Shown here: positions 1 through 64,000 of the stretch, one piece after another
How the letters are laid out: every line of letters begins with the position of its first letter
Position numbering within the stretch: position 1 is the first letter of the stretch
Origin: an uncultured Chloroflexia bacterium
Lineage (GTDB): Bacteria; Chloroflexota; Limnocylindria; Limnocylindrales; CSP1-4
DNA: 64,000 nucleotides
Assembly: GCA_963746845.1 (NCBI GenBank)
Contig: CAVVCZ010000004.1
Span: 32,001-96,000 of the forward strand
Direction of reading: 5' to 3'
Position numbers and translations under genes: made by a program
Notes under the pieces: generated by a model
What the model saw: the letters and a program-made list of their open reading frames with translations, nothing else
Told to the model about the DNA's origin: nothing
Databases searched by the model: none

Positions 1-2
1 CG

Positions 3-281
3 TCCGACGCGAAGCGCTCGCTCCGGGCGGCGATCGACGACTACCTGCACCCGGCCGAGAACGCCCCGTTCGGTCGCGAGCTGTTCGCCTCGACGATCGT
101 CCGGTTCCTCGAGTCGCGGCCGGAGATCGACCACGTCACCGACTTCGCGCTGATCGCGGATCCGTGCCCGCCGGGCGTTCCGTCCGACCCCTGCCGGGTG
201 GAGCGCGTCACGGTTGATCCGTGCCGCGGGCTGGTCGCCTCGAGCGGCAGCCACGCGCTGGAGCTGGAGGAGCAGCTGTGA
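3..281 (+). CDS. eCIS baseplate J-like protein (Afp11-like), C-terminal fragment (5' end outside window)
   Basis: Frame 3 reads SDAKRSLRAAIDDYLHP..FGRELFASTIVRFLESRPEIDHVTDF..LVASSGSHALELEEQL*, resembling the Afp11/baseplate-J C-terminus; TGA overlaps the next GTG. Confidence 0.7.
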   Translation, partial: SDAKRSLRAAIDDYLHPAENAPFGRELFASTIVRFLESRPEIDHVTDFALIADPCPPGVPSDPCRVERVTVDPCRGLVASSGSHALELEEQL

Positions 282-1963
282 GCCCGGCCGTTCCGCCCCC
301 GGTCGCCCTCGCCCCGCTGACCGCGCCGGACCGCGACTTCGAGACGATCCGGGCGGAGGCGATCGAGGTGATCGTCGCCGACGCCGGCCCGACGTGGACC
401 GACCACAACCTGAGCGACCCGGGGATCACCCTGCTCGAGCTCCTCGCCTACGGGATCGCCGACCTCCACTACCGCACCTCCGCCCACGACTTCACGCTCG
501 CCCCGCTCGAGCTGCCGCTGTGGGTGCCACGCGCGGAGCGCGACTGGTACGGCCTGCCGCCGCTGGACGATCCCGGGGCCGTCGCGACGCTCGCCGGCGT
601 GATGGCCACGCCGGTCTCGACCGGTGGGTTGGACGGGGATCGGATGGCGAAGGCGATCGCCGGTGCCGACTCGCGGCGCGCGGCGATCGGGGCCCTGCTC
701 GACCAGACGTTCGGCGATCCGGTGCGGACGCTGTCCTGGGCCGAAGCCGCGACCGTCGTGGCCCTCCTCCGTGCGCCGATCGTGCGCCGCGCGGTGCTGG
801 ATCACTCGGACGCGGTCGCCGACGCGTACGACGAGGCGCGCCGGACGATCGACCGGCGGACGATCGGCCCGACGATCGACGAGGACGCGGTCGACCGGGA
901 GACGATCCGGCTCCTCGGGTTCGTGCCGGCGCTCTCGGGCCTGTGGGACGACGAGGTGCTCTCGCTGATCCGCCGCCATCGTCACGAGCTGTTCGTGGAC
1001 CGGGCCGCCGCCCTCCTCCCGTCGATGCCCGGCACGATCGCCGACGTCGAGACCGCGCTCGGGGTCGGCACGGACCTGGCCCGGGCCGCGCTCGCCCTCC
1101 ACCCGTGCCCGCCGTCCGAGACCCCCGAGACCTGGGAGGCGGACGACGGGACGACGACGACGTGGCCGCCGCATCCGCTCCAGGCCCGGACGACCGAGCC
1201 GGTGACGGACGAGGACTACGCGACCCGCGCCCGCACGAACGCGACCGTGCACCGGGCCTGGACCGTGCCCCACATCCTGCCCGGCCTGGGCTGGGATGGC
1301 ACCGAGCGGACGACCGCCGAGGACCGGCCCGGCGCGGTCACGATCCTCGTGGAGCCCGTTCAGGCTCCACTGCCCGCCGACCGATTGACATTCCTGCGGT
1401 CGGTGCTGGTCACGATCACCGCCGGACCCGGCGAGACGGCCGAGGTCGACGACCCGTACGACCCCCTCTCGAAGCCGGACCTCCAGGTCCCGCGCCGGCT
1501 CCTGGGCGACGAGCTCGGCGTGGCCCTGCTCCAGGAGTGCCCGGTGACGCTCAACGGCGTGCTGCACGTCGCCCTCGGCGTGCCACGGACGCGGGTGATC
1601 GACGCGGCCACGGCCCGGGTCGCGGCGTTCTTCGCGGCCGGCCGCCCGGAGTCCGCGGTCGCCGTGGCCGGCGCCCTCGCGTGCCCGGGCGGGATCGAGG
1701 GCCCGTGGCCGCCCGCGCCGCAGCCGGCGGGCGGGTGGCGGCCGGGCGAGGCGATCCGGATGACCGAGCTGATCCAGGTCCTGGCGGACGACCCGGAGGT
1801 CATCGGGATCGAGGGGGTCGAGGTCCAGATCGGTGGGACCTGGTATTCGGCCTCCGCCGGGGCGACGGAGGTCCCGCTCGATCCGGAATGCATCCCGGTC
1901 ATGGCGAAGACGCAGTGCCTCCAGGTCCGGCTGGAGCTCGGCGCGGATTGCAACCGTGGCTAG
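278..1963 (+). CDS. eCIS baseplate wedge protein (Afp12-N/gp6-like)
   Basis: Hallmark WTDHNLSDPGITLLELLAY..DLHYR motif, plus VTDEDYATRA; GTGA coupling to the upstream gene. Confidence 0.85.
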   Translation: MSPAVPPPVALAPLTAPDRDFETIRAEAIEVIVADAGPTWTDHNLSDPGITLLELLAYGIADLHYRTSAHDFTLAPLELPLWVPRAERDWYGLPPLDDPGAVATLAGVMATPVSTGGLDGDRMAKAIAGADSRRAAIGALLDQTFGDPVRTLSWAEAATVVALLRAPIVRRAVLDHSDAVADAYDEARRTIDRRTIGPTIDEDAVDRETIRLLGFVPALSGLWDDEVLSLIRRHRHELFVDRAAALLPSMPGTIADVETALGVGTDLARAALALHPCPPSETPETWEADDGTTTTWPPHPLQARTTEPVTDEDYATRARTNATVHRAWTVPHILPGLGWDGTERTTAEDRPGAVTILVEPVQAPLPADRLTFLRSVLVTITAGPGETAEVDDPYDPLSKPDLQVPRRLLGDELGVALLQECPVTLNGVLHVALGVPRTRVIDAATARVAAFFAAGRPESAVAVAGALACPGGIEGPWPPAPQPAGGWRPGEAIRMTELIQVLADDPEVIGIEGVEVQIGGTWYSASAGATEVPLDPECIPVMAKTQCLQVRLELGADCNRG

Positions 1964-2783
1964 TCAGTCGCCGGTCTACACGCCCCTGGCGGCCCAGCTC
2001 CCGGCCGTCTATGCGGAGGACTCCGACTCCTGGGCCCAGCTCGAGTCGTACCTCGGCCTGGCGGACGACCTCAACCGGGCCTACGCCGAGCGGCTGGCCG
2101 AGCTCGCGACCTGGCTCAGCCCGGAGGCGACGTCGCTCTGGCCCGGTGACCGGGCCGTCGGGATGACGGAGGACGCGGTCCTCGCCCGCTACCAGGCCGT
2201 CTTCGACGAGCTGGCCCGCTGGTTCGCCTTCCGGTTCCCGCCGTCGTGGGGCGTCGACGCGGCGTCGTTGCGGCAGCGCCAGACGTTCCTCGCCCGGGCC
2301 GCGCGCCTGTGGCGCCGGCGCGGGACACCGCGCGGGTTCGTCGACTGGTTCGCCTTCTGGTTCCGGACCGAGCCCGCCGATCGCCCGATCCTCGTCGAGC
2401 ACTACAAGTTCGGGCAGCCAACCGGGTCGTCGGGCGAGGTCGGCCCCGAGCCCTGGCTGCGCGCGACGCTCTTCGTCCCCTCGACCGAGCCGTTCTCCGA
2501 CTTCAACCGGCGACGCGAGGCGATCTGGTTCGCCGAGCAGTTTGCGCCGGCCCACGTCCACGTCCGGGTCTGCTGGGTGAAGCCCGGCTGGAGCCTGGAC
2601 CCGGTGCCGGGACCCGGCGCCACCCCCTCCGACATCGCCGCCTACCGGAAGCGGGTCAACGGCGTGCTCTGCTCGCTCGTGAGCTTCGTCGACCACGCGA
2701 ACGGCATCCACATCTGGGAGTGCGTCGACGAGGGGCGACCGGTCGACCGACTGAACGTCGGCCAGCTGCCCGGCGGCGGCTGA
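1956..2783 (+). CDS. Phage tail protein I-like (P2 gpI/gp7) baseplate protein
   Basis: QLPAVY, ELARWF, LWRRRGTPRG, ILVEH and FAPAHV motifs typical of gpI-like wedge proteins; overlaps the upstream stop. Confidence 0.8.
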   Translation: MASQSPVYTPLAAQLPAVYAEDSDSWAQLESYLGLADDLNRAYAERLAELATWLSPEATSLWPGDRAVGMTEDAVLARYQAVFDELARWFAFRFPPSWGVDAASLRQRQTFLARAARLWRRRGTPRGFVDWFAFWFRTEPADRPILVEHYKFGQPTGSSGEVGPEPWLRATLFVPSTEPFSDFNRRREAIWFAEQFAPAHVHVRVCWVKPGWSLDPVPGPGATPSDIAAYRKRVNGVLCSLVSFVDHANGIHIWECVDEGRPVDRLNVGQLPGGG

Positions 2784-2812
2784 GCCCGCGGAGCGAAGGA
2801 AAGGATCGAGCC

Positions 2813-5050
2813 ATGGCGCTCACGCAGTACCCGGTCTTCGTCAAGGGCCAGACCCTGACCGACGACGACCTGAACGAGCTCCGCGACCATCTCGAGCTCG
2901 CGGACCGGACCCTCGGCCGCCTGATCGGATTCGGGATCAACTGCGGGCTGGGCGGGTCGATCGCGAACAAGCAGCTGACGATCGCTCCGGGTCTCGCGAT
3001 CGACCAGCTCGGCGAGGCCATCGTCCTCGACGTCGCGCCGGGCCCGTTCGGTCTGCCGGCGACGGCTCCGGCGACGACCCCGCCGGACTTCCTCGATCCG
3101 GTGCCGGGCGGGTTCACGCCGGTCCTGACCCTGACCACGACCGACGTCCCGGCCGTCAAGTGCAACGAGGCGGGGTGCGAGGGCCACGCCCAGCAGCGCG
3201 AGCAGACCGCGACGATCACCCTCTACCCGGGCCGGCTGAGCGACAAGGTGGTCGACTTCGGGGACGAGCCGCTGCTCAAGCTCGATCCGGTGCTGGTCCG
3301 GACGTCCGGCTCGATCGACGGAGCGTTCGTCGCCCTGCGCAAGGCGATCCTCGACCGGATGGGCTCGCGCCTGTCGGCCGACGCTGCCGCGAAGCTCGCG
3401 ACGATCGCGATCGACGGCGATCTGCCGGCGATCCAGGGGTTCAAGGCCGGGTTCCTCAACCAGGTCTTCTTCGCCGCCCTCGACCTCCTCCGGTGCGAGC
3501 GGCTCACCGCGGCCGGCTGCGTGTCCGGGGACGGAAGCGTCGGCGTCGCCCTCGGCTGGGCCCACGACGTCCAGGGCGACTGGGCGTGGGACTGCGAGTT
3601 CCGCCACGACTGGCAGGTCCCGACGGGGATCTCGCTCGCCCTGATCGGCGGCCGGTGTGCCGATCCGTGCGACCTGTACCGCGACCAGCTCAACGCGATG
3701 ATCCTCGCGTTCGCGGTGCCGGTCGTGCCGCCGAAGGACGCGCCGCCCAAGGATGGTGGCGGCGACTTCTCGATCTGCCTGGATCGCGGACGCGGTCCGT
3801 ACTACTCGTACATCAGCAAGTACGACTGCCCGTGGGTCTACGTCCCGCCCCAGAAGATCCCGCCGGACTGGCGCGAGAAGTGGGTCAAGCCGAAGTACCC
3901 GCCGGGCCCGATCTACGAGGACCGGCCGATCTACGACATCTACGAGATCGAGAAGCCGGACATCACCGAGGCCGGGATCATCGGGCTCGAGGACGCCGTG
4001 GGCCGCAAGGCCGAGAACGTCGTCGAGAACCTCGGCCAGGTCTTGAAGGACAAGGGCAACACCTCCGAGATCCAGGTCGTGACGCAGAACCAGGTCGAGA
4101 AGGTCGACGGCTACCGGCCCGGGCTGATCATCTCCGCCGCGGACACCGTGGTCCTGACCCAGGACGCCCTCGGCAAGGTCGTCGGGGTCGGCTCGATCCC
4201 GGCCACGACCGCGATCCGGAGCGTGGCCGTCGAGATGCCGAAGGCCACCGCGGCCGCGGGCCGCGCGGAGGTCACCGCGAAGAGCGCTCTCGACGCGACC
4301 GGGGCCCTCGGCACGAGCCTCGCCGCGGTCAACCAGCAGGTCACCGCGTTCGGCACGTTCCAGGCCTCGATCCTGAGCTGGCAGTCCGCGACGGACGTCC
4401 GGCTCGGTGGGCTGTCGAACGAGATCCAGACGAAGGCCCTCGCGGCGGTCAACGACCTCCAGGTCCGGGTGGGCGGCCAGGTCGAGGAGCGGGTCGGAGT
4501 TGCCGTGGAGACGTTCCGGGCCGGCCTGCTCGACCAGGTCCGGGCGGAGATCGCGACCGCCGGCGGGGCGATCCGTGCCGACGCCGGTCACGACCTCCAG
4601 ATCGCGACCGATGCCCTCCGCAAGGAAGCCAAGGAGGACCAGGCCGGGCTCGTGGCGCAGGTCGGCGGCCTGAACCAGCAGGTCGCCGGGCTGTCCGGCC
4701 AGGTCCAGGTCATCGGCCGGGTCGCGACGCCGGGTGACGTCGTGGCTCCGCGGCGGGCGTTCGATGCGGACGTGGTCGGGGTGCTGGACCAGATGCGCAC
4801 ATCGATCCAGGCCGCGGCCACGCCGGCCCAGGCGGACAAGGTCAAGGCGGCCCTGGCCGAGAGCGACGACGCCTTCAGCCGAATGCAGGTCTCGGCGGCC
4901 GCGGGCACGGTCGACCTCGCGGCCGATCCGGTGGCCCTCCACACGGTGCTCACCTCGATGACGACGGCGGTCGAGGCGGCCGGCGCCCCGGCGGCGGACG
5001 TCACGAAGATCCGGACCGGGTTGTCCGCGATCAACCAGCGCATCGGCTGA
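2813..5050 (+). CDS. eCIS tail-fibre-like protein (Afp13-like N-terminus, helical/coiled-coil C-terminus)
   Basis: N-terminal YPVFVKGQTLTDDDLNEL..LIGFGINCGL..IAPGLAID motif of eCIS fibre anchors; RBS AAGGA upstream. Confidence 0.7.
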   Translation: MALTQYPVFVKGQTLTDDDLNELRDHLELADRTLGRLIGFGINCGLGGSIANKQLTIAPGLAIDQLGEAIVLDVAPGPFGLPATAPATTPPDFLDPVPGGFTPVLTLTTTDVPAVKCNEAGCEGHAQQREQTATITLYPGRLSDKVVDFGDEPLLKLDPVLVRTSGSIDGAFVALRKAILDRMGSRLSADAAAKLATIAIDGDLPAIQGFKAGFLNQVFFAALDLLRCERLTAAGCVSGDGSVGVALGWAHDVQGDWAWDCEFRHDWQVPTGISLALIGGRCADPCDLYRDQLNAMILAFAVPVVPPKDAPPKDGGGDFSICLDRGRGPYYSYISKYDCPWVYVPPQKIPPDWREKWVKPKYPPGPIYEDRPIYDIYEIEKPDITEAGIIGLEDAVGRKAENVVENLGQVLKDKGNTSEIQVVTQNQVEKVDGYRPGLIISAADTVVLTQDALGKVVGVGSIPATTAIRSVAVEMPKATAAAGRAEVTAKSALDATGALGTSLAAVNQQVTAFGTFQASILSWQSATDVRLGGLSNEIQTKALAAVNDLQVRVGGQVEERVGVAVETFRAGLLDQVRAEIATAGGAIRADAGHDLQIATDALRKEAKEDQAGLVAQVGGLNQQVAGLSGQVQVIGRVATPGDVVAPRRAFDADVVGVLDQMRTSIQAAATPAQADKVKAALAESDDAFSRMQVSAAAGTVDLAADPVALHTVLTSMTTAVEAAGAPAADVTKIRTGLSAINQRIG

Positions 5051-5068
5051 CCAGGGCGGACCCGTGAC

Positions 5069-6337
5069 GTGGACACGATCGAGCGGCTGCGGATCGTCTG
5101 CCTGGCCGGCCCGGGCCGGTCGGCCGAGGCGCTCGCCGTCCGACGCCGGCTCGAAACGGTGGCTCGTGGCCGGCTGCCAGCTGCGCTGGACCGACAGCTG
5201 GGTGCGAGTCCGTCGATCGAGCTGGATCGCGTGACCGTTCGCCTGGATGTCGACCCGCTCGCCCTCGACGACGAGACGCTCGCGACGCTGTGGGCCGGTC
5301 GGATCCGTGACGGGATCCTCGCGGCGAGCCGGCACGAAGGGGCGCCGGCCCGGCGGGACGCCCCCTCCTGGTCGGTCCTCGACGGTCGGGACGTTGACCG
5401 CGAGCCCATCGCACCGGACGGTCCGCTCGTGCCGACGGCCCGGCGCGTCATCGCGGGGGATCGGATCGCCGCGCTGGCGATCGCCCGGGCGGTCGAGCGG
5501 GGTCCGGAGACGGTGGCGGCCGAGCTGGCCGGCGGCCTCGCGCCGGGGGAGCGGCGGGCCCTGGTGGCGCGCCTCGTGGCCGAGGCATCCCGGCTGCAGT
5601 CGCGCCGGCGCGACCCGAGCGGTGACGGACCGGGTCGGGCGGGCCGGCCTCCGCGCGAGCGGGCCGTCGCTGGAGCCACCGTGGTCCGGGCCGGCCGATC
5701 GTGGCCGGCCGTCCTGGATCGCGCGTCCCGCCGCCTCGCCGCCGCGGATCGCGCCGCCGCACGGGCCGCGCGACCCGCGGACGGCGCGCGGGGTCTTCGG
5801 TCGGGCGTCGTCCGATCCGCTCGGCCCAGACCCACAGCGGAGCCCGGCCTCCGCACGACGGTCGCGGGGATTGCCCTGCTGTGGCCCTGGCTGGCCTCGA
5901 CCCTTCCCGCCGCGGTCGCCCGGCTCCCCGACCAGCGGCCGGCCGATGCCCGGCGTCTGGCGCTGGCCGCTCTCGTCCAGGACGAGCCGGCCGCCGTCGA
6001 CGACCCGCTCGTCCTCCTGCTGGCCGGTGACGACCCGACGGCGGACCCGTCGGTGATCGTCGTGACGCCCGGCGAGCTCGCCGCCGCCGCCGAGGACGTC
6101 GTTGCGACGCTCGATGGGTTCGCCGAGGCGCTCCCCGGGTTCGCCGGCTCGTCGCCGGACTTCCTCCGCCGCGAGTTCCTCGTCCGGCCGGGCAGGCTCG
6201 GGCGGATCGGCGACGAGGTCACGATCGACCTGGCGCCGCTCCCCCTGGATCCGGCAGCCGCCCGACTGCCGTATCCGATCGCCGCGTTCCGCCTGCCGTG
6301 GACGCCGCCGATCCGGGCGCGGCTCGAGACGCGCTGA
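5069..6337 (+). CDS. Contractile injection system tape measure protein (Afp14-like)
   Basis: C-terminal AGIALLWPWL..FLRREFLVRPGRL..LD..RLPYPIAAFRLPW signature; lies directly upstream of the ATPase. Confidence 0.8.
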   Translation: MDTIERLRIVCLAGPGRSAEALAVRRRLETVARGRLPAALDRQLGASPSIELDRVTVRLDVDPLALDDETLATLWAGRIRDGILAASRHEGAPARRDAPSWSVLDGRDVDREPIAPDGPLVPTARRVIAGDRIAALAIARAVERGPETVAAELAGGLAPGERRALVARLVAEASRLQSRRRDPSGDGPGRAGRPPRERAVAGATVVRAGRSWPAVLDRASRRLAAADRAAARAARPADGARGLRSGVVRSARPRPTAEPGLRTTVAGIALLWPWLASTLPAAVARLPDQRPADARRLALAALVQDEPAAVDDPLVLLLAGDDPTADPSVIVVTPGELAAAAEDVVATLDGFAEALPGFAGSSPDFLRREFLVRPGRLGRIGDEVTIDLAPLPLDPAAARLPYPIAAFRLPWTPPIRARLETR

Positions 6338-7668
6338 TGCTGACCCCGCTCCACGCCGCCGAGCTCCAGCGTTCGTACGAAGCCCTCCTGGGCGTGATCG
6401 CGATCCGCCTCGAGGAGCGGCGCGGGGAGCCCCGTGCCACATCGGGGGCCGTCCCGATAGGCGCTGACGACGAAGGCGTGCCGCCGCTCACGGTCCATGC
6501 CGGGACCGGGCCACTCGCCGAGGTCATCGGCGGTTGCTCGCTCTCGGCACCCGAGGCGCTGATCCTCGTCGCAGCCATCGCCCCGGAGATCGACGAGGGC
6601 GTCGGCCGCTGGTTCGGCGACCTGGTCGGCCGGCCCGAGTCGAGCGGGCTCACCGGCGAGGTCGCCCGGCGACTCGCGGCGCGATCGTTCGCCGGCCGGC
6701 TGGCCGCCACGGACCTGCTGGACCGGGAGGCGCCGCTGCGCCGGCTCGGCCTGCTCCTGCTGGACCCGTCGCCCCTCGGGACCTTCGCCGGGCGACTCCA
6801 TCCGGATCCCGACCTGCTCGCGTGGACCCTCGGCCGGCGCCCGCCGACGCCGGAGGACTCGGCGGACCAGACGGCGATCGCGCTGCGGACCGTCCACACG
6901 CTCGACGACGTCGTCGTTCCCGCCCACGTCCGCGAGGGCCTCGACGCGGTGGTGTCGCGGATCCGCCACCGCCAACAGGTCATCGACGGCTGGGGCTTCG
7001 GGCGTCATCACGACAACGCGAGCGGCATCGTCGTGCTGCTCCACGGCCCGCCGGGCACCGGCAAGTCGATGTCGGCCGCGGTGATCGCCCGCGCCGCGGG
7101 GATGCGTGCCTTCGCGGTGGATCTGTCGAGCCTCGTCAGCAAGTACATCGGCGAGACGCAGAAGGCGCTCGCCCGGCTCTTCGAGCGGGCCGAACGCGAG
7201 AACCACGTCCTCGTGTTCGACGAGGCTGACGCGATCTTCAGCTCGCGGACCGGCGTGCAGGACGCGCACGATCGGTACGCCAACCAGGATGTCGGGTACC
7301 TGCTCCAGCGGATCGAGCGTCACCCGGGCGTCGTGATTCTCGCCACGAACCTCCTCGCGAACATCGACGATGCGTTCCAGCGGCGGATCGACATCGCCGT
7401 CGAGTTCCCGGAGCCGTCCGTTGCGGAGCGCCTCCGGCTGTGGTCGGCGGTGCTCCCACCCGAGCTGCCCGTCGGACCGATCGACTTCGCCGCCATGGCC
7501 GACCGCTATCCGCTCACCGGTGCCCAGATCCGGGATGCCGCGATCGAGGCTGCCTACCTCGCGGCGGCCGACGGCCGGGTCGTCACGGAGGCCCACCTCG
7601 GAAGCGCGGTCCGGTCGCAGTACGTGAAGACCGGACGGACCGTTCCCGGGGCGCCCGCCGGACCATGA
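6337..7668 (+). CDS. eCIS AAA+ ATPase (Afp15-like)
   Basis: Walker A GPPGTGKS, Walker B VLVFDEADAIF, VDLSSLVSKYIGET, DRYANQDVGYLLQRIE; TGATG coupling. Confidence 0.92.
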   Translation: MLTPLHAAELQRSYEALLGVIAIRLEERRGEPRATSGAVPIGADDEGVPPLTVHAGTGPLAEVIGGCSLSAPEALILVAAIAPEIDEGVGRWFGDLVGRPESSGLTGEVARRLAARSFAGRLAATDLLDREAPLRRLGLLLLDPSPLGTFAGRLHPDPDLLAWTLGRRPPTPEDSADQTAIALRTVHTLDDVVVPAHVREGLDAVVSRIRHRQQVIDGWGFGRHHDNASGIVVLLHGPPGTGKSMSAAVIARAAGMRAFAVDLSSLVSKYIGETQKALARLFERAERENHVLVFDEADAIFSSRTGVQDAHDRYANQDVGYLLQRIERHPGVVILATNLLANIDDAFQRRIDIAVEFPEPSVAERLRLWSAVLPPELPVGPIDFAAMADRYPLTGAQIRDAAIEAAYLAAADGRVVTEAHLGSAVRSQYVKTGRTVPGAPAGP

Positions 7669-10600
7669 GCGGGCGCGCCGCCCCGTCGGCGACGCTCGAG
7701 CCGACCAGCGCGGCACGACCGACGCGGTCGCCCCACCCGGCGGTCGTGCCGGCGACCGCTGGCCCGACTGCGGCGGCGTCCGGGCCGTCGGCAAGCGGGA
7801 TCGTCGTCCGGCTCGGTGTCCTCGAGATCCCGGTGAGCCGGCCGGACGGCGCGGCGACGGTCGACCTGGAGCCCGGCCAGCGCCTCGGGCCCCTCGCGCT
7901 GCGATCGGTGAGCTGGCCTGTCGCACTTCTCCCGCCGGACGCGGCCAGCAGACCCGGGACCGTGGCGGCGCCGGAGCCGGACACGAGGCCCGGGGCCGGG
8001 GCGCCGGTTGGAGCATCGCCGGCTGTGGCATCGCCGCCCGCCGCCGCCCCCGCCGTCGCCGGGCCGACCCTCCTGGCCGGGATCGACGCGCCGTTCGTTT
8101 CCGGCACCGCCGCTGTCGATCTCGGGTCAGGCGGCGAACCCACCGGCCGGGTCCGTCTCGACGGCGCGATCGGGGTCGGCGGCGTGCGCCTGGCGGAGCT
8201 CGGCTATGAGGCGTCGGCATGGACGTCCGCGGATCGACTGCCGGTCCCGGTCGTGACCGCGGAGACGAACCGCCTGCTCGTCGACCTCTCGGGCTTCGCG
8301 GATCTCGCGAACGTCCAATTGGGTGGCGCCGGGCTCGTGCCGGTCGCCGAGGGGCGCTGGAGCCTGCCCCTGCCGGCCGACCTGGCCGCGGCCCTCCGGA
8401 CCGCCGCCCCCGCGACCCCAGCGCCCGCCGCCGGCGCCGACCCGCTCGCGGTGGCGGAGGCAAGGCTCCGTTCCGAGCCGAGCGAGCGGCAGCCCCTGGC
8501 GGACCCGGCCCGCGCGCTGCTCGAGGCCCTGCTCGGCGTGGACCTGGAGTCGATCGGCATCCACGTCGACCCGGCGGCGCAGGATGCGGCCGCATCGATC
8601 GGTGCCCGCGGCTTCACGCTCGGGGAGGAGGCGTTCTTCGGCGCCGGCGCGTACGGGACCGACCGCGAGGACCTCGCGGCGTTCCTCGCCCGGGCGATCG
8701 CCCGGGCCGTCGAGGGCATCCGCGGGCTGGTGGATCCCCAGGCGCACGTGGTAGACCCGGCCCAGGCCAGGTCGTCGCCACCGGCAGCGGCACCGGCGGC
8801 ACCGGAGGCCGCCCCGGCCCCGGACGCCCTCCCCGCCGCCGAGTCAGCGGCCGCCGCGGGCCCGGAAGCCGCCGCGGGCCCGGAAGCCGGCCCGGCCCCG
8901 GAGGCCGGCGCCGAGGCCGCCGCGACGCCCGAAGGCGAGGCCGTTGCGGGCGAGGAGGCGGCCGCGCCGGACGCCGGCGCTCCGGCCGAGGGCGAGGCCG
9001 CTCCGGCTGCGGCCCCGATCGAGCTGATCATGCCGCCGGCGCCGACCGAGCCCGGCCCCGCGCAGCAGGCCCGGATCGGCGGGGTCAAACAGGGCGCCGC
9101 GGCGACGGCGCGGAAGGCCGCGGCCCTGCCATCGGCGGCCGACACGACAACCGCCGCTCGCGGCGCGGTCACGGAGCCGCCCGCCGAGACCGCCGCGCGC
9201 GCCGAACGGGCGGTCGCGGATGCGCTCGGCAAGCGCGCCGAGCCCAGTCCGGAGATCGTCGCCCTGTGCGAGCGGATCCGGACCTCGATCCGCGAGCGAC
9301 GACCGGTCGATGAGGACGCGGTCAAGAAGACCGACTCCCGGAAGGTCGCCGAGCAGGCGGGCTCCTCGCTCAACACGGGCATCCAGTCGGACACGAAGCG
9401 GGTCGAGGGCTCCTACGCCCCGCTGAACAACCCTCCGCCGGGCACGCCCGCGCTCACCCCGGTCCCCGTCCAGGCGCCACCGGCGACCGTGGCGCCCACC
9501 CCGATCGGCGCCGATGGCGCGGCGCCGGACGCCATCCCGCCCGAGAACCTGTCGCTCGACGCCGATCGCCAGGCGAGCGACGCGCGCGTCGACGAGTCGC
9601 GGATCAACCGGCCCAGCGCGCAGCCGATCCAGGAGCCGCCGTTCACGACCGTCCGCGAGGGCCAGGCCGCCCTCACCGACCTCGCGGAGACGGGCCCGGC
9701 CAGGGTCGCGGCGCAGCAGCAGGAGGCGATCGGCCGCAGCCAGCAGGACATGGCGGCGCTCCAGCTCCAGGCCGTCGAGGCCCTGAATGCGTCGCGGGCG
9801 GCGACCGTCGGTGGGGTCGCGAAGGGCCAGACGAAGATGGTCGGCTCCGAGGAGCAGCAGCGGGCCGAGATCTCGCGTCAGGCGCAGGCGATCTTCGGCG
9901 AGGCACAGACGGGCGTCACCGCGGCCCTCGGCCCGCTCCAGAAGGACGCGATGGCCCGCTGGGACGCGGGCGTCGAGCGTCTCTCGACCGAGTTCCACGA
10001 CCACCTCGCGATGGTCCGCCGCTGGATCGACGACCGGCACTCGGGCATCGGCGGCTGGTTCGTCTCGGGCTGGGACTCGCTGACCGGCCTGCCGGACGAC
10101 ATCACGGACGAGTACACGAAGGCCGAGCAGGCCTTCGGCGACGGGGTCTGCGACCTGCTCCTGTCGATCTCGTCGGACGTGAACACGGTCATCGCCGCCG
10201 CCGAGGCGCTGATCGAGAGCGCGCGCCAGCGGATCGACGCGCTCTTCACGGACCTGCCGGACGGGCTCAAGGAGTGGGCCGCCCAGGAGCAGGAGAAGTT
10301 CCACGGCCAGCTGGACGGGCTGCAGCAGCAGACGGCCGCGGCGCGATCGAGCTTCGTGGAGGGCGTCTCCGAGAAGGCGGTCGCCGCCGTCGCCGAGGTC
10401 CAGGCCGAGGTCGAGCAGCTCCGCGAGGAGGCGAAGGGCCTGATCGGCAAGATCGCCGACGCGATCCAGGCGTTCATCGACGATCCGGTCCGGGCGATCA
10501 TCGACGGCCTCCTCCATCTCGTCGGCATCCCACCGGCCTCGTTCTGGGCGCTGGTGGACAAGATCGCCCAGGTCATCAGCGACATCGCCGAGGACCCCGA

Positions 10601-12965
10601 GAGCTTCATCAACAACCTCGTCGAGGGTGTGAAGCAGGGCTTCGAGCAGTTCTTCGACAACTTCGGGCTGCACGTCCTCCAGGGGTTCTGGGAGTGGCTG
10701 TTCTCCGGTCTCGGCTCGGTCGGCGTCCAGCTGCCGAAGGACCTGAGCGTCGGGAGCCTCATCACGTTCGCGCTCCAGGTGATGGGCATCACCTGGCCGA
10801 ACATCCGGAAGATCCTCGTCAAGCACATCGGCGAGGAGAACGTCGCCCTCATCGAGCAGGCCTGGCAACTCGTCTCGACGCTCATCGAGAAGGGCCCGAG
10901 CGGGATCCTCGACATGATCAAGGAGCGCCTCGCGCCGGAGACCCTGCTCGAGACGATCCTGAAGGCGGCGGTCGACTACCTGGTCGAGAACCTGATCAAG
11001 GCCATCGCCGTGAAGCTCATCAGCATGCTGAACCCCGCCGGTGCGATCTACCAGGCGATCCAGCTGATCTACACGGTCCTGAAGTGGATCTTCCAGAACG
11101 CGGCCAGGATCTTCAGCTTCATCGAAGCCGTCGTGAACGCCCTGGCCGACGTCATCGCCGGGAACCTGTCCGCGGTCGCCAATGGGGTGGAGAAGGCGCT
11201 CGCGATGCTGATCCCGCCCGTCATCGACTTCTTCGCCGAGTGGCTCGGCTTCGGCGACCTGCCGATCAAGATCGCCGAGGTCATCAAGTCGCTCCAGGAG
11301 GAGGTCCTGGCGGTCATCGACCAGATCGTCGGCTGGCTCGTGGAGCAGGCGAAGGCCCTGCTCAAGGCGATCGGCCTCGGCGGCGACGAGGACCAGAAGA
11401 AGGGCGCGGAGGACACGGAGCTCGGCAAGACGGTCAAGTTCACGGCCGGGGCCCAGGCACACTCGGTGTTCGTCCAGCAGAGCGGCTCTTCGGCAACCCT
11501 GATGGTCGCGAGCGCCCAGCAGGCCGTCACCGACAAGCTCGCGGGATGGCGCGCCATCGCTCCATCCAAGTGGAAGAAGGACCAGACCAGGTTGAAGGAG
11601 GTCGTCGCCCTCCTCGACACGGCCGACTCGTTGGCATCGACGGCGAACGCGGAAGCCAACCAGCTCGCGGGCGAGTTCGCGGCTGAACAGGCGGCCGCGA
11701 AACCCGAGGAGCACACGACGCCAAGCGACGACGCCCTGGAGAGCGAGGAGGTCACGCTGGCGTCGACGCTCCGGGAGCTGTTCAAGGCATTCGACGAGAA
11801 GGTCGACCTGACCTTGATCTTCGCGAAGGAGATCGACGGCTGCCATGTGGACGCCCAGGCCGATGTCCGGGAGGGGGTCAAGTCAATCGGCGAAGTCAAC
11901 CCGGAGATCGAGGATTGGAGTGCGATGAGAAGCCTGCTCATCAGCTCCAAGTCGAGGATCGGCTCGAGTCTCCAGGCCCCGATGCACTCAGCCACCGGTG
12001 GCTACTCGACCGCGGGTCAGGAATACGGAATGACGGCCATCGCCTCGGCCCTCGAGACATCTGACAAGGCGCCGGTCCGTGCGAAGAACCCCGACACTCG
12101 ACCCGCGTATCTCGTGTCACAGAAGCGGTACCTCAAGGTGGGTGCCGACAACGCCTGGGTTGCGGCGATCACTGCGCTTCAGGAGTCGATCCTTTCGAAC
12201 GCAGACCCAACGAATGCCCTCAAGGAGGCGCTCGTCGCGAAATGGGCGACGTCCGTTGAGCCCGATGAAGCGCTCGTCGAGGCTGTCTTGTCCGCCGGCG
12301 GGATCGTCAGCTTCCTCAAAGCGTTGTCGGACGCCCCGGTCGGCGAGATCACCGTCGCGATCTTCCAGGCCCTCTGGAAGACGCCGGCGAACAAGAAGTT
12401 CGTCAAGGACCGATTCCGGGGCGTGGCCCCGGGCCACCACGAGTGGATCCCGACGAATCTCATTCCAACGGTCGTCGCACGCGCCGAGAGCTCGGACGAA
12501 GCCCAGAATCTCTATCTCTGGGTCGACATGCAGAACGAGATGCGGACGGATACCGCGTGGGTGATCTTCAGTCCCGGCTACCGAACGCAGCCGCTGACGG
12601 AACCCGGCAAGGAGCCGAAGGTTGCCCTGACAGGCCACGCCGGGGCCGTCGGATATCGCTTCCGCCCGGACGACGAGACGCTGTGGCTTCAGGCTCACCA
12701 GGACGATTGGCACGAAGACCTGAGAACAACCTTCGACAAGGGCACCACCCCTTCTGACGTCGTTGCCCGCATGTTGGACTCGACGAAGACCAGCGTCTGG
12801 GCGGGTGATGCGGCAGGGAGCGTCACCTGGCGCACGTACTACGTCAAACAGTCAGAGGGTGGCGGCCCGCGGACACTCGAGGAGCTGGGATCCGCGCAGG
12901 TTGGGCGGTTCAATACCCTCGTGGACACGTTCAAGGTCTGGAAGCAGCAGTGGGTCAGGAAGTGA
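7665..12965 (+). CDS. Large eCIS-associated effector/polymorphic toxin: degenerate DUF4157, Ala/Pro/Glu linker, helical hydrophobic region, C-terminal His-rich tip
   Basis: ATGA coupling to the ATPase; DUF4157-like PL..ARALLEALLGVDLESIGIH..IGARGFTLGEEAFFGAGAY at ~8490-8715; 1766 aa; C-terminal GHHEWIP. Confidence 0.75.
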   Translation: MSGRAAPSATLEPTSAARPTRSPHPAVVPATAGPTAAASGPSASGIVVRLGVLEIPVSRPDGAATVDLEPGQRLGPLALRSVSWPVALLPPDAASRPGTVAAPEPDTRPGAGAPVGASPAVASPPAAAPAVAGPTLLAGIDAPFVSGTAAVDLGSGGEPTGRVRLDGAIGVGGVRLAELGYEASAWTSADRLPVPVVTAETNRLLVDLSGFADLANVQLGGAGLVPVAEGRWSLPLPADLAAALRTAAPATPAPAAGADPLAVAEARLRSEPSERQPLADPARALLEALLGVDLESIGIHVDPAAQDAAASIGARGFTLGEEAFFGAGAYGTDREDLAAFLARAIARAVEGIRGLVDPQAHVVDPAQARSSPPAAAPAAPEAAPAPDALPAAESAAAAGPEAAAGPEAGPAPEAGAEAAATPEGEAVAGEEAAAPDAGAPAEGEAAPAAAPIELIMPPAPTEPGPAQQARIGGVKQGAAATARKAAALPSAADTTTAARGAVTEPPAETAARAERAVADALGKRAEPSPEIVALCERIRTSIRERRPVDEDAVKKTDSRKVAEQAGSSLNTGIQSDTKRVEGSYAPLNNPPPGTPALTPVPVQAPPATVAPTPIGADGAAPDAIPPENLSLDADRQASDARVDESRINRPSAQPIQEPPFTTVREGQAALTDLAETGPARVAAQQQEAIGRSQQDMAALQLQAVEALNASRAATVGGVAKGQTKMVGSEEQQRAEISRQAQAIFGEAQTGVTAALGPLQKDAMARWDAGVERLSTEFHDHLAMVRRWIDDRHSGIGGWFVSGWDSLTGLPDDITDEYTKAEQAFGDGVCDLLLSISSDVNTVIAAAEALIESARQRIDALFTDLPDGLKEWAAQEQEKFHGQLDGLQQQTAAARSSFVEGVSEKAVAAVAEVQAEVEQLREEAKGLIGKIADAIQAFIDDPVRAIIDGLLHLVGIPPASFWALVDKIAQVISDIAEDPESFINNLVEGVKQGFEQFFDNFGLHVLQGFWEWLFSGLGSVGVQLPKDLSVGSLITFALQVMGITWPNIRKILVKHIGEENVALIEQAWQLVSTLIEKGPSGILDMIKERLAPETLLETILKAAVDYLVENLIKAIAVKLISMLNPAGAIYQAIQLIYTVLKWIFQNAARIFSFIEAVVNALADVIAGNLSAVANGVEKALAMLIPPVIDFFAEWLGFGDLPIKIAEVIKSLQEEVLAVIDQIVGWLVEQAKALLKAIGLGGDEDQKKGAEDTELGKTVKFTAGAQAHSVFVQQSGSSATLMVASAQQAVTDKLAGWRAIAPSKWKKDQTRLKEVVALLDTADSLASTANAEANQLAGEFAAEQAAAKPEEHTTPSDDALESEEVTLASTLRELFKAFDEKVDLTLIFAKEIDGCHVDAQADVREGVKSIGEVNPEIEDWSAMRSLLISSKSRIGSSLQAPMHSATGGYSTAGQEYGMTAIASALETSDKAPVRAKNPDTRPAYLVSQKRYLKVGADNAWVAAITALQESILSNADPTNALKEALVAKWATSVEPDEALVEAVLSAGGIVSFLKALSDAPVGEITVAIFQALWKTPANKKFVKDRFRGVAPGHHEWIPTNLIPTVVARAESSDEAQNLYLWVDMQNEMRTDTAWVIFSPGYRTQPLTEPGKEPKVALTGHAGAVGYRFRPDDETLWLQAHQDDWHEDLRTTFDKGTTPSDVVARMLDSTKTSVWAGDAAGSVTWRTYYVKQSEGGGPRTLEELGSAQVGRFNTLVDTFKVWKQQWVRK

Positions 12966-12973
12966 GGTCGACG

Positions 12974-13336
12974 ATGCCGAACTCGAGCTCGGGGATCGAT
13001 CTACTCGCCGCCCTCACGGATCGTTCTGCGGCCGAGATGCGCAGCGATCGTCGCGCGCTCGGGCGCGGCCTGTTCGCGCTCGGCGACATCGCCGTCTCGC
13101 TCCTGCGTGGGTACGTCAGCGAGGATCCCCCGGTGCGCCGAGCCGCCGAGGAGCGCTGGGCAGAGCTGAACGCACTGCTGCCGCCGCCCGAGCCGGCGCG
13201 CCCCGTGAGGTTCGCGCTCGACCCCGTGGAGCGGGAGCGGCTGCATTCGGCCCTGACCCGGGTCGTGGCCACCCTTCAGGACATCGAGCGGGAGACGATC
13301 GGCTCATCCGATCCCCCGCCGCGCACAAAGGCGTGA
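12974..13336 (+). CDS. Small hypothetical protein, candidate immunity/chaperone of the upstream effector
   Basis: 120 aa, starts 8 nt after the effector stop with a GAGG RBS; last gene of the + strand operon. Confidence 0.55.
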   Translation: MPNSSSGIDLLAALTDRSAAEMRSDRRALGRGLFALGDIAVSLLRGYVSEDPPVRRAAEERWAELNALLPPPEPARPVRFALDPVERERLHSALTRVVATLQDIERETIGSSDPPPRTKA

Positions 13337-13362
13337 GGCGAGCAAGCGCCGTGGGCTCCTCG

Positions 13363-13508
13363 TGCATTGGGCGCGTCAAACGACGGCCCGAGAGGCGCTC
13401 GACCGTCGATCCGTGCGCCGGACGCACGATCCGACGATCCGGAGGCCGGATTCGGCCGCTTCGGGTGGCGGTTGGGCCGTCCGGGCGTCGTTTCATGCGC
13501 CGGACGCA
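13363..13508. repeat. REP/MITE-like element, copy 1 (imperfect terminal inverted repeats)
   Basis: Shares CGCGTCAAACGAC and GGCGTCGTTTCATGCGCyGGACGCAA (25/26) with 18848-18994; between convergent genes. Confidence 0.75.
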
Positions 13509-13591
13509 ATGCGGGCGGCCGGGGCGGCCGTTGGGCCAGGGATGTCGCGCCGGCCCCGGCCGGCCGAGCGCCGCGCCTCCGTCGGACGCGA

Positions 13592-14692
13592 TCAGGGCGT
13601 CAGGCGATAGAGGCGGAGGGCGTCGAGGGCGGGCTCGTCGAGCCGCTCGAAGCCGCCGAACCCGGCGCGGCCGGCGAGCTCGCGCATCGTGTCGGCCCGG
13701 ATCGCCGTCCCGATCCCCGCGCTGTCCGGCTCGGCCATCGCGGCGGGCAGGCAGGTCAGGATGCTGAACCCGTAGAACATGCGCTCGAGCTCCCCGGCGG
13801 GAGCCGTGAAGACGTCCTCGGTCTTCTCGTCGGCGATCAATGCCACGCCACCGGGCGCGAGCATCCCCCGGATCGTGGCGAGAGCCTCGACCGGGTGGCT
13901 GAGGTCGTGGATCGCCTCGATGACGACGACAAGGTCGTAGTGGCCGGCGGCGGCCGGGTCCGCCGCGTTGCGGACGGCGAAGGACACGCGATCGGCGAGG
14001 CCGGCCTCGCGGGCGTTGGCGTTGGCCCGCTCGATCGAGGACGGGTCGAGGTCGAAGCCGTCGACGCGGACGTTCGGATAGGCCGCGGCGATCGCGATCC
14101 CCGCCCAGCCCACGCCGCTGGCGACGTCGGCGACGCGTGCCGGCGGATCGGCCGACAGGCGCTCGTGGATGGCGGGGATGGCCGGGAGGATCTCCGTCCC
14201 GAGCGAGCCACGCAGCCACGGGCGGTTGAAGTCGCCCTGCAATTCGATCATGTCCGCGCCGTACGATGCCCACGGGACGCCGCCGCCGGTCCGGAACGCC
14301 TCGAGGACGTCGGGCAGGGCCATCGCGCAGGCGGTGACCGCCCGACCGAGCGGCGCGATCGACCACGGGCTGTCCGGATCGAGGAGGGGAGCGGCGTACG
14401 CATCGGGGAGGCGGAACCGGCGATCCGTCGGCGCCGCCGCGGTGTCGTCGACCTCGAGGATCCCGGTCGCGGCCTGCTGCTCGAGCCACTCGCGCGCGTA
14501 GCGCTCCGCGATCCCGGCCCGCGTCGCGAGCTCGCCGCTCGTTGCGGGGCCGCCGTCCCGGAGCGCTCGGTACAGCCCGAGCCGGTCGCCGAGATACACG
14601 GACAGCACGTCGAACATTCCGATCCCGGCCCCGAACAGCCGCTCGACGAGCTCGTCGGCAGTCTTCTCGGGACGTGCAACATCGACGGTCAT
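13592..14692 (-). CDS. Class I SAM-dependent methyltransferase with N-terminal wHTH (Rv2258c-like)
   Basis: LGDRLGLY..ERYAREWLEQQA N-terminus; RVADVASGVGW SAM motif; GFDLD; EAIHD. Confidence 0.9.
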   Translation of the reverse strand: MTVDVARPEKTADELVERLFGAGIGMFDVLSVYLGDRLGLYRALRDGGPATSGELATRAGIAERYAREWLEQQAATGILEVDDTAAAPTDRRFRLPDAYAAPLLDPDSPWSIAPLGRAVTACAMALPDVLEAFRTGGGVPWASYGADMIELQGDFNRPWLRGSLGTEILPAIPAIHERLSADPPARVADVASGVGWAGIAIAAAYPNVRVDGFDLDPSSIERANANAREAGLADRVSFAVRNAADPAAAGHYDLVVVIEAIHDLSHPVEALATIRGMLAPGGVALIADEKTEDVFTAPAGELERMFYGFSILTCLPAAMAEPDSAGIGTAIRADTMRELAGRAGFGGFERLDEPALDALRLYRLTP

Positions 14693-14844
14693 GTGGTTCC
14701 CCTCTCGTTCGGTCCTGGCGCCCGAGGATAGACCGAACGACGGTGCCGGCACGGGTCGGGCCGGACAGCGTGACGATGTGGAGACGTCCGGTTGGCAGGA
14801 TCACCGCACGCCACCTCGCTGGACCACCTCAGGAGGGAATCGAT

Positions 14845-15582
14845 GTGACTGCCGAGTCAGACCTCAGCACGCACGTGAAGGCGCTGTTCGGTGACCTGTT
14901 CCACGTGACCCAGCCGTACACATCGACCCACGACGGGGTCGACATCGGGGCGATGTCGGGGACGCCGCTCCGCTCGATCGCTGCGGGCACCGTCTCGTAC
15001 GCCATGGTCGAGGAGGAGGACCCGGAGGACCCGCGGAAGCACTGGGCACTGGGCGGTGGCCGGACCGTCAACGTCGACATCGGCGGCAACCGGACGCTCC
15101 AGTACGCCCACCTCAAGAGCTTCGTCGTCAAGAAGGGCGACAAGGTCGCGAAGGGCACGCTCCTGGGCAGGGTTGGCGCCAGCGGCAATGCCCATGGATC
15201 CCACGTGCACTTCGGGCTGTGGGACCACGATCTCGACGAGATGGTCAAGCCGTACACGTACCTCGCGACGCTGGCCGGAAAGGCGAAGGCCGGACCGAAG
15301 TTCGCCGGGTTCAAGGTCGTCCCCGTCGAGACGTTCGCTCCCGATCGGCACTTCGTCGTTCCCTCCGGCGGCGTGATCCGCGGATACGATCCGGGGCGTC
15401 CGAACCAGGTCGTCCGTCAGCGCACGTTCGAGAAGGGATCCGGCGCATCGGCCAGCGCGCTCGTGAAGATCACCTGGCCGGGCCTCCAGCCGTCGCCGGT
15501 CCCACATGGCATCTTCCTGAAGGTCTCGACGGGCGTGTTCAAGGACCTGTTCATCCCCGCGAAGTCCGTGACGCTCAAGTAG
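14845..15582 (+). CDS. M23 family metallopeptidase
   Basis: HDGVD (HxxxD), YAHL and HVHF (HxH) motifs; RBS AGGAGG; no obvious signal peptide. Confidence 0.85.
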   Translation: MTAESDLSTHVKALFGDLFHVTQPYTSTHDGVDIGAMSGTPLRSIAAGTVSYAMVEEEDPEDPRKHWALGGGRTVNVDIGGNRTLQYAHLKSFVVKKGDKVAKGTLLGRVGASGNAHGSHVHFGLWDHDLDEMVKPYTYLATLAGKAKAGPKFAGFKVVPVETFAPDRHFVVPSGGVIRGYDPGRPNQVVRQRTFEKGSGASASALVKITWPGLQPSPVPHGIFLKVSTGVFKDLFIPAKSVTLK

Positions 15583-15631
15583 GTCGCGGGCCGCCGCTCG
15601 GCGGCCATCGCCAGTCGCTATCGTCGGGCGC

Positions 15632-16375
15632 GTGTCCCGCTGGTCATCGCTCGATCGACCGCCCGTCGCCCTCGCCCTGTCGGCGGCGGTCTTCGCGATC
15701 CCGTTGGTCTTCGTCCTGCTCGTCCCGCACCCGCTCGAGCAGCCGTTCGGGGTCGACTTCCAGCTCTACCGTGACGCCACGGCCCGCTGGTTCGCGGGCG
15801 GCCCGTTCTACGAGCCGTACCAGCTCACCGGGCCCTACCCGATCAGCGCCGGCGACATCCTCTATCCGCCGGTCGCGCTGTGGCTGTTCCTGCCGTTCTC
15901 GATCATCACGGCGGCGCCGATCTCGTCCGTCCTCGCCGTTGCCTGGTGGGCGATCCCGCTCGGGATCGTGGCGGGCTCCGTCGTCCGGTTGCGGCCGCGC
16001 CCGCTCGTCTGGCCGCTGATCGCCCTGTGCCTCGCCAACCCGACGACGCTCCTGAAGATCTGGACCGGCAACCCGGTGATCTGGTCGATGGCGGCGATGG
16101 CGCTGGCGGTCGTCGGTGCCTCGCGGTTCGCCGCGCCGTTCGTCCTCGTGAAGCCGAGCCTTGCGCCGTTCGCGCTGTTCGGGATCCGTCGGCGCTCGTG
16201 GTGGCTCGGGGCCGCGCTGTTCCTGCTCCTGTGCCTGCCGTTCGGGGCGTTGTGGGCGGACTGGGTGACGTCCGTCGTCAACTCCCAGGGCGGAGGGCTG
16301 CTCTACTCGTCCCTCGAGGCGCCGATGCTCCTGTTGCCGCTGGCGGCCTGGCTGGGTCGGACGCGGGGTGGGTAG
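15632..16375 (+). CDS. Glycosyltransferase family 87-like membrane protein
   Basis: DFQLYR..GGPFY..YPPVALWLFLPF motif; multiple TM segments. Confidence 0.7.
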   Translation: MSRWSSLDRPPVALALSAAVFAIPLVFVLLVPHPLEQPFGVDFQLYRDATARWFAGGPFYEPYQLTGPYPISAGDILYPPVALWLFLPFSIITAAPISSVLAVAWWAIPLGIVAGSVVRLRPRPLVWPLIALCLANPTTLLKIWTGNPVIWSMAAMALAVVGASRFAAPFVLVKPSLAPFALFGIRRRSWWLGAALFLLLCLPFGALWADWVTSVVNSQGGGLLYSSLEAPMLLLPLAAWLGRTRGG

Positions 16376-16439
16376 CGGGCGTCCCGTGCCCGCCCTCGCC
16401 CTGGCCCGCCCTGGCCCGCCGTTGCCGGCCCTCCGGTTT

Positions 16440-16563
16440 GTCCGAGATCGAACGCCGCGGAAAGGCACTCCCGTTTCTCGGGCGTTTCCTCCGATTCCGG
16501 AATCCGGATTCGGAGGAAGGGTTGGGGAAGGACAGTGGGTTCCGGCGGCGTTCGAGATCGGAC
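16440..16563. repeat. Long imperfect palindrome between convergent genes
   Basis: Outer arms GTCCGAGATCGAACGCCGCGGAA / TTCCGGCGGCGTTCGAGATCGGAC; inner TTCCTCCGATTCCGG-AAT-CCGGATTCGGAGGAA. Confidence 0.7.
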
Positions 16564-16645
16564 CATTCGACCGTCCGCCGGGCCGGGCTGGCCCGCGCGA
16601 TGACCCCGCCGCGCGCGAGGCGCCGCCGCGCGTGAGGCCCCGCCC

Positions 16646-16957
16646 TCAGCGATCGACCAGGTCGTCGTACTCAGGGTGGCGCCGCAGCCACGACGCGATG
16701 AACGGGCACTCGACGACCATCCGGAGGCCGCGCCGACGGACATCGTCGAGGGCCGTCCGGGCCAGCGCGCCGCCGACGCCCTGCCCCTCGGCGTCCGGCA
16801 GCACCTCCGTGTGGACGAACACGATCGGGCCGCGGTCATCCGCCAGCTCGTACTCGGCGATCCCCACGATCCGGTCGCCGAGCCGCGCCTCGTAGCGCGA
16901 CTCCTCCGGGTTGTCCTCGACGACGGGCTTGTCGGTGGCGACGGTCGGCTCGGTCAT
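16646..16957 (-). CDS. Small GNAT N-acetyltransferase (YjdJ-like)
   Basis: HTEV..GQGVGGAL..VECPFIASWLRRHPEY. Confidence 0.9.
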   Translation of the reverse strand: MTEPTVATDKPVVEDNPEESRYEARLGDRIVGIAEYELADDRGPIVFVHTEVLPDAEGQGVGGALARTALDDVRRRGLRMVVECPFIASWLRRHPEYDDLVDR

Positions 16958-17111
16958 CCGGGCATCCTAACGGGTGTCGGCCAGCATGCGGCAAGGGGCC
17001 GGTGCGGCGGGACACAGGCCGGGCCGCCACCTTGTCCCTCGGTCAGGAATCGGTTACGGTAGCCGTCCGGTTACGGAAGAGGGGACGGCACGTCCGGCGA
17101 GGAGGCACACG

Positions 17112-17519
17112 ATGGCGAGCGGCAGCGGCACGAAGGACGATCCCTGGGTCCTGAAGACGCCCCCCGGAACGTCCGAATACACGATGTACCGGGACGACGC
17201 CTCCGACCCGCCGACGATCGTCTGCCAGGTCGGCGGGACGAAGCTCCTGTACGACGCCCGGGCGATCGATGAGCTCCACGCCTGGCTGAAGGCACAGGGC
17301 GACTGGGTCCTCCTCGGCGGGGCCGACGAGCAGAAGCCGGCGCCGGAGGGCACGGTCGAGGCCTGGGGCCGGTCCGAATCGAACCCGCGCGGCGGCTGGT
17401 ACGGGCTGAAGAAGGGCCTGCGCGGCCGGTTCGGGGTGTACATGCCGCCCCTGCTCGAGGCGCTCGGGCTGGCCGAGCTGACCCACGACGCGAAGAACAA
17501 CAAGATGCGGGCACGGTGA
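17112..17519 (+). CDS. Conserved hypothetical protein (DUF6855-like)
   Basis: GTKDDPWVLKTPPGTS..WYGLKKGLRGRFG..NNKMRA; RBS AGGAGG; first gene of the ArsR/SRPBCC operon. Confidence 0.7.
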   Translation: MASGSGTKDDPWVLKTPPGTSEYTMYRDDASDPPTIVCQVGGTKLLYDARAIDELHAWLKAQGDWVLLGGADEQKPAPEGTVEAWGRSESNPRGGWYGLKKGLRGRFGVYMPPLLEALGLAELTHDAKNNKMRAR

Positions 17520-17890
17520 CGCGAAGGCCCGAGAACGCCGCCGCCGCGACCCTCGCCGGAGACCCGTTCGAGGCGCTCGGCGACCCGAACCGCCGGGCGA
17601 TCGTCGAGCTGCTGGCCGCGGGCGGCGGCCCGGGCCGATCGGTCGGCGAGCTCGCCGACGCGCTGCCGATCAGCCGGCCGGCCGTCTCCCGGCATCTCCG
17701 GCTCCTGAAGGAGGCCGGCCTCGTCGTCGAGGAGCCGCGTGGGACGCGCCGGATCTACCGGCTCCACGATGCGGGCCCGGAGGCGGTGCGCGCCTACCTC
17801 GAGCGGGTCTGGGGCGAGGCCGCGGCACGCTTCCGGCTCGTCGCCGACAACGAGCCCGCGTCGCGCCGCGCGCGCCGCACCGCCTCGTGA
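17516..17890 (+). CDS. ArsR/SmtB family transcriptional regulator
   Basis: FEALGDPNRRAIVELL..ISRPAVSRHLRLLKEAGLV..GTRRIY. Confidence 0.92.
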   Translation: MTRRPENAAAATLAGDPFEALGDPNRRAIVELLAAGGGPGRSVGELADALPISRPAVSRHLRLLKEAGLVVEEPRGTRRIYRLHDAGPEAVRAYLERVWGEAAARFRLVADNEPASRRARRTAS

Positions 17891-18339
17891 TCGAGCCGAT
17901 CCGCCTGTCGTTCGAGGTCGGCTGTCCGCCCGACCGGGCGTTCGCCGTCTGGACGGCGGAGATCGACCGGTGGTGGCCGGCCGACCACACCGTGACCGGC
18001 AGCGACGACCTGACCGTCGTCCTCGAGCCGCGGCCGGGCGGCCGGATCTACGAGCGCACGCCCGGCGGCATCGAGCACGACTGGGGCGAGGTCACGGTCT
18101 GGGAGCCGCCGGGCCGGCTCGGCTACCTGTGGCACCTGCGTCGCGACCGCGCCGACGCGACGGAGGTCGACATCCGGTTCGAGGACGCCGGCGACGGCCG
18201 GACCCGGGTCGCGATCGAGCACCGCGGCTGGGAGGCCCTCGGCGCCGAGGGCGAGTCGTGGCGCGATCGGAACCGCGGCGGCTGGGCGACGCTTCTGCCG
18301 TGGTACGTCGAGCTCGCCGGTGCCCCCGCGCATCGCTGA
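17887..18339 (+). CDS. SRPBCC/AHSA1 domain protein
   Basis: AFAVWT..WWP..EPRPGGRIYE..VWEPPGRL..EHRGW; coupled to ArsR. Confidence 0.9.
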   Translation: MIEPIRLSFEVGCPPDRAFAVWTAEIDRWWPADHTVTGSDDLTVVLEPRPGGRIYERTPGGIEHDWGEVTVWEPPGRLGYLWHLRRDRADATEVDIRFEDAGDGRTRVAIEHRGWEALGAEGESWRDRNRGGWATLLPWYVELAGAPAHR

Positions 18340-18416
18340 TCGACGGCCGACCGACCGCGGTGTGGCATGCTGCGCGTGCCAGTCAACCGACCTGGACCCG
18401 GAGGAATGCTCAGCCA

Positions 18417-18812
18417 GTGCCCGCCCGCAAGCGCAAGACGACCTACCCGCCGCCCCGCAACGCGACACGCCCGCCCCGACCGGGCGAGCCAGGAGGGCCG
18501 GGTGGTCCGGCGGCGGACACGCCCTATCAACGTCCGACGGTCGCCTCGATCAACCTCGCGGCCAGCACCGGACGGGCGGGTCTCAAGGTCGGTGACCGGG
18601 TCCGGATCACCGGCAGCGGGCTGTACTCGGGCGAGATCGCCACGATCGACAAGCTGACGTCGGGCGCGATCCCGTCGGCCCTCGTCCGGACCGAGGCGGG
18701 TCGGACGCGCCAGGTCCGCACGATCGACCTCGAGCCGGTCGCGCCGGGGACGACCGCCGCGGCCGCGGGTCCGGCCGCCGAATCGGCCGAGCCGGTCGCC
18801 GACGAGGGCTGA
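18417..18812 (+). CDS. Small KOW-motif protein with basic Pro-rich N-terminus
   Basis: LKVGDRVRITGSGLYSGEIATI KOW-like motif; RBS GGAGG upstream of GTG. Confidence 0.6.
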   Translation: MPARKRKTTYPPPRNATRPPRPGEPGGPGGPAADTPYQRPTVASINLAASTGRAGLKVGDRVRITGSGLYSGEIATIDKLTSGAIPSALVRTEAGRTRQVRTIDLEPVAPGTTAAAAGPAAESAEPVADEG

Positions 18813-18847
18813 GCCGCCGCCGCCCGGCCCCAAACCAGGCAGGCTCA

Positions 18848-18994
18848 TGCGCTGGACGCGTCAAACGACCGTCGGCGCCCTGTTCGATCGTCGATCGATG
18901 CGCCGGGTGCATGAACCGGCGCCCGAGACACCGGAATCGGTGGGTTTCGGGCCTCGCGTCCGCCGTTCAGGCGTCGTTTCATGCGCTGGACGCA
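18848..18994. repeat. REP/MITE-like element, copy 2
   Basis: Near-identical length (147 vs 146 bp) and conserved blocks shared with 13363-13508; between convergent genes. Confidence 0.75.
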
Positions 18995-19052
18995 AGACGG
19001 ACCGCCGGGCCGCGGGCGGCCGGGGAGCAGAAACCGGGGAGCGGGCCAGGAC

Positions 19053-19827
19053 CTAGCGGAAGAGGTCGAAGCTCGCGGGCATCAGCCCGTCCGCGATCGA
19101 GCCCTCCCCGAGGAGCGGGTGGGCGCCCCGGACCACGGCCACGGGCCGCCCGCCGACCTTGCCGAGGGCGAGCTCCGCGGCGGACGCGATCTCGTCGGCC
19201 GAGGCGCGGATCGTCGAACGCATCACCCGCCCGTCGGCGTCGACCGTGCCCCGGAGGTCCTCGATCGGGACGAGGCCGGACACGCCGATCGCGACGTCCG
19301 TGATGCCCCACCGCCAGGGCCGTCCGAACGAGTCGGACACGATCACCGGCACGTCCACCCCGAACCGCTCGCGGATCGCCGCGCGGATCGCCCGCGCCGA
19401 CGCGTCCGGGTCCCGTGGCAGGAGCGTCACGATCGACCCGCTGTCCGGCCCGACGTTCGACGCGTCGACGCCGCCGTTTGCGCACACGAAGCCATGGGGC
19501 GTCTCGGTGATCAGCACGCCGTGCTCCATCCGGACGACGCGGCGCGCCTCGCGCAGCACGACCTCGAGCTGGCGCGGATCGCGGTCCCACTGCTCGGCGA
19601 ACGCGACCGCTTCCGGTCGCGGCTCGATCGTCGTCAGGTCGACGATCGCCCCCTCGGCCTTCGAGACGACCTTCTGGGTGACGACGAGCACGTCGTCGGG
19701 TTGGAGCGGCGGGACGCCCGGCGTGCGTTCGATCGGCGTCGCCGATCAGCCGCCCGAGATCGTCGCCCGGGACGACCTCCGGGATGCCGTCGAGGGCGAT
19801 CGCCTCGACCCGGCCCTCAGCGGACAT
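19053..19827 (-). CDS. cofE: Coenzyme F420-0:L-glutamate ligase (apparent +1 frameshift near 19735)
   Basis: IPEVVPGDDL N-terminus in one frame; VVTQKVVSKAEG, CANGGVDASN and DSFGRPWRWG in another; removing one base joins them. Confidence 0.9.
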
Positions 19828-20458
19828 CGACGGGGCGGAGGCTCGCCTCCGCGAGCAGCAGGTCGTCCGGCGTGTCGATGTCGAGGGTGAGCGGCCCGCC
19901 GAGCTCGACCAGGTCCGCGCCCGCGGCTCGCGCCGCCGCGACATGGGCCGCGTGGCTGTCGCCGCCGTAGCAGGTGTCGATCGCGTCCGGCGGCGCGAGG
20001 AGCAAGGCGTTCGTGCCGCGGCCGTGGCGGTCCGCCACGATCGCGACGAGCGGACGCCGGCCCATCGCCAGCGTCGTCAGCACCGCCGCGATCGCCTCGG
20101 GGGTCACGTCCGGCAGGTCGATCGGCAGGATCAGGACCGCGGTCGCGCCGCCGGCGATCGCCTCCGCGCGCCCCGCGTCGATGCCCCGGTTCAGGCCCAC
20201 GTCCCGCTGCCGGAGTGGCCGCGCCCCGAGCTCCGCGGCCAGACGCCGGACGCCGTCGTCCGGCGTCACGACGAGCGTCTCCGCGATCCCGGGCGTCGCG
20301 ACGCAGGCCGCGATCGTCGTGCGGGCCAGGTGAAGCGTCAGCTCCAGGCGCTCCTCGGCGTCGAGCACCGCACCCAGCCGCGACTTCGCGCCGGTGAGCG
20401 CCCCGACCGGGACGATCGCGACCACCCGGCCGGCGTCGGGGGACTCGGGGTTGGGCAT
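19817..20458 (-). CDS. cofC: 2-phospho-L-lactate/phosphoenolpyruvate guanylyltransferase
   Basis: AKSRL, GLN, DLP, GTNALL and DIDTPDDL motifs; adjacent to cofE. Confidence 0.92.
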   Translation of the reverse strand: MPNPESPDAGRVVAIVPVGALTGAKSRLGAVLDAEERLELTLHLARTTIAACVATPGIAETLVVTPDDGVRRLAAELGARPLRQRDVGLNRGIDAGRAEAIAGGATAVLILPIDLPDVTPEAIAAVLTTLAMGRRPLVAIVADRHGRGTNALLLAPPDAIDTCYGGDSHAAHVAAARAAGADLVELGGPLTLDIDTPDDLLLAEASLRPVDVR

Positions 20459-20485
20459 GCCCGAAATCCTAGAGGATGCCGGCGC

Positions 20486-21106
20486 TCAGGCCCATGACAG
20501 CGTGAGCCAGATCGCCGTCAGCCCGAACACGAGCAGGATCGCGCCCGACAGACGGTTCACCCAGAGCAGGATCGTCGGCGTCAGCCGCGTGCGGAGCCGG
20601 CTCACGGCGAACGTCAGGCCGACCCACCACGTCGCCGACCCGAGGAACACCCCGAGCGTGAGGAGCGCCGCCTCCGCGAAGCTGCCGCCGCTCAGCCCGA
20701 GCCCCGCGAAGATCCCGGCGAACGACAGGATCGTCATCGGGTTCGTCATCGTCAGCCCGTAGATCGACAGGAACGCGCCCGGCAGCCCGGGCCGGTCGCG
20801 GACGGCGGCCTCGGTCGTCGCCGGCGTCGCGACCATCGTCCGGATCGCGAGCCAGACGAGGAACGCCCCACCGACGAGCCCGAGCGCCGGCCGCAGCCCG
20901 ACGAGCACGGACGTGACCGCGGTCAGCCCGAACGCCGCAACTCCGCCGTACGATCCGTCGGCGAGGGCGACGCCCATCCCGGACGCAAGGCCGTAGACCC
21001 GCCCGTGGGCGAGCGTGCGCCGGATCACGAGGATGCTGATCGGCCCGACGGCGGCGGCGATCGTGAGCCCGATCGCGAGGCCGCGGGCGAGGAACGTGGG
21101 ATCCAT
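20486..21106 (-). CDS. LysE family translocator
   Basis: GLAIGLTIAAAVGPISILVIRRTL..GLASGMG..AD; LTMTNPMTILSF; ~6 TM. Confidence 0.92.
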   Translation of the reverse strand: MDPTFLARGLAIGLTIAAAVGPISILVIRRTLAHGRVYGLASGMGVALADGSYGGVAAFGLTAVTSVLVGLRPALGLVGGAFLVWLAIRTMVATPATTEAAVRDRPGLPGAFLSIYGLTMTNPMTILSFAGIFAGLGLSGGSFAEAALLTLGVFLGSATWWVGLTFAVSRLRTRLTPTILLWVNRLSGAILLVFGLTAIWLTLSWA

Positions 21107-21161
21107 GCTGGTGACTCCAGTGTGCGTGGTGCCGCCGGCGGTCGGGGGTCCCCTCGGGCAT

Positions 21162-21189
21162 GAAAAGGCCCCCGGCCGAGCCGAGGGCG
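21162..21189 (-). terminator. Intrinsic terminator (attenuator 3:4 stem) upstream of the LysE gene
   Basis: Minus strand GCCCTCGGC-TCG-GCCGGGGGC followed by CTTTTC. Confidence 0.75.
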
Positions 21190-21227
21190 ATGGACCAGAT
21201 TGCGGGCGCCCGATCGGGCGCGCGTCG

Positions 21228-21299
21228 TCAGGCCAGGCTCACCCTCGTCGAGGGCTGCTGCTGGCTCCGGATCGTGCGAGGCGTCGGGATCGAGTGCAC
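21228..21299 (-). CDS. Putative attenuator leader peptide MHSIPTPRTIRSQQQPSTRVSLA (23 aa)
   Basis: GTG lies 6 nt after the -10 box (leaderless); three consecutive CAG codons; TGA at 21228; not in the ORF track. Confidence 0.7.
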   Translation of the reverse strand: MHSIPTPRTIRSQQQPSTRVSLA

Positions 21300-21305
21300 G
21301 GGCGG

Positions 21306-21334
21306 ACTGTGCCGGGTGCGGATCGGCCTGTCAA
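21306..21334 (-). promoter_or_regulatory. Sigma70-type promoter for the leader/LysE transcript
   Basis: TTGACA (21334-21329), 17 nt, CACAGT (21311-21306). Confidence 0.75.
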
Positions 21335-21370
21335 TTCCCCTCGTATCCTCGCGCCAGGAGGTCCGAGACG

Positions 21371-22147
21371 ATGCAGGAACACCAGCCGTTCACATCCGAC
21401 GCCCCCGGCGGACCCACCGCGCCGCCGACGAGCCCGTTCGATGACCCCAGAACGATGCAGATCCTGTCCACGGAACACTGGAGCCTGCTCGCGACCCGTT
21501 CGCTCAGCTGGAACGAGTCGTTCAGCCGGGCCGGCCTGTTCCTGTCGGTCGTGTCCGCCACCGCGGTGGCGCTGGCCCTCGTCGGCCAGGCGACGGACTT
21601 CGGCGAGCAGTTCCTGGCGTTCGCGCTGGTGATGCTGCCGATCGCGCTGTTCGTGGGGCTGGCGACCTTCACCCGGCTCGACGAGGTCAACAACGAGGAC
21701 ATCGTGTGGGTCGCGGGCATGAACCGGATTCGTCATGCCTATGTCGAGATGAACCCCGCCCTCCTCCCGTACTTCATCACCGGCTGGACCGACGACCCAC
21801 CGGGGCTGGAGAGGACCTTCGGGATCCACCGGCCGGGCAGCGCCGCGGCCCACTGGGTGGTCACGATGCCGGGGATGGTCGCGGTGATCGATGGGGTCCT
21901 CGGCGGCCTCGTCGTCGGGCTCGCCCTGAACGGCTTCGGCGGGATGGCGATGTCCGGCTCGATCGCGGCCGGTCTCGTCGTCGGCGTGCTGATCCCGCTG
22001 GTCCTCGCCCTTCGGAGCCGCAGCTCGATCCGCTGGTTCCTCGGCGCGTTCCGGCCGCAGTTCCCGTCGGATGAGGAGTCCCTGTACGACTGGTCAGCGC
22101 CCATCCGCAGCAGCGGCAAGGACGGTCCCGGCAAGGACGGCGCGTGA
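21371..22147 (+). CDS. Conserved hypothetical membrane protein
   Basis: ILSTEHWSLLATRSLSWNESFSR..GMNRIRHAY; ~4 TM; RBS AGGAGG; 3' end overlaps cofD. Confidence 0.75.
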   Translation: MQEHQPFTSDAPGGPTAPPTSPFDDPRTMQILSTEHWSLLATRSLSWNESFSRAGLFLSVVSATAVALALVGQATDFGEQFLAFALVMLPIALFVGLATFTRLDEVNNEDIVWVAGMNRIRHAYVEMNPALLPYFITGWTDDPPGLERTFGIHRPGSAAAHWVVTMPGMVAVIDGVLGGLVVGLALNGFGGMAMSGSIAAGLVVGVLIPLVLALRSRSSIRWFLGAFRPQFPSDEESLYDWSAPIRSSGKDGPGKDGA

Positions 22148-23050
22148 GTCGTCGTCCGTCATGATCGTGTCGGCGACGACCGCCCGGATCCCGAGGGCCT
22201 CCACGTCCGGGGCGAGCGCGGCGTCGACGGTGTCGAGGACGAAGGTGTCGATCAGCCCGGCGTAGGCGCGGGCGACGCCGAGCGCGGTCGGCTCGTGGCC
22301 GAGGCTGGCGAGCATCCGGTCCGCGGGCCCCTTGAGCGCGCGACCGCCGATGATCCCGCTCACCGCAACGATCCGCGCGCCGCGAGCGCGTGCGGCGTCG
22401 AGGCCCGCACGGATCCCGGGGACCGCGAGGATCGGGCCGACCGAGACGATCGGGTTCGACGGCGCGATGACGACGATCTCCGCCGTCGCGAGCGCCGCCT
22501 CGACCTCCGGCGTCGGGCGCGCACGCTCGATCCCCTCGAACCGGACCTCGCGGACCTCCGGCGCCTGGCGGAGCCGGACGAAGTAGTCCTGGAAGTCGAG
22601 CCAGCCCTCGTCCGTCCGGACCCGGGTCCGGACCGGCTCGTCGGTCATCGGCAGGATCGCCGCCCGGACGCCGAGATGCGTCTGGAGGTCGCGGCAGACC
22701 TCGGTCAGGCGGGCGCCATCGCGCAGACGGGCGGTCCGGACGATGTGCGTGGCGAGGTCCTGGTCGCCGAGCCGGAACCAGCCTTCCTCTCCGTACCGCT
22801 CGAGCGCGCCCATCGTCGCCCACGTGTCGCCGGCCAGCCCCCACCCGAACTCGGGGTTCTCGAGGCCCGCGAGCGTGTACATCACCGTGTCGTGGTCGGC
22901 GCAGACGAGCAGCCCATGGCGCTCGGTGTCGTCGGCGGTGTTCACGACGACGGTCAGCCGATCGCCGAGGATCGCCTGGAGACCCTCCGCGAGCTTCGCG
23001 CCACCGACCCCGCCGGCGAGGCAGACGACGGACCCGGGGCCGGCCCACAT
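22094..23050 (-). CDS. cofD: 2-phospho-L-lactate transferase
   Basis: LAGGVGGAKL, VNTADD, DTVMYTLAG, WFRLGDQD, FQDYFV, PSNPIVS, KGPADRM. Confidence 0.95.
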   Translation of the reverse strand: MWAGPGSVVCLAGGVGGAKLAEGLQAILGDRLTVVVNTADDTERHGLLVCADHDTVMYTLAGLENPEFGWGLAGDTWATMGALERYGEEGWFRLGDQDLATHIVRTARLRDGARLTEVCRDLQTHLGVRAAILPMTDEPVRTRVRTDEGWLDFQDYFVRLRQAPEVREVRFEGIERARPTPEVEAALATAEIVVIAPSNPIVSVGPILAVPGIRAGLDAARARGARIVAVSGIIGGRALKGPADRMLASLGHEPTALGVARAYAGLIDTFVLDTVDAALAPDVEALGIRAVVADTIMTDDDSRAVLAGTVLAAAADGR

Positions 23051-23979
23051 CAGGCCAGCGCGGTCCAGACGTCGGGCATCCGCTCGATCGTCTCGCGGTC
23101 GAACGGCGCCGGCAGTCGGACGATCACGGTCGAGAAGCCGAGGTCGCGATACGGGGCGATCGCCTCGGCGATGAGCGACGGCGGGCCGGCGAGATGCGGC
23201 CCGGCGCCCGCGTTCTCGACGCCGTTGGCGTGATAGCGCTCCAGGGCGGCAGCCTCTGCCGCCGCGACCTCGTCGCGGATGATGATCGGGAAGCTGATCG
23301 TCAGCTCGATCTCGCCCCGGTCGCGCCCGACGGCTTCGCAGTGCCCGTCGAGCGTCGCGAGCTTGCCCGTGACCTCGTCGAGCGTGCCGGTCGTGTTCCA
23401 GGCGTCGGCCCGGAGCGCCACGGTCCGAAGCGTCTTCTGCGGCCCGGAGCCGCCGACGAGGATCGGGAGGTGGGCCTGGACGGGTCGCGGCTCGCACAGC
23501 GCGTCGTGGAACGCGTAGAACCGGCCCTCGTGGTCGACCCGCTCACCGTCGAGGAGCCGGCGCAGGAGCATGACCGCCTCGTCGAGCCGATCGAGCCGCT
23601 CGCCGAACCCGGAGCCCCACGTCTCGAACCCGAACGCCTCGTGCTCGCGCTCGAACCAGGCGCCGCCGATGCCCAGCACCGCCCGGCCGTCGCTGACGTG
23701 GTCGAGCGTCGTCGCCAGCTTCGCCGTCAGCCCGGGGTTGCGGAACGTGTTCGCCCCGACCATCAGCCCGAGCCGGATCCGCGAGCTGAGCGCGCCGACG
23801 GCCGACAGGATCGTCCAGCCCTCGAAGATCGGCTGCTCCCACGGCCCGAAGATCGCGTTCAGGTGGTCCCACGTCCAGACCGAGTCCCAGCCGGCCGCCT
23901 CGGCGGCGAGCGCCGTGTCCCGGAACTCGGGCCAGGTCGTGTGCTGCGACCAGAGCTGGGCACCGAACCGCATCGTCAT
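23050..23979 (-). CDS. LLM class (probably F420-dependent) oxidoreductase
   Basis: DSVWTWDH, FEGWT, NTFRNPG, GRAVLGIGGAWFEREH, ILVGGSG. Confidence 0.9.
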   Translation of the reverse strand: MTMRFGAQLWSQHTTWPEFRDTALAAEAAGWDSVWTWDHLNAIFGPWEQPIFEGWTILSAVGALSSRIRLGLMVGANTFRNPGLTAKLATTLDHVSDGRAVLGIGGAWFEREHEAFGFETWGSGFGERLDRLDEAVMLLRRLLDGERVDHEGRFYAFHDALCEPRPVQAHLPILVGGSGPQKTLRTVALRADAWNTTGTLDEVTGKLATLDGHCEAVGRDRGEIELTISFPIIIRDEVAAAEAAALERYHANGVENAGAGPHLAGPPSLIAEAIAPYRDLGFSTVIVRLPAPFDRETIERMPDVWTALA

Positions 23980-24899
23980 CGCTCCTCCGCGTCCAGGTTG
24001 ACGGGACCGTCCGTGATGACCGGGCGATCCGGCGACGGCCGCCATTCGTGGAGCCGGAACCGGCAGTGCTCGCGGAAGCCGATCCGCTCGTAGATCCCGC
24101 GGCCCGCCGGCGACGCCTGGAGGGTCGCGATCCGGAGCCCGGAATCCCGGGCGGCGAGCAGCGCGTGCCGGGTCATCGCCTCGCCGTAGCCGTGGCGACG
24201 GGCGTCCTGGACGGTGATCACGGTGTACACCCCTGCGACACCGGCGCCGGTGTGGATCCGCGCCGTCGCGACACCCCGGCCCTCGACCCGCCCGAGCCAT
24301 CGGGTCGGCAACCCGTTCGGCTCGCGGTACTGCCGCTCGGCGGCGACGATGGCCGTCCCGGCGGCGATGGCACCGATCGCGGTCTCGTCCTCCCAGTCCT
24401 CGGGGAAGCCGTGGGTCAGGACGGCATGAAACTCGTGGAGCGCCGCCCCATCGAGCACCGGTGCGACCTCGAGCTCCCAGGGGGTCGCGACCTCCTCGCC
24501 GCCCGCGAGATCGGCCAGGTCCATCGCCATGCCCGGGATGTCGTCGAGGAACACGATCCCGTGGGCGGAGAGGCGGGCGCTGAGGTCCGCCGGCTGATCG
24601 TCGGGGCACACCCACCAGAGGAAGGGTCGCCCGGCGAACAGCCGGATCGCGTCGTCGATCGCCGCGTCCACGTCCGGGGCGTCCGGCCCGCCGAACCGCG
24701 TCCGGACGACCTCGTTGACGTCCGCTGAGTTCACCTCGGAGGCGTAGGCGAGCATCGCCGGCGTCTCCACCACCCGCTCACCGGGCAGGGCCCGGCGTCG
24801 GATCGCCGAGAGGGTGAAGTCCTCGACGATCGACGCGCGCAACGCATCCGCGGACAGGTCCGTCCGGGCGGGACCGGGCGACGGAGGCGTGAGCGTCAC
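23976..24899 (-). CDS. GNAT family acetyltransferase
   Basis: VAGVYTVITVQDARRHGYG..LQAS..GRGIYERIGF; separate gene although fused in the ORF track. Confidence 0.8.
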   Translation of the reverse strand: MTLTPPSPGPARTDLSADALRASIVEDFTLSAIRRRALPGERVVETPAMLAYASEVNSADVNEVVRTRFGGPDAPDVDAAIDDAIRLFAGRPFLWWVCPDDQPADLSARLSAHGIVFLDDIPGMAMDLADLAGGEEVATPWELEVAPVLDGAALHEFHAVLTHGFPEDWEDETAIGAIAAGTAIVAAERQYREPNGLPTRWLGRVEGRGVATARIHTGAGVAGVYTVITVQDARRHGYGEAMTRHALLAARDSGLRIATLQASPAGRGIYERIGFREHCRFRLHEWRPSPDRPVITDGPVNLDAEER

Positions 24900-24928
24900 G
24901 GCGCGGGACTCACGGCGGGGTCGAGCGG

Positions 24929-25925
24929 CTACGCCGTGAGCTTCGGCAGGACGTCGCGTCCCGAAGACGTCGATCCACTCGGTCTGGTTGCGCCCGACGT
25001 TGTGGAGGTAGATCTGGTCGAAGCCGAGGTCGAGGAACTTCTGGATCTGGGCCCGGTGCTGGTCCGGGTCGGACGAGATCAGCATCCGCCCCTCGAAGTC
25101 CTCCGGACGGACGAGCTTCGCCATCTGCTCGAGGTCCAGCGGGCTCCGGATGTCCTGCTTGGGGAACTTCATCCCGCCGTTCGGCCACTCGGTCATCGCG
25201 TTGGCGAGAGCCTCCTCGTCGGTCGGCGCCCAGGACAGATGGAGCTGGAGGATGTACTTGAAGTCGCCGGGGTCCTTGCCCGCCTCGCGGCAGCCCGCCT
25301 CGCACTGCTCGCGGATGTTCGCCAGCTTGCTCTCCGGCGCGCCGACGGTGATCAGGCCCTCGGCGTACATCCCGGTCTTCTTCGCGGTCACGGGTCCCGC
25401 CGTCGCGATGTAGATCGGCGGCGCCGCGTCGGGCATCGTCCAGAGGCGGGTCGACTCGAGCTTGAAGTACTTGCCGTCGTGCTTGACGTCCCGGCCGCGG
25501 CTGCCGAACAGCTTCTTGATGATCTCGATCGCCTCGAACATCCGGTTGATCCGGTCGGGCGTCTCGGGCCAGTAGCCGGCGACGATGTGCTCGTTGAGCG
25601 CCTCGCCGCTGCCGAGCCCCAGCCAGTGCCGGCCGGGGTACATCGCCGCGAGCGTGGCCGACGCCTGGGCGACGATCGCCGGGTGCATCCGGAAGCTCGG
25701 GCAGGTGACGCCCGGCCCGACGTCGCCCGTCGTGCGCTCGCCGATCGCGGTCATCACGTTCCAGACGAACGCGGCGTTGCCCTGCTGGGGGACCCACGGC
25801 TGGAAGTGATCGGCGGCCATGACGCCCGTGAACCCGGCCCGCTCGGCGTCGACGCAGTAGCCGACGACCTCCTGCGGCCCGAACTGCTCGAGCATCGCGG
25901 CGTAGCCGATCTTCGGGGTGGCCAC
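24929..25925 (-). CDS. F420-dependent LLM oxidoreductase (TIGR03557-like), apparent +1 frameshift at ~24961
   Basis: IGYAAMLEQF, ADHFQPW, GVTCP, LGLGSGEALNEH; removing one G gives the natural end FGRDVLPKLTA*. Confidence 0.88.
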
Positions 25926-25929
25926 GGGG

Positions 25930-26376
25930 TCAGTCCTCCAGGTGGTCGTGGACGCGGTCGATCGCGATCCGGAACGTGATCCGCGGGTAGGCGCGATACG
26001 AGGCCAGATCGTCCGGGTCGGGGCCGCCGGGGTGGTAGCGCCAGGCCAGGGCCTCGATGTCCGCGAGGGCCCGGGCCGGGTCGTCGTCGACGGCATCGAC
26101 GTGGCCCGTCAGCCCGACCCACGAGTAGCCGTCCGGCCCGAGGACCGCGAGCGAGACCCGGCCGTCGCGCCCGAGGTTGGCCGGCCAGAACCGGGTGACG
26201 CGGCTGTTGATGAGGATCCGGCCGTCCGACTCCAGCCCGTACCAGATCACGGCCTGGCGGGGCGCCCCGTTCGCGTCGGTCGTCGCGACGGCGGCGAACA
26301 GGGGTTGCTCGAGGAAGGCGCGGATCCGGTCGGTCAGGGCAGGGGAGGGCAGGGTCGGGCTCTGGGCAGGCTCCAT
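25930..26376 (-). CDS. PPOX class F420-dependent oxidoreductase
   Basis: AAVATTDANGAPRQAVIWY..NLGRDGRVSL; in the F420 cluster. Confidence 0.85.
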   Translation of the reverse strand: MEPAQSPTLPSPALTDRIRAFLEQPLFAAVATTDANGAPRQAVIWYGLESDGRILINSRVTRFWPANLGRDGRVSLAVLGPDGYSWVGLTGHVDAVDDDPARALADIEALAWRYHPGGPDPDDLASYRAYPRITFRIAIDRVHDHLED

Positions 26377-26437
26377 GACCCGATGGTACGCGAGCCGGCC
26401 GCGAGGGGCCGGGGAGGAGATGTCGCCGCGACGCTCC

Positions 26438-27646
26438 TCAGACGATCCGGTCGGCGACCTTGCGCGAGTGCGAGCGGGGATCCGCCTCGCGCACCCGCCG
26501 CCCGATGGCGTGGCGGGCGGCGTCCAGGCGGAGCGTCTCCATCGGCCGCGGCAGCTCCGGGACGATCTTCGGCTTGCCGATCAGGTAGCCCTGGCCGAGA
26601 TCGACGCCCAGCGCCGTCAGCACCGCGAGGTCGGCTCGCCGTTCGATGCCCTCGGCAAGGAGCAGCGCGCCGATCCGGCCGCCGAACGACACGAACGCCT
26701 CGACGAGCGCCTGCTTGGCGTCGTCGCGGGCGATCCCATACGCGATCTCGCGGTCGATCTTGATCACGGACGGGCGGAGCGCCGCGATGAGCGTGAAGCT
26801 CGCGTAGCCCGCGCCGGCGTCGTCGATCGCGAACCCGAACCCGAGCCGCCGGAGCGCCTTGACCTGCTTGACCAGCGGCCCCATGTCGGAGACGGCCTGC
26901 TGCTCCGTGCACTCGAGGGTGATGTGCTTCGGGCTGAGGGTGGCCTCCTTGACCATCTTCGCGAACGCCGACGCCTCGAACTGGGGGTCGAGGAGGCTGG
27001 CCGGGGTGAAGTTGATCGCGAGGTGCAGCGGCGGCTGGCCGGTCGTGCGGCGCTCGGCCTGGAGGGCGGCGACGCGCTCGAGGATCACCCGGACGATGAA
27101 CCCGTCGAGCTCGATCGTCCGGCCCGTGTCGATCGCGGCCTCGACGATGTTGCTGATCGACGTCTGGAGCCCCGGCATCTGCGGCCGGAACAGGCACTCG
27201 TACTCGACGAGGTCGCCCGTCTTCAGGTCGACGATCGGCTGGTAGGCGATCGCGTGGACGTTCCGCAGCGTGAAGAAGTAGTCGAGCATCTTCGTCTGGA
27301 CGACGTGGCTCGACTGGGCCATCCCGATCCGCTCGGCGAGGCCGGACTGCTGGACCGCGGAGGACAGCGCGACGAGATGGCGCTCGCCCTCGGGCAGGGT
27401 CGGGTCGAGGGTGACGAGGCCGTACGCCGGGGAGTGGTTCGCCGCGGCGACCTCCGCCGCGTACGCGTCGGTCAGCTCGTCGGCCGGGCCGATGACGACA
27501 ATGCCCGCGTCCAGCTCGTAGAAGCGGACGCCCGGAAGGTAGGCGACGAGGCGGTGTGCGAACCGCAGGTCGCGCGACCAGAGCAGGCGCTCCTCGCCGT
27601 CCCAGCGCTTCGAACCAACCAGGAACCGCACGGATCTCGACTCCAC
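26438..27646 (-). CDS. EAL domain c-di-GMP phosphodiesterase
   Basis: YQPIVDL, ECL variant of EAL, LECTE, DDAGAGY, IKIDR, AEGIE, QGY; start uncertain. Confidence 0.9.
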   Translation of the reverse strand: MESRSVRFLVGSKRWDGEERLLWSRDLRFAHRLVAYLPGVRFYELDAGIVVIGPADELTDAYAAEVAAANHSPAYGLVTLDPTLPEGERHLVALSSAVQQSGLAERIGMAQSSHVVQTKMLDYFFTLRNVHAIAYQPIVDLKTGDLVEYECLFRPQMPGLQTSISNIVEAAIDTGRTIELDGFIVRVILERVAALQAERRTTGQPPLHLAINFTPASLLDPQFEASAFAKMVKEATLSPKHITLECTEQQAVSDMGPLVKQVKALRRLGFGFAIDDAGAGYASFTLIAALRPSVIKIDREIAYGIARDDAKQALVEAFVSFGGRIGALLLAEGIERRADLAVLTALGVDLGQGYLIGKPKIVPELPRPMETLRLDAARHAIGRRVREADPRSHSRKVADRIV

Positions 27647-27789
27647 TACCCACGGTCGCCGTCTGCGAGGCGCGCCTCACACCGGCCCCGTGGCATCGTA
27701 CGCGCCGCCTGCGAACAGGCGCACAGGACGACGGTCCCATGGGCGACCGGGACTTCGGTTCGGAGTGCGGCGCTTCGCGAGCCTCCGCC

Positions 27790-28479
27790 TCAGCCGAGGC
27801 GTTCGCCGGCGAGGACTTCCAGATCGAGTCGGTTCGACGGCGGCGCCAGCGGGCAGGCCCACTTCGGATCGAACGCGCAGGACGGCTGGAACGCGAAGTT
27901 GAAGTCGAGGACGAGGCTGTTCGGCAGGGCGCCTGGCCCGAGGTCGGCGCTCTTCGCCGCGTCCAGCAGGTAGCGCCCGGCTCCGTACGTCTCGCCGCCG
28001 TTCGTGGCGTCGCGGAACGGGAGGAAGAGGCCGCCGGCATAGCCCTCCATCCAGTACAGCTCGAGCCGGCGCGACCCCGATGGGAACGGGATCGTCACGG
28101 CACCGAACCGGCGGAACGCCATCGCGCCGCCGGCGCTGACCGGGAGGTCGATCGAGAGGCTCGACAGCCCGCCAAGCGCGCCGAGTCCGGGAGCCGGCGC
28201 CGACGGCGGATCCAGCGCCTCGACGACGGCCTCGAAGCGGAGGGCCGGGTCGTGGTCGAAGTAGTGGGCCTCGAAGGTCGCGCGCGCGACGGCCGGGACG
28301 GGCGACTGCGGGTGCTCGCGGTACAGCCGCTCGCGCGTCTCGCGCCAGTGGCGGAGGGCCGCGGCGACGTCGGTCGCGGCCAAGCGTCGGACGTCCGCGT
28401 ACAGCGCGGCCACGGTCCGTCGCCAGTCGGCGAGGGTCAGGGTCGCCTCGACGCCGAGTGTGCTGCCCTCGTCGGTCAC
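27790..28479 (-). CDS. DUF1684 family protein
   Basis: LFLPFRDATNGGETYGAGRYL..LDFNFAFQPSCA..CPLAPPSNRL..AGE. Confidence 0.92.
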   Translation of the reverse strand: MTDEGSTLGVEATLTLADWRRTVAALYADVRRLAATDVAAALRHWRETRERLYREHPQSPVPAVARATFEAHYFDHDPALRFEAVVEALDPPSAPAPGLGALGGLSSLSIDLPVSAGGAMAFRRFGAVTIPFPSGSRRLELYWMEGYAGGLFLPFRDATNGGETYGAGRYLLDAAKSADLGPGALPNSLVLDFNFAFQPSCAFDPKWACPLAPPSNRLDLEVLAGERLG

Positions 28480-28489
28480 GCCGGGAGGC

Positions 28490-28870
28490 TCAGCGGCGGC
28501 GACCCATCGCCCGCACGACGATCAAGCCGCCGACGACGATCAGGATCAACGGCCAGAGGGTGCCCCAGCGGAGCGACGGGAGCGTGATCCCGAGCGTGCG
28601 GTCGACGAAGTAGTACAGCCCGATCAGCAGGATCCCGAGCCCGACGAGGATCGCGATCAGGCTGGGTCCGCGGTCGCGCTGATGCTCCTGCGGTGGGTAC
28701 CACGCGGGCTCGCGCCAGTCGGTCGGCGTGCCCGGCGGGGGCGCGGCCTGGAGCGGGGGCCCGGCCGGAAGCGGCGGCGGAGCGGCCGTCGGGGGCGTCG
28801 AGAGGACGTTCGGCGTGGGTCCGGGCCCTGTCGTCGGGTGGGGCTGGGTGTCGTCGATCGGATCGCTCAT
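28490..28870 (-). CDS. Small membrane protein (LiaF/DUF5668-like C-terminus)
   Basis: Pro-rich N-terminus; GILLIGLYY..LWPLILIVVG; RBS GGAGG. Confidence 0.65.
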   Translation of the reverse strand: MSDPIDDTQPHPTTGPGPTPNVLSTPPTAAPPPLPAGPPLQAAPPPGTPTDWREPAWYPPQEHQRDRGPSLIAILVGLGILLIGLYYFVDRTLGITLPSLRWGTLWPLILIVVGGLIVVRAMGRRR

Positions 28871-28991
28871 CTCGGGCGCACCTCCCTGCGGCGACCATCG
28901 TAGACCGGGCCACGGCCGCGAGCCCGGCACGCCCGTCCGTCGCGGTCACCGTGCGACAATCCCGGCTCCAGCAGCGGGTGAGGAGGACAGC

Positions 28992-29843
28992 GTGGTCGCG
29001 GATTCGGCGGAGATCGGCGTCTTCGGGGGGTCGGGCTTCTACTCCCTCCTCGACGACGTCCGCGAGATCAAGGTGGACACGCCGTACGGCCCGCCGTCCG
29101 ATTCGTTCTTCCTCGCCAACGTCTCCGGTCGGAAGGTCGCGTTCCTGCCGCGGCACGGCCGTCGCCACACCATCCCGCCGCACAAGATCAACTACCGGGC
29201 GAACGTCTGGGCGATGCGCTCGCTCGGCGTCCAGGCCGTGATCTCGCCGTGCGCAGCCGGGTCGCTCCAGCGACACGTGGCGCCGGGCGACTTCGTCCTG
29301 TGCGACCAGTTCGTCGACCGGACCTACGGGCGCGAAGGCACCTTCTTCGACGGTCCGATCGTGACCCACGTCAGCTCGGCCGACATCTACGACCCCGTCC
29401 TGCGGGGCATCGCCGCCGACGTGATCCGCGAGCACGGGATCCCGTTCCACGAGACGGGCACGATCGTGATCATCAACGGCCCGCGCTTCTCGACGAGGTC
29501 GGAGTCGAAGTGGTTCAGCGACGCCGGCTGGGAGGTCATCTCGATGACCCAGTATCCCGAGGCGTACCTCTGCCGCGAGCTCGGGATGGCGGTCGTGAAC
29601 ATCGCCCTGATCACCGACTACGACGCCGGCGTCCTCGAGGGGACCGAGGCCGTCGACGCCCACTCCGTGACCGAGGTCTTCGCCCAGAACGCGGCGCGGA
29701 TCCAGGCGGTCGTGCTCGACATGATCGGGCGGTTCCCCGCGGACCTCGAGTCGCTCGGCGGAAAGAAGCTGCTGGAGTTCAGCCGGGGCGACGGCCACGT
29801 GATCTCGCCCGAGGACATCCGCCTGTTCGAGACGGGTCTCTAG
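28992..29843 (+). CDS. mtnP: S-methyl-5'-thioadenosine phosphorylase
   Basis: IGVFGGSG, TPYGPPS, PRHG, INYRAN, GPRFST, TDYD. Confidence 0.93.
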   Translation: MVADSAEIGVFGGSGFYSLLDDVREIKVDTPYGPPSDSFFLANVSGRKVAFLPRHGRRHTIPPHKINYRANVWAMRSLGVQAVISPCAAGSLQRHVAPGDFVLCDQFVDRTYGREGTFFDGPIVTHVSSADIYDPVLRGIAADVIREHGIPFHETGTIVIINGPRFSTRSESKWFSDAGWEVISMTQYPEAYLCRELGMAVVNIALITDYDAGVLEGTEAVDAHSVTEVFAQNAARIQAVVLDMIGRFPADLESLGGKKLLEFSRGDGHVISPEDIRLFETGL

Positions 29844-29846
29844 GTC

Positions 29847-30698
29847 GTGCCGGACGCATCATCGAACCGGCTGCCGATCGGGGTCACGATCCGGACGATC
29901 CGCGCCGATCCTCGCTGGTGGCTCGAGAGCGCGAAGCGGCTCGACGCCGCGGGCTACCAGGGCGTCTGGGCGTGGGACCACTTCGTCGGCCAGGGCGACC
30001 GGACGGTGCCCGTCGTCGAGGGCTGGACGATCCTGTCGATGGCCGCGGCGGCGACGGAGCGCATCACGGTCGGCCCGTTCGTGCTCAACGTCACGAACCG
30101 CCACCCGGCGGTGCTCGCGCGGATGGCCTCGACCCTCCAGATCGCGAGCGGCGGCCGGCTCGTCCTCGGGATCGGGATCGGCGGCGCGCCGAAGGAGCAC
30201 GCGGCCTACGGGATCGACTTCCCCGAGGCGCCGGAGCGGGTCGCGCGGCTGGAGGAGGCGGTCGCGGTGATCCGCGCGCTGTGGACGGGCGGACCGGTGA
30301 CGCGGCCTTCGCCGTACTACCCGCTGGTCGACGCCCACGCCTTCCCGATCCCGACGCCGCCCCCGCCGATCATCATCGGCGGCGAGACCCCGGCCGGAGC
30401 GCGGCTGGCCGCGCGGATCGGCGACGGCTGGAGCACGTTCGAGGACAACTTCGAGCGGAACCTGCCGCTGTACCTCGAGGCACTGGACGCGGCGGGGCGC
30501 CGACGCGAGGACCAGACCATCTTCGCGGGCTTCCAGGGCGACTGGCTCGGCGACGCCGACGTCGGCGAGAGCGAGTGGTGTCGGGAGCCGCGCGCGGCCT
30601 GGGAGCGCTGGCACGAGATCGGCGCCGACGGCGCGATCGTCCTCGCCCGTACGACGTCCGATGTCGACGCGCTCGTGGAGGCGGTCGCGCGCTGGTAG
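29847..30698 (+). CDS. LLM class flavin-dependent oxidoreductase
   Basis: VWAWDH, EGWT, RHPAVLA, GRLVLGIG. Confidence 0.88.
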   Translation: MPDASSNRLPIGVTIRTIRADPRWWLESAKRLDAAGYQGVWAWDHFVGQGDRTVPVVEGWTILSMAAAATERITVGPFVLNVTNRHPAVLARMASTLQIASGGRLVLGIGIGGAPKEHAAYGIDFPEAPERVARLEEAVAVIRALWTGGPVTRPSPYYPLVDAHAFPIPTPPPPIIIGGETPAGARLAARIGDGWSTFEDNFERNLPLYLEALDAAGRRREDQTIFAGFQGDWLGDADVGESEWCREPRAAWERWHEIGADGAIVLARTTSDVDALVEAVARW

Positions 30699-30705
30699 CG
30701 TCGGT

Positions 30706-31128
30706 TCAGTCGTTCGCGGATGCCGTGCGGTCGAGCTCTCGCGCGATGACCACGACGGCGAGGGTCAGACCCGCGACCAGCAGCCCGAGCAGGGCGAACG
30801 GACCCTGGTTGAGCGACAGGACCGTGACGGCCAGGATCCCGGCGATCACGCTCCCGGCCGCGAGGGCCGCCACGGCGGCGCCCGGTCGTCGGATCGCCAC
30901 GATGGCGCAGGCGAGCTCGGCGATCCCGCAGCCCAGCACGACGATCACGAGCCACAGGAGCACGACCGACAGGGCCTGCGCCATGCCGCCGTCGTCCTGC
31001 GAGTCGAACACGAGGAACAGACCCCAGGCGCCGAGCGCGATCGCCGCGATCGCCTGGGCAGCGACGAGCACGATGGCCGCCGTTCGGGCCGCGCGGGCCT
31101 CGAGCGACCGGGTCGGTGCCGTCATCAC
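30706..31128 (-). CDS. Hypothetical membrane protein
   Basis: Four hydrophobic segments. Confidence 0.6.
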   Translation of the reverse strand: MMTAPTRSLEARAARTAAIVLVAAQAIAAIALGAWGLFLVFDSQDDGGMAQALSVVLLWLVIVVLGCGIAELACAIVAIRRPGAAVAALAAGSVIAGILAVTVLSLNQGPFALLGLLVAGLTLAVVVIARELDRTASAND

Positions 31129-31209
31129 CGCATCATGGGTGGGCGCGATCCCGAGCCGGTGTCACCCCGCCGACAGCCGGCCTCATTCGGTGGCACCATC
31201 AAGCCACCG

Positions 31210-31692
31210 ATGACGACGCCCTCGACGACCACGGCAACGCCTCCCGGCATGACCCATCCCTGTGCCCGCTGCGGTGCTCCCGTCGCCCTCGACGTGGGGC
31301 TGTGCGACCGGTGCAACCCGTTGGGACTCAAGGATTCCGCCAGCTCGCAGGTCCATGGCACGGTGTTCCTCGGGGTCGGGCTCGCGGTCGTCGTTCTCGC
31401 GATCGCGGCCCACATCGCCGTCGCCGGGATCGGGCCGTTCGCCGCATCGGTCACCGCAATGCGGGCCGGCTCGACCCCGACGGCCGTCGTCGCGACCCTG
31501 TCGGTGACGAACCAGGGCACGGCGACCGGATCGGCGACGTGCCGGCTGACCGACCCGATCGACCGCGGGATCGACCACTCCGATGTCGTCTACAGCCCGC
31601 GGATCGCGCCGGGCGCCACGGTGAGCTTCGAGCACGAGGCGTCGTTCGGGAGCGTGGATCGGCCGTTCGACGTCACCTGCACCGGCCCGTGA
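31210..31692 (+). CDS. Hypothetical protein: CxxC..CxxC zinc ribbon, TM helix, extracellular beta domain
   Basis: CARCG..LCDRCNP; hydrophobic TM segment; GTGA coupling to IMPase. Confidence 0.7.
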   Translation: MTTPSTTTATPPGMTHPCARCGAPVALDVGLCDRCNPLGLKDSASSQVHGTVFLGVGLAVVVLAIAAHIAVAGIGPFAASVTAMRAGSTPTAVVATLSVTNQGTATGSATCRLTDPIDRGIDHSDVVYSPRIAPGATVSFEHEASFGSVDRPFDVTCTGP

Positions 31693-32537
31693 CCGAGCCC
31701 GCGCGCGTCCTTCCGCCCGCGCCGGACGATTCCGCGTGGTCGGCCGAGCTCGCGTTCGCCGTCGACATCGCCCGGTCGGCCGGCCGGATCCTGATGGACC
31801 GCTACGAACGCCTCGAGCGCGTCACGTACAAGAGCGCCCGCGACGTGGTCACCGAGGCCGATCACCTGTCCGAGGAGCTGGTGATCCGGGCGATCCGCGA
31901 GCGGTTCCCGGGCGACGCGATCCTCGCCGAGGAGTCCGGGGCGCACCGTGGCGGAGGCGGCGCCCCCGACGTCCACGTCGCGGGGCGGTCGTGGGTGATC
32001 GACCCCCTCGACGGGACGGTGAACTACGCCAATGGGCTGCCGGTGTTCTGTGTCTCGATCGGGTTCGTCGTCGACGGGCGGCCGGCGGCGGGCGCCGTCC
32101 TCGATCCGACCCGGGACGAGATGTTCGCCGCGACCGCCGACGGCCCCGCGACGCTCAACGGACGGCCGATCCGCGTCTCGACGAAGGACCAGCTGACCGA
32201 CGCCGTGATCTCGCTCGCGCTCGCCGGGCGGTCCGTGTCGAGCCGGGCACGGGCCATCCGGAAGGCCGTCCGCGTCCCGCGCTCGATGGGCTCGGCGTCG
32301 CTCGCCCTCGCGTATGTCGGCAACGGGCGGTTCGATGCGTTCCTCCAGGAGAGCGGGCTGTCGGCGTGGGACATCGCGGCGGCCGGACTGATCGCGGAGC
32401 GCGCGGGCGCGACGATCACGGCCTTCGACGGCTCGGCGTGGTACGACCAGACGCGGCCGACGCGGACGGCGAGCATGGTCGCCGCGCCGCCGGCGCACCA
32501 CGCGCGGCTCCTGGCGCTGGCGACCGGCCGCGGCTGA
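31689..32537 (+). CDS. Inositol monophosphatase family protein
   Basis: VTEAD, ILAEE, WVIDPLDGTVNY, WDIAAA. Confidence 0.93.
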   Translation: MTEPARVLPPAPDDSAWSAELAFAVDIARSAGRILMDRYERLERVTYKSARDVVTEADHLSEELVIRAIRERFPGDAILAEESGAHRGGGGAPDVHVAGRSWVIDPLDGTVNYANGLPVFCVSIGFVVDGRPAAGAVLDPTRDEMFAATADGPATLNGRPIRVSTKDQLTDAVISLALAGRSVSSRARAIRKAVRVPRSMGSASLALAYVGNGRFDAFLQESGLSAWDIAAAGLIAERAGATITAFDGSAWYDQTRPTRTASMVAAPPAHHARLLALATGRG

Positions 32538-32561
32538 GGGGGCGGTTCGTTCGGACCGACG

Positions 32562-33446
32562 CTACGCCCCCCAGCGGTGGGGTCGGGCGCGAAGTCGGTC
32601 GAGGCCCCACCGGTCGCAGAACGCCTCCCAGGTCGGGCGGGGCGTGCCGCGCCATTCGAGCTGCGCCGCCCGCTCCTGCGGGATCGGCGTGTCGAGGCGG
32701 AGCCGGGCGAGCGTCCGGTAGAGGATCGCGTCATCGTGCTGCTCCGCGAGGACCGCGGCGAGCCGGACGGCGCCCGTGACGCCCTTCACGTCCCACTCGC
32801 TCGCCTTCGCCGGGATGTCGTCGATCGAGCCGTACCGGCGGAGGACGGCCGCCGCCGACTTCGCCCCCCAGCCGGGCAGCCCCGGGTAGCCGTCGGACGA
32901 GTCGCCGACGAGCGCCAGCCAGTCCGGGATCGAGGCCGGCTCGACGCCCCACTTCTCGAGGACGCCGGCGCGGTCGTACGTGATCTGGCGGCGCCGGTCG
33001 CGGAGCACGACCCGCTCGTCGATCACGCACTGGGCCATGTCCTTGTCCGGCGTGCAGATCAGGATCCGCTCGACGTCCGGGTCCGCGGCGAACCGGGCCG
33101 CGGCCGCGCCGATCGCGTCGTCCGCCTCGAACTCGGTCTCCGGCCAGAGCACGATCCCGAGGGCCTCGATCGCCTCCTCGGCGATGGGGAACTGGTCGAG
33201 CAGCCGCGGATCCATCCCGGCCGACGACTTGTAGCCGGGGAACAGGTCGTTCCGGAACGACTCGATCACGTGGTCCGTCGCGCAGCCCACGTGGGTTGCG
33301 CCCTCCTCGCGGAGGAGGAAGAGGAGCTGGTCACACAGCCCGGACACGCCCGACAGGACCCGCCCGTCGCGGCCGATCACGGGTGGACGCGGTGCGTAGT
33401 GCGCGCGGAACAGCTCGTAGGTCGCGTCGACGAGGTGGACCTGCAC
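32562..33446 (-). CDS. Stand-alone 5'-3' exonuclease/flap endonuclease
   Basis: LVDATYELFR, SFRNDLFPGYK, EADD, DKD, LVGDSSDGYPGLPGWGAKSA. Confidence 0.92.
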   Translation of the reverse strand: MQVHLVDATYELFRAHYAPRPPVIGRDGRVLSGVSGLCDQLLFLLREEGATHVGCATDHVIESFRNDLFPGYKSSAGMDPRLLDQFPIAEEAIEALGIVLWPETEFEADDAIGAAAARFAADPDVERILICTPDKDMAQCVIDERVVLRDRRRQITYDRAGVLEKWGVEPASIPDWLALVGDSSDGYPGLPGWGAKSAAAVLRRYGSIDDIPAKASEWDVKGVTGAVRLAAVLAEQHDDAILYRTLARLRLDTPIPQERAAQLEWRGTPRPTWEAFCDRWGLDRLRARPHRWGA

Positions 33447-33457
33447 GGGTTGGCGGG

Positions 33458-34069
33458 CTATCGCATCCGGGTCGACCACGTCCGGACGCCGGCCTCGGAC
33501 ATGGCCTCGAGCGCACGTTCGCCGTCGCCCGGCTGGAGATTCACCGCGAGGCAGGCATCGATCAGGACGGCCGTCTCGAAGCCGAGGCGGGTTGCGTCGA
33601 CCGCCGTCGCGTTCACGCAGTAGTCCGTCGCGAGCCCGCAGACCACGACCCGGGTCACGCCGGCGTCGCGGAGGATCGCGTTCAGCCCCGTCGGGCTGGT
33701 CTCGCCCGAGACCGGATCGCGCATCGTGAAGCCGGAATAGCCGTCCTCGCCGTTCTGGCCCTTGCGGATCCGGGGCGACTCGGCGACCGCCGTCGCATCC
33801 ACGCCGGGGTGGATCTCCGCGCCCCACGTCCCGGCGACGCAGTGGACCGGCCAGACCCCGCCGTCCTTGGCGAAGTGCGGCGTCGACTCGGGGTGCCAGT
33901 CCTGGGTGAAGACGATGAGCGCGCCAGCCGATCGGGCCGCCGCGATCTCGCCGTTCACGATCGGGACGATGTTCGCCCCGCCGCGGACCGCGAGGCCGCC
34001 GGCCGGATCGGCGAAGTCGTTCTGGAGATCGACGACGACGAGGGCGGTGTGGGGCTCGTAGCGCTGCAC
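33458..34069 (-). CDS. pncA: Nicotinamidase/pyrazinamidase
   Basis: VVVDLQNDF..GGL, QDWHP, WPVHCV, KG..YSGF, GLATDYCV. Confidence 0.9.
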   Translation of the reverse strand: MQRYEPHTALVVVDLQNDFADPAGGLAVRGGANIVPIVNGEIAAARSAGALIVFTQDWHPESTPHFAKDGGVWPVHCVAGTWGAEIHPGVDATAVAESPRIRKGQNGEDGYSGFTMRDPVSGETSPTGLNAILRDAGVTRVVVCGLATDYCVNATAVDATRLGFETAVLIDACLAVNLQPGDGERALEAMSEAGVRTWSTRMR

Positions 34070-34320
34070 GCCCGGACCATAGCAAAGGCACGTGCCCGCG
34101 CCCGCGCTTATGCCCCCTGAGCCCGCGCCCGTGCCCCGCGGCGCCGCAATTCCGTCATCCGACACTCACGCGAGCGTTAGGCGACAGGCTGGGGCCAGAT
34201 CGTCCATCCGTTAGCCGTCGACAGCTAACGGAGGCGAGAATCGCCGGTCAGTCGATGGCTAATGCGCGGGTGGCTGTCGTTTGACAGACTCCGGCCCGAA
34301 ACGAGGAGCCGGCGGACCGC

Positions 34321-35085
34321 CTACCCGACGGCGGCCGCCTCGGTGTCGACGGTCGCAGCCGCATCGTGCGCCGAACCATCTCCGCCGCCCGCCGTCCCTT
34401 CGACGTCGAGCAGGTAGCCGATCCCCTGGAACGTCCGGATCCGGCCCGGCTCGCCCGGCTTCGCACCGAGCTTGCGGCGGACGCGGCTGATCCACACGCG
34501 CAGGTACTGGAGGTCGTCGCGGTATTCCGGGCCCCAGACCTTCGTCAGGAGCTCCGTGTGGAGCACGACCTTGCCGGGGTGCGTCGCGAGATGCTGCAGG
34601 AGCAGCCACTCGGTGCGCGACAGCTGGACCAGCTCGCCGTTGCGGCGGACCATTCGCCGCTCCAGGTCGATCTCGACGTCGTCGAACGCGACCACGCCCG
34701 CTCCCGGCTCCACGCCCGTCGAGCGGCGGATGACCGCACGGACGCGCGCCGCGAGCTCGTCCGGATGGAACGGCTTGGCGATGTAGTCGTCGGCGCCGAG
34801 ATCCAGGCCCTTGGCCTTGTCGGCCGTGGCGCCCTTGGCGGTGAGCAGGATCACCGGTACGGGCCGCTGCTCGCGGAGCTGGCGCATGACCTCGATCCCG
34901 TCGAGGTCGGGCATGACGATGTCGAGGAGGACGATGTCCGGACGGATCTCCTCCGCCTTGGCGAGGGCATCCTCGCCGCCCGTCGCGGTGACGACGCGGA
35001 AGCCTTCCTCGCTCAGCGCGATCGAGACGAGCTTCGTGATTCGCGGTTCGTCGTCGGCGACGAGGACCAGCGGTTGGGTTCCCAC
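34321..35085 (-). CDS. OmpR-family response regulator (KdpE-like)
   Basis: VADDE, LLDIVMP, GADDYIAKPF, KVWGPEY..YLRVWISRVRRKL; no adjacent kinase. Confidence 0.93.
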   Translation of the reverse strand: MGTQPLVLVADDEPRITKLVSIALSEEGFRVVTATGGEDALAKAEEIRPDIVLLDIVMPDLDGIEVMRQLREQRPVPVILLTAKGATADKAKGLDLGADDYIAKPFHPDELAARVRAVIRRSTGVEPGAGVVAFDDVEIDLERRMVRRNGELVQLSRTEWLLLQHLATHPGKVVLHTELLTKVWGPEYRDDLQYLRVWISRVRRKLGAKPGEPGRIRTFQGIGYLLDVEGTAGGGDGSAHDAAATVDTEAAAVG

Positions 35086-35320
35086 ACAACACCTCCGGTG
35101 TCTGTCAGATGCGATGGTGACGGTTCGGCCGTCAGCCGTGAAGGGCGTTCGGATGTGAGCCCGGAGTCTGCCCGTCGGGTCGTACCGGGCGCCCGAGACC
35201 ACATTGCAGAACCGTCAAGCGCGCATATCAATCCAGGGGGACGAGCACGGCCGGCGAGCTCATGGCAGCGGGATTCCCCGGCGGATGTAACGCGAGCGGT
35301 TCGGCCGGCATCTGTAGCGC

Positions 35321-35861
35321 ATGATCGGTGGCGTGATCGCGGAGGCCGAGCCAGAGCGGTTGATGCTCGCGCGCGCCATCTCCGGCGATGAGGTCGCATT
35401 CGCCCGGATCGTCGCGATGCATCACGGCGACATGGCGCGGATCGCCTACTTCGTGTGCGGCGACCTCGACGTCGCCGAGGAGGCCGAGCAGACGGCCTGG
35501 GCCGTCGCATTCCGCCGCCTGAAGGACCTGCGAGACCCCGATCGCCTGCGCCCGTGGTTGATGTCGATCGCGGCCAACGAGGCGCGCCAGATCGCCCGGA
35601 GCCGGCGCCGACGCACGGTTCGCGAGCTGGCCGTCACCGACCCGACATCGTCCGGTGAGGTCGACCACGCGTCGATGATCGACCTCGCCAATGCCATTGC
35701 CCGGCTCGACGAACGCGACCGCGCGATCGTCGGCCTGCGCTTCATCGGCGGCTTCGAATTCGGCAGAGATCGGTCGCGCGATGGGGATGTCCGCAACGGG
35801 CGTGCGCGTACGCCTCCACCGACTCCTCGAACGGTTGCGAAAGGACCTCGGCGATGACTGA
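35321..35861 (+). CDS. ECF RNA polymerase sigma factor (apparent +1 frameshift at ~35760)
   Basis: GDEVAFARIV..AEEAEQ..WLMSIAANE; region 4 SAEIGRAMGMSATGVRVRLHRLLERLRKDL lies in the next frame. Confidence 0.88.
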
Positions 35862-37212
35862 ACGACAGACCACGGAGCCGTACGAGACGCGGTTCGCCGG
35901 CCTTGTCGGCGCGTACACCGACGTGGCGACGACGCGACCGATCGATCCCCTCCAGGTCTCCCGGACGGCGATGTCGTCCCCGCCCGTCAGCCGACGGTCG
36001 GGTTGGCCCGGCGGCGGTCCGCTCGGCCGACGGATCGCCGGTGACCGCTGGGCTGCAGCCGCAGTCGCCGCGATCCTGGTCGTCGTCGTGGCCTTCGCCG
36101 TCCAGGGTCGACTGTCCGACACCCGCGTCGGCCAGGTACCGACGCCCGCACCCTCGGAGACGTCGAGTCCCCCGCCGTCGGCCGGCGGCCCGATCCCCGA
36201 CGTGCTCCGTCACGCGTGGCAGCGGCCTCTCCCCGTTGCGCCCGGTCCGGACGTGTACGGGTCGGGGTTCCTGAGCTTCACGGGCGACCAGCTGGAGTAC
36301 GGCCGTGCACCGGGGGCCGACGCGTCGCGATCGGCGATCGCGGTCGCCGGGGCGGACATCCTCGTGGTCACGGCAACCGGGGAGACGCAGGGATGCCAGC
36401 CCGGAGCCGTCGCGACCTACCGCTGGGCCGTCGATGGGAAGGACACAGTCGTGACCCTGATGCCGGTCGTCCCCGATGCGTGCCCCGCCCGGGAAGAGCT
36501 GCTGGCCGGGCCCTGGGTGCGGTCCGACCTGCCGCCCAATCCGGGCACCACCGTGGGCCTGGCGGCTGGGACCTACACGACGTCGGCGTTCGACCCGTTC
36601 GCCGGGGCCGGTCGACCCCGCCGGCTGAGCTACACCGTCCCGGCCGGCTGGGAGACCCTCGGTGACGAGCCGGACGGCTACGTCCTGCATCACGTCGCGG
36701 ACCCTGCCCAGGGGCTGCCGTCGAAGGACCTGTTCATCGGGGTCATCGCACAACCCGCAATCGCGGATTTCGCGCCTGGGCAGGACTGCTCGACGGCCGT
36801 CGACGCGCCCGGCGTCGGGCGCGGCCGCGATGCCCTCGTCGCGGCGATCCGAGCGAGGCCGGGCGTCGTCTCGACGCCACCGGTCAAGGTGACCGTCGGA
36901 GGCTTCGCCGGGCTGATGCTCGATCTCCGGCTGGCGCCGTCCTGGGACATGGGCTGCATCTCGCCAGGAGGCCTCGTCGTCGGAACCCAGGTTCTGCATG
37001 GAGCGGGACCAGGGGCCGGCCCCATCGTGGGACTCGGCGCGGAGGTACCCGTGCGACTCATCCTGCTCGATCTGGGCCCGGACCACTCGCTGGCGATCGT
37101 GATCTTCGGGGTCGTCCCCACCCCGACCGCGTCGTTCGAGGATCAGGCCGCCGCGGCGATGCCGGTCATCGAGAGCTTCGAGTTCCCGCGCCAGCCGGGC
37201 CCGACGAGCTGA
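35854..37212 (+). CDS. Putative anti-sigma factor (single TM, large extracellular domain)
   Basis: Overlaps the ECF stop; TM AAAAVAAILVVVVAFAV then Pro/Ser linker. Confidence 0.65.
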   Translation: MTERQTTEPYETRFAGLVGAYTDVATTRPIDPLQVSRTAMSSPPVSRRSGWPGGGPLGRRIAGDRWAAAAVAAILVVVVAFAVQGRLSDTRVGQVPTPAPSETSSPPPSAGGPIPDVLRHAWQRPLPVAPGPDVYGSGFLSFTGDQLEYGRAPGADASRSAIAVAGADILVVTATGETQGCQPGAVATYRWAVDGKDTVVTLMPVVPDACPAREELLAGPWVRSDLPPNPGTTVGLAAGTYTTSAFDPFAGAGRPRRLSYTVPAGWETLGDEPDGYVLHHVADPAQGLPSKDLFIGVIAQPAIADFAPGQDCSTAVDAPGVGRGRDALVAAIRARPGVVSTPPVKVTVGGFAGLMLDLRLAPSWDMGCISPGGLVVGTQVLHGAGPGAGPIVGLGAEVPVRLILLDLGPDHSLAIVIFGVVPTPTASFEDQAAAAMPVIESFEFPRQPGPTS

Positions 37213-37272
37213 CGAGGCACCGCAACCGTCTCGCAACGCACGTTCCGGCAACGTTGGGCTACGCTGGACCCG

Positions 37273-37638
37273 ATGAGCTTTCCCGACACCGACCTCGCCC
37301 GGATCCGGGCGGCCGAAGAGGTCGAGATCGAGACCCAGGCGCCCGATGGGCCGGTTCACCGCACGATCATCTGGATCGTCGTCGACGGTGATGACACGTT
37401 CGTCCGGTCCGTGAAGGGGACGCGCGGGCGGTGGTTCCGCGAGGCGACCGCGAACCCCGCCATCGCCGTCCACGTCGACGGCCGGCGGATCCCGGCGACG
37501 GCGATCCCGGCGACCGATCCCGACTCGATCGATCACATCAACCGGGCGCTGACCGCGAAGTACACGGGAATCGAGGGCTACGACTCGATGCTCGAGCCCG
37601 ACGTCCTGTCGACCAACTTCCGCCTCGAGCCCGCCTGA
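37273..37638 (+). CDS. DUF2255 family protein
   Basis: EVEIET..TIIWIVVDG..FVRS..G..WFR..INRALTAKY. Confidence 0.8.
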   Translation: MSFPDTDLARIRAAEEVEIETQAPDGPVHRTIIWIVVDGDDTFVRSVKGTRGRWFREATANPAIAVHVDGRRIPATAIPATDPDSIDHINRALTAKYTGIEGYDSMLEPDVLSTNFRLEPA

Positions 37639-37669
37639 CCCGGGCCCGTCACCAGCCCACGAGGCAGCC

Positions 37670-40351
37670 ATGTCGTTCGACGAATTCAAGCATCAGCTCC
37701 CCGACATCGACCCGGCCGAGACCCAGGAGTGGCTCGACTCGTTCGACCAGCTCGTCGGCCAGGAGGGCGAGAGCCGCGCCCGGTTCCTCGTCTACAAGCT
37801 GCTGAAGCGCGCGCGCCAGCTCCACGTCGGGCTGCCGCCGCTCACCCAGACCCGGTACATCAACACGATCAGCCCGGAGCAGGAGCCGTTCTTCCCGGGC
37901 GACGAGGAGATCGAGCTCCGGATCCGGCGGATCATCCGCTGGAACGCGGTCGCGATGGTCCTCCGCGCGAACAACCAGTTCACGGGGATCGGCGGACACC
38001 TCGCGACGTATGCCTCGGCGGCGAGCCTCTACGAGGTCGGGTTCAACCACTTCTTCCGGGGCAAGGACGACGGCCACTCCGGCGACCAGGTCTTCTACCA
38101 GGGCCACGCGGCTCCGGGGATCTACGCCCGGGCGTTCCTCGAGGGGCGCCTGACCGAGGACCAGCTCGACCACTTCCGACGCGAGACCGTCCCCGGCCAG
38201 GGCCTCAGCTCGTACCCCCATCCGCGGCTGATGCCGGACTTCTGGGAGTTCCCGACCGTCTCGATGGGCCTCGGCCCGATCAGTGCGATCTACCAGGCGC
38301 GCTACAACCGGTACCTCCAGAACCGGGGCCTGCTCGATACGTCCGGCTCGCGGGTGTGGGCATTCCTCGGCGACGGCGAGAGCGACGAGCCGGAGTCGCT
38401 CGGCGCGCTCCACGTCGCGGCCCGCGAGGGCCTCGACAACCTCACGTTCGTCGTCAACTGCAACCTTCAGCGGCTCGACGGCCCCGTCCGGGGCAACGGC
38501 AAGATCATCCAGGAGCTCGAGGCCGTCTTCCGCGGCTCCGGCTGGAACGTCATCAAGGTGATCTGGTCCCGCGAGTGGGACGACCTCCTCGCCCGGGACG
38601 TCGACGGCGTCCTCGTCGAGAAGATGAACAACACCCTCGACGGCGAGTTCCAGAAGTACTCGGTCGCCGGCGGCGCCTACATCCGCGAGCACTTCTTCGG
38701 GCCGGATCCGCGGCTCCGCAGGCTCGTCGAGCACCTCTCGGATGACGACATCGCGAAGCTCCGCCGCGGCGGTCACGACTACCGCAAGGTGTACGCCGCC
38801 TACAAGCAGGCGACCGAGTGGACCGGCGCGCCGACGGTGATCCTCGCCCACACGGTGAAGGGCTGGACGCTCGGGCCCGGCGTCGAGGCGCGGAACATCA
38901 CCCACCAGGCGAAGAAGCTGTCCGAGGCGGAGCTGAAGATCTTCCGCGACCGGATCGAGCTGCCGATCCCCGATGCGAAGATCAAGGACGCGCCGTACTA
39001 CCACCCGGGCCCGAACTCGGAGGAGGTCAAGTACCTCCACGAGCGCCGGCGCGCGCTCGGCGGCTTCGTCCCGCGCCGGACCGTGCGCAAGGCGCCGCTG
39101 CCGAAGCCGCCCGCGGCGATCGACGCGGAGTTCGCCGCCGGCTCGGACACCGCCGTCTCCACGACGATGGTCTTCACCCGGATCCTGCGGAACCTGATCC
39201 GCGACAAGGACCTCGGACCGCGGATCGTCCCGATCATCCCCGACGAGGCGCGGACCTTCGGCATGGATCCGCTGTTCAAGGAAGTCGGGATCTACGCCGC
39301 CCTCGGCCAGCGCTACGAGCCGGTCGACTCGGACCTGGTGCTGTCGTACCGCGAGGCGGTCGATGGCCAGGTGCTCGAAGAGGGGATCACCGAGGCCGGC
39401 TCGATGGCCTCGCTCCAGGCTGCGGCGACCTCGTACGCGAGCCACGGCTTCCCGATGATCCCGTTCTACATCTTCTACTCGATGTTCGGGTTCCAGCGGA
39501 CCGGCGACCAGATCTGGGCGCTGGCCGACGCCCGCGGCCGCGGGTTCATGATGGGCGCGACGGCCGGCCGCACGACGCTGACCGGCGAGGGCCTCCAGCA
39601 CGACGACGGCCACTCGCACATCCTCGCCTCGACGATCCCGAACATCCGCGCCTACGACCCGGCGTTCGCCTACGAGCTGGCGGCGGTCGTCCGCGACGGC
39701 ATCGAGCGGATGTACCACGAGGGCCAGGACGTCTTCTACTACGTCACGCTCTACAACGAGAACTACGCCCAGCCGAAGAAGCCGGAGGGCGTCGACGAGG
39801 GCCTGATCCGCGGCATCTACCGCTTCGCCGAGGCGCCCGATCTCGGGCCGAAGGCGCACCGGGCGCGGCTGGTCGGGTCGGGCTCGATCCTCCAGCAGGT
39901 GATCGCGGCCCGGGATCTGCTGGCGGAGCAGGCCGGGATCGCGGCCGAGATCTACTCGGCGCCGTCGTTCCCGCTCCTGCGCCGCGACGCGCTCGAGACG
40001 GAGCGGTTCAACCGGCTCAACCCGAAGGCGACCCCGAAAGTGCCGTACGTGTCGACGGTCCTCGGCGCCGACGGCGGGCCGATCGTCGTGGCGACCGACT
40101 GGATGAAGGCCCTGCCCGACATGGTCGCCCGGTGGCTGCCGCCCTATTACGTATCGCTCGGGACGGACGGCTTCGGCCGATCCGATACGCGCGACGCCCT
40201 GCGGAGGCTGTTCGAGATCGACCCGCCGCACATCGCGGCCGCGGCGATCAGCGAGCTGGTCCGGTGCGGCGCGATGCCGGCCACGCAGGGCGCCCGGGCG
40301 ATCGGCGAGCTGGGCGTCGACCCGAAGAAGCTGGACCCGGCCGCGCTCTGA
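37670..40351 (+). CDS. aceE: Pyruvate dehydrogenase E1, homodimeric type
   Basis: DIDPAETQEW, YINTI, GDGESDEPES, NCNLQRLDGPV, GEGLQH, LGTDGFGRSDTR. Confidence 0.97.
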   Translation: MSFDEFKHQLPDIDPAETQEWLDSFDQLVGQEGESRARFLVYKLLKRARQLHVGLPPLTQTRYINTISPEQEPFFPGDEEIELRIRRIIRWNAVAMVLRANNQFTGIGGHLATYASAASLYEVGFNHFFRGKDDGHSGDQVFYQGHAAPGIYARAFLEGRLTEDQLDHFRRETVPGQGLSSYPHPRLMPDFWEFPTVSMGLGPISAIYQARYNRYLQNRGLLDTSGSRVWAFLGDGESDEPESLGALHVAAREGLDNLTFVVNCNLQRLDGPVRGNGKIIQELEAVFRGSGWNVIKVIWSREWDDLLARDVDGVLVEKMNNTLDGEFQKYSVAGGAYIREHFFGPDPRLRRLVEHLSDDDIAKLRRGGHDYRKVYAAYKQATEWTGAPTVILAHTVKGWTLGPGVEARNITHQAKKLSEAELKIFRDRIELPIPDAKIKDAPYYHPGPNSEEVKYLHERRRALGGFVPRRTVRKAPLPKPPAAIDAEFAAGSDTAVSTTMVFTRILRNLIRDKDLGPRIVPIIPDEARTFGMDPLFKEVGIYAALGQRYEPVDSDLVLSYREAVDGQVLEEGITEAGSMASLQAAATSYASHGFPMIPFYIFYSMFGFQRTGDQIWALADARGRGFMMGATAGRTTLTGEGLQHDDGHSHILASTIPNIRAYDPAFAYELAAVVRDGIERMYHEGQDVFYYVTLYNENYAQPKKPEGVDEGLIRGIYRFAEAPDLGPKAHRARLVGSGSILQQVIAARDLLAEQAGIAAEIYSAPSFPLLRRDALETERFNRLNPKATPKVPYVSTVLGADGGPIVVATDWMKALPDMVARWLPPYYVSLGTDGFGRSDTRDALRRLFEIDPPHIAAAAISELVRCGAMPATQGARAIGELGVDPKKLDPAAL

Positions 40352-40379
40352 GTCCGGCCGCGCTCTGAGTCCGGCCGCG
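40337..40379 (+). repeat. 17-bp tandem repeat (CCGGCCGCGCTCTGAGT x2.5) including the aceE stop codon
   Basis: Copies at 40337-40353 and 40354-40370, plus a partial third. Confidence 0.85.
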
Positions 40380-40408
40380 GTCGTCGGGTCCCGGGCCGGT
40401 CCGAACCT

Positions 40409-40652
40409 GCCAGATCGACGCGGGACGTCGACTAGCCGATGTGACGGCCCGATTCGGTGCCAGATCGTCGCTGGGTGTCGACGAGGCGCCGTCGACGGCC
40501 GATCTGCGGCCGATCTGCTGATCCGTTGAGCGTGGAGAGGCCGCCCCATGGCGCGAATCGGCCGTTCGATCGCGCCAAGTCGACACCGGGTGGGAATTTG
40601 TCAGGCAATTCAGGCGAAACGGCCGCTAGTCGACACCTGGCGGGAATCTGGC
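40409..40652. repeat. BIME/REP-like composite: two direct and two inverted ~28-bp units
   Basis: GCCAGAT..GTCGAC units at 40409 and 40459, inverted at 40575 and 40625 (50-bp period); between convergent aceE and TetR. Confidence 0.7.
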
Positions 40653-40702
40653 GGGCTCTGAGAGCGGCGCGACGTGCGCCGCTGCCGCGGTCGAGAAGCG
40701 GG

Positions 40703-41305
40703 TCAGCGGCGTCCCTTCGACGCGGCCCGCGCTTCGAGCCACGGCACCGTGACCTCGACGCAGAGATCGGCGGCCTTCCGGCTCGACAGGCCACGCGCGC
40801 GCAGGGCGAAGAACGCCGGCGGTCCGATCACCGCGGCGATGAGGGCCAGGGCCGTCTTGTCGTGCTTCAGCGGCCCGAGCGCATGGCGCATCAGGTCGTC
40901 GACGTCGCGGTAGTAGCTGTCGACGCCGCCTGACCACGCCTCGACGAGGTACGGCTCCTGCCGGTACAGCCCCCAGGCGGTCGCGCTCCGCTCGTAGAAC
41001 GCCGCCAGCTCCGTGGCCAGGCGGGCGATCCGCTCGGCGATCCCGTCGGCGCCGTCGAAGATCGCAGGGGTCGGCGGGCGCAGCTCGGCGAGGACCTCGT
41101 CGAAGACGGCGTTGGCGAGCTCCTGAGGGTCGGGGAAGTGGTTGCGGACGGTCGCCGGCGCGACGTCCGCCTCCCTGGCGATCGCGAGGTTCGACGCCGC
41201 GGCGACGCCCCGATCGCGATACACGCGCGCAGCCGCGGCCACGATCCGGGCCCGTGTCTCGTTCTTCGGCTCCGTGCGCTTCCCGAGCGCGTAGGGACGA
41301 GGCAA
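40703..41305 (-). CDS. TetR/AcrR family regulator
   Basis: TRARIVAAA..IAREADVAPATVRNHFP. Confidence 0.9.
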   Translation of the reverse strand: MPRPYALGKRTEPKNETRARIVAAAARVYRDRGVAAASNLAIAREADVAPATVRNHFPDPQELANAVFDEVLAELRPPTPAIFDGADGIAERIARLATELAAFYERSATAWGLYRQEPYLVEAWSGGVDSYYRDVDDLMRHALGPLKHDKTALALIAAVIGPPAFFALRARGLSSRKAADLCVEVTVPWLEARAASKGRR

Positions 41306-41323
41306 TGGATCGTCTCCGAACTA

Positions 41324-41353
41324 TTGACTACCAGTGTCAGCTAAATGTAACAT
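41324..41353 (+). promoter_or_regulatory. Divergent promoter and probable TetR operator
   Basis: TTGACT-18-TAACAT overlapping a TGAC-N7-GTCA inverted repeat in the AT-rich spacer. Confidence 0.5.
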
Positions 41354-41386
41354 CGGGGCGTCTCGTCGCCGCATCGGGTGGGAATC

Positions 41387-41884
41387 ATGGACTGGATGGT
41401 CGTGGTCGTGCAGTGGCTCCACGTGCTGCTCGGCATCCTCTGGTTCGGCAACGCGCTCGCCCTCGCGGTCATCGTGATCCCGGCGCTGAACCGACTTCCG
41501 ATGACCCGCCAGCGGGAGATCGGCAGCGCCATCGGCCTCCGGTCGAACCGGATCTTCCAGGTCGTCGTCCCGCTGATCATCGTCCTCGGGATCGTCCGCG
41601 GCACGGCTCTCGGGCCGATCCGGAGCGTCGACGTCCTGCTCGGGACCGCCTACGGCCTGACCTGGCTGGTCGCGCTCGTGGTGACGACGCTGACCTATCT
41701 CTGGGGCCTGTTCGTCATCGTCCCGGGCGTCGCCGCGCTGGAGCGCGCGCCGCTGAACGCCGACGGGACGGCGACGTCCGAGCTCGTGTCGGCGACGGAA
41801 CGTGTCAAGCAGCTGGTCCTCCTCGAGCTGTTCGGGTTCCTGGCGATCTTCACGTGCATGATCCTGATGCGCTTCGGGCTGTGA
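41387..41884 (+). CDS. Membrane protein (DUF2269-like)
   Basis: WLHVLLGILWFG N-terminus; 4 TM; ends CMILMRFGL. Confidence 0.7.
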   Translation: MDWMVVVVQWLHVLLGILWFGNALALAVIVIPALNRLPMTRQREIGSAIGLRSNRIFQVVVPLIIVLGIVRGTALGPIRSVDVLLGTAYGLTWLVALVVTTLTYLWGLFVIVPGVAALERAPLNADGTATSELVSATERVKQLVLLELFGFLAIFTCMILMRFGL

Positions 41885-41885
41885 G

Positions 41886-42449
41886 ATGACCTTGGCGATC
41901 CACTGGGCCGGGGCCGCGCTGATCGCGGGCTCGGTCGCCCTCACGGCGGCCATCGTGCTCGTCTCGGTCCGGCCGGTGATCGCCCCGTCACTCTCGCCCG
42001 TCGTTGCCGCGATCCTCCTCCTGGCCGCCGCACTCCTCATCCCGTCACTGCCCGCGATGTACGCCGTGCAGGCGGATCGTGCCGGCACCATCGGGCTCGT
42101 CGGCCACGTCCTCCTGACGACGGGCCTGCTGCTGCTTGTGCTCGTGGCGGCGACGCCGCTGCTCCATCCATCGGTCGACGCGCGCATGGGCGAGGGCCCG
42201 CTCGTCTTCGGCCTGGGCATCGCGCTCACGCTCGGCCTGCTGATCACGGGGATCGCCACGTTCCAGGCCGAGGTCCTGCCGCGTCCGGCCGCGGTGCTGC
42301 TGCTGGCGGCGACGGCGGGGTTCTTCTTCGTGTTCTTCGTCGCCGAGTTCCTGCCGCCGGCCTTCGGGCAGGTCGGCACGGCCGCGTTCGGCGTCCTCCT
42401 GGGGCTCGGGCTCGCCTGGATCGGGCTGGCGCTGTGGGGACGGACGTGA
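41886..42449 (+). CDS. Hypothetical membrane protein
   Basis: Highly hydrophobic; operonic with neighbours. Confidence 0.7.
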   Translation: MTLAIHWAGAALIAGSVALTAAIVLVSVRPVIAPSLSPVVAAILLLAAALLIPSLPAMYAVQADRAGTIGLVGHVLLTTGLLLLVLVAATPLLHPSVDARMGEGPLVFGLGIALTLGLLITGIATFQAEVLPRPAAVLLLAATAGFFFVFFVAEFLPPAFGQVGTAAFGVLLGLGLAWIGLALWGRT

Positions 42450-42451
42450 CG

Positions 42452-42865
42452 ATGTCGATGCGCTCACGCCCATCGCCGGCAGTCCGGATCGCGGCGCTGT
42501 CGTTCATCGGCGACGCCGGCTTCGGGATCGCGATGCCGCTGTCCCTCGCCCACCGCGCCCGTACCGGTCGTCTGCCGATGACCCCGTGGGGCTTCCGGGC
42601 GTTCGAGGGTGGCCCGTTCGACCGACTCGATCCGACGATGTTCGCGGCGCTCGGCTGGACGCTCGTGGGGGTCTGCACGGCGGATGTCGTCGCGGGGATC
42701 TGGCTGTGGCGCGGGGAGCGGCGGGGCGCGCTGCTCGGCCTGGCGATGACGCCGCCGGCGCTCATCCTCGCCTCGGGCTACCTGCTGCCGCTCATGCTGA
42801 TCCCGGCGCCGATCCGGGCCGGGATTCTGATCGCCGGCTGGCGGACGTTGCGTTCGACGCCTTGA
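42452..42865 (+). CDS. Hypothetical membrane protein
   Basis: Hydrophobic; LPMTPWGFRAFEGGPF loop; operonic. Confidence 0.65.
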   Translation: MSMRSRPSPAVRIAALSFIGDAGFGIAMPLSLAHRARTGRLPMTPWGFRAFEGGPFDRLDPTMFAALGWTLVGVCTADVVAGIWLWRGERRGALLGLAMTPPALILASGYLLPLMLIPAPIRAGILIAGWRTLRSTP

Positions 42866-42932
42866 TCCGGCGCCCGGCCTGAACCTGTGCGAGGGACTCG
42901 CGGAGCGGCCGGACCTGTTTCACTGAGCGGCG

Positions 42933-43436
42933 ATGGACCTGCTTCTCCAGCAGATCGGCGACGCGTTCGCGGGCTTCGCGGCGCAACCCGTCGTCCGGCT
43001 GATCCTGATCGTGGCCCTCGGCTACCTCGTCGCGGTCTGGCTGGCCTCGGCGCTGTGGGCGTTCGTCGACATGCGTCGCCGGACGGACAACCCCGTCGCT
43101 CCCTACGCGTCGGCGGGGATCGTCATCCTCGCGTCGCCCCTGTTCTTCCCGTTCGCGCTCCTCCTGCACGTGGCCGTCCGGCCGCGGACCACCGTCACCG
43201 AGGCCCGCCTGACCCAGCTGAACGACGCCGCGCTCGAGGCGGAGGTCGATGTCCCGAGGTGCCCGACCTGCCGCAAGCCGGTCGAGTCCGACTGGCTGAT
43301 CTGTCCGCACTGCCGGGCGACCCTCGGCCACCGCTGCGACCGATGCGGCCGGGCCGTCGAGGTCGATTGGGATGCCTGCGCGTGGTGTGGGGCGTCGTTC
43401 GAGCCGCCGACGGGCCTGGTCCAGACCGATCGCTGA
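42933..43436 (+). CDS. Membrane-anchored double zinc ribbon protein
   Basis: Two TM segments then CPTC, CPHC, CDRC, CAWC. Confidence 0.85.
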   Translation: MDLLLQQIGDAFAGFAAQPVVRLILIVALGYLVAVWLASALWAFVDMRRRTDNPVAPYASAGIVILASPLFFPFALLLHVAVRPRTTVTEARLTQLNDAALEAEVDVPRCPTCRKPVESDWLICPHCRATLGHRCDRCGRAVEVDWDACAWCGASFEPPTGLVQTDR

Positions 43437-43520
43437 GCGAACAGGTCGGCCGACGGGTCGGCCGGCAGCGCCCGGCCCCGCGGGACGAGCCCACGGGGGC
43501 CGGGCAGGAGAACGAGACGG

Positions 43521-43739
43521 TCAGGCCGGTCGCCGCTCGGTCTGCTCCTTGACGTGGCTCGCGTCACGGCGGAGCTCGTCACCCGCGTTGCCGATGGCGT
43601 CGCGAACGTCGTCGCCGGCGTTCGCGACCTTGTCCGAGACGCTCTCGTCGCCGTCGACCTTGCGCCAGGTCTCCTTGGCCTTGTTATCGACCTTGCGCAC
43701 GGTCTCCTTGGCGTCGGCCTTCAGGTCGTCGTAGGTCAT
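43521..43739 (-). CDS. Small hydrophilic stress protein (CsbD/LEA-like)
   Basis: Repeated AKET(V/W)RKVD and NAGD(D/E)(V/L)R units; RBS GGAGG. Confidence 0.7.
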   Translation of the reverse strand: MTYDDLKADAKETVRKVDNKAKETWRKVDGDESVSDKVANAGDDVRDAIGNAGDELRRDASHVKEQTERRPA

Positions 43740-44029
43740 CGTCGGGTCCTCCAGGCATCGGCCGAGGGGTTCGGCCCTGGTCTCGACCGTAGACGCCGGG
43801 ACGTTGCCGGAGGCCTTCGCGGGCGCGAGAGCGGGTGTCAGCCCGGTTGCAGTCGGCGCCCGGGTAGGGGATCGTGACGGGTGCCGGCGAACCGGCTGTC
43901 GTGCGTCTGCAACCGGGGTCGCTCATCTCGCACTCCCGCCGGCGCACGAGGGACCGTACAGTCGGGCGCATCGGATCCACCGTCGATCGGTGGGGCGTGC
44001 CTGACCGCAACTCAACGGAGGAATGAACC

Positions 44030-44461
44030 ATGGCAACCACCACTCGCGTCGACGACGCCATCAACGGCACCGCAGAGCTGGCCTCGTCGGCCAAGGACAC
44101 CGCGAAGGACGTGATCGACGACGCGGCGGACGCGGCCGCGGACGCCGGATCGACCGTCGCCGACCGGGCGTCCGCCGTCGCCGAGGCGGTGTCCGAGAAG
44201 GCCTCGGCCGTGGCCGCTCGTCTGCCCGACGCCGCGAACGCGGCCGGCGCCCAGGTCGGTCGGGCCGGCGAGATCATCCGGGGCGAATCGGACGAGGTCC
44301 TCGCGGTGGGGACATCCCTGTCCCTCGGGTTCGCGCTGGGCCTGCTGCTCGGTGGGGCGAACCGGCTGCTCGTGATCCTCGCCCTGGTCCCGGCGACGGC
44401 GATGGGCTACACCCTGTTCGACCGGCACAACGGCGGGACGCGCGCGACGCGCAAGGGCTGA
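44030..44461 (+). CDS. LEA/ElaB-like Ala-rich protein with C-terminal TM segments
   Basis: Ala/Asp repeats then hydrophobic tail; RBS GGAGG. Confidence 0.7.
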   Translation: MATTTRVDDAINGTAELASSAKDTAKDVIDDAADAAADAGSTVADRASAVAEAVSEKASAVAARLPDAANAAGAQVGRAGEIIRGESDEVLAVGTSLSLGFALGLLLGGANRLLVILALVPATAMGYTLFDRHNGGTRATRKG

Positions 44462-44510
44462 GCTCGACCCGAACGCACGGTCTGATCCGGCCGACGACCC
44501 CCGGACAGGC

Positions 44511-44626
44511 GAAACGCCCGGAGGAGGGGGCTCCGGGCGCTCCGCGGGATCGGGGGTGAAGACGCCCCGTCACAAGCGTCTTCACTCGGTTGTGGTCGGT
44601 TCCCGATCGACGTCCACGTCGATCGC
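44511..44626 (-). ncRNA. Candidate three-hairpin small RNA
   Basis: TACGAT -10 at 44638-44633; stems 44604-44625, 44556-44585, 44515-44539, then TTTC. Confidence 0.4.
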
Positions 44627-44913
44627 GCGTTGATCGTAGACACCGGTCCGTCCCGCCCGTCTGCCACGCGAGGGGTCGGACATTGCAACGGCATAACAGC
44701 CGCGAGGTCGCGCTGCCCGATCCACGCGGGGGGCGTGGCGGCGCGCAGGTCGGCGAGGGACCGGACGCGAGACGATCGAAACGCGGGCTCCCGGACCCCC
44801 AGTGGTCGAGAGCCCGCCTCCCCAGTCTTCGGGCCGGTCGGTGACGGGAGCGTCAACCGGGGGACCGTCGAGGTTGCAGGCGCCCGACGCCCGGCCGGTC
44901 CCTCGGTCGTGGC

Positions 44914-45268
44914 TCAGCCCATCGCGTCGTCGGTGAGGATCCGCCAGGACGGCGTCGCGCAGGTCCCGAGCGGTCGCGTCGCAGCGGGTCGGGTGCTGCC
45001 CGTCGTCGCGCGGACCGATCAGGATCGTGCGCAGGCCCGGCTGACGATCGCGGCAGGTCGCCGGGTCGGCGGTGAGGTACCAGCCCGTGGCCGTCGGAGC
45101 ATCGGGCAGCGCCGGGACGTGACCGCTCCATGCGGCGCGGGCGGCCGCCGTGTGGTCCGGCGGGCCGACGAGGACGAGCTCCCGGCCGCTCTCCACGAGA
45201 TGGGCCAGGCGGTCGTCGAGGTCGGATTCGAGGGCCGCCACCGAGCCGTCGACGTAGATCGTGTCCAT
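44914..45268 (-). CDS. Small hypothetical protein (HAD-like fragment), apparent +1 frameshift at ~44941
   Basis: Leaderless ATG after TACAGT; GLRTILIGP..CD..ARDLRDAVL; deleting one G gives AILTDDAMG*. Confidence 0.6.
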
Positions 45269-45342
45269 TCGCTCGACTGTACCGCCCGTGGGTTCGGCCG
45301 GTCGTGCATGGTCGGCCGGCTGCCTTGCAGCCGACCAGCAAA

Positions 45343-45375
45343 CGAAGACGCCCACCGGGATCGGTGGGCGCTTCG
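45343..45375 (-). terminator. Intrinsic terminator after the GlsB/YeaQ gene
   Basis: Minus strand CGCCCACCG-ATCC-CGGTGGGCG-TCTTCGTTT. Confidence 0.65.
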
Positions 45376-45414
45376 CCGGGCAGGTGACGCGGAGCGGTGC
45401 TCCGCCGGGTGGGT

Positions 45415-45696
45415 CTAGATGGCGCCGCGGCCGGTGCGGCTGCGTCCGGTGACGGCGTTCACGACGACGACCACGAGGACCGCGCCGATCACCGAGACGA
45501 CGATCGAGCTCAGGTCGAACGGACCGTCGATCGGGTGCGAGTTGAACAGGACGCCGGCGAGGAAGCCGCCGACGACCGCGCCGACGATCCCGAGCACGAC
45601 GTGCCCGATCACCCCGAGGCCCTCGTCACCACGGACGAGGAAGCCGGCGAGGTAGCCGGCGATCGCGCCGAGCACGATCCAGGCAATGATGTTCAC
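45415..45696 (-). CDS. GlsB/YeaQ/YmgE (transglycosylase-associated) stress membrane protein
   Basis: IIAWIVLGAIAGYLA..VLGIVGAVVGG..SVIGAVLV. Confidence 0.92.
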   Translation of the reverse strand: MNIIAWIVLGAIAGYLAGFLVRGDEGLGVIGHVVLGIVGAVVGGFLAGVLFNSHPIDGPFDLSSIVVSVIGAVLVVVVVNAVTGRSRTGRGAI

Positions 45697-45734
45697 GAGA
45701 TCTTGACTCCATTCAGCGAGTGACGACCGTCAGG

Positions 45735-45911
45735 TCAGGACGCGCTCGGCGCGGCCTCGGACGGGGCCGCCTGCGACGGGGCCTCGACCGACGGCGCGGC
45801 CTCGGACGGCGTCACGATCGACGGGGACGGGCTCGCGGCGGGGCTGCAGGCGACGGCTGCGCCGCCCATCGTGGCCGCGAGGGCAAGGGCAAGCAGGATG
45901 CGCTTCATCAT
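45735..45911 (-). CDS. 58-aa Ser/Pro/Ala-rich lipoprotein (not in ORF track)
   Basis: MMKRILLALALAATMGGAAVA-CSPAASPSPSIVTPSEAAPSVEAPSQAAPSEAAPSAS*; lipobox AVAC; GGAGG upstream. Confidence 0.75.
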   Translation of the reverse strand: MMKRILLALALAATMGGAAVACSPAASPSPSIVTPSEAAPSVEAPSQAAPSEAAPSAS

Positions 45912-46061
45912 CTGGGGAGTTCCTCCGATTTGCCAGGGCGACGGCGGATCCGTCGCCGCGGGTGGCCGGGGTGACCACGTCGGACGACCGTAGTCACGAC
46001 GGCCGAACGCCCGCCCGTTCGAGTCGCGACCGAATCGTTGCAGTCGCCTCGCAGACCGGTC

Positions 46062-48908
46062 CTAGCCGTCCTCGTCCATGACCCGCAGCGAGAACCCGAA
46101 CTCGGCGCCGCCCGACTCCGCGTTCCGGGCCCAGATCCGGCCACCCATCGCCCGGATCAACCGGGCGCACACGAACAGCCCGATCCCCGCGCCGGATGCG
46201 CTCCGAGCCGTCTCGGCGGATCGGAAGAACAGCTCGAACAGCTGGTCCGTCTCCTCGGGCGGGAAGCCGGGGCCGTTGTCGACGATCCGCACGATCACGT
46301 CGTCCGGGGTCGACTCGACCGTCACCCGGACCGACGCGCCGGCGCCGCCGTACTTCGCCGCGTTCGACAGGAGGTTCCGGACGACCTGCTCGACATAGGT
46401 CGGATCCGCGACGACCGTCGGCAGGCCGCCCGGCATGTCCAGCGCGAATGACACGCCCGGCCAGCGGCTCTCCTCGGACGCGAGGACCGACGGCAGGAGT
46501 CGCTGGAGGAGCACCGGCTCCGCGCCGACATCGCCGCCCTCGTCGCCGAACCGGGTCATCGCGACGACGTCCTCGACGAGCCGGTGGAGGCGCTCCGACT
46601 CGATCACGATGTCCCCGAAGATCTCGGCCCGCGTCTCGGCCGCCAGCTCGCCCGGCCGCGACAGGACCTTCGCGCCGGCGTAGATCGTCGTCACCGGCGT
46701 CCGCAGCTCGTGCGACAGCACGCCGATGAACGTGTCCCGGACGGCCTGCCGCTGGCGGGCCTCGGTCACGTCGCGCAGGACGACGAGCGTCTCGGCGCGG
46801 GCGTCGGCCTCGCGATCGGCCCCGACGAGCCACGTCGAGATCTCGATCCAGCGCTCTTCGCCGTGGCATGCCCGGAGCTCGACCGGCCCGCCCGTGCGAC
46901 CGAGCGCCGGCGCCAGCTCGTCGGGATCGTCGAGCTGGGCGAGGATGTCGGCGAAGGTCTCCTCCTCCACGTCCGGGAAGAGGTCCTCCGCGGCCGGGTT
47001 CGAGAGGATGATCCGGCCGTCGCGGTCGCACACGAACACGCCCTCGCCCATCGCCCGGATGACCGCGTTCAGCTCCGCGGCACGGGCGTGCTCCGACGCG
47101 GCGAGGCGCCGGAGCGTCTCCTCGGCGGCGATCCGCTCGCGCAGGTCGCGGGCCACCGCGAGGATCCGGGGCGGCTCCGATGCGAGGGTGACGAGCTGGA
47201 GCCGGATTTCGACGGGGATCGGCGCCGCCCCGGATCGCGCGAGATGCACGGTGTCGGTCCGCGCCTCCGCCTCGCCGGCGTCGAGGGCGTCGATCGACGC
47301 CCGGACGGCCCGTGCCTCCCCCTCGTCGAGGTGCGACTCGAGGGTCGTCCCGACGAGCTCGTCGATGGATCGGCCGAACTGCTCGGCCGCACCCTGGTTG
47401 GCGTACACGATCCGCCCGGCGTCGACGTCCGTCAGGACGACGGCGTCGCTCGTGGCGTCGAGGAGCCGCTTGAACCGGACGCCCTCGCGGAACAGGCGGG
47501 CGTTCTCGATCGCTGCGGCGGCACGGGTCGCGAGGGCTTCGGCGAAGGCGACGTCGTCGGGCTCGAACCGCCGGCCCGAATCGCCGTGGATCAGTGTGAG
47601 GACGCCGAGGATGCGGCCGCCTGCCGTCAGCGGGACGGCCAGGGCCGAACGAAGCGACAAGGCGCGCAACATCTCGCGGTGGCGGTCGTCGCGGGCCGCG
47701 GCGTCGACCTGTTCGGGGGTGATGTCCGGGACGTACTCCGTGTGCCCGTCGCGGAGGATCGACGCCGCGCCGATCGGCGCGTCCGGGTCCGTCGGATACT
47801 CGCTCGAGACCTGGATCGCCAGGGCGACGCGGGTTGGGTCGCGATGGGCGACCGCGATCCGGCGCGGGACGCCCTCCTGGTCGGCGAGCTGGACCACGCA
47901 CCAGTCCGCGAACTGGGGCACCGCGAGGTCGGCCACGCTCTGGACCGTCTGCTCGGCGTCGAGCGACGATGCCAGGACGTCGCTCGCCCGGGCGAGGAAC
48001 TGCTCGCGCTCCTGGGCGATCACCCGCTCCGTGATGTCGGTCACCGTCTCGATCACGAGATCGATCCCGCCCGTGTGATCGCGCATCGGGCTCGCGCTGA
48101 TGCTGTACGAGCGCTGGGCGCCCGTGTCGGTCTCGATCGTGAGGACGTCGTTGTGGACGGACTCGCCACGGACCGCCCGGCGGAGCGGCCAGTCGTCCTC
48201 GGCGACCCGGCTGCCGTCCTGGCGGAAGCCCGGATTGCCGAGGTATTCGGGCGTCTCGCCGACCCGCAGCCGGAGGTGCGGCAGACGCCGGGCGGCATCG
48301 TTCGCGAACAGCAGGGTGCCGGTCGACGCATCGACGAGGATCACGCCGACCGGCATGTGGCGCAGGACGGATTCGAGGCGGTCCTCGGCGCGTCGGCGCT
48401 GCTCGGCCATCTCCCGGAACCGCAGCTCCCGCTCGCGGATCCGGCGCTCCGACTCGACCCGCGGCGTCACGTCGTGGAAGGTGTTGACCACCACCATCGT
48501 GCCGTCGGGGAGCGTGACCGGCCGCGCGTGGAGGAGCGACCAGCGCTCGATGTCGTCGGCCAGCCGGAACCCGACGACGACGGGTGCGGCCGGCTCGCCG
48601 TGGAGGATGTGACGACCGGGCAGGTCCGCGAGATGGAACGGCCGGCCGTTCTCGTCGACCAGGGCGAGACGGGCGATCAGGTCCTCCGGGCTTGCGGCGA
48701 GCATCGCCCCGGGGGAATCGAAGCCCGCCATGCGGGCGGCGAGCGCGTTGACGTAGATCAGGCGGCCGGACGCGTCCTGGACGCTGATCCCGGCGGTGAC
48801 GCCGGCCAGCACGACCTCCAGGTCGATCGGCGGAGCGGGCTTCGTCGGCGTCGGTCGGGCTGCGCTCGGAGACCCGGTCTCGACGGGAACGGCGACGACG
48901 GCTTTCAC
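46062..48908 (-). CDS. PAS/GAF sensor histidine kinase
   Basis: Several PAS domains, GAF (VPQFADWC), H-box SHELRTP, NLLSNAAKY, DNGPG, GAGIGL; start uncertain. Confidence 0.93.
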   Translation of the reverse strand: MKAVVAVPVETGSPSAARPTPTKPAPPIDLEVVLAGVTAGISVQDASGRLIYVNALAARMAGFDSPGAMLAASPEDLIARLALVDENGRPFHLADLPGRHILHGEPAAPVVVGFRLADDIERWSLLHARPVTLPDGTMVVVNTFHDVTPRVESERRIRERELRFREMAEQRRRAEDRLESVLRHMPVGVILVDASTGTLLFANDAARRLPHLRLRVGETPEYLGNPGFRQDGSRVAEDDWPLRRAVRGESVHNDVLTIETDTGAQRSYSISASPMRDHTGGIDLVIETVTDITERVIAQEREQFLARASDVLASSLDAEQTVQSVADLAVPQFADWCVVQLADQEGVPRRIAVAHRDPTRVALAIQVSSEYPTDPDAPIGAASILRDGHTEYVPDITPEQVDAAARDDRHREMLRALSLRSALAVPLTAGGRILGVLTLIHGDSGRRFEPDDVAFAEALATRAAAAIENARLFREGVRFKRLLDATSDAVVLTDVDAGRIVYANQGAAEQFGRSIDELVGTTLESHLDEGEARAVRASIDALDAGEAEARTDTVHLARSGAAPIPVEIRLQLVTLASEPPRILAVARDLRERIAAEETLRRLAASEHARAAELNAVIRAMGEGVFVCDRDGRIILSNPAAEDLFPDVEEETFADILAQLDDPDELAPALGRTGGPVELRACHGEERWIEISTWLVGADREADARAETLVVLRDVTEARQRQAVRDTFIGVLSHELRTPVTTIYAGAKVLSRPGELAAETRAEIFGDIVIESERLHRLVEDVVAMTRFGDEGGDVGAEPVLLQRLLPSVLASEESRWPGVSFALDMPGGLPTVVADPTYVEQVVRNLLSNAAKYGGAGASVRVTVESTPDDVIVRIVDNGPGFPPEETDQLFELFFRSAETARSASGAGIGLFVCARLIRAMGGRIWARNAESGGAEFGFSLRVMDEDG

Positions 48909-49085
48909 GGTGGATGGGTGCGGGTGGGCGACCAGATCACGGATCCTCGATCCCTCGACGCCATGGGGGAGGGCGTCCGTTGCAGTCGAGCAAACCGGAC
49001 GTCGTTCGGGCATGCGCGCGGTTTGCGCGGGTCTTGCAGTTTTCTTGCAAGCCCCGCCCGGGATCGTTCCGGGTACGATCCGGCG

Positions 49086-49730
49086 ATGGCAACCAGCACG
49101 ACACCCGGCTCGATCACGGTTCCCGGCCGCGGCACGGTCCGTGTGGACCCCGATGTCGCGACGATCCGCTTCGGTGCGGTCGTCGTGCGGCCGACGGCCG
49201 GCGACGCCCGGTCCGCCGCCGCCGCGACGATGGGTGGCGTGATCGACGCCCTGACCGGCGGCGGCGTCGATCGACGCGACCTCCAGACGACGCTCGTCGG
49301 GCTCGACGCCGTGCGCGAGTACGGGCAGGACGGCAGCGCGCGGGTGACCGGCTATCAGCTCAACAACACGATCGAGGCGACGGTCCGGAAGATCGACACG
49401 GTCGGTTCATTGATCGATGCCGCCCTCGCGGCCGGAGCGACGAGCATGGACGGCCTGACCTTCCGTCTCGCGGACCCGACCGAGGCGTTGTCCGAGGCGC
49501 GCCGGCGGGCCGTCGCGGATGCCCGCGCCCGGGCCGTGACGCTCGCCGCGGAGGCGGGCGTGACCCTGGGTTCGGTCGTCGCGATCACCGAGGGTGGCGC
49601 GTTGCCGCCCGGTCCGCCGCGGCCGATGGCCGAGATGCGGATGAAGGCCGCCGCCGACATCGCGACACCCGTCGAGGCGGGCACGAACGAGCTCGAGATC
49701 GGCGTCACCGTGAGCTTCGAGATCGGCTGA
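49086..49730 (+). CDS. SIMPL (DUF541) domain protein
   Basis: ITVPGRGTVRVDPD..GY..N..AVADARARA..V.V.F. Confidence 0.9.
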   Translation: MATSTTPGSITVPGRGTVRVDPDVATIRFGAVVVRPTAGDARSAAAATMGGVIDALTGGGVDRRDLQTTLVGLDAVREYGQDGSARVTGYQLNNTIEATVRKIDTVGSLIDAALAAGATSMDGLTFRLADPTEALSEARRRAVADARARAVTLAAEAGVTLGSVVAITEGGALPPGPPRPMAEMRMKAAADIATPVEAGTNELEIGVTVSFEIG

Positions 49731-49767
49731 TCGCGCCCACACAGCTCCGCTCGGGGGCGGGTGGAAG

Positions 49768-51096
49768 TCAGCCCCGCGAGGCCACGACCCGGAGCAGCTC
49801 GCCGCCGCTGATGTCGACCGCATAGAGCTCGCCGGCCTCGTCCTCGCCGAACGCTGCGAAGCTGTGGCCCGAATCGTCGACGAACGTCGGGTCGCGGGGT
49901 CCGTCGGTCGCAGGGTCGATCGCCCAGACCTTGCCCGAGCAGTAGTCGCCAAAGACGTAGCCGCCGGCCAACGCGGGTTGGGCCGTCCCCCGATAGACGT
50001 ACCCGCCGATCACCGTGCAGCCCAGGACATGACCGTACTCGGTCACGGGAGGCGTCAGCGCCGGGCTCTCGCAGCCGGTCGATGGCTGGAAGCAGTGGCT
50101 GCCCTCCATCCGGTTCCAGCCGAAGTTCGTGCCGCCCGGGGCCCCGGCGCGCTGGACATCGATCTCCTCCCATGCCGACTGGCCGACGTCGCCGATCCAC
50201 AGGTCGCCCGTCGCCCGATCGAAGCTCATCCGCCACGGATTCCGGAGCCCCGTCAGCCAGATCTCGGGCAACCCGCCGGCGCCGTCCGCGAAGGGGTTGT
50301 CGGTCGGGATCCCGTACGCCCGGCCACCGGACGGGTGGTCGACATCGATCCGGAGGATCTTCGCCAGAAGCGTGGTCAGCGACTGGCCGTTCCCCTGGGG
50401 GTCGCCGCCGGAGCCGCCGTCGCCCAGCGCGATGTAGAGGTTCCCATCGGGCCCGAACGCGAGCGCGCCGCCGTTGTGGTTCGAGAACGGCTGCTCGATG
50501 TGGATGATCCGAACCTCCGAGGCCGGGTCCACGCGATCCGGATCGCCCGCCGCGACCGTGAACGACGAGACCTGCGTGTCACCGGCCGGATCCGTGTAGT
50601 CGACGAAGACCCGGGGATCCGCCGGGTACCGCGGATGAAACGCCACGCCGAGGAGGCCCCGCTCGCCGCCACTCGAGATCTGGCCCGAGATGTCCAGGAA
50701 GGGGCTCGGTGCGAGCGTGCCGTCCCGGACGATGGAGATCCGGCCGCCCTGCTCGGCAATGAACAGTCGGTTGGTCCCGTCGTGGGCGTTGACAACCGCA
50801 AGTGGCGCGGCCAGCCCCGAGACGACGACGTCGAAGGTGAGCGTGAGTCCGGTCGGATCGAACGCGGGGCCCGGCGAGCCGGCGGGCGTCGGGCTCGGGC
50901 GAACCGTCGGCGACGCAGACGGGGACGCGCCGGCCGACGGGGCGGGGAGGGTCCCGGGAGGCGTCGCCGGGGATGGCGAGGCGGATCGCGCGGCGCCGCC
51001 GCAGGCCGCGGTGACGATCGCGACCGACGCGGCAAGGAGCGCGGCCCGGGCGAGCGGTGGGCGTCGCCGGGTCGTGCGGGTGGCACGGGGTGACAT
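49768..51096 (-). CDS. PQQ-dependent sugar (glucose/sorbosone) dehydrogenase family lipoprotein
   Basis: ERGLLG.AFHP, NHNGG, FGPDG.LYIALGDGG, GLRNPWR.SFD, DVGQ..WEEI; lipobox TAAC. Confidence 0.92.
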   Translation of the reverse strand: MSPRATRTTRRRPPLARAALLAASVAIVTAACGGAARSASPSPATPPGTLPAPSAGASPSASPTVRPSPTPAGSPGPAFDPTGLTLTFDVVVSGLAAPLAVVNAHDGTNRLFIAEQGGRISIVRDGTLAPSPFLDISGQISSGGERGLLGVAFHPRYPADPRVFVDYTDPAGDTQVSSFTVAAGDPDRVDPASEVRIIHIEQPFSNHNGGALAFGPDGNLYIALGDGGSGGDPQGNGQSLTTLLAKILRIDVDHPSGGRAYGIPTDNPFADGAGGLPEIWLTGLRNPWRMSFDRATGDLWIGDVGQSAWEEIDVQRAGAPGGTNFGWNRMEGSHCFQPSTGCESPALTPPVTEYGHVLGCTVIGGYVYRGTAQPALAGGYVFGDYCSGKVWAIDPATDGPRDPTFVDDSGHSFAAFGEDEAGELYAVDISGGELLRVVASRG

Positions 51097-51163
51097 CGTG
51101 GAATCCTACGATCGTCGCGGCGCGGACGCTCCCGAGCCTCCCGGCTCCCACTATCCTCGCGCC

Positions 51164-51496
51164 ATGGATGCCTTCGAGCTGTCGGAGCTGATCGCCCGAC
51201 GAACGGCCAGCGGCCGACCCTACCTGGAGTTCATCACGGTCCCGGACCTGTCGGTCGGGCTGTACGTCCTGGCGGCCGGTCAGCCGGACCTCCAGCAGCC
51301 CCATCTGGAGGACGAGGTCTACCACGTGATCAGCGGCCGCGGCCGGATCTCGGTCGGGGACGAGGACCGCGAGGTCGGGCCCGGGTCGACGGTCTTCGTC
51401 GCGGCGACCGTGCCCCACGCGTTCCACGACATCACCGAGGACCTGACGATCTTCGTCGCGTTCGGGCCGGCCGAGGGATCCCGGGCTCGAGGCTGA
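51164..51496 (+). CDS. Cupin domain protein
   Basis: QPHLEDEVYHVISGRG..VPHAFH. Confidence 0.9.
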   Translation: MDAFELSELIARRTASGRPYLEFITVPDLSVGLYVLAAGQPDLQQPHLEDEVYHVISGRGRISVGDEDREVGPGSTVFVAATVPHAFHDITEDLTIFVAFGPAEGSRARG

Positions 51497-51505
51497 GCGA
51501 GCCCG

Positions 51506-52243
51506 TCAGCCGAGACGGGCCTCCGCCGCCAGGGACGCCAGCTCCAGCGCCAGCTCCGCGCCGCGTCCGGCGTCGTCGTGGCGGAAGTAGACGAGCGCGT
51601 CGACGCCGTCCGCGAGGAACGGCTCCAGCCGATCGAGCCACCGCCGGAGCTCGTCGGGCGGATAGTCGGGCCGCCGGAGCCGGAGATAGAGCAGGGACCC
51701 CGTCCGCCGGATCGTCAAGGGCTCGTCGGCGTCGGGCAGGTCCGTCGTGACGAGCGCCGCCCCCGCGTCCGACAGCGTGGCGAACGTCTCGTCGACGTGC
51801 CACGACGCGTCCTGGAACTCCATCGCGAGGGGCAGGTCGCGCGGCCACGCGGCCAGCATCGCGGCGAGGCGGTCGTCGTCGCGCGGCACGCCCTCGGGGA
51901 CACGGAAGAGGACGGTCCCCAGCCGGTCGCCGAACCGCAGTAGCGGCGTCGTCAGCCAGGGGACGCTCTCGATCGGGTCCACCCGGATCGCGCGCCACGA
52001 CCCGCCCTTCTGGGCCTTGACCGCGAACCGGAAGTCGTCCGGCGTCGCGGCGAGCCAGCCGTCGATCGCGGCGGGCGTCGGGGTCCGGTAGAAGGTGTTG
52101 TTCAGCTCGACCGTCGACAGACGCGAGCCGTAGTGGCGGAGGAGGTCGCCGGACCGGAGCCCCGGCGGATAGAACCGGGGCGACCACGCCGGATACGCGA
52201 AGCCGCTCGTGCCCGTGCGCAGGCGTCCGCCCGCGGGGCTCAC
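51506..52243 (-). CDS. DUF72 family protein
   Basis: GTSGFAYPAW..FYP..TVELNNTFYR..FRFAVKA..YLRLR. Confidence 0.93.
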   Translation of the reverse strand: MSPAGGRLRTGTSGFAYPAWSPRFYPPGLRSGDLLRHYGSRLSTVELNNTFYRTPTPAAIDGWLAATPDDFRFAVKAQKGGSWRAIRVDPIESVPWLTTPLLRFGDRLGTVLFRVPEGVPRDDDRLAAMLAAWPRDLPLAMEFQDASWHVDETFATLSDAGAALVTTDLPDADEPLTIRRTGSLLYLRLRRPDYPPDELRRWLDRLEPFLADGVDALVYFRHDDAGRGAELALELASLAAEARLG

Positions 52244-52267
52244 CTGCCGGACCGCCCGGTCACCGGC

Positions 52268-52813
52268 TCACGCCTCGGCGGGAGGGCACCCCTCGTGGCT
52301 CGACCGGCCGTCGGTGGCGAGCGGCGACGCGACGCGGCCCAGGCTCGCCTCGAGCGACGCGAGCTCGGCGGCGTCGAGACGATCGAGGAAATAGGTCCGA
52401 ACCCCATCCAGGTGGGTCCGGCCGGCGGCGCGCAGCCGCTCCAGCCCGGCCGGCGTCAGGAGCGCCTCCTGGCCGCGGGCATCGGTCTCGCACGCGATCC
52501 GTTCGAGGCAGCCCTGCCCTTCGAGCCGATCGACGAGCCGCGTGATCCCGCTGCGCGAGAGGATCACCCGCTCCGCGAGGACGTTCATCCGGATCCGCCG
52601 GCCCGGGGTCGTCGCGACCTGGAGCAGGGCGTCGTACTCCGCGAGGGACAGGCCGTGGGCCGCCTGCAGCTCGTCGTCGAGCCGCCGCGTGATCCGGGCG
52701 TGCGCCTCGAGGAAGTTGCGCCACGCCTCGATCCCGGGTGGGTTCGCGACGCCAGCGCTGCCGCGACCCGCGGCGACGGGCGCGGGACGGGTGGGGGCGG
52801 CCGAACCGGACAT
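52268..52813 (-). CDS. MarR family regulator
   Basis: LSLAEYDALL..LSRSGITRLVDRLE..DARG..LT. Confidence 0.93.
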   Translation of the reverse strand: MSGSAAPTRPAPVAAGRGSAGVANPPGIEAWRNFLEAHARITRRLDDELQAAHGLSLAEYDALLQVATTPGRRIRMNVLAERVILSRSGITRLVDRLEGQGCLERIACETDARGQEALLTPAGLERLRAAGRTHLDGVRTYFLDRLDAAELASLEASLGRVASPLATDGRSSHEGCPPAEA

Positions 52814-52835
52814 GGTCGAATCGTACCCTTCCCGG

Positions 52836-52859
52836 AGATCGTTGACAACTCAACGATCT
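52836..52859. promoter_or_regulatory. Probable MarR operator
   Basis: Perfect inverted repeat AGATCGTTGA-CAAC-TCAACGATCT overlapping TTGACA between divergent genes. Confidence 0.75.
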
Positions 52860-52899
52860 TCGTCAGGCTACGATCGGGGCCACGCCAGCCGAGGTTCCC

Positions 52900-54174
52900 A
52901 TGGCCACCTTCGACGTCGACACCCTTCGTCGCCGCTTCCCGGCCCTCGCGATCGAGGACGGCGGCCGGCCGGTCGCCCTGTTCGACGGCCCGGGCGGCAC
53001 GCAGGTCCCGGAGTCGGTCATCGACGCGATCGCCGCGTACTACCGGACCGCGAACGCGAACCACGACGGCGCGTTCCTGACGAGCCGCCGGAGCGACGCG
53101 TCGGTCCACGAGGCGCATCGGGCGATGGCCGACATGCTCGGGGCCACGGATGCGTCCGAGATCAAGTTCGGCGCGAACATGACGTCGCTGACGTTCCACG
53201 TCAGCCGCTCGATCGGCGCGACGATGGCGCCCGGCGACGAGATCGTCGTGACGATCCTCGACCACGAGGGGAACGTCGGGCCGTGGAAGGCGATCGCGGC
53301 CGACCGGGGGCTCGTCGTGAAGACGCTCGACATCCGCGAGGCGGACTGCACGCTCGCGCTCGACCAGCTCGACGGGTTGCTCTCGGATCGGACCCGGCTC
53401 GTCGCGGTGGGCTGGGCGTCGAACGCGGTCGGGACGATCAACCCGGTTGCGGAGATCGTGCGGCGGGCGCATGCCGCCGGCGCCTGGACGTACCTCGACG
53501 CCGTCCACGCGGCGCCTCACCTGCCGATCGACGTCCGCGCCGTCGGCACGGACTTCCTCGCCTGCTCGACCTACAAGTTCTTCGGGCCGCACGCGGGCGT
53601 CCTCTACGGGCGCGCCGAGATCCTCGACCGGCTGCCGGCGTACAAGCTCCGGCCGGCGGAGGACCGGTTCGAAACCGGGACGGGCAACTTCGAGGGGCTG
53701 AACGGGGTCACCGCGGCGGTCGAGTACCTGGCGGACGTGGGGTCCGCCTACGGTGACGCGCCTGCGGGCGCCGGGCGGCGCGAGCGGGTGATCGCCGGGA
53801 TGACCGCGATCCGCGCCTACGAGATGGGCCTCTATCGCCGGCTCGTCGATGGCCTCGAGGCGATCCCGGGGCTCAGGCTGTACGGGATCACGGATCGGTC
53901 CCGGTTCGACGATCGAACGCCGACGGCGGCACTCCGCCTCGAAGGTGTCGCCCCGCGCGCGGTGGCCGAGGCGCTCGGTGCCGAGGGGATCGCGGTCTGG
54001 GACGGCGACTTCTACGCGACCGGCCTGATGGAGCGGCTCGGCCTGCTCGACCGCGGCGGCGTCGTCCGGATCGGGCTGACCCACTACAACACGGCGGGGG
54101 AGATCGATCGGCTGGTCGAGGCGCTCGGGCGGATCGCGGCCGGCGCGCGGCCCGTCGGATCCAGCGTCGGTTAG
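52900..54174 (+). CDS. Cysteine desulfurase-like class V PLP enzyme (TIGR01976-like)
   Basis: FDGPGGTQVP, FGANMT, LDHEGN..PW, DAVH, CSTYKFFGPH, ETGT. Confidence 0.9.
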   Translation: MATFDVDTLRRRFPALAIEDGGRPVALFDGPGGTQVPESVIDAIAAYYRTANANHDGAFLTSRRSDASVHEAHRAMADMLGATDASEIKFGANMTSLTFHVSRSIGATMAPGDEIVVTILDHEGNVGPWKAIAADRGLVVKTLDIREADCTLALDQLDGLLSDRTRLVAVGWASNAVGTINPVAEIVRRAHAAGAWTYLDAVHAAPHLPIDVRAVGTDFLACSTYKFFGPHAGVLYGRAEILDRLPAYKLRPAEDRFETGTGNFEGLNGVTAAVEYLADVGSAYGDAPAGAGRRERVIAGMTAIRAYEMGLYRRLVDGLEAIPGLRLYGITDRSRFDDRTPTAALRLEGVAPRAVAEALGAEGIAVWDGDFYATGLMERLGLLDRGGVVRIGLTHYNTAGEIDRLVEALGRIAAGARPVGSSVG

Positions 54175-54192
54175 CGATCCCGGGAACCGGCC

Positions 54193-55368
54193 GTGACCGC
54201 GCCCGACGTCGCGATCATCGGCGGCGGGATCGCCGGGACGTCGACGGCCGCCTACCTCGCCCGGGCCGGCCTGTCCGTCGTGCTCCACGAGCGGACGGCG
54301 ATCGCGGCCGGCGCGTCCGGCCGGAACTCGGGTGTCGTCCAGCATCCGCGTGACTGGGTCCTGGCCGAGCTGTACGAGCGAACGATCCGCGCCTACCGCG
54401 AGCTCGAGACCCTCACCGACGCCGGGTTCCGGCTGGGAGCTCGACCGGCCGGGCTGCTCCTGCTCGGTCGGGACGAACCGGTGGTCCGCGGCGCCGTCGA
54501 GTGGTGGGCACGCGCCTGGCCGGAGACCGAGGCGGAGCTCCTTGGGCCGCCATGGCTCCGCTCGGTCGAGCCCGAGCTCGCGCCGGACCTCCACGCCTGC
54601 CGCCTGGACATCGGCTACCCCGTCGCGCCCAGTGCGGCCACCGAGGCGTTCTGGCAGGTCGCGTCGCGGCACGGGGCGACGCTGCGTCTCGGCCATGATG
54701 CGACGCCCGCGATCGAGCGCGGCCACGTCACCGGGGTCCTGGTCGACGGGGTGCTCGAACCCGCCGGGCGGGTCGTCGTTGCCGCGGGTCCCTGGACGCC
54801 GGCCGTCGTGGACCCGACGGGATCCTGGCGACCGATCGTGCCGATGTGGGGCGTCGTCGCGAGCGTCGAGCTGGCGCGAGCCCCGCGTCACGCCCTCGAG
54901 TCGATCGACATCGAGGGGGACCCCGACGACGATGACGAGGGTCCTGCGCCCGTGCTGGCCGAGGACACCCTGCTGGTCCCGCCGGCGGACGACGCCGGGG
55001 TCGACTTCAGCCTCGTCCCGGCGGATCGCACAAGCTCCCTGGGTTCGACGTTCCTCCGGGATGAGCCGGACGCGCCGACATGGGTCCCGGCGCTCCAGCG
55101 GATCGGCGCCCGCTACGTCCCCGCGATCGCTGACGCCCCGGTGGTGGGGCTCCGCCACTGCGCCCGCCCGTTCGTCCGCGACGAGCGGCCGCTGATCGGG
55201 CCGGCGGGCTGGGTCGACGGGCTGTGGATCCTCGCGGGCCACGGGCTGTGGGGGATCTCGACGGGGCCGGGGTCCGCACGGATGCTCGTCGACGCGATGC
55301 TCGGGGGAGAGCTCGATCGGTTGGCCCTCTCCCTGAACCCCAACCGGTTCGGCGCGCCGGGCGCCTGA
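54193..55368 (+). CDS. FAD-dependent oxidoreductase (DAO family)
   Basis: IIGGGIAG, GASGRNSG, VVAAGPWT, CARP, GHGLWGIS.GP. Confidence 0.9.
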   Translation: MTAPDVAIIGGGIAGTSTAAYLARAGLSVVLHERTAIAAGASGRNSGVVQHPRDWVLAELYERTIRAYRELETLTDAGFRLGARPAGLLLLGRDEPVVRGAVEWWARAWPETEAELLGPPWLRSVEPELAPDLHACRLDIGYPVAPSAATEAFWQVASRHGATLRLGHDATPAIERGHVTGVLVDGVLEPAGRVVVAAGPWTPAVVDPTGSWRPIVPMWGVVASVELARAPRHALESIDIEGDPDDDDEGPAPVLAEDTLLVPPADDAGVDFSLVPADRTSSLGSTFLRDEPDAPTWVPALQRIGARYVPAIADAPVVGLRHCARPFVRDERPLIGPAGWVDGLWILAGHGLWGISTGPGSARMLVDAMLGGELDRLALSLNPNRFGAPGA

Positions 55369-55426
55369 CGCCAGCCCCGCCCGCAACGGTCGTCGGGAGA
55401 GCCGTTCCGCCGCGTATCCTCGGCGG

Positions 55427-56299
55427 GTGATCCCGACCCAGCTTCGCGTCGGCACCCGCAGCTCGACCGCGCCCCTGCGCGACGTCCTCGTCAAGCGGCC
55501 CGGGCCAGCGTTCGGCTGCGCCTTCGACGATCCGGCCCACGGCTTCCTCCGCCCGGTCGACCTCGCCGCCGCCCAGCGCGAGCACGATGGGCTCGTCGCG
55601 GTCCTCGACGGGCTCGGCGTCCGCGTCCACGCCCTCGACCACGAGCCGGCCGCCGATCCGGACCTGTGCTACGTCTTCGACCCGCTCCTGATCGGACCGG
55701 ACGGCGCGATCCCGCTCCGCCCCGGCAAGCCGAACCGGGCCGACGAGCCGGACGTCCTCGCCCGCTGGCTCGTCGAGCGGGGTGTCCCGATCAGCGGCCG
55801 GATCGAGGCGCCCGGCACGGTCGAGGGCGGGGACACGATCTGGCTGCGTGACGACCTGTTCGTGATCGGCCGAACGCTCCGGACGAATGACGCGGGTGCG
55901 CGGCAGCTCGCCGCGATCGTGGGTGGTGACACGCGGATCGTCGACGTCCCGTACTGGAAGGGGCCCGCGGAGCTCGTCCACCTGATGTCCGTGATCTCGC
56001 CGGTCAGCGACGATCTCGCCGTCGTGTTCCTGCCGCTGCTGCCCACGGGGCTCTGGGAATGGCTCGGGGACCTCAGGATCCGGCTCGTGCAGGTGCCCGA
56101 GGAGGAGTACCCGACCCTCGGCTGCAACGTGCTGGCGGTCCGGCCGGGCGTCGTGGTCGTGGCGGATGGCAACCGGGTCACGCGGCGTGGGCTCGAGGCG
56201 GTCGGCGTCGAGGTCCACGGAGTTCCGCTCCGCGAGGTCGGCGAGAACGGTTCGGGCGGGGTGACCTGCCTGACCCGGCCGCTGCTCCGCGAGGCGTGA
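55427..56299 (+). CDS. Amidinotransferase/DDAH/arginine deiminase superfamily enzyme
   Basis: AQREH, YVFDP, R..E, VEGGD, GRTLRTN, HL, GSGGVTCLTRP. Confidence 0.88.
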   Translation: MIPTQLRVGTRSSTAPLRDVLVKRPGPAFGCAFDDPAHGFLRPVDLAAAQREHDGLVAVLDGLGVRVHALDHEPAADPDLCYVFDPLLIGPDGAIPLRPGKPNRADEPDVLARWLVERGVPISGRIEAPGTVEGGDTIWLRDDLFVIGRTLRTNDAGARQLAAIVGGDTRIVDVPYWKGPAELVHLMSVISPVSDDLAVVFLPLLPTGLWEWLGDLRIRLVQVPEEEYPTLGCNVLAVRPGVVVVADGNRVTRRGLEAVGVEVHGVPLREVGENGSGGVTCLTRPLLREA

Positions 56300-57585
56300 A
56301 CCCGGAGACGGGCGTCGCGGCGGTCGCGGCCCTCGCCGACGCCAGCGCGGCCGCGGTCGATCGGACGGCTCTCGTCGACGAGCTCGTGGCGATCGTCCGG
56401 ATCCCGAGCATCACCGGCGCCGAGGAGGTCGTCGCCGGCGACCTCGCGTGGCGTCTCGCCGCGGCCGGCATGACCGTCGAGACGATGGCCCCGGACCCGG
56501 CCGCCGTCCGCGCCGACCCGGACTGGCCCGGCGAGGAGACGAACCGCACCAGCCTGCCGGTGGTGATCGGCCGGCTGGGTCCGACCGGGGGTCGCCGGCT
56601 TGTCCTGTCCGGTCACATGGACGTCGTCCCTCCGGGCGACCCAGCCACCTGGAGCGCCCGCCCGTGGAGCGGCGAGATCCGCGACGGCGCCCTGTACGGC
56701 CGTGGCGCCTGCGACATGAAGGGCGGCGTGGCCGCGATCCTCGCCGCCGTTCGCGCGCTCGTTGCGAGCGGCGCGGCCGAGCGCCTCGCCGGCGAGCTCG
56801 TCGTCGCGCTCGTCCCGGGCGAGGAGGACGGCGGCCAGGGCACGCTCGCCGCGATCCGGGCTGGTGCGACGGGCGATCTGGCGATCATCACGGAGCCGTC
56901 GAACCTCGACATCGTCGTCGCCCACGCCGGCGCGATCACGTTCCGCCTGACCGTGCCGGGTCGCGCCGCGCACGCGTCGCAGCGGCGCGAGGGGATCTCC
57001 GCGCTCGACAACCTGTACACCGTCCTCCGCGCGCTCGAGGCCGACGAGACGACCAGGAACGGCGCGGAGACCGACCCGCTGATGACGGTGCTCGGCCTCC
57101 CATACCCGACGATCGTCGGGATCGTGTCGGGTGGCGAGTGGGCGTCGACCGTCCTCGACCGGGTCGTGGCGGACGGGCGGTACGGAGTGCGGCTCGGGCA
57201 GACGCCCGCGGACGCGGCCGCCGACCTGCGGCGCGCGATCGACGCGGCCAATGCCGCCGACCCGTTCCTCCGCGACAACCCGGCGACCGTCGAGATCGTC
57301 GGCGGCCAGTTCGGGTCGGGTCGCGTGCCGTCGGACCATCCGCTGCCGGTCGGGCTCGCGGCGACGGTCGAAGCGGTCACCGGCCGTCGGCCGGCGCTCC
57401 TCGGCGAGCCATATGGCGCAGACATGCGCCTGTTCATCAACGTCGGCGACACGCCGTGCGTGATCTTCGGTCCGGGCGACGTGAAGGTCGCCCACAGCGC
57501 AGACGAGCACGTCCCGCTCGACGAGGTCGAGACCTGCGCACGCGTCCTCGCGGCGTGGGTCGTCCGGGAGCTTGGCGCCGCGTAG
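56296..57585 (+). CDS. ArgE/DapE family M20 deacylase
   Basis: SGHMDVVP, GRGACDMKGG, GEEDGG, TEPS, AHSADE. Confidence 0.92.
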   Translation: MNPETGVAAVAALADASAAAVDRTALVDELVAIVRIPSITGAEEVVAGDLAWRLAAAGMTVETMAPDPAAVRADPDWPGEETNRTSLPVVIGRLGPTGGRRLVLSGHMDVVPPGDPATWSARPWSGEIRDGALYGRGACDMKGGVAAILAAVRALVASGAAERLAGELVVALVPGEEDGGQGTLAAIRAGATGDLAIITEPSNLDIVVAHAGAITFRLTVPGRAAHASQRREGISALDNLYTVLRALEADETTRNGAETDPLMTVLGLPYPTIVGIVSGGEWASTVLDRVVADGRYGVRLGQTPADAAADLRRAIDAANAADPFLRDNPATVEIVGGQFGSGRVPSDHPLPVGLAATVEAVTGRRPALLGEPYGADMRLFINVGDTPCVIFGPGDVKVAHSADEHVPLDEVETCARVLAAWVVRELGAA

Positions 57586-57591
57586 GGATCG

Positions 57592-58860
57592 TCAGGCGGT
57601 CGACAGGACCCGGGTGAGCGCGCCCCGCCGAACCGTGAGGATCCACGCCGGGATCGCGACGAGGACCGCCCCGATGACCCCGAGCGCCGCATATCCCTCC
57701 GCGGCAACGAGGACGCCGGAGCCCAGCGATGCGATCGCCGCCGTGCTCCAGATCAGCGCGTCCGCCACGCCCTGGACGCGCGTCCGCTCCACGATCGAGA
57801 CGCCCCTGGTGAGCAGCGCGCTCCCGGCCACGTAGCCCAGGTTCCACCCGAACCCGAGCAGGAACAGGGCGACGAGCAGGACTCGGTCGTCCTCGACCGG
57901 CGCGGCCGCCGCCATCACGGCGGACACCGCCAGGACGGCCATGCCGCCGTAGATCACCGGCGGGCTCCCGAACCGATCCGTCAGCCGGCCGGAGATCGGC
58001 GCGAACGCGTACATCCCCGCGATATGCGCGCTCAGGACCAGGCCCACGGCCGACAGATCGTGCCCGTGGTCCGTCATGTGGAGGGGCGTCATCGTCATGA
58101 TCAGGACCATCACGAACTGGCTGATGACGAGGGCGATGATCGCGACCGACACCACCGGTCGGCGGAGGATCACCTTCATCGGCGAGGCCGGCTCGGTCGT
58201 GTCCACGGGCCGGCCGTGATGGTCGGCGAGATCGAACGGGTCGGGACGCAGACGGACGTACGAGAGGATCGCCGCGAGACCGACGAGCACGATCGGGACG
58301 AGGTACGGACCCGCGTGATGCGGCAGTCCCAGGGCCATCGCGACCTCGCTGCTCGGCCCGATGATGTTCGGCCCGATGATCGCCCCGACGGTCGCGGCCC
58401 AGACGACGGTCGACAGGGCGGAGGCGCGGCGCTCGGCCGGATACATGTCGGCGGCCGCGTAGCGCGACAGCTGGTTCGCGCTGTTCCCGAAGCCGATCAG
58501 GAGCGATCCGACCAGCAGCACCAGGAAGCTCGCCTCGACGATGCCGACGACGGCGATGAACGCCCCGAGGACCCCGATCCCGTAGCCGGCCACCAGGCCC
58601 GGCCGCCGACCGCGGCGGCTCATCAGCCACGACAGGACGGTGGCGCCGAGCGCCGCCCCGAGCACCACCGCTGCCGCCGGCGCACCGGCGAAGCTCGCCG
58701 ACCCGGTCATGTCCTTCGCCACGATCGTCGCGACGGTGATGGCGGCGATGTGTCCGGTGCTGCCGAGCGCGACGCCGCCGACGAGGGTCCAGACGGTCCG
58801 TCGCCGGAGGTGCTCGAGCTCGGACGCGGGGAGCTCCTGGATCGCGGCAGCCGACGACAT
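57592..58860 (-). CDS. MFS transporter
   Basis: ~12 TM; RRGRRPG and GRLTDRFG motifs; SRYAAAD; HIAGMY. Confidence 0.92.
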   Translation of the reverse strand: MSSAAAIQELPASELEHLRRRTVWTLVGGVALGSTGHIAAITVATIVAKDMTGSASFAGAPAAAVVLGAALGATVLSWLMSRRGRRPGLVAGYGIGVLGAFIAVVGIVEASFLVLLVGSLLIGFGNSANQLSRYAAADMYPAERRASALSTVVWAATVGAIIGPNIIGPSSEVAMALGLPHHAGPYLVPIVLVGLAAILSYVRLRPDPFDLADHHGRPVDTTEPASPMKVILRRPVVSVAIIALVISQFVMVLIMTMTPLHMTDHGHDLSAVGLVLSAHIAGMYAFAPISGRLTDRFGSPPVIYGGMAVLAVSAVMAAAAPVEDDRVLLVALFLLGFGWNLGYVAGSALLTRGVSIVERTRVQGVADALIWSTAAIASLGSGVLVAAEGYAALGVIGAVLVAIPAWILTVRRGALTRVLSTA

Positions 58861-58895
58861 CGCGGCGAGGATACGCGGGCGACGAGGGCCGGGAC

Positions 58896-61800
58896 TCAGA
58901 GTCCCAGCGTCAGCGGCCCGTCCGGCTCGGAGGGAGCCGCCCCAGCATCGACGACGGGTGGCCGTGCCGCTCCGCCCCCCGGACCCGTTCGGGCGACCTC
59001 GGCGAACCGGCACAAGGCGTTGGCGAGGCGCATCTGCTCGGGGTTGCGCGCCCGCACGCGCAGAAGATCGGGCGACAGGGCGACGACCGCGACACAGCGC
59101 GCCCGCGATGTCGCGACGTTCAGCCGGTGGCGGCTGTACAGGAAGTCCATGCCACGCGGCGCCAGGTCGGGGTTCGACGACGTCATCGAGTAGATGCTGA
59201 TGGGCGCCTCCTGGCCCTGGAACTTGTCGACGGTCCCGACGCGTGCCTTCGGTGCCACGCGCTGGATGGAGGCAACCTGGGCGTTGTACGGGGCGACGAT
59301 CAGGAGGTCGTCCCAGCTGATCGGCCGCTCGTCACCCTGGTCGTCGATCCAGCGCGCACCACCCTCGACCAGCCGACGCGCCAGCTCCCCAACTGCGGTC
59401 GCTTCCTCGGGCGACTCGTTGTCCGCGCCCACGGTCGGCGTCTCGAGGAGGCGTGGTCCGGTGCCGTCGACGAGCGACGCCCGCGCGATGGATCGCTGGA
59501 CCGCGAGATGGCTCTCCGGTTGCAGCCGGTCGTCATAGAAGACCTCGGACGTGTATGCGCAGAGGTCCGGGTGCAGGCGCCAGGTGGTCTCGAGGAACAG
59601 CCCTCGCTCCGGTGGCATCGTCCCCCGCCCGTCGAGGATGTGGGCCAGCGCGGATCGGTCCGCGCCGGGCGGGTGCGATCCCTGGAGGGGCTGGTCGAGC
59701 TGCTGGGGATCGCCGAGCAGCACGACGCTGGTTGTCGAGCGGGCCACAGCGATGACGTTCGCCAGTGCGATCTGGCCCGCCTCGTCGACGAACAGGACGT
59801 CGACGGCGTCGACCATCTTCGTCGACGCCCAGAGCCACGACGTGCCTGCCGCAAGGTTGCTCCGGCCGTCGTCGAGTCGGGCGCGGACATCCCCGTTGTC
59901 CTTGCCTCGCGCGACGGTGGGATCGTCGAGGACCTGCTCGGGCTTGCCCCGCTGGACGATCCGGAGCTCGACGGATCCGAAGCCGGGCGACGTCGGATCG
60001 AGGGCGGCCTTCTGGACCGACCGGATCATGTTGCCGATCACCTTGTGGCTTGTGCTCGTGATCCCGACCTTCTTCCCGTCGGCCAGCAGGGCGAGGATCA
60101 TCCGCGCCCCGGTGTACGTCTTCCCCGCGCCCGGGGGTCCCTGGATCGCGAGGGCCGATCGGTCAAGCGCTCGCGCGGTCCGGACGGCGGCATCCAGATC
60201 CGTCTCGTCCCGCAGCGACAGCGGAGCGCCCGGCGCCTGCCCGACCCGCGGCGGCACGTTCAGGAGCAGATCCCGGGCCGCTTGATGCGGACCGTCGCCC
60301 GCGATGTCGTGATCGACCACGTACTCGGCCAGCTCGACCAGCGAGGTCTGATGGTCGTTCGTCCGGAACCAGTTCAACGGGACGATCGCCCGAGGGTGGG
60401 CCCGATCGGCTGGGCGCCGGATGTCGATCGTGCCGGCCGCCTCGTTGATGGCGAGGACGTCCCCGGCGCCCCACGTGAACGGCGAATTGTTCTGGTGCTC
60501 CTGGGCCCACGCGGGGTTGTAGACCTCGCCTGAGCCGATGTCGAAGTCCTGGTCCGGGAACCGATACTGCCAGGTCTGCTTGCCGGTGCCGGGGTCGTCG
60601 AGCAGGGCAACCGGTTCGAGCAGGCCGATCGGCCCGGGTTCGTCGACGAGCTCCTCCGGGGTCAGCTCGAGCATCCACCGGAAGAACGACCACCACATCG
60701 ACCGTTCCTCGCGGCGGTGCCAGCCGAGCAGCTGGGCGAGCAGCCAGCGTGCGTGCTGTTCGGGGTCGCGATCGGCACGGTCCTCGGGGACGCCCTCGGC
60801 CAGCCGGTCGACGAAGCCCTGGACCCGGGCCCTCGCCTCCGTCAGGTCGGCCGGCAGCTCGCCCTCGCGCACGGTCGGGCGCGGGATGGATTGCCCGACG
60901 AGCGCCTGGAGCTCGAGTCGACGACCTTCGAGCCAGTCGCGCAGCTCCCGGTTGCTGACGACATCGTCCCGGTTGTATCGCTCGATTCGATCGAGGTGAT
61001 CCGATTCGGGACGCTCGCCCTCGCCGAGCTCGAGCCACTGTTCGAACGCAACGATGCTGGACCCGGCGTCCCGCAGGTCAACCTCGCGCTCGAACCCGTA
61101 GAACGCCTCCATCTTCTTGATCGAGTAGCTCTCGACCGACGCCCGCATCGACTGGCGGACGGCGCGGAGCAGGTCGATGAGCACGCCGCCGCGCAGGAGC
61201 TGGTCGACCTCGTCCTCGCGGGTGCCGTAGCGGCCCATCAGGCGCTTGAGCGCAGTCGGCTCGTACGCCGCGTAGTGATAGACGTGAAGCGTCGGGTCGG
61301 CCGCGAGACGCTCCATGACGAAGTCGATCAACTGCTCGAACGCCCGTCGCTCCCCGTCCAGCGAGAACTCGCCGTCCTCGTCGCGAGACCAGATGGCATG
61401 AAAGGTTCCCGCCGAGTCGAGAACCCCGAAGAGGTAGTCGAGACCGTCCTCGAACGCGTACGGATCCCCTTCGATGTCGAAGAACAGATCGCCCGGCGAG
61501 GGCTCCGGCAGCGTCGCGAGACCGCGATCGGGATCCACGGTCGCGCCCGGTCCGGGCAGCAGGAGCTCGTATCGATGGTCGTGGGCGAGGCGGCCCTCGA
61601 GCTGGATCCGGGCCTGTTCACGAACCCGCGTCAGCGCTCCGTCGCTCGTTTCCTCGAGCGGCGGCTCGAGCGGCAGACCGAGCCGGCCGAGCTCCGCGAG
61701 CGTGTCGACCCCACGTGCCGTCAGCTCGCGCCGTTGTCGGGCGGAGATCCCGGCGACCAGGCTGAGGTGATCGTCCTGCCGCCTCCGCGTCGCGCACTCG

Positions 61801-62513
61801 GCCGCCCAGCGGCACACGTCGCAGTGGTCGACGGGGTCCGGATACGTCGCCGCGGGCGGGAACGTAGGAGGATCGTCGGCCGCCATCGCCTCGAGGAAGC
61901 GTGCCTTGGCGCTTCGGTAGTAGGCGAGGAAGTCGTCCACCCGGAGCCGCTCGACCGCGCGGGCACTCCCACCCAGGGCCACGTGCATCCATTCCGGACG
62001 CACACCCTGAACACCCTCGAGCAGGTCGACGTACGTGCAGATCTGGAGGATCGCGCTCGCCTTGACGTGCCGAGCGAGCTTGGTGTCGGCCACCTCGTAG
62101 TGCCACGGTCCGAAGGCTGACGGACGGGCCGGATCGTCGATCCGGAGCAGGAAGTCGGCGTGTCCGCGCCACGTCCCGTCGAAGAACGTGGCCTGGTAGA
62201 TGACATCCGCCCCAGCCGCCATCGCGGCAGTGGTCTCAGATGCGGCGGCGCGGAGCTGATCGCCCGCGTCCTCGATCGAGCCGTCCCGTTCGACCGAGAT
62301 GACGGTGCGACCGTCGGCGGCCAGATCCGCCAGGAACCGATGCTCATGCGCGAAGCCCCGCTTCCTGATGATGTCGAGCTCGGGATCGTCCCGGAGCGGC
62401 CGATGGACCAGTCCGGCCAGCGCGGCGCGCTCGAGCTGGGTCAGGTGCTCGCAGGCGAGATATGCGACGAGATCGGTTGCGGCGTAGACCGGCCGACCAT
62501 CGATCTCCTGCAC
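58896..62513 (-). CDS. TM0106-family RecB-like nuclease / RNase H-like / SF1 helicase fusion
   Basis: YAATDL..CEH, GHADFL..VADTKL..Q, FFDIEGDP, SYSIKK, QGPPGAGKT, VDEAGQ, GTVDKFQGQE, RLNVATSRA. Confidence 0.92.
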   Translation of the reverse strand: MQEIDGRPVYAATDLVAYLACEHLTQLERAALAGLVHRPLRDDPELDIIRKRGFAHEHRFLADLAADGRTVISVERDGSIEDAGDQLRAAASETTAAMAAGADVIYQATFFDGTWRGHADFLLRIDDPARPSAFGPWHYEVADTKLARHVKASAILQICTYVDLLEGVQGVRPEWMHVALGGSARAVERLRVDDFLAYYRSAKARFLEAMAADDPPTFPPAATYPDPVDHCDVCRWAAECATRRRQDDHLSLVAGISARQRRELTARGVDTLAELGRLGLPLEPPLEETSDGALTRVREQARIQLEGRLAHDHRYELLLPGPGATVDPDRGLATLPEPSPGDLFFDIEGDPYAFEDGLDYLFGVLDSAGTFHAIWSRDEDGEFSLDGERRAFEQLIDFVMERLAADPTLHVYHYAAYEPTALKRLMGRYGTREDEVDQLLRGGVLIDLLRAVRQSMRASVESYSIKKMEAFYGFEREVDLRDAGSSIVAFEQWLELGEGERPESDHLDRIERYNRDDVVSNRELRDWLEGRRLELQALVGQSIPRPTVREGELPADLTEARARVQGFVDRLAEGVPEDRADRDPEQHARWLLAQLLGWHRREERSMWWSFFRWMLELTPEELVDEPGPIGLLEPVALLDDPGTGKQTWQYRFPDQDFDIGSGEVYNPAWAQEHQNNSPFTWGAGDVLAINEAAGTIDIRRPADRAHPRAIVPLNWFRTNDHQTSLVELAEYVVDHDIAGDGPHQAARDLLLNVPPRVGQAPGAPLSLRDETDLDAAVRTARALDRSALAIQGPPGAGKTYTGARMILALLADGKKVGITSTSHKVIGNMIRSVQKAALDPTSPGFGSVELRIVQRGKPEQVLDDPTVARGKDNGDVRARLDDGRSNLAAGTSWLWASTKMVDAVDVLFVDEAGQIALANVIAVARSTTSVVLLGDPQQLDQPLQGSHPPGADRSALAHILDGRGTMPPERGLFLETTWRLHPDLCAYTSEVFYDDRLQPESHLAVQRSIARASLVDGTGPRLLETPTVGADNESPEEATAVGELARRLVEGGARWIDDQGDERPISWDDLLIVAPYNAQVASIQRVAPKARVGTVDKFQGQEAPISIYSMTSSNPDLAPRGMDFLYSRHRLNVATSRARCVAVVALSPDLLRVRARNPEQMRLANALCRFAEVARTGPGGGAARPPVVDAGAAPSEPDGPLTLGL

Positions 62514-62592
62514 GCGGGAACCTTAGCCCGGGTCCGTGCCACCTCGCCTGTCACGGCGGGCGCCGTACAAGGCCGCCCGCCCGATCCGCATC

Positions 62593-63903
62593 CTAGACGG
62601 GGCGCAGGCTCCGCCAGGTGTCGATCGCCCACTTCCAGTCGTTCGGGTCGTCGAACTCGACGCGGATCGCCGCGCCGCTCCCGGTCACGGCGCTGAACCC
62701 GTCGAGCGTCGCGACCTCGACCCCGGTGCTGGCGTCGGTCGAGATCCGCGCGCGGCCCCGGATCAAGCCGTCGGCGTGCTCGATCGCGTCGGGGCCGAGG
62801 CTGCCTGCGACCCGCTCGAGGAAGGCGGTCGGGGACATCGGGATGTCGTCGATCGCGGTCGCCGCCGCGGCGATCGTCACCGTTCGACCCGCGTCGCTGC
62901 CCGACCACTCGTCGGCCGACCGACGGTCGGTGAAGGACCCCGGCAGGTCGACCCCCCAGCCGGCCTGGATGATCGTGACCGGGCTTCGGCGGTAGCCGAT
63001 GACCGGGGTCGCGGCCCCGTCGCCGGCCCCGGCCGACTCCAGCGTCGCCGCGGCCCGCTGGAGCAGCTGGTGCGTCGAGGGGTCGTTGTGGCCACGCAGG
63101 AGGAACGCCTCGCGCCAGGCCGCCCACGGCCACGGCAGCCCGGGCTCGAGCGGGTAGGCGAACCGGAGCGTCGCCAGGACGTCGTCCAGGACGGCAACCT
63201 CCGGCGTCCCGACCGGCGGCCGCCACCGGACCTCCGTCCAGAGCAGCGTCGACGCCCGTCCGAGGTGGTAGCGCGCGTCCATCGCGTCGGCAGCCCACGG
63301 CCAGATGTCGGCGGCCGTTCGGGGGTCGCCCAGCGCGCGCTCGACCCATGCGTCGTCGCGCGGCCCGAGCACGGTTGCGACGGCGTCATCGAACGTGTAG
63401 CGCACGCCGGTCGGCGTGGCGAGGTGGAGCCCCGACGCGCCCTGCCGGCGCGCATCGCGGACGGCGGCGAGGCTCGAGCGCAGCCAGCCGAGATGGGCGC
63501 GCTCCGCGCCGGCGCGTTCGCCCGTGAAGAGCGCCCCCGTCGGATCGCTCGAGCCGTCGGCGTCGGACTCGGGCTTCCACGTCACGCCGATCTCGGGACC
63601 CAGCCGTCGCAGGAGACCCGCGACATAGGTGTGGTAGCCGGGGCCGACCGGGATCGTCATCGCCTGGACGACGACCCCACCGGTATCGGTCGCCTCGAAC
63701 CGGACCGGCCGAGCGGCCGGATGGAGGGAGACCTCCAGCGCGCCGTCGGCCGTGCGGTCGCCGAGCGCGTGGCCACGGAGCGTGTCCTTCGCGGCGTCCA
63801 CCAGCCACTCGTCGATCGACGTCAGCAGGGCGGCCGCGTGCGGCACGCGATGGGTCGCTCCCCGCCTGGATGCCTGGCCGACAGCCCGGATCGTGATCGA
63901 CAA
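62593..63903 (-). CDS. Hypothetical protein
   Basis: 436-aa ORF with normal codon bias; LHPAA..GPGYH motif; start uncertain. Confidence 0.7.
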   Translation of the reverse strand: MSITIRAVGQASRRGATHRVPHAAALLTSIDEWLVDAAKDTLRGHALGDRTADGALEVSLHPAARPVRFEATDTGGVVVQAMTIPVGPGYHTYVAGLLRRLGPEIGVTWKPESDADGSSDPTGALFTGERAGAERAHLGWLRSSLAAVRDARRQGASGLHLATPTGVRYTFDDAVATVLGPRDDAWVERALGDPRTAADIWPWAADAMDARYHLGRASTLLWTEVRWRPPVGTPEVAVLDDVLATLRFAYPLEPGLPWPWAAWREAFLLRGHNDPSTHQLLQRAAATLESAGAGDGAATPVIGYRRSPVTIIQAGWGVDLPGSFTDRRSADEWSGSDAGRTVTIAAAATAIDDIPMSPTAFLERVAGSLGPDAIEHADGLIRGRARISTDASTGVEVATLDGFSAVTGSGAAIRVEFDDPNDWKWAIDTWRSLRPV

Positions 63904-64000
63904 CGGCTTCCTCGAGTGGCTCGACGTCCGACGATACCTCCCGTCGATCCGGCGGACCAGCCCGCGCGTTCACCCAATGGTCCTGTGCGATCCTTGGTCG

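Follow-up and report, generated by a model that had tools for sequence, protein, structure and literature searches.

A contractile injection system locus, probably complete, with a polymorphic giant cargo protein on an acquired island of a Limnocylindria-like Chloroflexota bacterium

DUF4157 has been described as a marker of contractile injection system (CIS) cargo (PMC11297309), and a protein carrying it is reported to bind spike parts (PMC13277306). Tme of the Streptomyces davawensis CIS (BN159_7576) is described as the largest ORF, a protein with long stretches of low complexity and multiple predicted transmembrane helices that carries DUF4157 near its N-terminus and a toxic module at its C-terminus and remotely resembles phage tape measures; its family is said to occur across phyla, Chloroflexota included (PMC11126660). 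For AlgoCIS, loading is described as requiring the ATPase and using a disordered sequence at the N-terminus of the cargo, with DUF4157 dispensable (bioRxiv 10.64898/2026.05.27.728243). The Cis19 ‘crown’ of the thylakoid-anchored CIS of Anabaena is assigned to the eBAP4 anchor class (PMC8894136, PMC12923769). The Chloroflexota CISs seen by cryoET are described as intracellular and as belonging to clade IId (PMC12998442), and published work has put forward the idea that CISs passed between Streptomyces and Chloroflexota (PMC10066040, PMC12998442).

The window analysed here, a 64,000-nucleotide stretch of DNA, begins with the distal half (positions 1–13336) of an operon that spans ~21.5–45.3 kb of its contig (G000:C4). 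The system is of an ordinary kind, one new member, with one unexplored toxin-like domain. Going by the description of Tme (PMC11126660), the giant protein encoded near the end of the operon is Tme-like: no ORF of its cluster is longer, its DUF4157 lies towards the N-terminus, and it is remotely similar to tape measures. Whereas Tme is placed directly upstream of baseplate genes and ends in an EndA-like nuclease in the parts of that account drawn on here (PMC11126660), the giant follows the ATPase at the end of its operon, in which a PF19268 tape measure is encoded separately, and terminates in an uncharacterised domain, here called HEWIP; its DUF4157 is without HExxH, and a simple scan found no strongly hydrophobic helices. 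With the AlgoCIS cargo Cgo1 and Cgo2, as described, it shares the succession of disordered N-terminus, DUF4157 and variable C-terminal domain (bioRxiv 10.64898/2026.05.27.728243), and the AAA+ ATPase gene adjoins the cargo gene in both systems (Alg15 in AlgoCIS). The AlgoCIS cargo proteins, however, have 498 and 1228 aa, against 1766 aa and a tape-measure-like trunk here; in addition, the present host is monoderm and the system is known from its genes alone.

Other likenesses are also partial. As in Anabaena, a Cis19-type gene lies 3′ of the wedge genes, and the N-terminal ~140 residues of its product match Cis19 (profile E=8.5e-20), but its distal part is alanine-rich and probably helical, without Ig, PKD or lectin modules. 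The locus also differs from eBAP4 loci in having a gpI-type gene, which the catalogue, in the part consulted, ties to eBAP3/5 (PMC8894136, PMC12923769). Monoderm or high-GC hosts are common to this system, the Streptomyces system CIS-Sc and the CISs of Roseiflexus and other Chloroflexota; the 853-aa sheath and the giant effector set the present locus apart from both CIS-Sc and the Roseiflexus CIS. CIS-Sc, moreover, is described as of divergent layout, with neither fibre nor typical tape measure (PMC10066040, in part), whereas the window locus is co-linear and has both. Equivalents of Afp1–16 make up the core, as in Afp and PVC, although here the operon opens with the cap gene, two genes encode the wedge, the fibre has an anchor other than the Afp13 type, a DUF4157/tape-measure-like protein serves as effector and the sheaths are much less similar (E~1e-50).

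Operon content, island and host

Positions 1–13336 comprise eight tightly packed genes on the + strand, as judged by GC3 frame analysis (GC3 0.85–0.95 across all eight) and inspection of start codons. An earlier sequence-only reading of the window had recognised the eight co-oriented genes, and its spacing of 8–29 nt for the non-overlapping junctions was correct (29, 18 and 8 nt); of the five overlaps it claimed, the best-supported starts leave four (4, 8, 1 and 4 nt). It had named the set as that of an eCIS and predicted sheath, tube and spike genes upstream. Pfam families in the window and upstream agree with a CIS operon, and annotation of the upstream contig recovered the predicted genes without phage head genes. 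The 14 kb upstream holds a Pvc16_N/DUF4255 cap (PF14065, E=3.9e-30), the sheath, two gp19 tubes, a CIS_tube+LysM initiator, VgrG, PAAR, gp25 and the full baseplate J gene, consecutive core genes matching Pfam at E between 1e-11 and 1e-41. The operon therefore runs in the order cap (Cis16), a 203-aa protein of no assigned role, sheath, two tubes, LysM tube initiator, VgrG spike, PAAR tip, gp25, baseplate J, Cis12-like wedge, gpI-type adaptor, Cis19/eBAP4-type fibre, tape measure, AAA+ ATPase, giant cargo and small terminal gene. A gene set of such composition cannot be chance.

The window opens in the C-terminal end (1..281, +) of baseplate J (Cis11/Afp11), as the earlier reading had it. The whole gene (G000:C4:29516-32281, 921 aa) matched PF04865 (E=1.4e-11) and, among PDB sequences, Algo11 (1.1e-29), Cis11 of the tCIS (1.2e-20) and Afp11 (1.2e-11). 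Its stop is overlapped by 4 nt by the GTG start of the Cis12/Afp12-like wedge gene (278..1963, +, 561 aa, N-terminal type), in which the WTDHN..DPGITLLE motif noted earlier is present; residues 35–88 matched All3315 (5.7e-8), Algo12 (5.1e-6), Pvc12 (2e-4) and Afp12 (4e-3), and the N-terminus matched TIGR02243 below cut-off (E=1.7e-8). The third gene (1956..2783, +, 275 aa), previously called gpI-like, matched TIGR02242 together with all four homologues (5/5 members of alignment A3, best 1.3e-6), and the members also matched positions 528–574 of 715 in CIS12_fam (best 1.5e-6), in both cases below the curated cut-off; it had no Pfam match, and no PDB sequence match either as a single sequence or as a profile. 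This gpI-type adaptor, a separate gene in five related loci, appears from these alignments to be the counterpart of the C-terminal portion of CIS12 proteins encoded in one piece.

The fibre/crown protein (2813..5050, +, 745 aa) had been taken as Afp13-like. An Afp13/Pvc13-type anchor with an adenovirus-like shaft was rejected, as no such Pfam family was found (nor any Pfam family at cut-off) and a profile of ten N-termini (A2) instead matched All3314 (7b5h_AA, E=8.5e-20) and 9wt0_a (2.5e-12). The N-terminal baseplate anchor is thus of the Cis19 (eBAP4) type, a class defined by homology of the N-terminal ~200 aa to the tCIS crown protein, which is found here. Homologues in five loci, 366–1438 aa long, matched by tblastn over the first ~80 residues only; the C-terminal half is probably variable, alanine-rich and helical. 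No transmembrane helix was predicted when the sequence was read by eye, and the ESM Atlas gave weak leads, with scores of 0.84 or below. The next two genes are as first named: a CIS tape measure (Cis14/Afp14-like; 5069..6337, +, 422 aa; PF19268 CIS_TMP, E=1e-10), which would set tube length, and an AAA+ ATPase (Cis15/Afp15-like; 6337..7668, +, 443 aa; PF00004, E=7.7e-27) with a winged-helix domain (PF22977 WHD, E=1.5e-7), Walker A GPPGTGKS and Walker B FDEAD.

The operon and a LuxR-type response regulator gene lie on an island of ~28.7 kb. In the congener G029 the flanks are 1.4 kb apart, compared with 28.7 kb here, and two further congeners (G016 and G035) have other DNA at the site; no tRNA was found at the island borders. 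The giant's trunk occurred in 0/42 other genomes of the genus and Pvc16_N in 13/42. Evidently, the locus was acquired by horizontal transfer. Four congener CIS regions were fetched, of which three had a divergent layout (sheath identity 39–52%) and that of G029 was co-linear (45%). The ATPase is 56–58% identical to those of five actinobacterial loci, with which it formed one clade (100/99 support) apart from the congeners' CISs, the window being sister to all five; the gene order cis11-cis12N-gpI-fibre-TMP-ATPase-giant was identical in Streptomyces (three loci), Terrabacter and G770. These comparisons place the island in a CIS lineage whose other known members, the nearest relatives of the locus among them, are in Actinomycetota, and the divergent-layout CISs of congeners in a separate lineage.

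The host is a monoderm, Limnocylindria-like member of the Chloroflexota. By rpoB its nearest named relatives were Chloroflexi/Chloroflexota MAGs and Ca. Limnocylindrales (94–97%), and a search of the host found no WhiB, LpxC or Omp85. The little-studied high-GC host supposed earlier was borne out, the phylum being Chloroflexota and not Actinobacteria. Limnocylindria-like Chloroflexota are an abundant uncultured group of soil and freshwater.

The giant cargo protein and its HEWIP domain

The giant (7665..12965, +, 1766 aa) exceeds every other ORF of the locus in length and has an Ala/Pro-rich N-terminus. Its earlier description as DUF4157-like stands as far as the family goes, PF13699 eCIS_core being matched by the whole protein (E=5.8e-11) and by a degenerate domain at aa 277–336 (8493..8672, +; E=1.9e-11, profile positions 1–60 of 79 only), but the HExxH position (nt 8691–8705) reads R-A-I-A-R, and the protein is better described as Tme-like cargo. 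The motif was also lost in the three closest relatives (P0001–P0003, 67–78% identical); of all 38 homologues in which a core could be recognised, these three included, 24 were without it and 14 had kept it. From this loss we infer that DUF4157 serves as a docking or handling module rather than a protease.

A helical trunk of hydrophobic/amphipathic character (aa 947–1292; 10503..11540, +) matched tail length tape measure families of PHROGs (phrog_1535 1.7e-7, phrog_1272 2.3e-7, phrog_58 4.5e-4, phrog_8927 3.2e-3). A simple hydropathy scan gave amphipathic/hydrophobic helices with 50-aa means of up to 1.0, and a simple Kyte-Doolittle scan gave no strongly hydrophobic segment in the trunk. There were 187 homologues sharing the trunk, with alternative C-termini: among the matches listed, a HEWIP end was present in 48/120 and other ends in 72/120, including PF13930 nuclease (9), PF15604 (1) and HNH-like motifs. 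Judged by these alignments, the giant behaves as a polymorphic effector, with a conserved trunk and exchangeable, toxin-like C-terminal ends.

The HEWIP domain (aa 1531–1766; 12255..12962, +) was found, mostly at the C-terminus, in 169 cluster representatives at E<=1e-3, a spread that points to a mobile, toxin-like module; a metagenome scan for close relatives of this end gave one distant locus. Across 29 sequences H1592, E1593, P1596, W1619, R1627, H1658, G1660, H1683 and W1712 were invariant. The AF2 model was confident (pLDDT 93.6, pTM 0.88), and yet no relative emerged: there was nothing in Pfam, NCBIfam or PHROGs, the profile had 0 matches among PDB sequences at E<=10, Foldseek against PDB folds gave a best E of 0.85, VIA-align against 48,161 chains gave a best Z of 4.8 (0 chains at Z>=5), and in the ESM Atlas all scores stayed below 0.9, the leads being phage hypotheticals at 0.87–0.89. 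HEWIP is probably a metal-dependent enzyme. An AHH/HNH-type nuclease, suggested by ‘GHHEWIP’, found no support: only the second His of the pair is invariant, and an invariant Glu follows it (H-E). The idea of a secreted enzyme was dropped: ~4 of 83 short homologues had a signal-peptide-like N-terminus, and many of the short ones are gene fragments.

A working order of events can be proposed, in which the AAA+ ATPase would load the giant through its Ala/Pro-rich N-terminus, sheath contraction would expel it, the tape-measure-like trunk would help it to cross or insert into a membrane, and the exchangeable HEWIP domain would then act on the target.

The small terminal gene

The operon closes with a small conserved gene (12974..13336, +, GC3 0.85) for a protein of 120 aa, predicted to be all-helical; AGGAAGTGAGG lies 5 nt 5′ of its ATG, and no intrinsic terminator-like site was found 3′ of it. 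The family comprises 55 protein clusters. No Pfam or PHROG family was matched, and the AF2 model (pLDDT 83.4, five helices) gave a best Foldseek E of 1.3. Complex prediction with the HEWIP domain gave no answer (score 0.00) and counts neither way for binding.

The sequence-only reading listed this ORF as a candidate immunity gene; that its product confers immunity to the C-terminal toxin domain now seems unlikely. Its position is certainly suggestive: it begins 8 nt 3′ of the effector gene, preceded by a ribosome-binding-like motif of its own, and homologues follow the giant in 5/5 other HEWIP loci from genome contigs, directly in four and after an inserted LRR gene in that of Kocuria (L010). 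In those four and the window, the immunity position holds nothing else, so that the toxin/small ORF junction was gene-free in 5/7 HEWIP loci examined (window, L008, L009, L011 and L023). Its divergence, however, tracked the trunk and not the toxin in the identity matrix. L008 and L023 shared 82% identity in the small ORF and 83% in the trunk but only 36% in the toxin; conversely, L011 and L023 shared 65% in the small ORF and 82% in the toxin. Nor is the gene confined to HEWIP. A homologue (E=1.5e-19) ends locus L043, in which the giant terminates in a nuclease of PF13930 type and a separate 178-aa ORF lies between giant and homologue, and in P0078 a homologue is read through behind another non-HEWIP end. 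The LRR gene that precedes the homologue in Kocuria also argues against immunity, as does the metagenome locus L042, where a HEWIP domain is followed by a Pvc16-like gene and no homologue was found. These patterns suggest a conserved accessory of the CIS lineage, with a role in assembly, as a chaperone or in regulation, rather than toxin-specific immunity. The protein might help in loading or assembly, or connect the system to the LuxR-type two-component control encoded next to it, and it may have a generic protective role for the HEWIP toxin family.

Mode of action and significance

Two other readings of the locus fare worse still than immunity. A mainly structural giant, serving as tape measure or assembly protein instead of injected toxin, would accord with its PHROG matches, its size and the label ‘phage tail protein’ that some sources give to relatives, but is very unlikely, given that the locus has its own PF19268 tape measure gene, that the C-terminus is exchangeable and carries recognised nuclease domains in relatives, and that DUF4157 is described as marking CIS cargo (PMC11297309). 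A defective prophage tail, or a tailocin, is scarcely credible as an account of the region. Sheath, tube and baseplate families are common to phages, but Pvc16_N, CIS_tube, CIS_TMP and eCIS_core are CIS-specific and occur here with an AAA+ ATPase, while head, terminase, integrase and lysis genes were absent over about 45 kb. Pfam scans of the upstream CIS genes, 39 further window ORFs and 14 ORFs farther upstream found no capsid, portal, terminase or integrase, as the earlier reading had already noted of capsid, terminase and integrase in the window.

Where the system acts is a closer question. The description ‘Afp/PVC-like’ given at first is right for the core parts, but the nearest solved sheaths were 8bky/8bl4 (E~1e-93), which we take to be from the cytoplasmic CIS of Streptomyces, against ~1e-50 for Afp, PVC and AlgoCIS. 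This proximity, and the intracellular location described for the imaged clade IId CISs of Chloroflexota (PMC12998442), make an intracellular mode a serious alternative: a CIS that, like those of Streptomyces and Roseiflexus, would stay in the cytoplasm, fire into the producer's own membrane and bring about regulated cell death, here with the fibre-like protein as an internal anchor. The Cis19 homologue of Anabaena is described from a membrane-anchored CIS (PMC8894136), no lysis genes were seen in the island, and a dedicated immunity gene is absent in most HEWIP loci, all of which would suit such a mode. We nevertheless regard it as plausible but on balance doubtful. A fibre and a typical tape measure are encoded here, whereas CIS-Sc clusters are described as lacking both (PMC10066040); no transmembrane helix was predicted in the fibre by eye; and the divergent-layout loci of congeners are of a different lineage. 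Furthermore, the alternative toxin ends and the immunity-like genes inserted in sister loci fit intercellular conflict, and point to use against other cells, not to pure self-lysis.

The locus is probably a complete CIS on an acquired island, with polymorphic cargo and an accessory terminal gene. A fuller reading is offered tentatively, with slightly less than even confidence: HEWIP would be a new enzymatic toxin fold (invariant H-E...R...H...H) mounted on a tape-measure-like conduit and mostly tolerated without a dedicated immunity gene, and the helical protein that closes the operon would be an unrecognised core accessory of a CIS lineage crossing Actinomycetota and Chloroflexota.

For annotation, the small terminal gene is a caution, since position would mislabel it as immunity. 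The trunk with its exchangeable end is the type of scaffold sought for CIS cargo engineering, and HEWIP, widespread (169 clusters) and with a confident predicted structure but no known relative, is a candidate for the bench. The natural series of HExxH-less DUF4157 domains is an argument that this marker domain of CISs has a role other than catalysis. To the Limnocylindria-like Chloroflexota, the locus would add a complete, co-linear and fibre-bearing CIS, different in type from those of other genomes in the genus.

The injection-system operon

The locus is a genuine and complete contractile injection system (CIS) operon of known kind. The window corresponds to G000:C4:32001–96000, and the operon as a whole occupies C4 ~21.5–45.3 kb. 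Gene calls across nt 1–13336 of the window, based on start-codon context and third-position GC (GC3 0.85–0.95 in all eight genes; the host genome, 3.56 Mb in 12 contigs, is ~71% GC), give eight tightly packed genes on the + strand: the C-terminal end of baseplate J (to nt 281), a Cis12-like wedge gene (gene 2, 278–1963, 561 aa), a gpI-type gene (gene 3, 1956–2783, 275 aa), a fibre-like gene (gene 4, 2813–5050, 745 aa), a CIS_TMP tape measure (5069–6337, 422 aa; Pfam E=1e-10), an AAA ATPase with a winged-helix domain (6337–7668, 443 aa; Pfam 7.7e-27 and 1.5e-7), a giant eCIS_core/DUF4157 protein (7665–12965, 1766 aa; Pfam 5.8e-11) and a small ORF (12974–13336, 120 aa). The next gene, encoding an HTH-methyltransferase (13592–14752), is convergent. 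The packing is thus as the sequence-only reading had described it, including the separations of 8–29 nt (measured gaps 29, 18 and 8 nt), except that only four junctions overlap (by 4, 8, 1 and 4 nt) and not five.

Sheath, tube and spike genes, which had been predicted to lie upstream, were found in the adjoining 14 kb. Co-stranded with the operon, the genes there run in the order LuxR-type response regulator, Pvc16_N/DUF4255 cap gene (3.9e-30), a 203-aa protein (G000:C4:22076–22687; L006:4076–4687) with good coding signal but no family in Pfam or PHROG, sheath (853 aa, G000:C4:22713–25274; L006:4713–7274), two gp19-type tubes (1.1e-41 and 1.1e-32), CIS_tube+LysM (5.7e-39), VgrG (Phage_base_V, 7e-24), PAAR (1.1e-18), gp25 (1.6e-19) and baseplate J (1.4e-11). 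The check proposed against a prophage (capsid, portal or terminase upstream, or no sheath and tube) was negative: sheath and tubes are present, and no capsid, portal, terminase or integrase occurs among the 39 downstream ORFs or the 14 further upstream, which include TIR, beta-lactamase fold, Macro, FHA, PadR, Kelch, MFS and TetR. Outside the window, near the start of contig C4 (L005:245–1129 and 10375–10923), a TIR-domain gene, an AAA_14/DUF4143 ATPase gene and a Macro-domain gene may serve in defence.

The sheath, at 853 aa compared with 350–690 aa in solved CIS sheaths, could be aligned to these only at residues ~544–848 and over a short N-terminal stretch, indicating a large extra domain. 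Gene 2 carries the motif WTDHN..DPGITLLE, and its residues 35–88 match the N-termini of solved Cis12/Algo12/Pvc12/Afp12 chains (E 5.7e-8 to 4e-3). Gene 3 and its four homologues all match both the TIGR02242 gpI-type domain and CIS12_fam positions 528–574 of 715, at a best E of ~1e-6 and all below curated cut-offs; no Pfam tail family was hit by any of them. Judged by these matches, the wedge, a single polypeptide in Afp and PVC, appears here to be split over two genes, a state kept in five related loci.

Gene 4 had been read as an Afp13-like fibre. Alone it matches All3314 weakly (E=0.29), but a profile built from ten N-termini from related loci instead identifies Cis19/All3314 (8.5e-20), and also matches the trimeric PKD-domain chain of 9wt0 (2.5e-12). 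All3314 is described as Cis19, the ‘crown’ trimer of the Anabaena thylakoid-anchored CIS (PMC8894136), and its first ~200 residues are given as defining the eBAP4 anchor class in a 2026 fibre catalogue (PMC12923769). By tblastn, only the first ~80 residues of gene 4 align in 5/9 related loci, and homologue length varies between 366 and 1438 aa, the combination of conserved N-terminus and variable length that fibres typically show. Alanine is abundant in the distal half, which probably forms a coiled coil and has no recognised binding module. With its All3314-type N-terminus and variable remainder, gene 4 is therefore fibre-like, but not of the Afp13 kind.

The giant cargo protein and its end domain

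The giant protein comprises an Ala/Pro-rich N-terminus (~276 aa), DUF4157 (aa 277–336), an acidic Ala/Pro/Glu linker, coiled-coil-like segments, a hydrophobic helical trunk (aa ~950–1240) and a C-terminal domain (aa ~1531–1766), here called HEWIP. The DUF4157 profile is matched only as far as position 60 of 79, with RAIAR at the HExxH site; of the 38 homologues in which a core is detectable, 14 keep HExxH and 24 lack it, the three closest being among those without it, and its loss across this lineage is new here. Four PHROG families of tail-length tape measures match the trunk (best 1.7e-7). A database search returned 187 homologues, from Streptomyces, Actinoplanes, Nocardioides, Cellulomonas, Arthrobacter and others, and also from Verrucomicrobia and Acidobacteria; the 18 genomic loci represent Actinomycetota, Bacteroidota, Acidobacteriota, Rhodothermota and Pseudomonadota. 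Trunk identity among homologues is 44–56%, while the C-terminus is exchangeable: among 120 listed homologues 48 end in HEWIP and 72 in other domains, including PF13930 nuclease (n=9), PF15604 (n=1) and HNH-like motifs. The protein is a member of the tape-measure-like DUF4157 cargo proteins, a class described only recently: the S. davawensis protein Tme has the same published architecture (PMC11126660), as do, in broader terms, the cargo proteins of AlgoCIS (bioRxiv 10.64898/2026.05.27.728243). It differs from Tme, going by the published description of the latter, in its position at the operon end, the presence of a separate canonical tape measure and its end domain.

In the 3′ half of the giant gene (nt 10000–13000), GC is 0.60–0.69 over aa ~950–1766, compared with 0.75–0.87 in the 5′ half and 0.71 in the genome, and GC3 is 0.96–0.98 to about nt 11400 and 0.77–0.90 thereafter. 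Amino-acid composition accounts for most of this dip, and there is some indication that the 3′ cassette is foreign.

The HEWIP core spans aa ~1534–1717. An exhaustive HMMER search recovered 169 cluster representatives (E≤1e-3), in which the domain is almost always C-terminal, in proteins of 200–2200 aa; 6/42 representatives scanned carry eCIS_core, and none of the 42 has a Pfam family over the domain itself. Residues H1592, E1593, P1596, W1619, R1627, H1658, G1660, H1683 and W1712 are invariant in 29 sequences; this conservation of His, Glu and Arg suggests that HEWIP is a metal-dependent enzyme. The AlphaFold2 model is confident (pLDDT 93.6, pTM 0.88), but Foldseek gave no fold match (best E=0.85), VIA-align against 48,161 chains gave nothing above Z=4.8, and a PDB profile search and the ESM Atlas were blank. 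HEWIP is a new, uncharacterised domain, confidently modelled and without a known fold.

Host, genomic island and lineage

The closest named relatives of the host rpoB are Chloroflexi/Chloroflexota MAGs and Ca. Limnocylindrales, at 94–97%, and no WhiB, LpxC or Omp85 was found in the host genome at 92% completeness, which makes the host a monoderm member of the Chloroflexota and not an actinobacterium. The trunk was found in none of the genus's 42 other genomes (58–93% complete), and the HEWIP region in 1/36, marginally (42 residues, E=9.6e-4). A Pvc16_N gene occurs in 13/42. CIS regions were compared in four of these 13 (G004, G012, G029 and G035; L034–L041): three carry CIS loci of a second type, whose sheath/tube arm diverges from the cap-ATPase-DUF4157 arm (sheath identity 39–52%), and the cluster in G029 is co-linear (sheath identity 45%). 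The island flanks are 28.7 kb apart here versus 1.4 kb in G029, other DNA occupies the site in G016 and G035, and the borders hold no tRNA or integrase.

Trunk relatives occur in 15 other genomes of a 401-genome phylum sample, all at ≤34% identity. In an ATPase tree (20 rows, L022 being left out for its short match) the window and five actinobacterial loci form a clade (support 100/99) apart from that of the congeners, the window being sister to all five. Transfer of a CIS cluster between Streptomyces and Chloroflexota has been proposed before, for another lineage (PMC12998442); the Limnocylindria-like host and the island status of the CIS locus are new.

Elsewhere, at 19053–20458 and 23976–30698, the window encodes F420 biosynthesis proteins (F420 ligase, CofC-like) and two luciferase-like monooxygenases, one fused to a GNAT domain. 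An ARAGORN tRNA-Ala(GGC) at 19691–19780, abutting the F420-ligase gene start, is of unusual length (90 nt) and may be a false call. A 1205-aa protein with RNase_H_2 and AAA_11/AAA_12 helicase domains is encoded at 58896–62513 (−).

The small terminal gene and the mode of action

The family of the small ORF comprises 55 protein clusters (77–148 aa) from Streptomyces, Kocuria, Terrabacter, Pseudarthrobacter and metagenomes, and the predicted structure of the window's member has five helices (pLDDT 83.4). An HMM placed it downstream of the giant in 5/5 other HEWIP loci from genome contigs (directly in four, after one inserted gene in L010) and in 0/13 other loci, a distribution that by itself resembles that of an immunity gene, the role for which the sequence-only reading had named it a candidate. 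That role is contradicted by the divergence of the small ORF, which follows the trunk instead of the toxin: L008 and L023 share 82% identity in the small ORF, 36% in the toxin and 83% in the trunk, and L011 and L023 share 65%, 82% and 83%, respectively. Moreover, a homologue (E=1.5e-19) is present in L043, a sister locus with the same gp25-to-giant synteny as the window, whose giant ends in a PF13930-type nuclease without HEWIP. The gene inserted in Kocuria, after the HEWIP giant and before the small ORF, is an LRR gene; in the homologue P0078 the reading frame continues from a non-HEWIP end into a small-ORF homologue; and in the metagenome locus L042 a HEWIP end is directly followed by a Pvc16-like gene. 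The small ORF is, then, a real gene and a conserved accessory, not a toxin-specific immunity gene, and this demonstration is new here. In L043 a 178-aa ORF at the immunity position overlaps the giant and the small-ORF homologue on either side; in the simplest model, toxin and immunity cassettes would be swapped in and out, flanked by a trunk and a terminal accessory gene that are both conserved. The window has no such cassette gene.

At L043:15804–17557 (G770) the small-ORF homologue is followed, 10 nt on, by a HisKA_3 sensor kinase and then a LuxR response regulator, and the operon of the window is headed by a LuxR regulator that has no kinase beside it; this gene order hints at a regulatory link.

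The closest solved sheaths are 8bky/9gtp (1.5e-93), 8bl4 (8.5e-91) and 9ezm (2.1e-90), followed by tCIS (2.1e-55), Afp3 (1e-52), AlgoCIS (1.5e-51) and Pvc2 (1.1e-49); 8bky and 8bl4 represent the Streptomyces CIS. Cis11 is nearest to Algo11 and tCIS Cis11. Sheath kinship to the 8bky/8bl4 group would fit an intracellular, self-directed mode, as would the lack of lysis genes and the Roseiflexus particles described inside cells (PMC12998442), and such a mode is a plausible, if less favoured, reading of the gene content; some other mode is improbable. CIS-Sc clusters, in the account given of them in PMC10066040, lack a fibre and a canonical tape measure, whereas this locus has both. Together with the polymorphic toxin ends and the immunity-like inserts in sister loci, this tips the balance slightly towards a system that would deliver its cargo into other cells.

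Follow-up and report, generated by a model that had tools for sequence, protein, structure and literature searches.

What controls the expression of an exporter gene that is preceded by a short reading frame with a run of glutamine codons and by a terminator? Leader-peptide attenuation is a textbook mechanism that serves few amino acids, stands almost always before genes that make or charge them, and is known mainly from Proteobacteria, Actinobacteria and a few Firmicutes. The lysE gene studied here lies in a 64,000-nt stretch of DNA from an uncultured Chloroflexia bacterium (the window); its product makes or charges no sensed amino acid and belongs to a transporter family, unlike the usual targets of attenuators. 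The logic of an exporter induced by amino-acid starvation is not obvious. An earlier note on this DNA had proposed an attenuator that opens when Gln-tRNA is scarce, and had conjectured that the transporter may then export an inhibitor of glutamine synthetase or of an amidotransferase, or take up a nitrogen source. Considering the comparative results below, we propose, with a probability of about 0.68, that a ribosome-mediated transcription attenuator of the trp/his type, acting on an apparently leaderless short ORF, controls this LysE-family exporter.

Layout of the lysE leader

The features of the locus are as follows.

21329..21334, minus strand: -35 box TTGACA; a TTGAC box is common to the orthologous leaders
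21306..21311, minus strand: -10-like hexamer CACAGT, 17-nt spacer to TTGACA; putative function from position and conservation
21228..21299, minus strand: leader ORF of 23 codons, GTG start and TGA stop; start, frame and stop conserved
21255..21263, minus strand: candidate control codons CAG CAG CAG (Gln 13-15); Gln run kept in orthologues
21261..21265, minus strand: 5' strand of outer stem P1, GCCAG, sharing bases with the first Gln codon; both-side changes at all 5 pairs
21232..21236, minus strand: 3' strand of P1, CTGGC, immediately 5' of the stop codon; covarying
21241..21255, minus strand: 1:2 hairpin, putative anti-antiterminator (segments 1 and 2 at 21255-21250 and 21246-21241, joined by the loop)
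21206..21221, minus strand: middle hairpin, 6 bp with a GATC loop, between stop codon and terminator; covarying; possibly a pause or spacer hairpin
21163..21188, minus strand: terminator 3:4 (stem 21188-21168, 9 bp; T tract 21166-21163; CTTTTC after the stem)
21188-21182, minus strand: segment 3, part of the terminator 5' arm, same sequence as segment 1
21115..21118, minus strand: GGAG, Shine-Dalgarno sequence of lysE; GGAG also occurs in orthologous upstream regions
20486..21106, minus strand: lysE, LysE-family (PF01810) transporter of 206 aa, ATG at 21106, assigned by profile match

The elements described in the earlier note were all located at these positions, namely TTGACA-17-CACAGT (21334-21329 and 21311-21306) with a GTG 6 nt on, three CAG codons (21263-21255) in a short ORF started by that GTG (21299-21228), the pairing of segment 1 with segment 2, the repeat of segment 1 as segment 3, and the 3:4 terminator hairpin with CTTTTC about 55 nt before lysE. 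Two conserved helices had been missing from that description, the outer stem P1 around the 1:2 hairpin and the hairpin at 21221-21206. The lysE ATG lies 55 nt downstream of the leader T tract, and its GGAG about 45 nt downstream of the terminator.

At the single locus, the terminator scan gave 2 overlapping sites at the leader, where 50 shuffles averaged 0.1. The tripeptide QQQ occurs 22 times in the 488,146 residues of the long ORFs of the genome, and three consecutive Gln codons were found in only 2 frames of at most 60 codons in the whole 3.56-Mb genome, of which the lysE leader alone is followed by a terminator-like hairpin. The fold energy of the whole leader was ordinary (z = -0.45), and 57 of 200 shuffles folded equally well. 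A search of 20900-21600 against Rfam 15 at E <= 10 gave 4 matches with E 3.6-9.1, all far under their gathering scores. The promoter was assigned because of its conservation, the strict sigma-70 consensus scan having called none at the leader.

The product of lysE matched PF01810 with E = 5.8e-21 (75.3 bits, cut-off 25.6; 2-189 of the 193 profile positions). None of the NCBIfam subfamilies was reached; the nearest were RhtB-type and LysE-type exporter models, all under their cut-offs. Downstream of lysE in the window lie the F420 genes cofC and cofE. In two other genera, lysE is not beside F420 genes and has unrelated neighbours, and the leader stays with it; the element travels with lysE, not with the neighbours of lysE. 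The F420 genes were rejected as the primary target of the leader, since other genera keep the leader with lysE alone.

Conservation of the leader ORF and its glutamine codons

A covariance model of the element found it upstream of 60 of 80 loci of LysE orthologues and did not detect it at 18; the search placed it solely in one family of Chloroflexota, made up of Limnocylindria-type MAGs. Several matches of the model were discarded, namely L042-L044 (coding region and plain terminators), L055 and L057 (ilvB leaders), and two false minus-strand matches (L135 and L098). The comparison covered 71 distinct versions of the leader, from which the degenerate L056, with no Gln run, was left out.

The distance from the TTGAC box to an ATG or GTG start was 35-40 nt in 67 of the 71 distinct leaders, the other 4 having no recognised box, and the orthologues keep A2 and T6 of the -10-like hexamer. 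The start codon follows this hexamer by 6-8 nt, which leaves too little space for a Shine-Dalgarno sequence, and the leader mRNA therefore looks leaderless, with a predicted transcription start at or beside the GTG. At 24 of the 25 loci of the genus, the sole promoter-proximal start codon shares the reading frame of the stop; the exception is L030, whose 5' start lies out of frame. The ORF measures 20-26 codons in 69 of 71 leaders (20, 21, 22, 23, 24 or 26) and ends with TGA in 69 and TAG in 2 (L083 and L135); the stop codon of L109 is shifted. Start position, frame and stop function were retained through indels. The N-terminal half of the peptide varies freely and the C-terminal residues vary as well (V/D, S/G/C, L/P/S, A/V/D), so that the peptide sequence itself is not conserved. 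This pattern indicates that the short ORF is under selection as an ORF.

What is kept within the frame is the glutamine run. The earlier note had suggested checking the upstream regions of orthologues for conserved Gln codons, and these were present in 63 of the 71 distinct leaders, as QQQ in 30 and QQ in 33, directly 5' of segment 1. The N-terminal parts of the leaders hold, for contrast, 5 Gln in 585 residues. Of 165 leader Gln codons, 161 were CAG and 4 CAA. In other genera, the Gln pair was retained though the flanking P1 strands had switched to different complementary sequences.

Covariation of the RNA helices

The helix model, applied to 62 aligned matches, paired 91.5% of cells against 33-51% with partners slid, and both-side changes were seen in 17 pairs; shuffles gave 7.9 +/- 1.3 such pairs, and 0 of 500 came up to 17. 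A separate alignment of 32 sequences gave the same covariation outcome. Across the orthologues, P1 showed both-side changes at all 5 pairs; the middle hairpin (97.5% of cells paired) showed them in 4 of 6 pairs and the terminator stem (98.9%) in 4 of 9. The U tract has 4 U in the window; it is short, and poor in orthologues such as L016, L038 and L083. The full-length MFE structure retained the terminator in 22 of 24 leaders. RNAalifold on a MAFFT alignment had instead paired CAG to the CUG at the stop, almost without covariation, and was replaced by the P1/1:2 model, which covaries.

Antiterminator pairing and position of the ribosome

Segment 2 (core GAGGG) and segment 3 (core CCCUC) paired in 92.2% of cells, a share that fell to 44-54% on sliding. 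Covariation of the 2:3 helix was zero, with 500 of 500 shuffles as high, and its core is invariant. The stem covariation that the earlier note had suggested looking for was seen in P1, the middle hairpin and the terminator, and was lacking in 2:3. At two columns flanking the core, segment 3 changes from G to A; the 3' arm of the terminator compensates and segment 2 does not, which limits the 2:3 core to 5-6 bp. In one clade, a coordinated change in segments 1, 2 and 3 preserves the pairing.

Ribosome positions were modelled by folding in silico with a mask to +12, 2:3 pairing being scored when at least 5 nt of the terminator 5' arm paired with segment 2. With the A site on the first Gln codon, this pairing formed in 63 of 63 leaders (also in 24 of 24), and in 458 of 1260 shuffled controls (36%), which were GC-rich. 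Moving the A site one codon on reduced it to 34 of 63, which fits the strict retention of only two Gln codons. Even with no ribosome mask, the MFE structure of the nascent RNA already showed 2:3 in 7 of 24 and 19 of 63 leaders, so the anti-antiterminator would depend on folding order. In this folding model, the position of the control codons is where a stalled ribosome would mask segment 1 and leave segment 2 free.

Control codons and the route of tRNA charging

Where the Gln pair is absent, in 8 leaders, 10 of the 56 residues compared are Asn; in the other 63 leaders it is 1 of 441 (Fisher 1.5e-9, kinship uncorrected). Asn codons occur in 6 of these 8 leaders, and also in L109 and L123. On a LysE tree built from motif-filtered sequences (L015, L021, L025 and L024 left out), the Asn label needed 6 changes, of which well-supported branches force no fewer than 4. 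Arginine codons as the sensor were rejected, Arg being a one-step change from CAG to CGG that is partly compensated in P1.

We then compared these codons with the enzymes that charge the tRNAs, the MAGs being 60-94% complete, against which absences of GlnRS and AsnRS are to be read. Of 8 genomes that have Asn-type leaders, 6 gave a GlnRS match (E <= 1e-30); of 64 whose leaders have the Gln pair, 3 did (Fisher 1.4e-5). Within one clade, GlnRS was found in 0 of 4 genomes with QQG leaders and in 3 of 3 with QNQ, NQ or QE leaders. Four genomes depart from this rule: G176 has an intact GlnRS and the leader FNGQQ, G016 has GlnRS in two pieces with an internal TGA and the leader RQQ, and in G007 and G364, which have Asn-type leaders, GlnRS was not found. 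AsnRS above the cut-off was found in 0 of the 11 genomes searched. Neither enzyme was found in the source genome; GatB is present there and in 5 of 5 GlnRS-bearing genomes. With GatB and without GlnRS or AsnRS, the source genome is expected to make both Gln-tRNA(Gln) and Asn-tRNA(Asn) by GatCAB transamidation, with glutamine as the amide donor.

The leader codons thus appear to follow whichever amide-tRNA GatCAB still makes. Gln-tRNA scarcity as the signal, suggested in the earlier note, agrees with the kept Gln codons and is refined by the Asn leaders of genomes that have GlnRS: the sensed quantity is probably the amide aminoacyl-tRNAs made by GatCAB (Gln, or Asn where GlnRS exists), not glutamine charging as such.

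Proposed model and alternatives

On the evidence of the kept ORF and Gln codons, the helix covariation, the 2:3 complementarity and the stalled-ribosome folds (63 of 63), the attenuator put forward in the earlier note is supported at the level of sequence, and a plausible model can be given. Transcription would start at or beside the GTG, and a ribosome would translate the 23-codon leader. When amide aminoacyl-tRNA is sufficient, the ribosome reaching TGA would cover segment 2; once it is released, P1 and the 1:2 hairpin would re-form, the 3:4 terminator would fold, and transcription would end about 55 nt before lysE. When it is short, a ribosome stalled on the Gln codons 5' of segment 1 would mask segment 1, segment 2 (GAGGG) would pair with segment 3 (CCCUC), no terminator would form, and lysE would be transcribed. 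Where transcription starts, that the leader is translated, that the ribosome stalls, that the hairpin terminates transcription and which way the regulation runs are all inferred from comparison of the sequences. A soil metatranscriptome contig of 253 nt, from a relative of about 95%, runs from the leader ORF through the terminator into lysE (20991-21242); with DNA carry-over possible, it may be taken as a weak hint of lysE transcription across the terminator. It comes from two soil runs (contigs only, 8% of sampled words) with identical figures, probably one data set, whose labels give the soil habitat of these organisms.

The tightly retained RNA structure would also suit a riboswitch or protein-binding site that sets the terminator, with the ORF incidental or an aid to RNA unfolding, and with the CAGCAG internal loop as the contact for the ligand or protein. 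Conservation and covariation extend over P1, the inner and middle hairpins and the terminator, the unpaired CAGCAG has a helix on either side, and exporter genes are frequent riboswitch targets. Nevertheless, no credible Rfam match was obtained at E <= 10, start position, frame and stop function (TGA or TAG) survive indels, and where CAGCAG is lost it is replaced by the Asn codons AAC or AAT, of unlike sequence, and by no similar RNA motif; such a structure does not predict a codon swap that tracks a tRNA-charging enzyme, and we consider it improbable. About equally improbable is an attenuator of the erm/cat/vmlR type that responds to general translation stress or antibiotics, in which any slowing of the ribosome would open the terminator, the exporter would remove the drug and the Gln codons would be unspecific. 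The organisms live in soil, the controlled gene is an exporter, and the architecture is the same as that described for drug-inducible leaders before efflux and resistance genes; yet drug arrest usually needs a conserved nascent peptide, and the peptide here varies around the stall site, while Gln retention, Asn replacement and the link to GlnRS point to tRNA supply.

Conservation at the end of the frame bears on an arrest peptide of the TnaC/SpeFL type, in which the nascent peptide and a free small molecule would halt the ribosome close to the stop codon. This codon and its place right after P1 are invariant, and His is residue 2 in 43 of 71 leaders. The last 8 residues, on the other hand, differ by clade (endings PSTRVGLA, PARARST and GPIRATST) and vary within clades, no conserved arrest motif being seen in them, and a ribosome halted on the stop codon would sit over segment 2, favouring termination and not read-through, which makes this reading very unlikely. 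Nor do we expect, except with low probability, that the element is no switch at all, either encoding a small protein or a small RNA and ending in a terminator of its own, or acting as a constitutive insulator, with lysE expressed separately. Leader and terminator would indeed form a discrete RNA of about 135 nt, and the element is missing at 18 of 80 LysE loci. Against this stand the lack of a promoter-like conserved box between terminator and lysE, a clade with only about 10 nt between the T tract and the lysE ribosome-binding site, the complementarity of segments 2 and 3 in all clades, including the one where both changed, and a peptide that is not conserved as a protein.

Beyond the trp/his-type attenuator itself, we tentatively suggest a role for it. 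The leader may read the output of GatCAB transamidation, not glutamine, through Gln codons and, in repeated exchanges after gain of GlnRS, through Asn codons, and may turn on an exporter that clears a blocker of transamidation, for instance a glutamine-analogue antimetabolite made by competitors in the soil, or an amino acid by which glutamine synthesis is shut down; we regard this fuller reading as possible and rather doubtful. If it is true, the damage and not the compound would trigger the switch, which would serve resistance or homeostasis. Glutamine is the central nitrogen-status signal, and a sensor of amide-tRNA supply, if real, would be a way of sensing nitrogen or antimetabolites that is distinct from the glutamine riboswitch and from PII and GlnR/NtrC. 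The link between control codons and GlnRS is an unusual natural experiment tying cis-regulatory codon choice to the tRNA charging route, and the leader could be a handle on the substrate of a widespread LysE subfamily.

Comparison with known systems

In the literature searched, no leader-peptide attenuator with Gln or Asn control codons and no leader-peptide transcription attenuation in Chloroflexi was found to be reported. Glutamine or Gln is mentioned neither in PMC2965389 nor in PMC1262725, and works that mention GatCAB together with leader peptides are unrelated, judged by their titles and abstracts. The element resembles trpL, hisL, pheL, leuL, thrL and ilvL in its short ORF with a run of sensed codons, its proposed pairings 1:2, 2:3 and 3:4, its predicted intrinsic terminator before the first structural gene and the placing of the codons for masking of segment 1. 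It differs from such leaders in its Gln (or Asn) codons, its exporter target, its apparently leaderless ORF, its occurrence in Chloroflexota, and its additional outer stem and middle hairpin.

In Actinobacteria, leader-peptide attenuators were predicted for trp, ilvB and leuS, and mutation of the presumed control codons of the Streptomyces coelicolor ilvB leader is reported to have left regulation unchanged (PMC1262725); on this account, leader look-alikes are not always classical attenuators. The mycobacterial polycysteine leaders, as reported in bioRxiv 10.1101/834739, begin with a leaderless short ORF, which the lysE leader appears to do as well; they too have a run of codons for one amino acid, and there a stalled ribosome remodels the RNA and turns the operon on, as is proposed here. 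In those leaders, the structure hides a ribosome-binding site and control is at translation, whereas the output in Chloroflexota would be a terminator hairpin with a T tract, with Gln or Asn codons instead of Cys and an exporter instead of cysteine metabolism.

With the glutamine riboswitch (glnA RNA/Downstream-peptide motif) and the T-box, the leader would share sensing of glutamine or tRNA charging at the RNA level; unlike them, it has no credible Rfam match, and its sensing would go through the translating ribosome. The ermCL, mef/msr and vmlR leaders, as described, are like the proposed switch in that a stall in the leader ORF opens a terminator or ribosome-binding site before an export or resistance gene; they need the drug and usually a defined nascent peptide, whereas codon identity is conserved here.

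A further comparison lies in the source genome, where a predicted ilvB leader (contig C5, about 231,330-231,660), also present in another genus (g7; L055 and L057), has a short ORF rich in Leu, Ile and Val and a terminator. Like the lysE leader, it combines a short ORF rich in codons for the end product with a T tract and a GC-rich hairpin, whose sequence is similar in the two leaders; unlike it, it has Leu/Ile/Val codons and a biosynthetic target, and it matches the covariance model through the terminator alone. By analogy, this suggests that the Limnocylindria-type lineage uses leader-type attenuation control. What is new in the lysE leaders, as far as their sequences tell, is that Asn codons stand in those that lost the Gln pair, a replacement seen in at least 4-6 lineages and mostly in GlnRS-bearing genomes.

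Leader Organization at the lysE Locus

The leader lies on the minus strand, in the 264-nt gap between lysE and the divergently transcribed gene. The features of the locus are as follows:

21334-21329, minus strand: -35-like box TTGACA
21311-21306, minus strand: -10-like hexamer CACAGT, after a 17-nt spacer
21299-21228, minus strand: leader ORF of 23 codons, with a GTG start 6 nt past CACAGT and a TGA stop
21263-21255, minus strand: CAG CAG CAG run
21255-21250 with 21246-21241, minus strand: segments 1 and 2, pairing as a hairpin
21265-21261 with 21236-21232, minus strand: P1 helix, enclosing the 1:2 hairpin and ending 1 base before the stop codon
21221-21206, minus strand: middle hairpin, 6 bp
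21188-21168, minus strand: terminator-like hairpin (segments 3:4), 9 bp, GC-rich, followed by CTTTTC
20486-21106, minus strand: lysE, ATG at 21106 (PF01810, E = 5.8e-21)
19817-20458, same strand as lysE: cofC, after a 27-nt gap
19053-19691, same strand as lysE: cofE, downstream of lysE
about 22094-23066, minus strand: cofD-like gene upstream of lysE, assigned by eye with no family match
21371-22147, plus strand: divergent gene, 258 aa, of predicted membrane character

The promoter-like boxes, GTG start, CAG run, hairpins and CTTTTC tract were all found where the earlier note had placed them; P1 and the 6-bp hairpin at 21221-21206 were absent from its description. The 5' arm of the terminator-like hairpin repeats the segment 1 sequence, and a terminator scan of the leader returned two overlapping sites against 0.1 expected. 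Only two frames of at most 60 codons with three consecutive Gln codons exist in the window's own genome (G000), and only the one before lysE has a terminator-like hairpin behind it. The overall single-sequence fold of the leader was ordinary (z = -0.45), and a strict promoter scan of the region called no promoter.

The lysE gene sits within an F420 biosynthesis cluster (window 19053-23500). The divergent gene, with no Pfam or NCBIfam match, is kept beside lysE across the genus. In two other genera (g11 and g26), the lysE neighbours are not F420 genes, and therefore the leader belongs to lysE.

Conservation of the Leader ORF and Control Codons

At 24 of 25 genus loci, the 16 nt past the -10-like hexamer contain a single start codon, and it shares its frame with the stop; at the exception, L030, it is out of frame. 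Among 71 distinct leader ORFs pooled from all loci, with the unpublished genome G010 left out, the start falls 35-40 nt past a TTGAC box in 67. Lengths are 22 (n = 33), 23 (n = 22), 24 (n = 7), 21 (n = 4), 20 (n = 2) and 26 codons (n = 1), and two shorter ORFs have an uncertain start. The stop is TGA in 69 leaders and TAG in two, a replacement that is among the new observations. The N-terminal half and the last four residues vary freely, so the leader peptide shows no conservation at the protein level. What stays constant is the start, frame and stop in combination, as would be expected of a sensory leader ORF. Residue 2 is His in 43 of the 71 (5' end ATGCAT, ATGCAC or GTGCAC), perhaps because leaderless initiation or the transcription start requires it.

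The Gln codons that the earlier note had proposed as the control run are retained in 63 of the 71 leaders, directly 5' of segment 1, as QQQ in 30 and QQ in 33; the codon following QQ is R (n = 20), P (n = 8), G (n = 4) or E (n = 1). Gln accounts for 2.4% of the residues of long ORFs in G000, and the N-terminal parts of the leaders contain 5 Gln among 585 residues. At the control positions, 161 CAG and 4 CAA codons occur, near the genome's own ratio. The Gln pair (two or three Gln codons) is kept even in genera whose flanking P1 strands changed to other complementary sequences. The alignment of regions upstream of LysE orthologues that the note had proposed shows Gln codons kept and P1, the middle hairpin and the terminator covarying.

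Predicted RNA Structures and Modelled Ribosome Position

Structure was assessed on 62 model-aligned matches, one of them from G010 and two spurious, in an alignment fitted to the model and thus favouring it. The model pairs were paired in 91.5% of cells, against 33-51% with partners slid, and changes on both sides occurred at 17 of 28 pairs, against 7.9 ± 1.3 in shuffles (0/500 as high). Double changes were seen at 5/5 pairs of P1, 4/6 of the middle hairpin and 4/9 of the terminator, where 98.9% of cells are paired. Segment 2 is complementary to segment 3 (92.2% of cells paired, 44-54% slid), with zero covariation and with outer pairs not maintained. Support for the 2:3 antiterminator proposed in the earlier note is therefore limited to two observations. 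The 5-nt core of each segment does not vary, which is what a doubly constrained segment should show, and one clade has coordinated changes in segments 1, 2 and 3 that preserve the predicted pairing.

In silico, a ribosome was placed with a Gln codon in its A site, masking the mRNA as far as +12, and the 2:3 pairing was scored as formed when segment 2 of the nascent transcript paired with 5 nt or more of the terminator 5' arm. It formed in 63/63 leaders when that codon was the first Gln, in 34/63 one codon later, in 19/63 with no ribosome mask and in 458/1260 (36%) with the 3' part of the ORF shuffled. With the ribosome at Gln position 1 or 2, all 24 genus sequences pair 2:3; position 3 leaves only 3 or 0 pairs. 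This geometry fits strict retention of two Gln codons and drift of the third position.

Control Codons and the Charging Route

In the indirect pathway, amide aminoacyl-tRNAs are made by the amidotransferase GatCAB with glutamine as the amide donor. In G000 (92% complete), neither GlnRS (best 47 bits, cut-off 426) nor AsnRS (best 83 bits, cut-off 343) was found and GatB is present (532 bits), so both its Gln-tRNA(Gln) and Asn-tRNA(Asn) should come from GatCAB. ARAGORN also predicted in G000 a tRNA-SeC and a tRNA with the four-base anticodon ccgg, to which the prediction assigned no amino acid.

Asn occupies 10 of 56 control-window residues in the eight leaders that lack a Gln pair, against 1 of 441 in the other 63, and 1.8% of residues genome-wide; L109 (QNQ) and L123 (NQ) are two more cases. 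The Asn label must change six times on a 70-row LysE tree, and well-supported branches force at least four of those changes. An AAT CCG (Asn-Pro) pair recurs in Asn-type leaders L026, L094 and L099 of two distant clades; AAT is rare in G000 (1.1 per 1000 codons).

GlnRS by leader type (TIGR00440, E ≤ 1e-30, 96 genomes)
Gln pair (QQ or QQQ): 3/64 genomes (G016, two pieces with internal TGA; G176, intact, the sole Gln-pair leader with adjacent Asn; G372, partial)
Asn type: 6/8 genomes (G023, fragment only, at contig end; G365, two pieces); none found at E ≤ 1e-30 in G007 and G364
Other leaders without Gln pair: 1/4 genomes (G368)
No leader: 4/20 genomes (G035, G013, G400, G404)

The difference between Asn-type and Gln-pair leaders gives a Fisher value of 1.4e-5, uncorrected for kinship. 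Within one clade, GlnRS occurs in 0/4 genomes with QQG leaders and in 3/3 with QNQ, NQ or QE leaders. AsnRS exceeded the cut-off in 0/11 genomes tested, and GatB was present in 5/5 GlnRS-bearing genomes tested. The simplest reading is that the control codons follow whichever amide-tRNA still depends on GatCAB. The Asn replacement and its link to GlnRS are new observations. Within one genus, GlnRS has a patchy distribution (6/29 genomes, E ≤ 1e-30), suggestive of gain or loss through transfer; the split gene of G016 (C2:440-2000, internal TGA) could be either a pseudogene or the product of misassembly.

Distribution of the Element

Among the other genomes of the genus, 32 of 36 have a LysE orthologue; in a second family of the same order, none of 24 does. 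The leader is present in 25 of 29 readable upstream regions and absent from L012 (G003), L017 (G035), L023 (G031) and L028 (G013); L029 has no upstream DNA. Sixteen further LysE loci also lack it. At L012, a TTGACA box and -10-like hexamer directly precede the lysE ATG, which suggests a leaderless lysE mRNA, and at L017 and L028 lysE directly follows cofD.

The covariance model has a single match in G000. Range scans added 150 genomes per sample: matches at E ≤ 0.01 occurred in 14/151 genomes of the family sample, three loci proving false when the sequences were read; the order sample gave 21/108 in family f1 and 0/42 in f2, and the class sample gave none (f3 0/49, f4 0/50, f5 0/1). Across these samples, matches are confined to the window genome's own family. 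With one genome per species, the element was directly upstream in 60 of 80 LysE loci, and two diverged copies (L120, L123) were added by eye. The phylum label of these records is Chloroflexota, and most are labelled as MAGs of Candidatus Limnocylindrales or Limnocylindria. The same LysE type occurs in five records labelled Verrucomicrobiia, Saccharimonadales, Patescibacteria, Binatia and Dormiibacterota (L070, L110, L131, L133, L137), of which L110 and L131 have the leader too; mis-binning of contigs or mislabelling of MAGs is the probable cause.

Two matches in genus g7 (L055, L057) were rejected as ilvB leaders, matched because the ilvB terminator resembles that of the lysE leader. G000 also has one outside the window (contig C5, about 231,330-231,660), classical-looking, with a short Leu/Ile/Val-rich ORF, GC-rich hairpin and T tract before the acetolactate synthase gene.

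Proposed Mechanism and Known Systems

We propose, with a probability of roughly two in three, that the element is a ribosome-mediated transcription attenuator with a leaderless leader ORF, induced by scarcity of a GatCAB-made amide-tRNA. The leaderless ORF would be translated, the ribosome would read the control codons, and scarce amide-tRNA would lead to induction. The attenuator reading of the earlier note is supported, at the level of comparative sequence, by the conserved start, frame and stop, the Gln codons and the covarying helices. The same helices could belong to a structured RNA or protein-binding leader, which we consider unlikely, as an RNA-only model does not predict a codon type that follows the GatCAB-dependent amide-tRNA. 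A leader induced by general translation stress or drugs seems equally unlikely beside that codon pattern. That there is no switch at all is more doubtful still, and least probable is a metabolite-dependent arrest peptide. One metatranscriptome contig from a relative spans leader, terminator and lysE start and proves little.

In openly searchable main texts and abstracts, neither a Gln or Asn leader attenuator nor any leader attenuator ahead of a LysE gene or within Chloroflexota turned up. A Gln signal for the proposed attenuator is plausible, since E. coli ribosomes stall at glutamine codons under nitrogen starvation, according to PMC7858274, which cites Li et al. 2018. In Streptomyces, a look-alike leader before ilvB departed from classical behaviour (PMC1262725). 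The lysE element would work like trpL/hisL-type attenuators, as proposed here from sequence, and its apparently leaderless sensory ORF has a counterpart in the polycysteine ORFs of mycobacteria (10.1101/834739).
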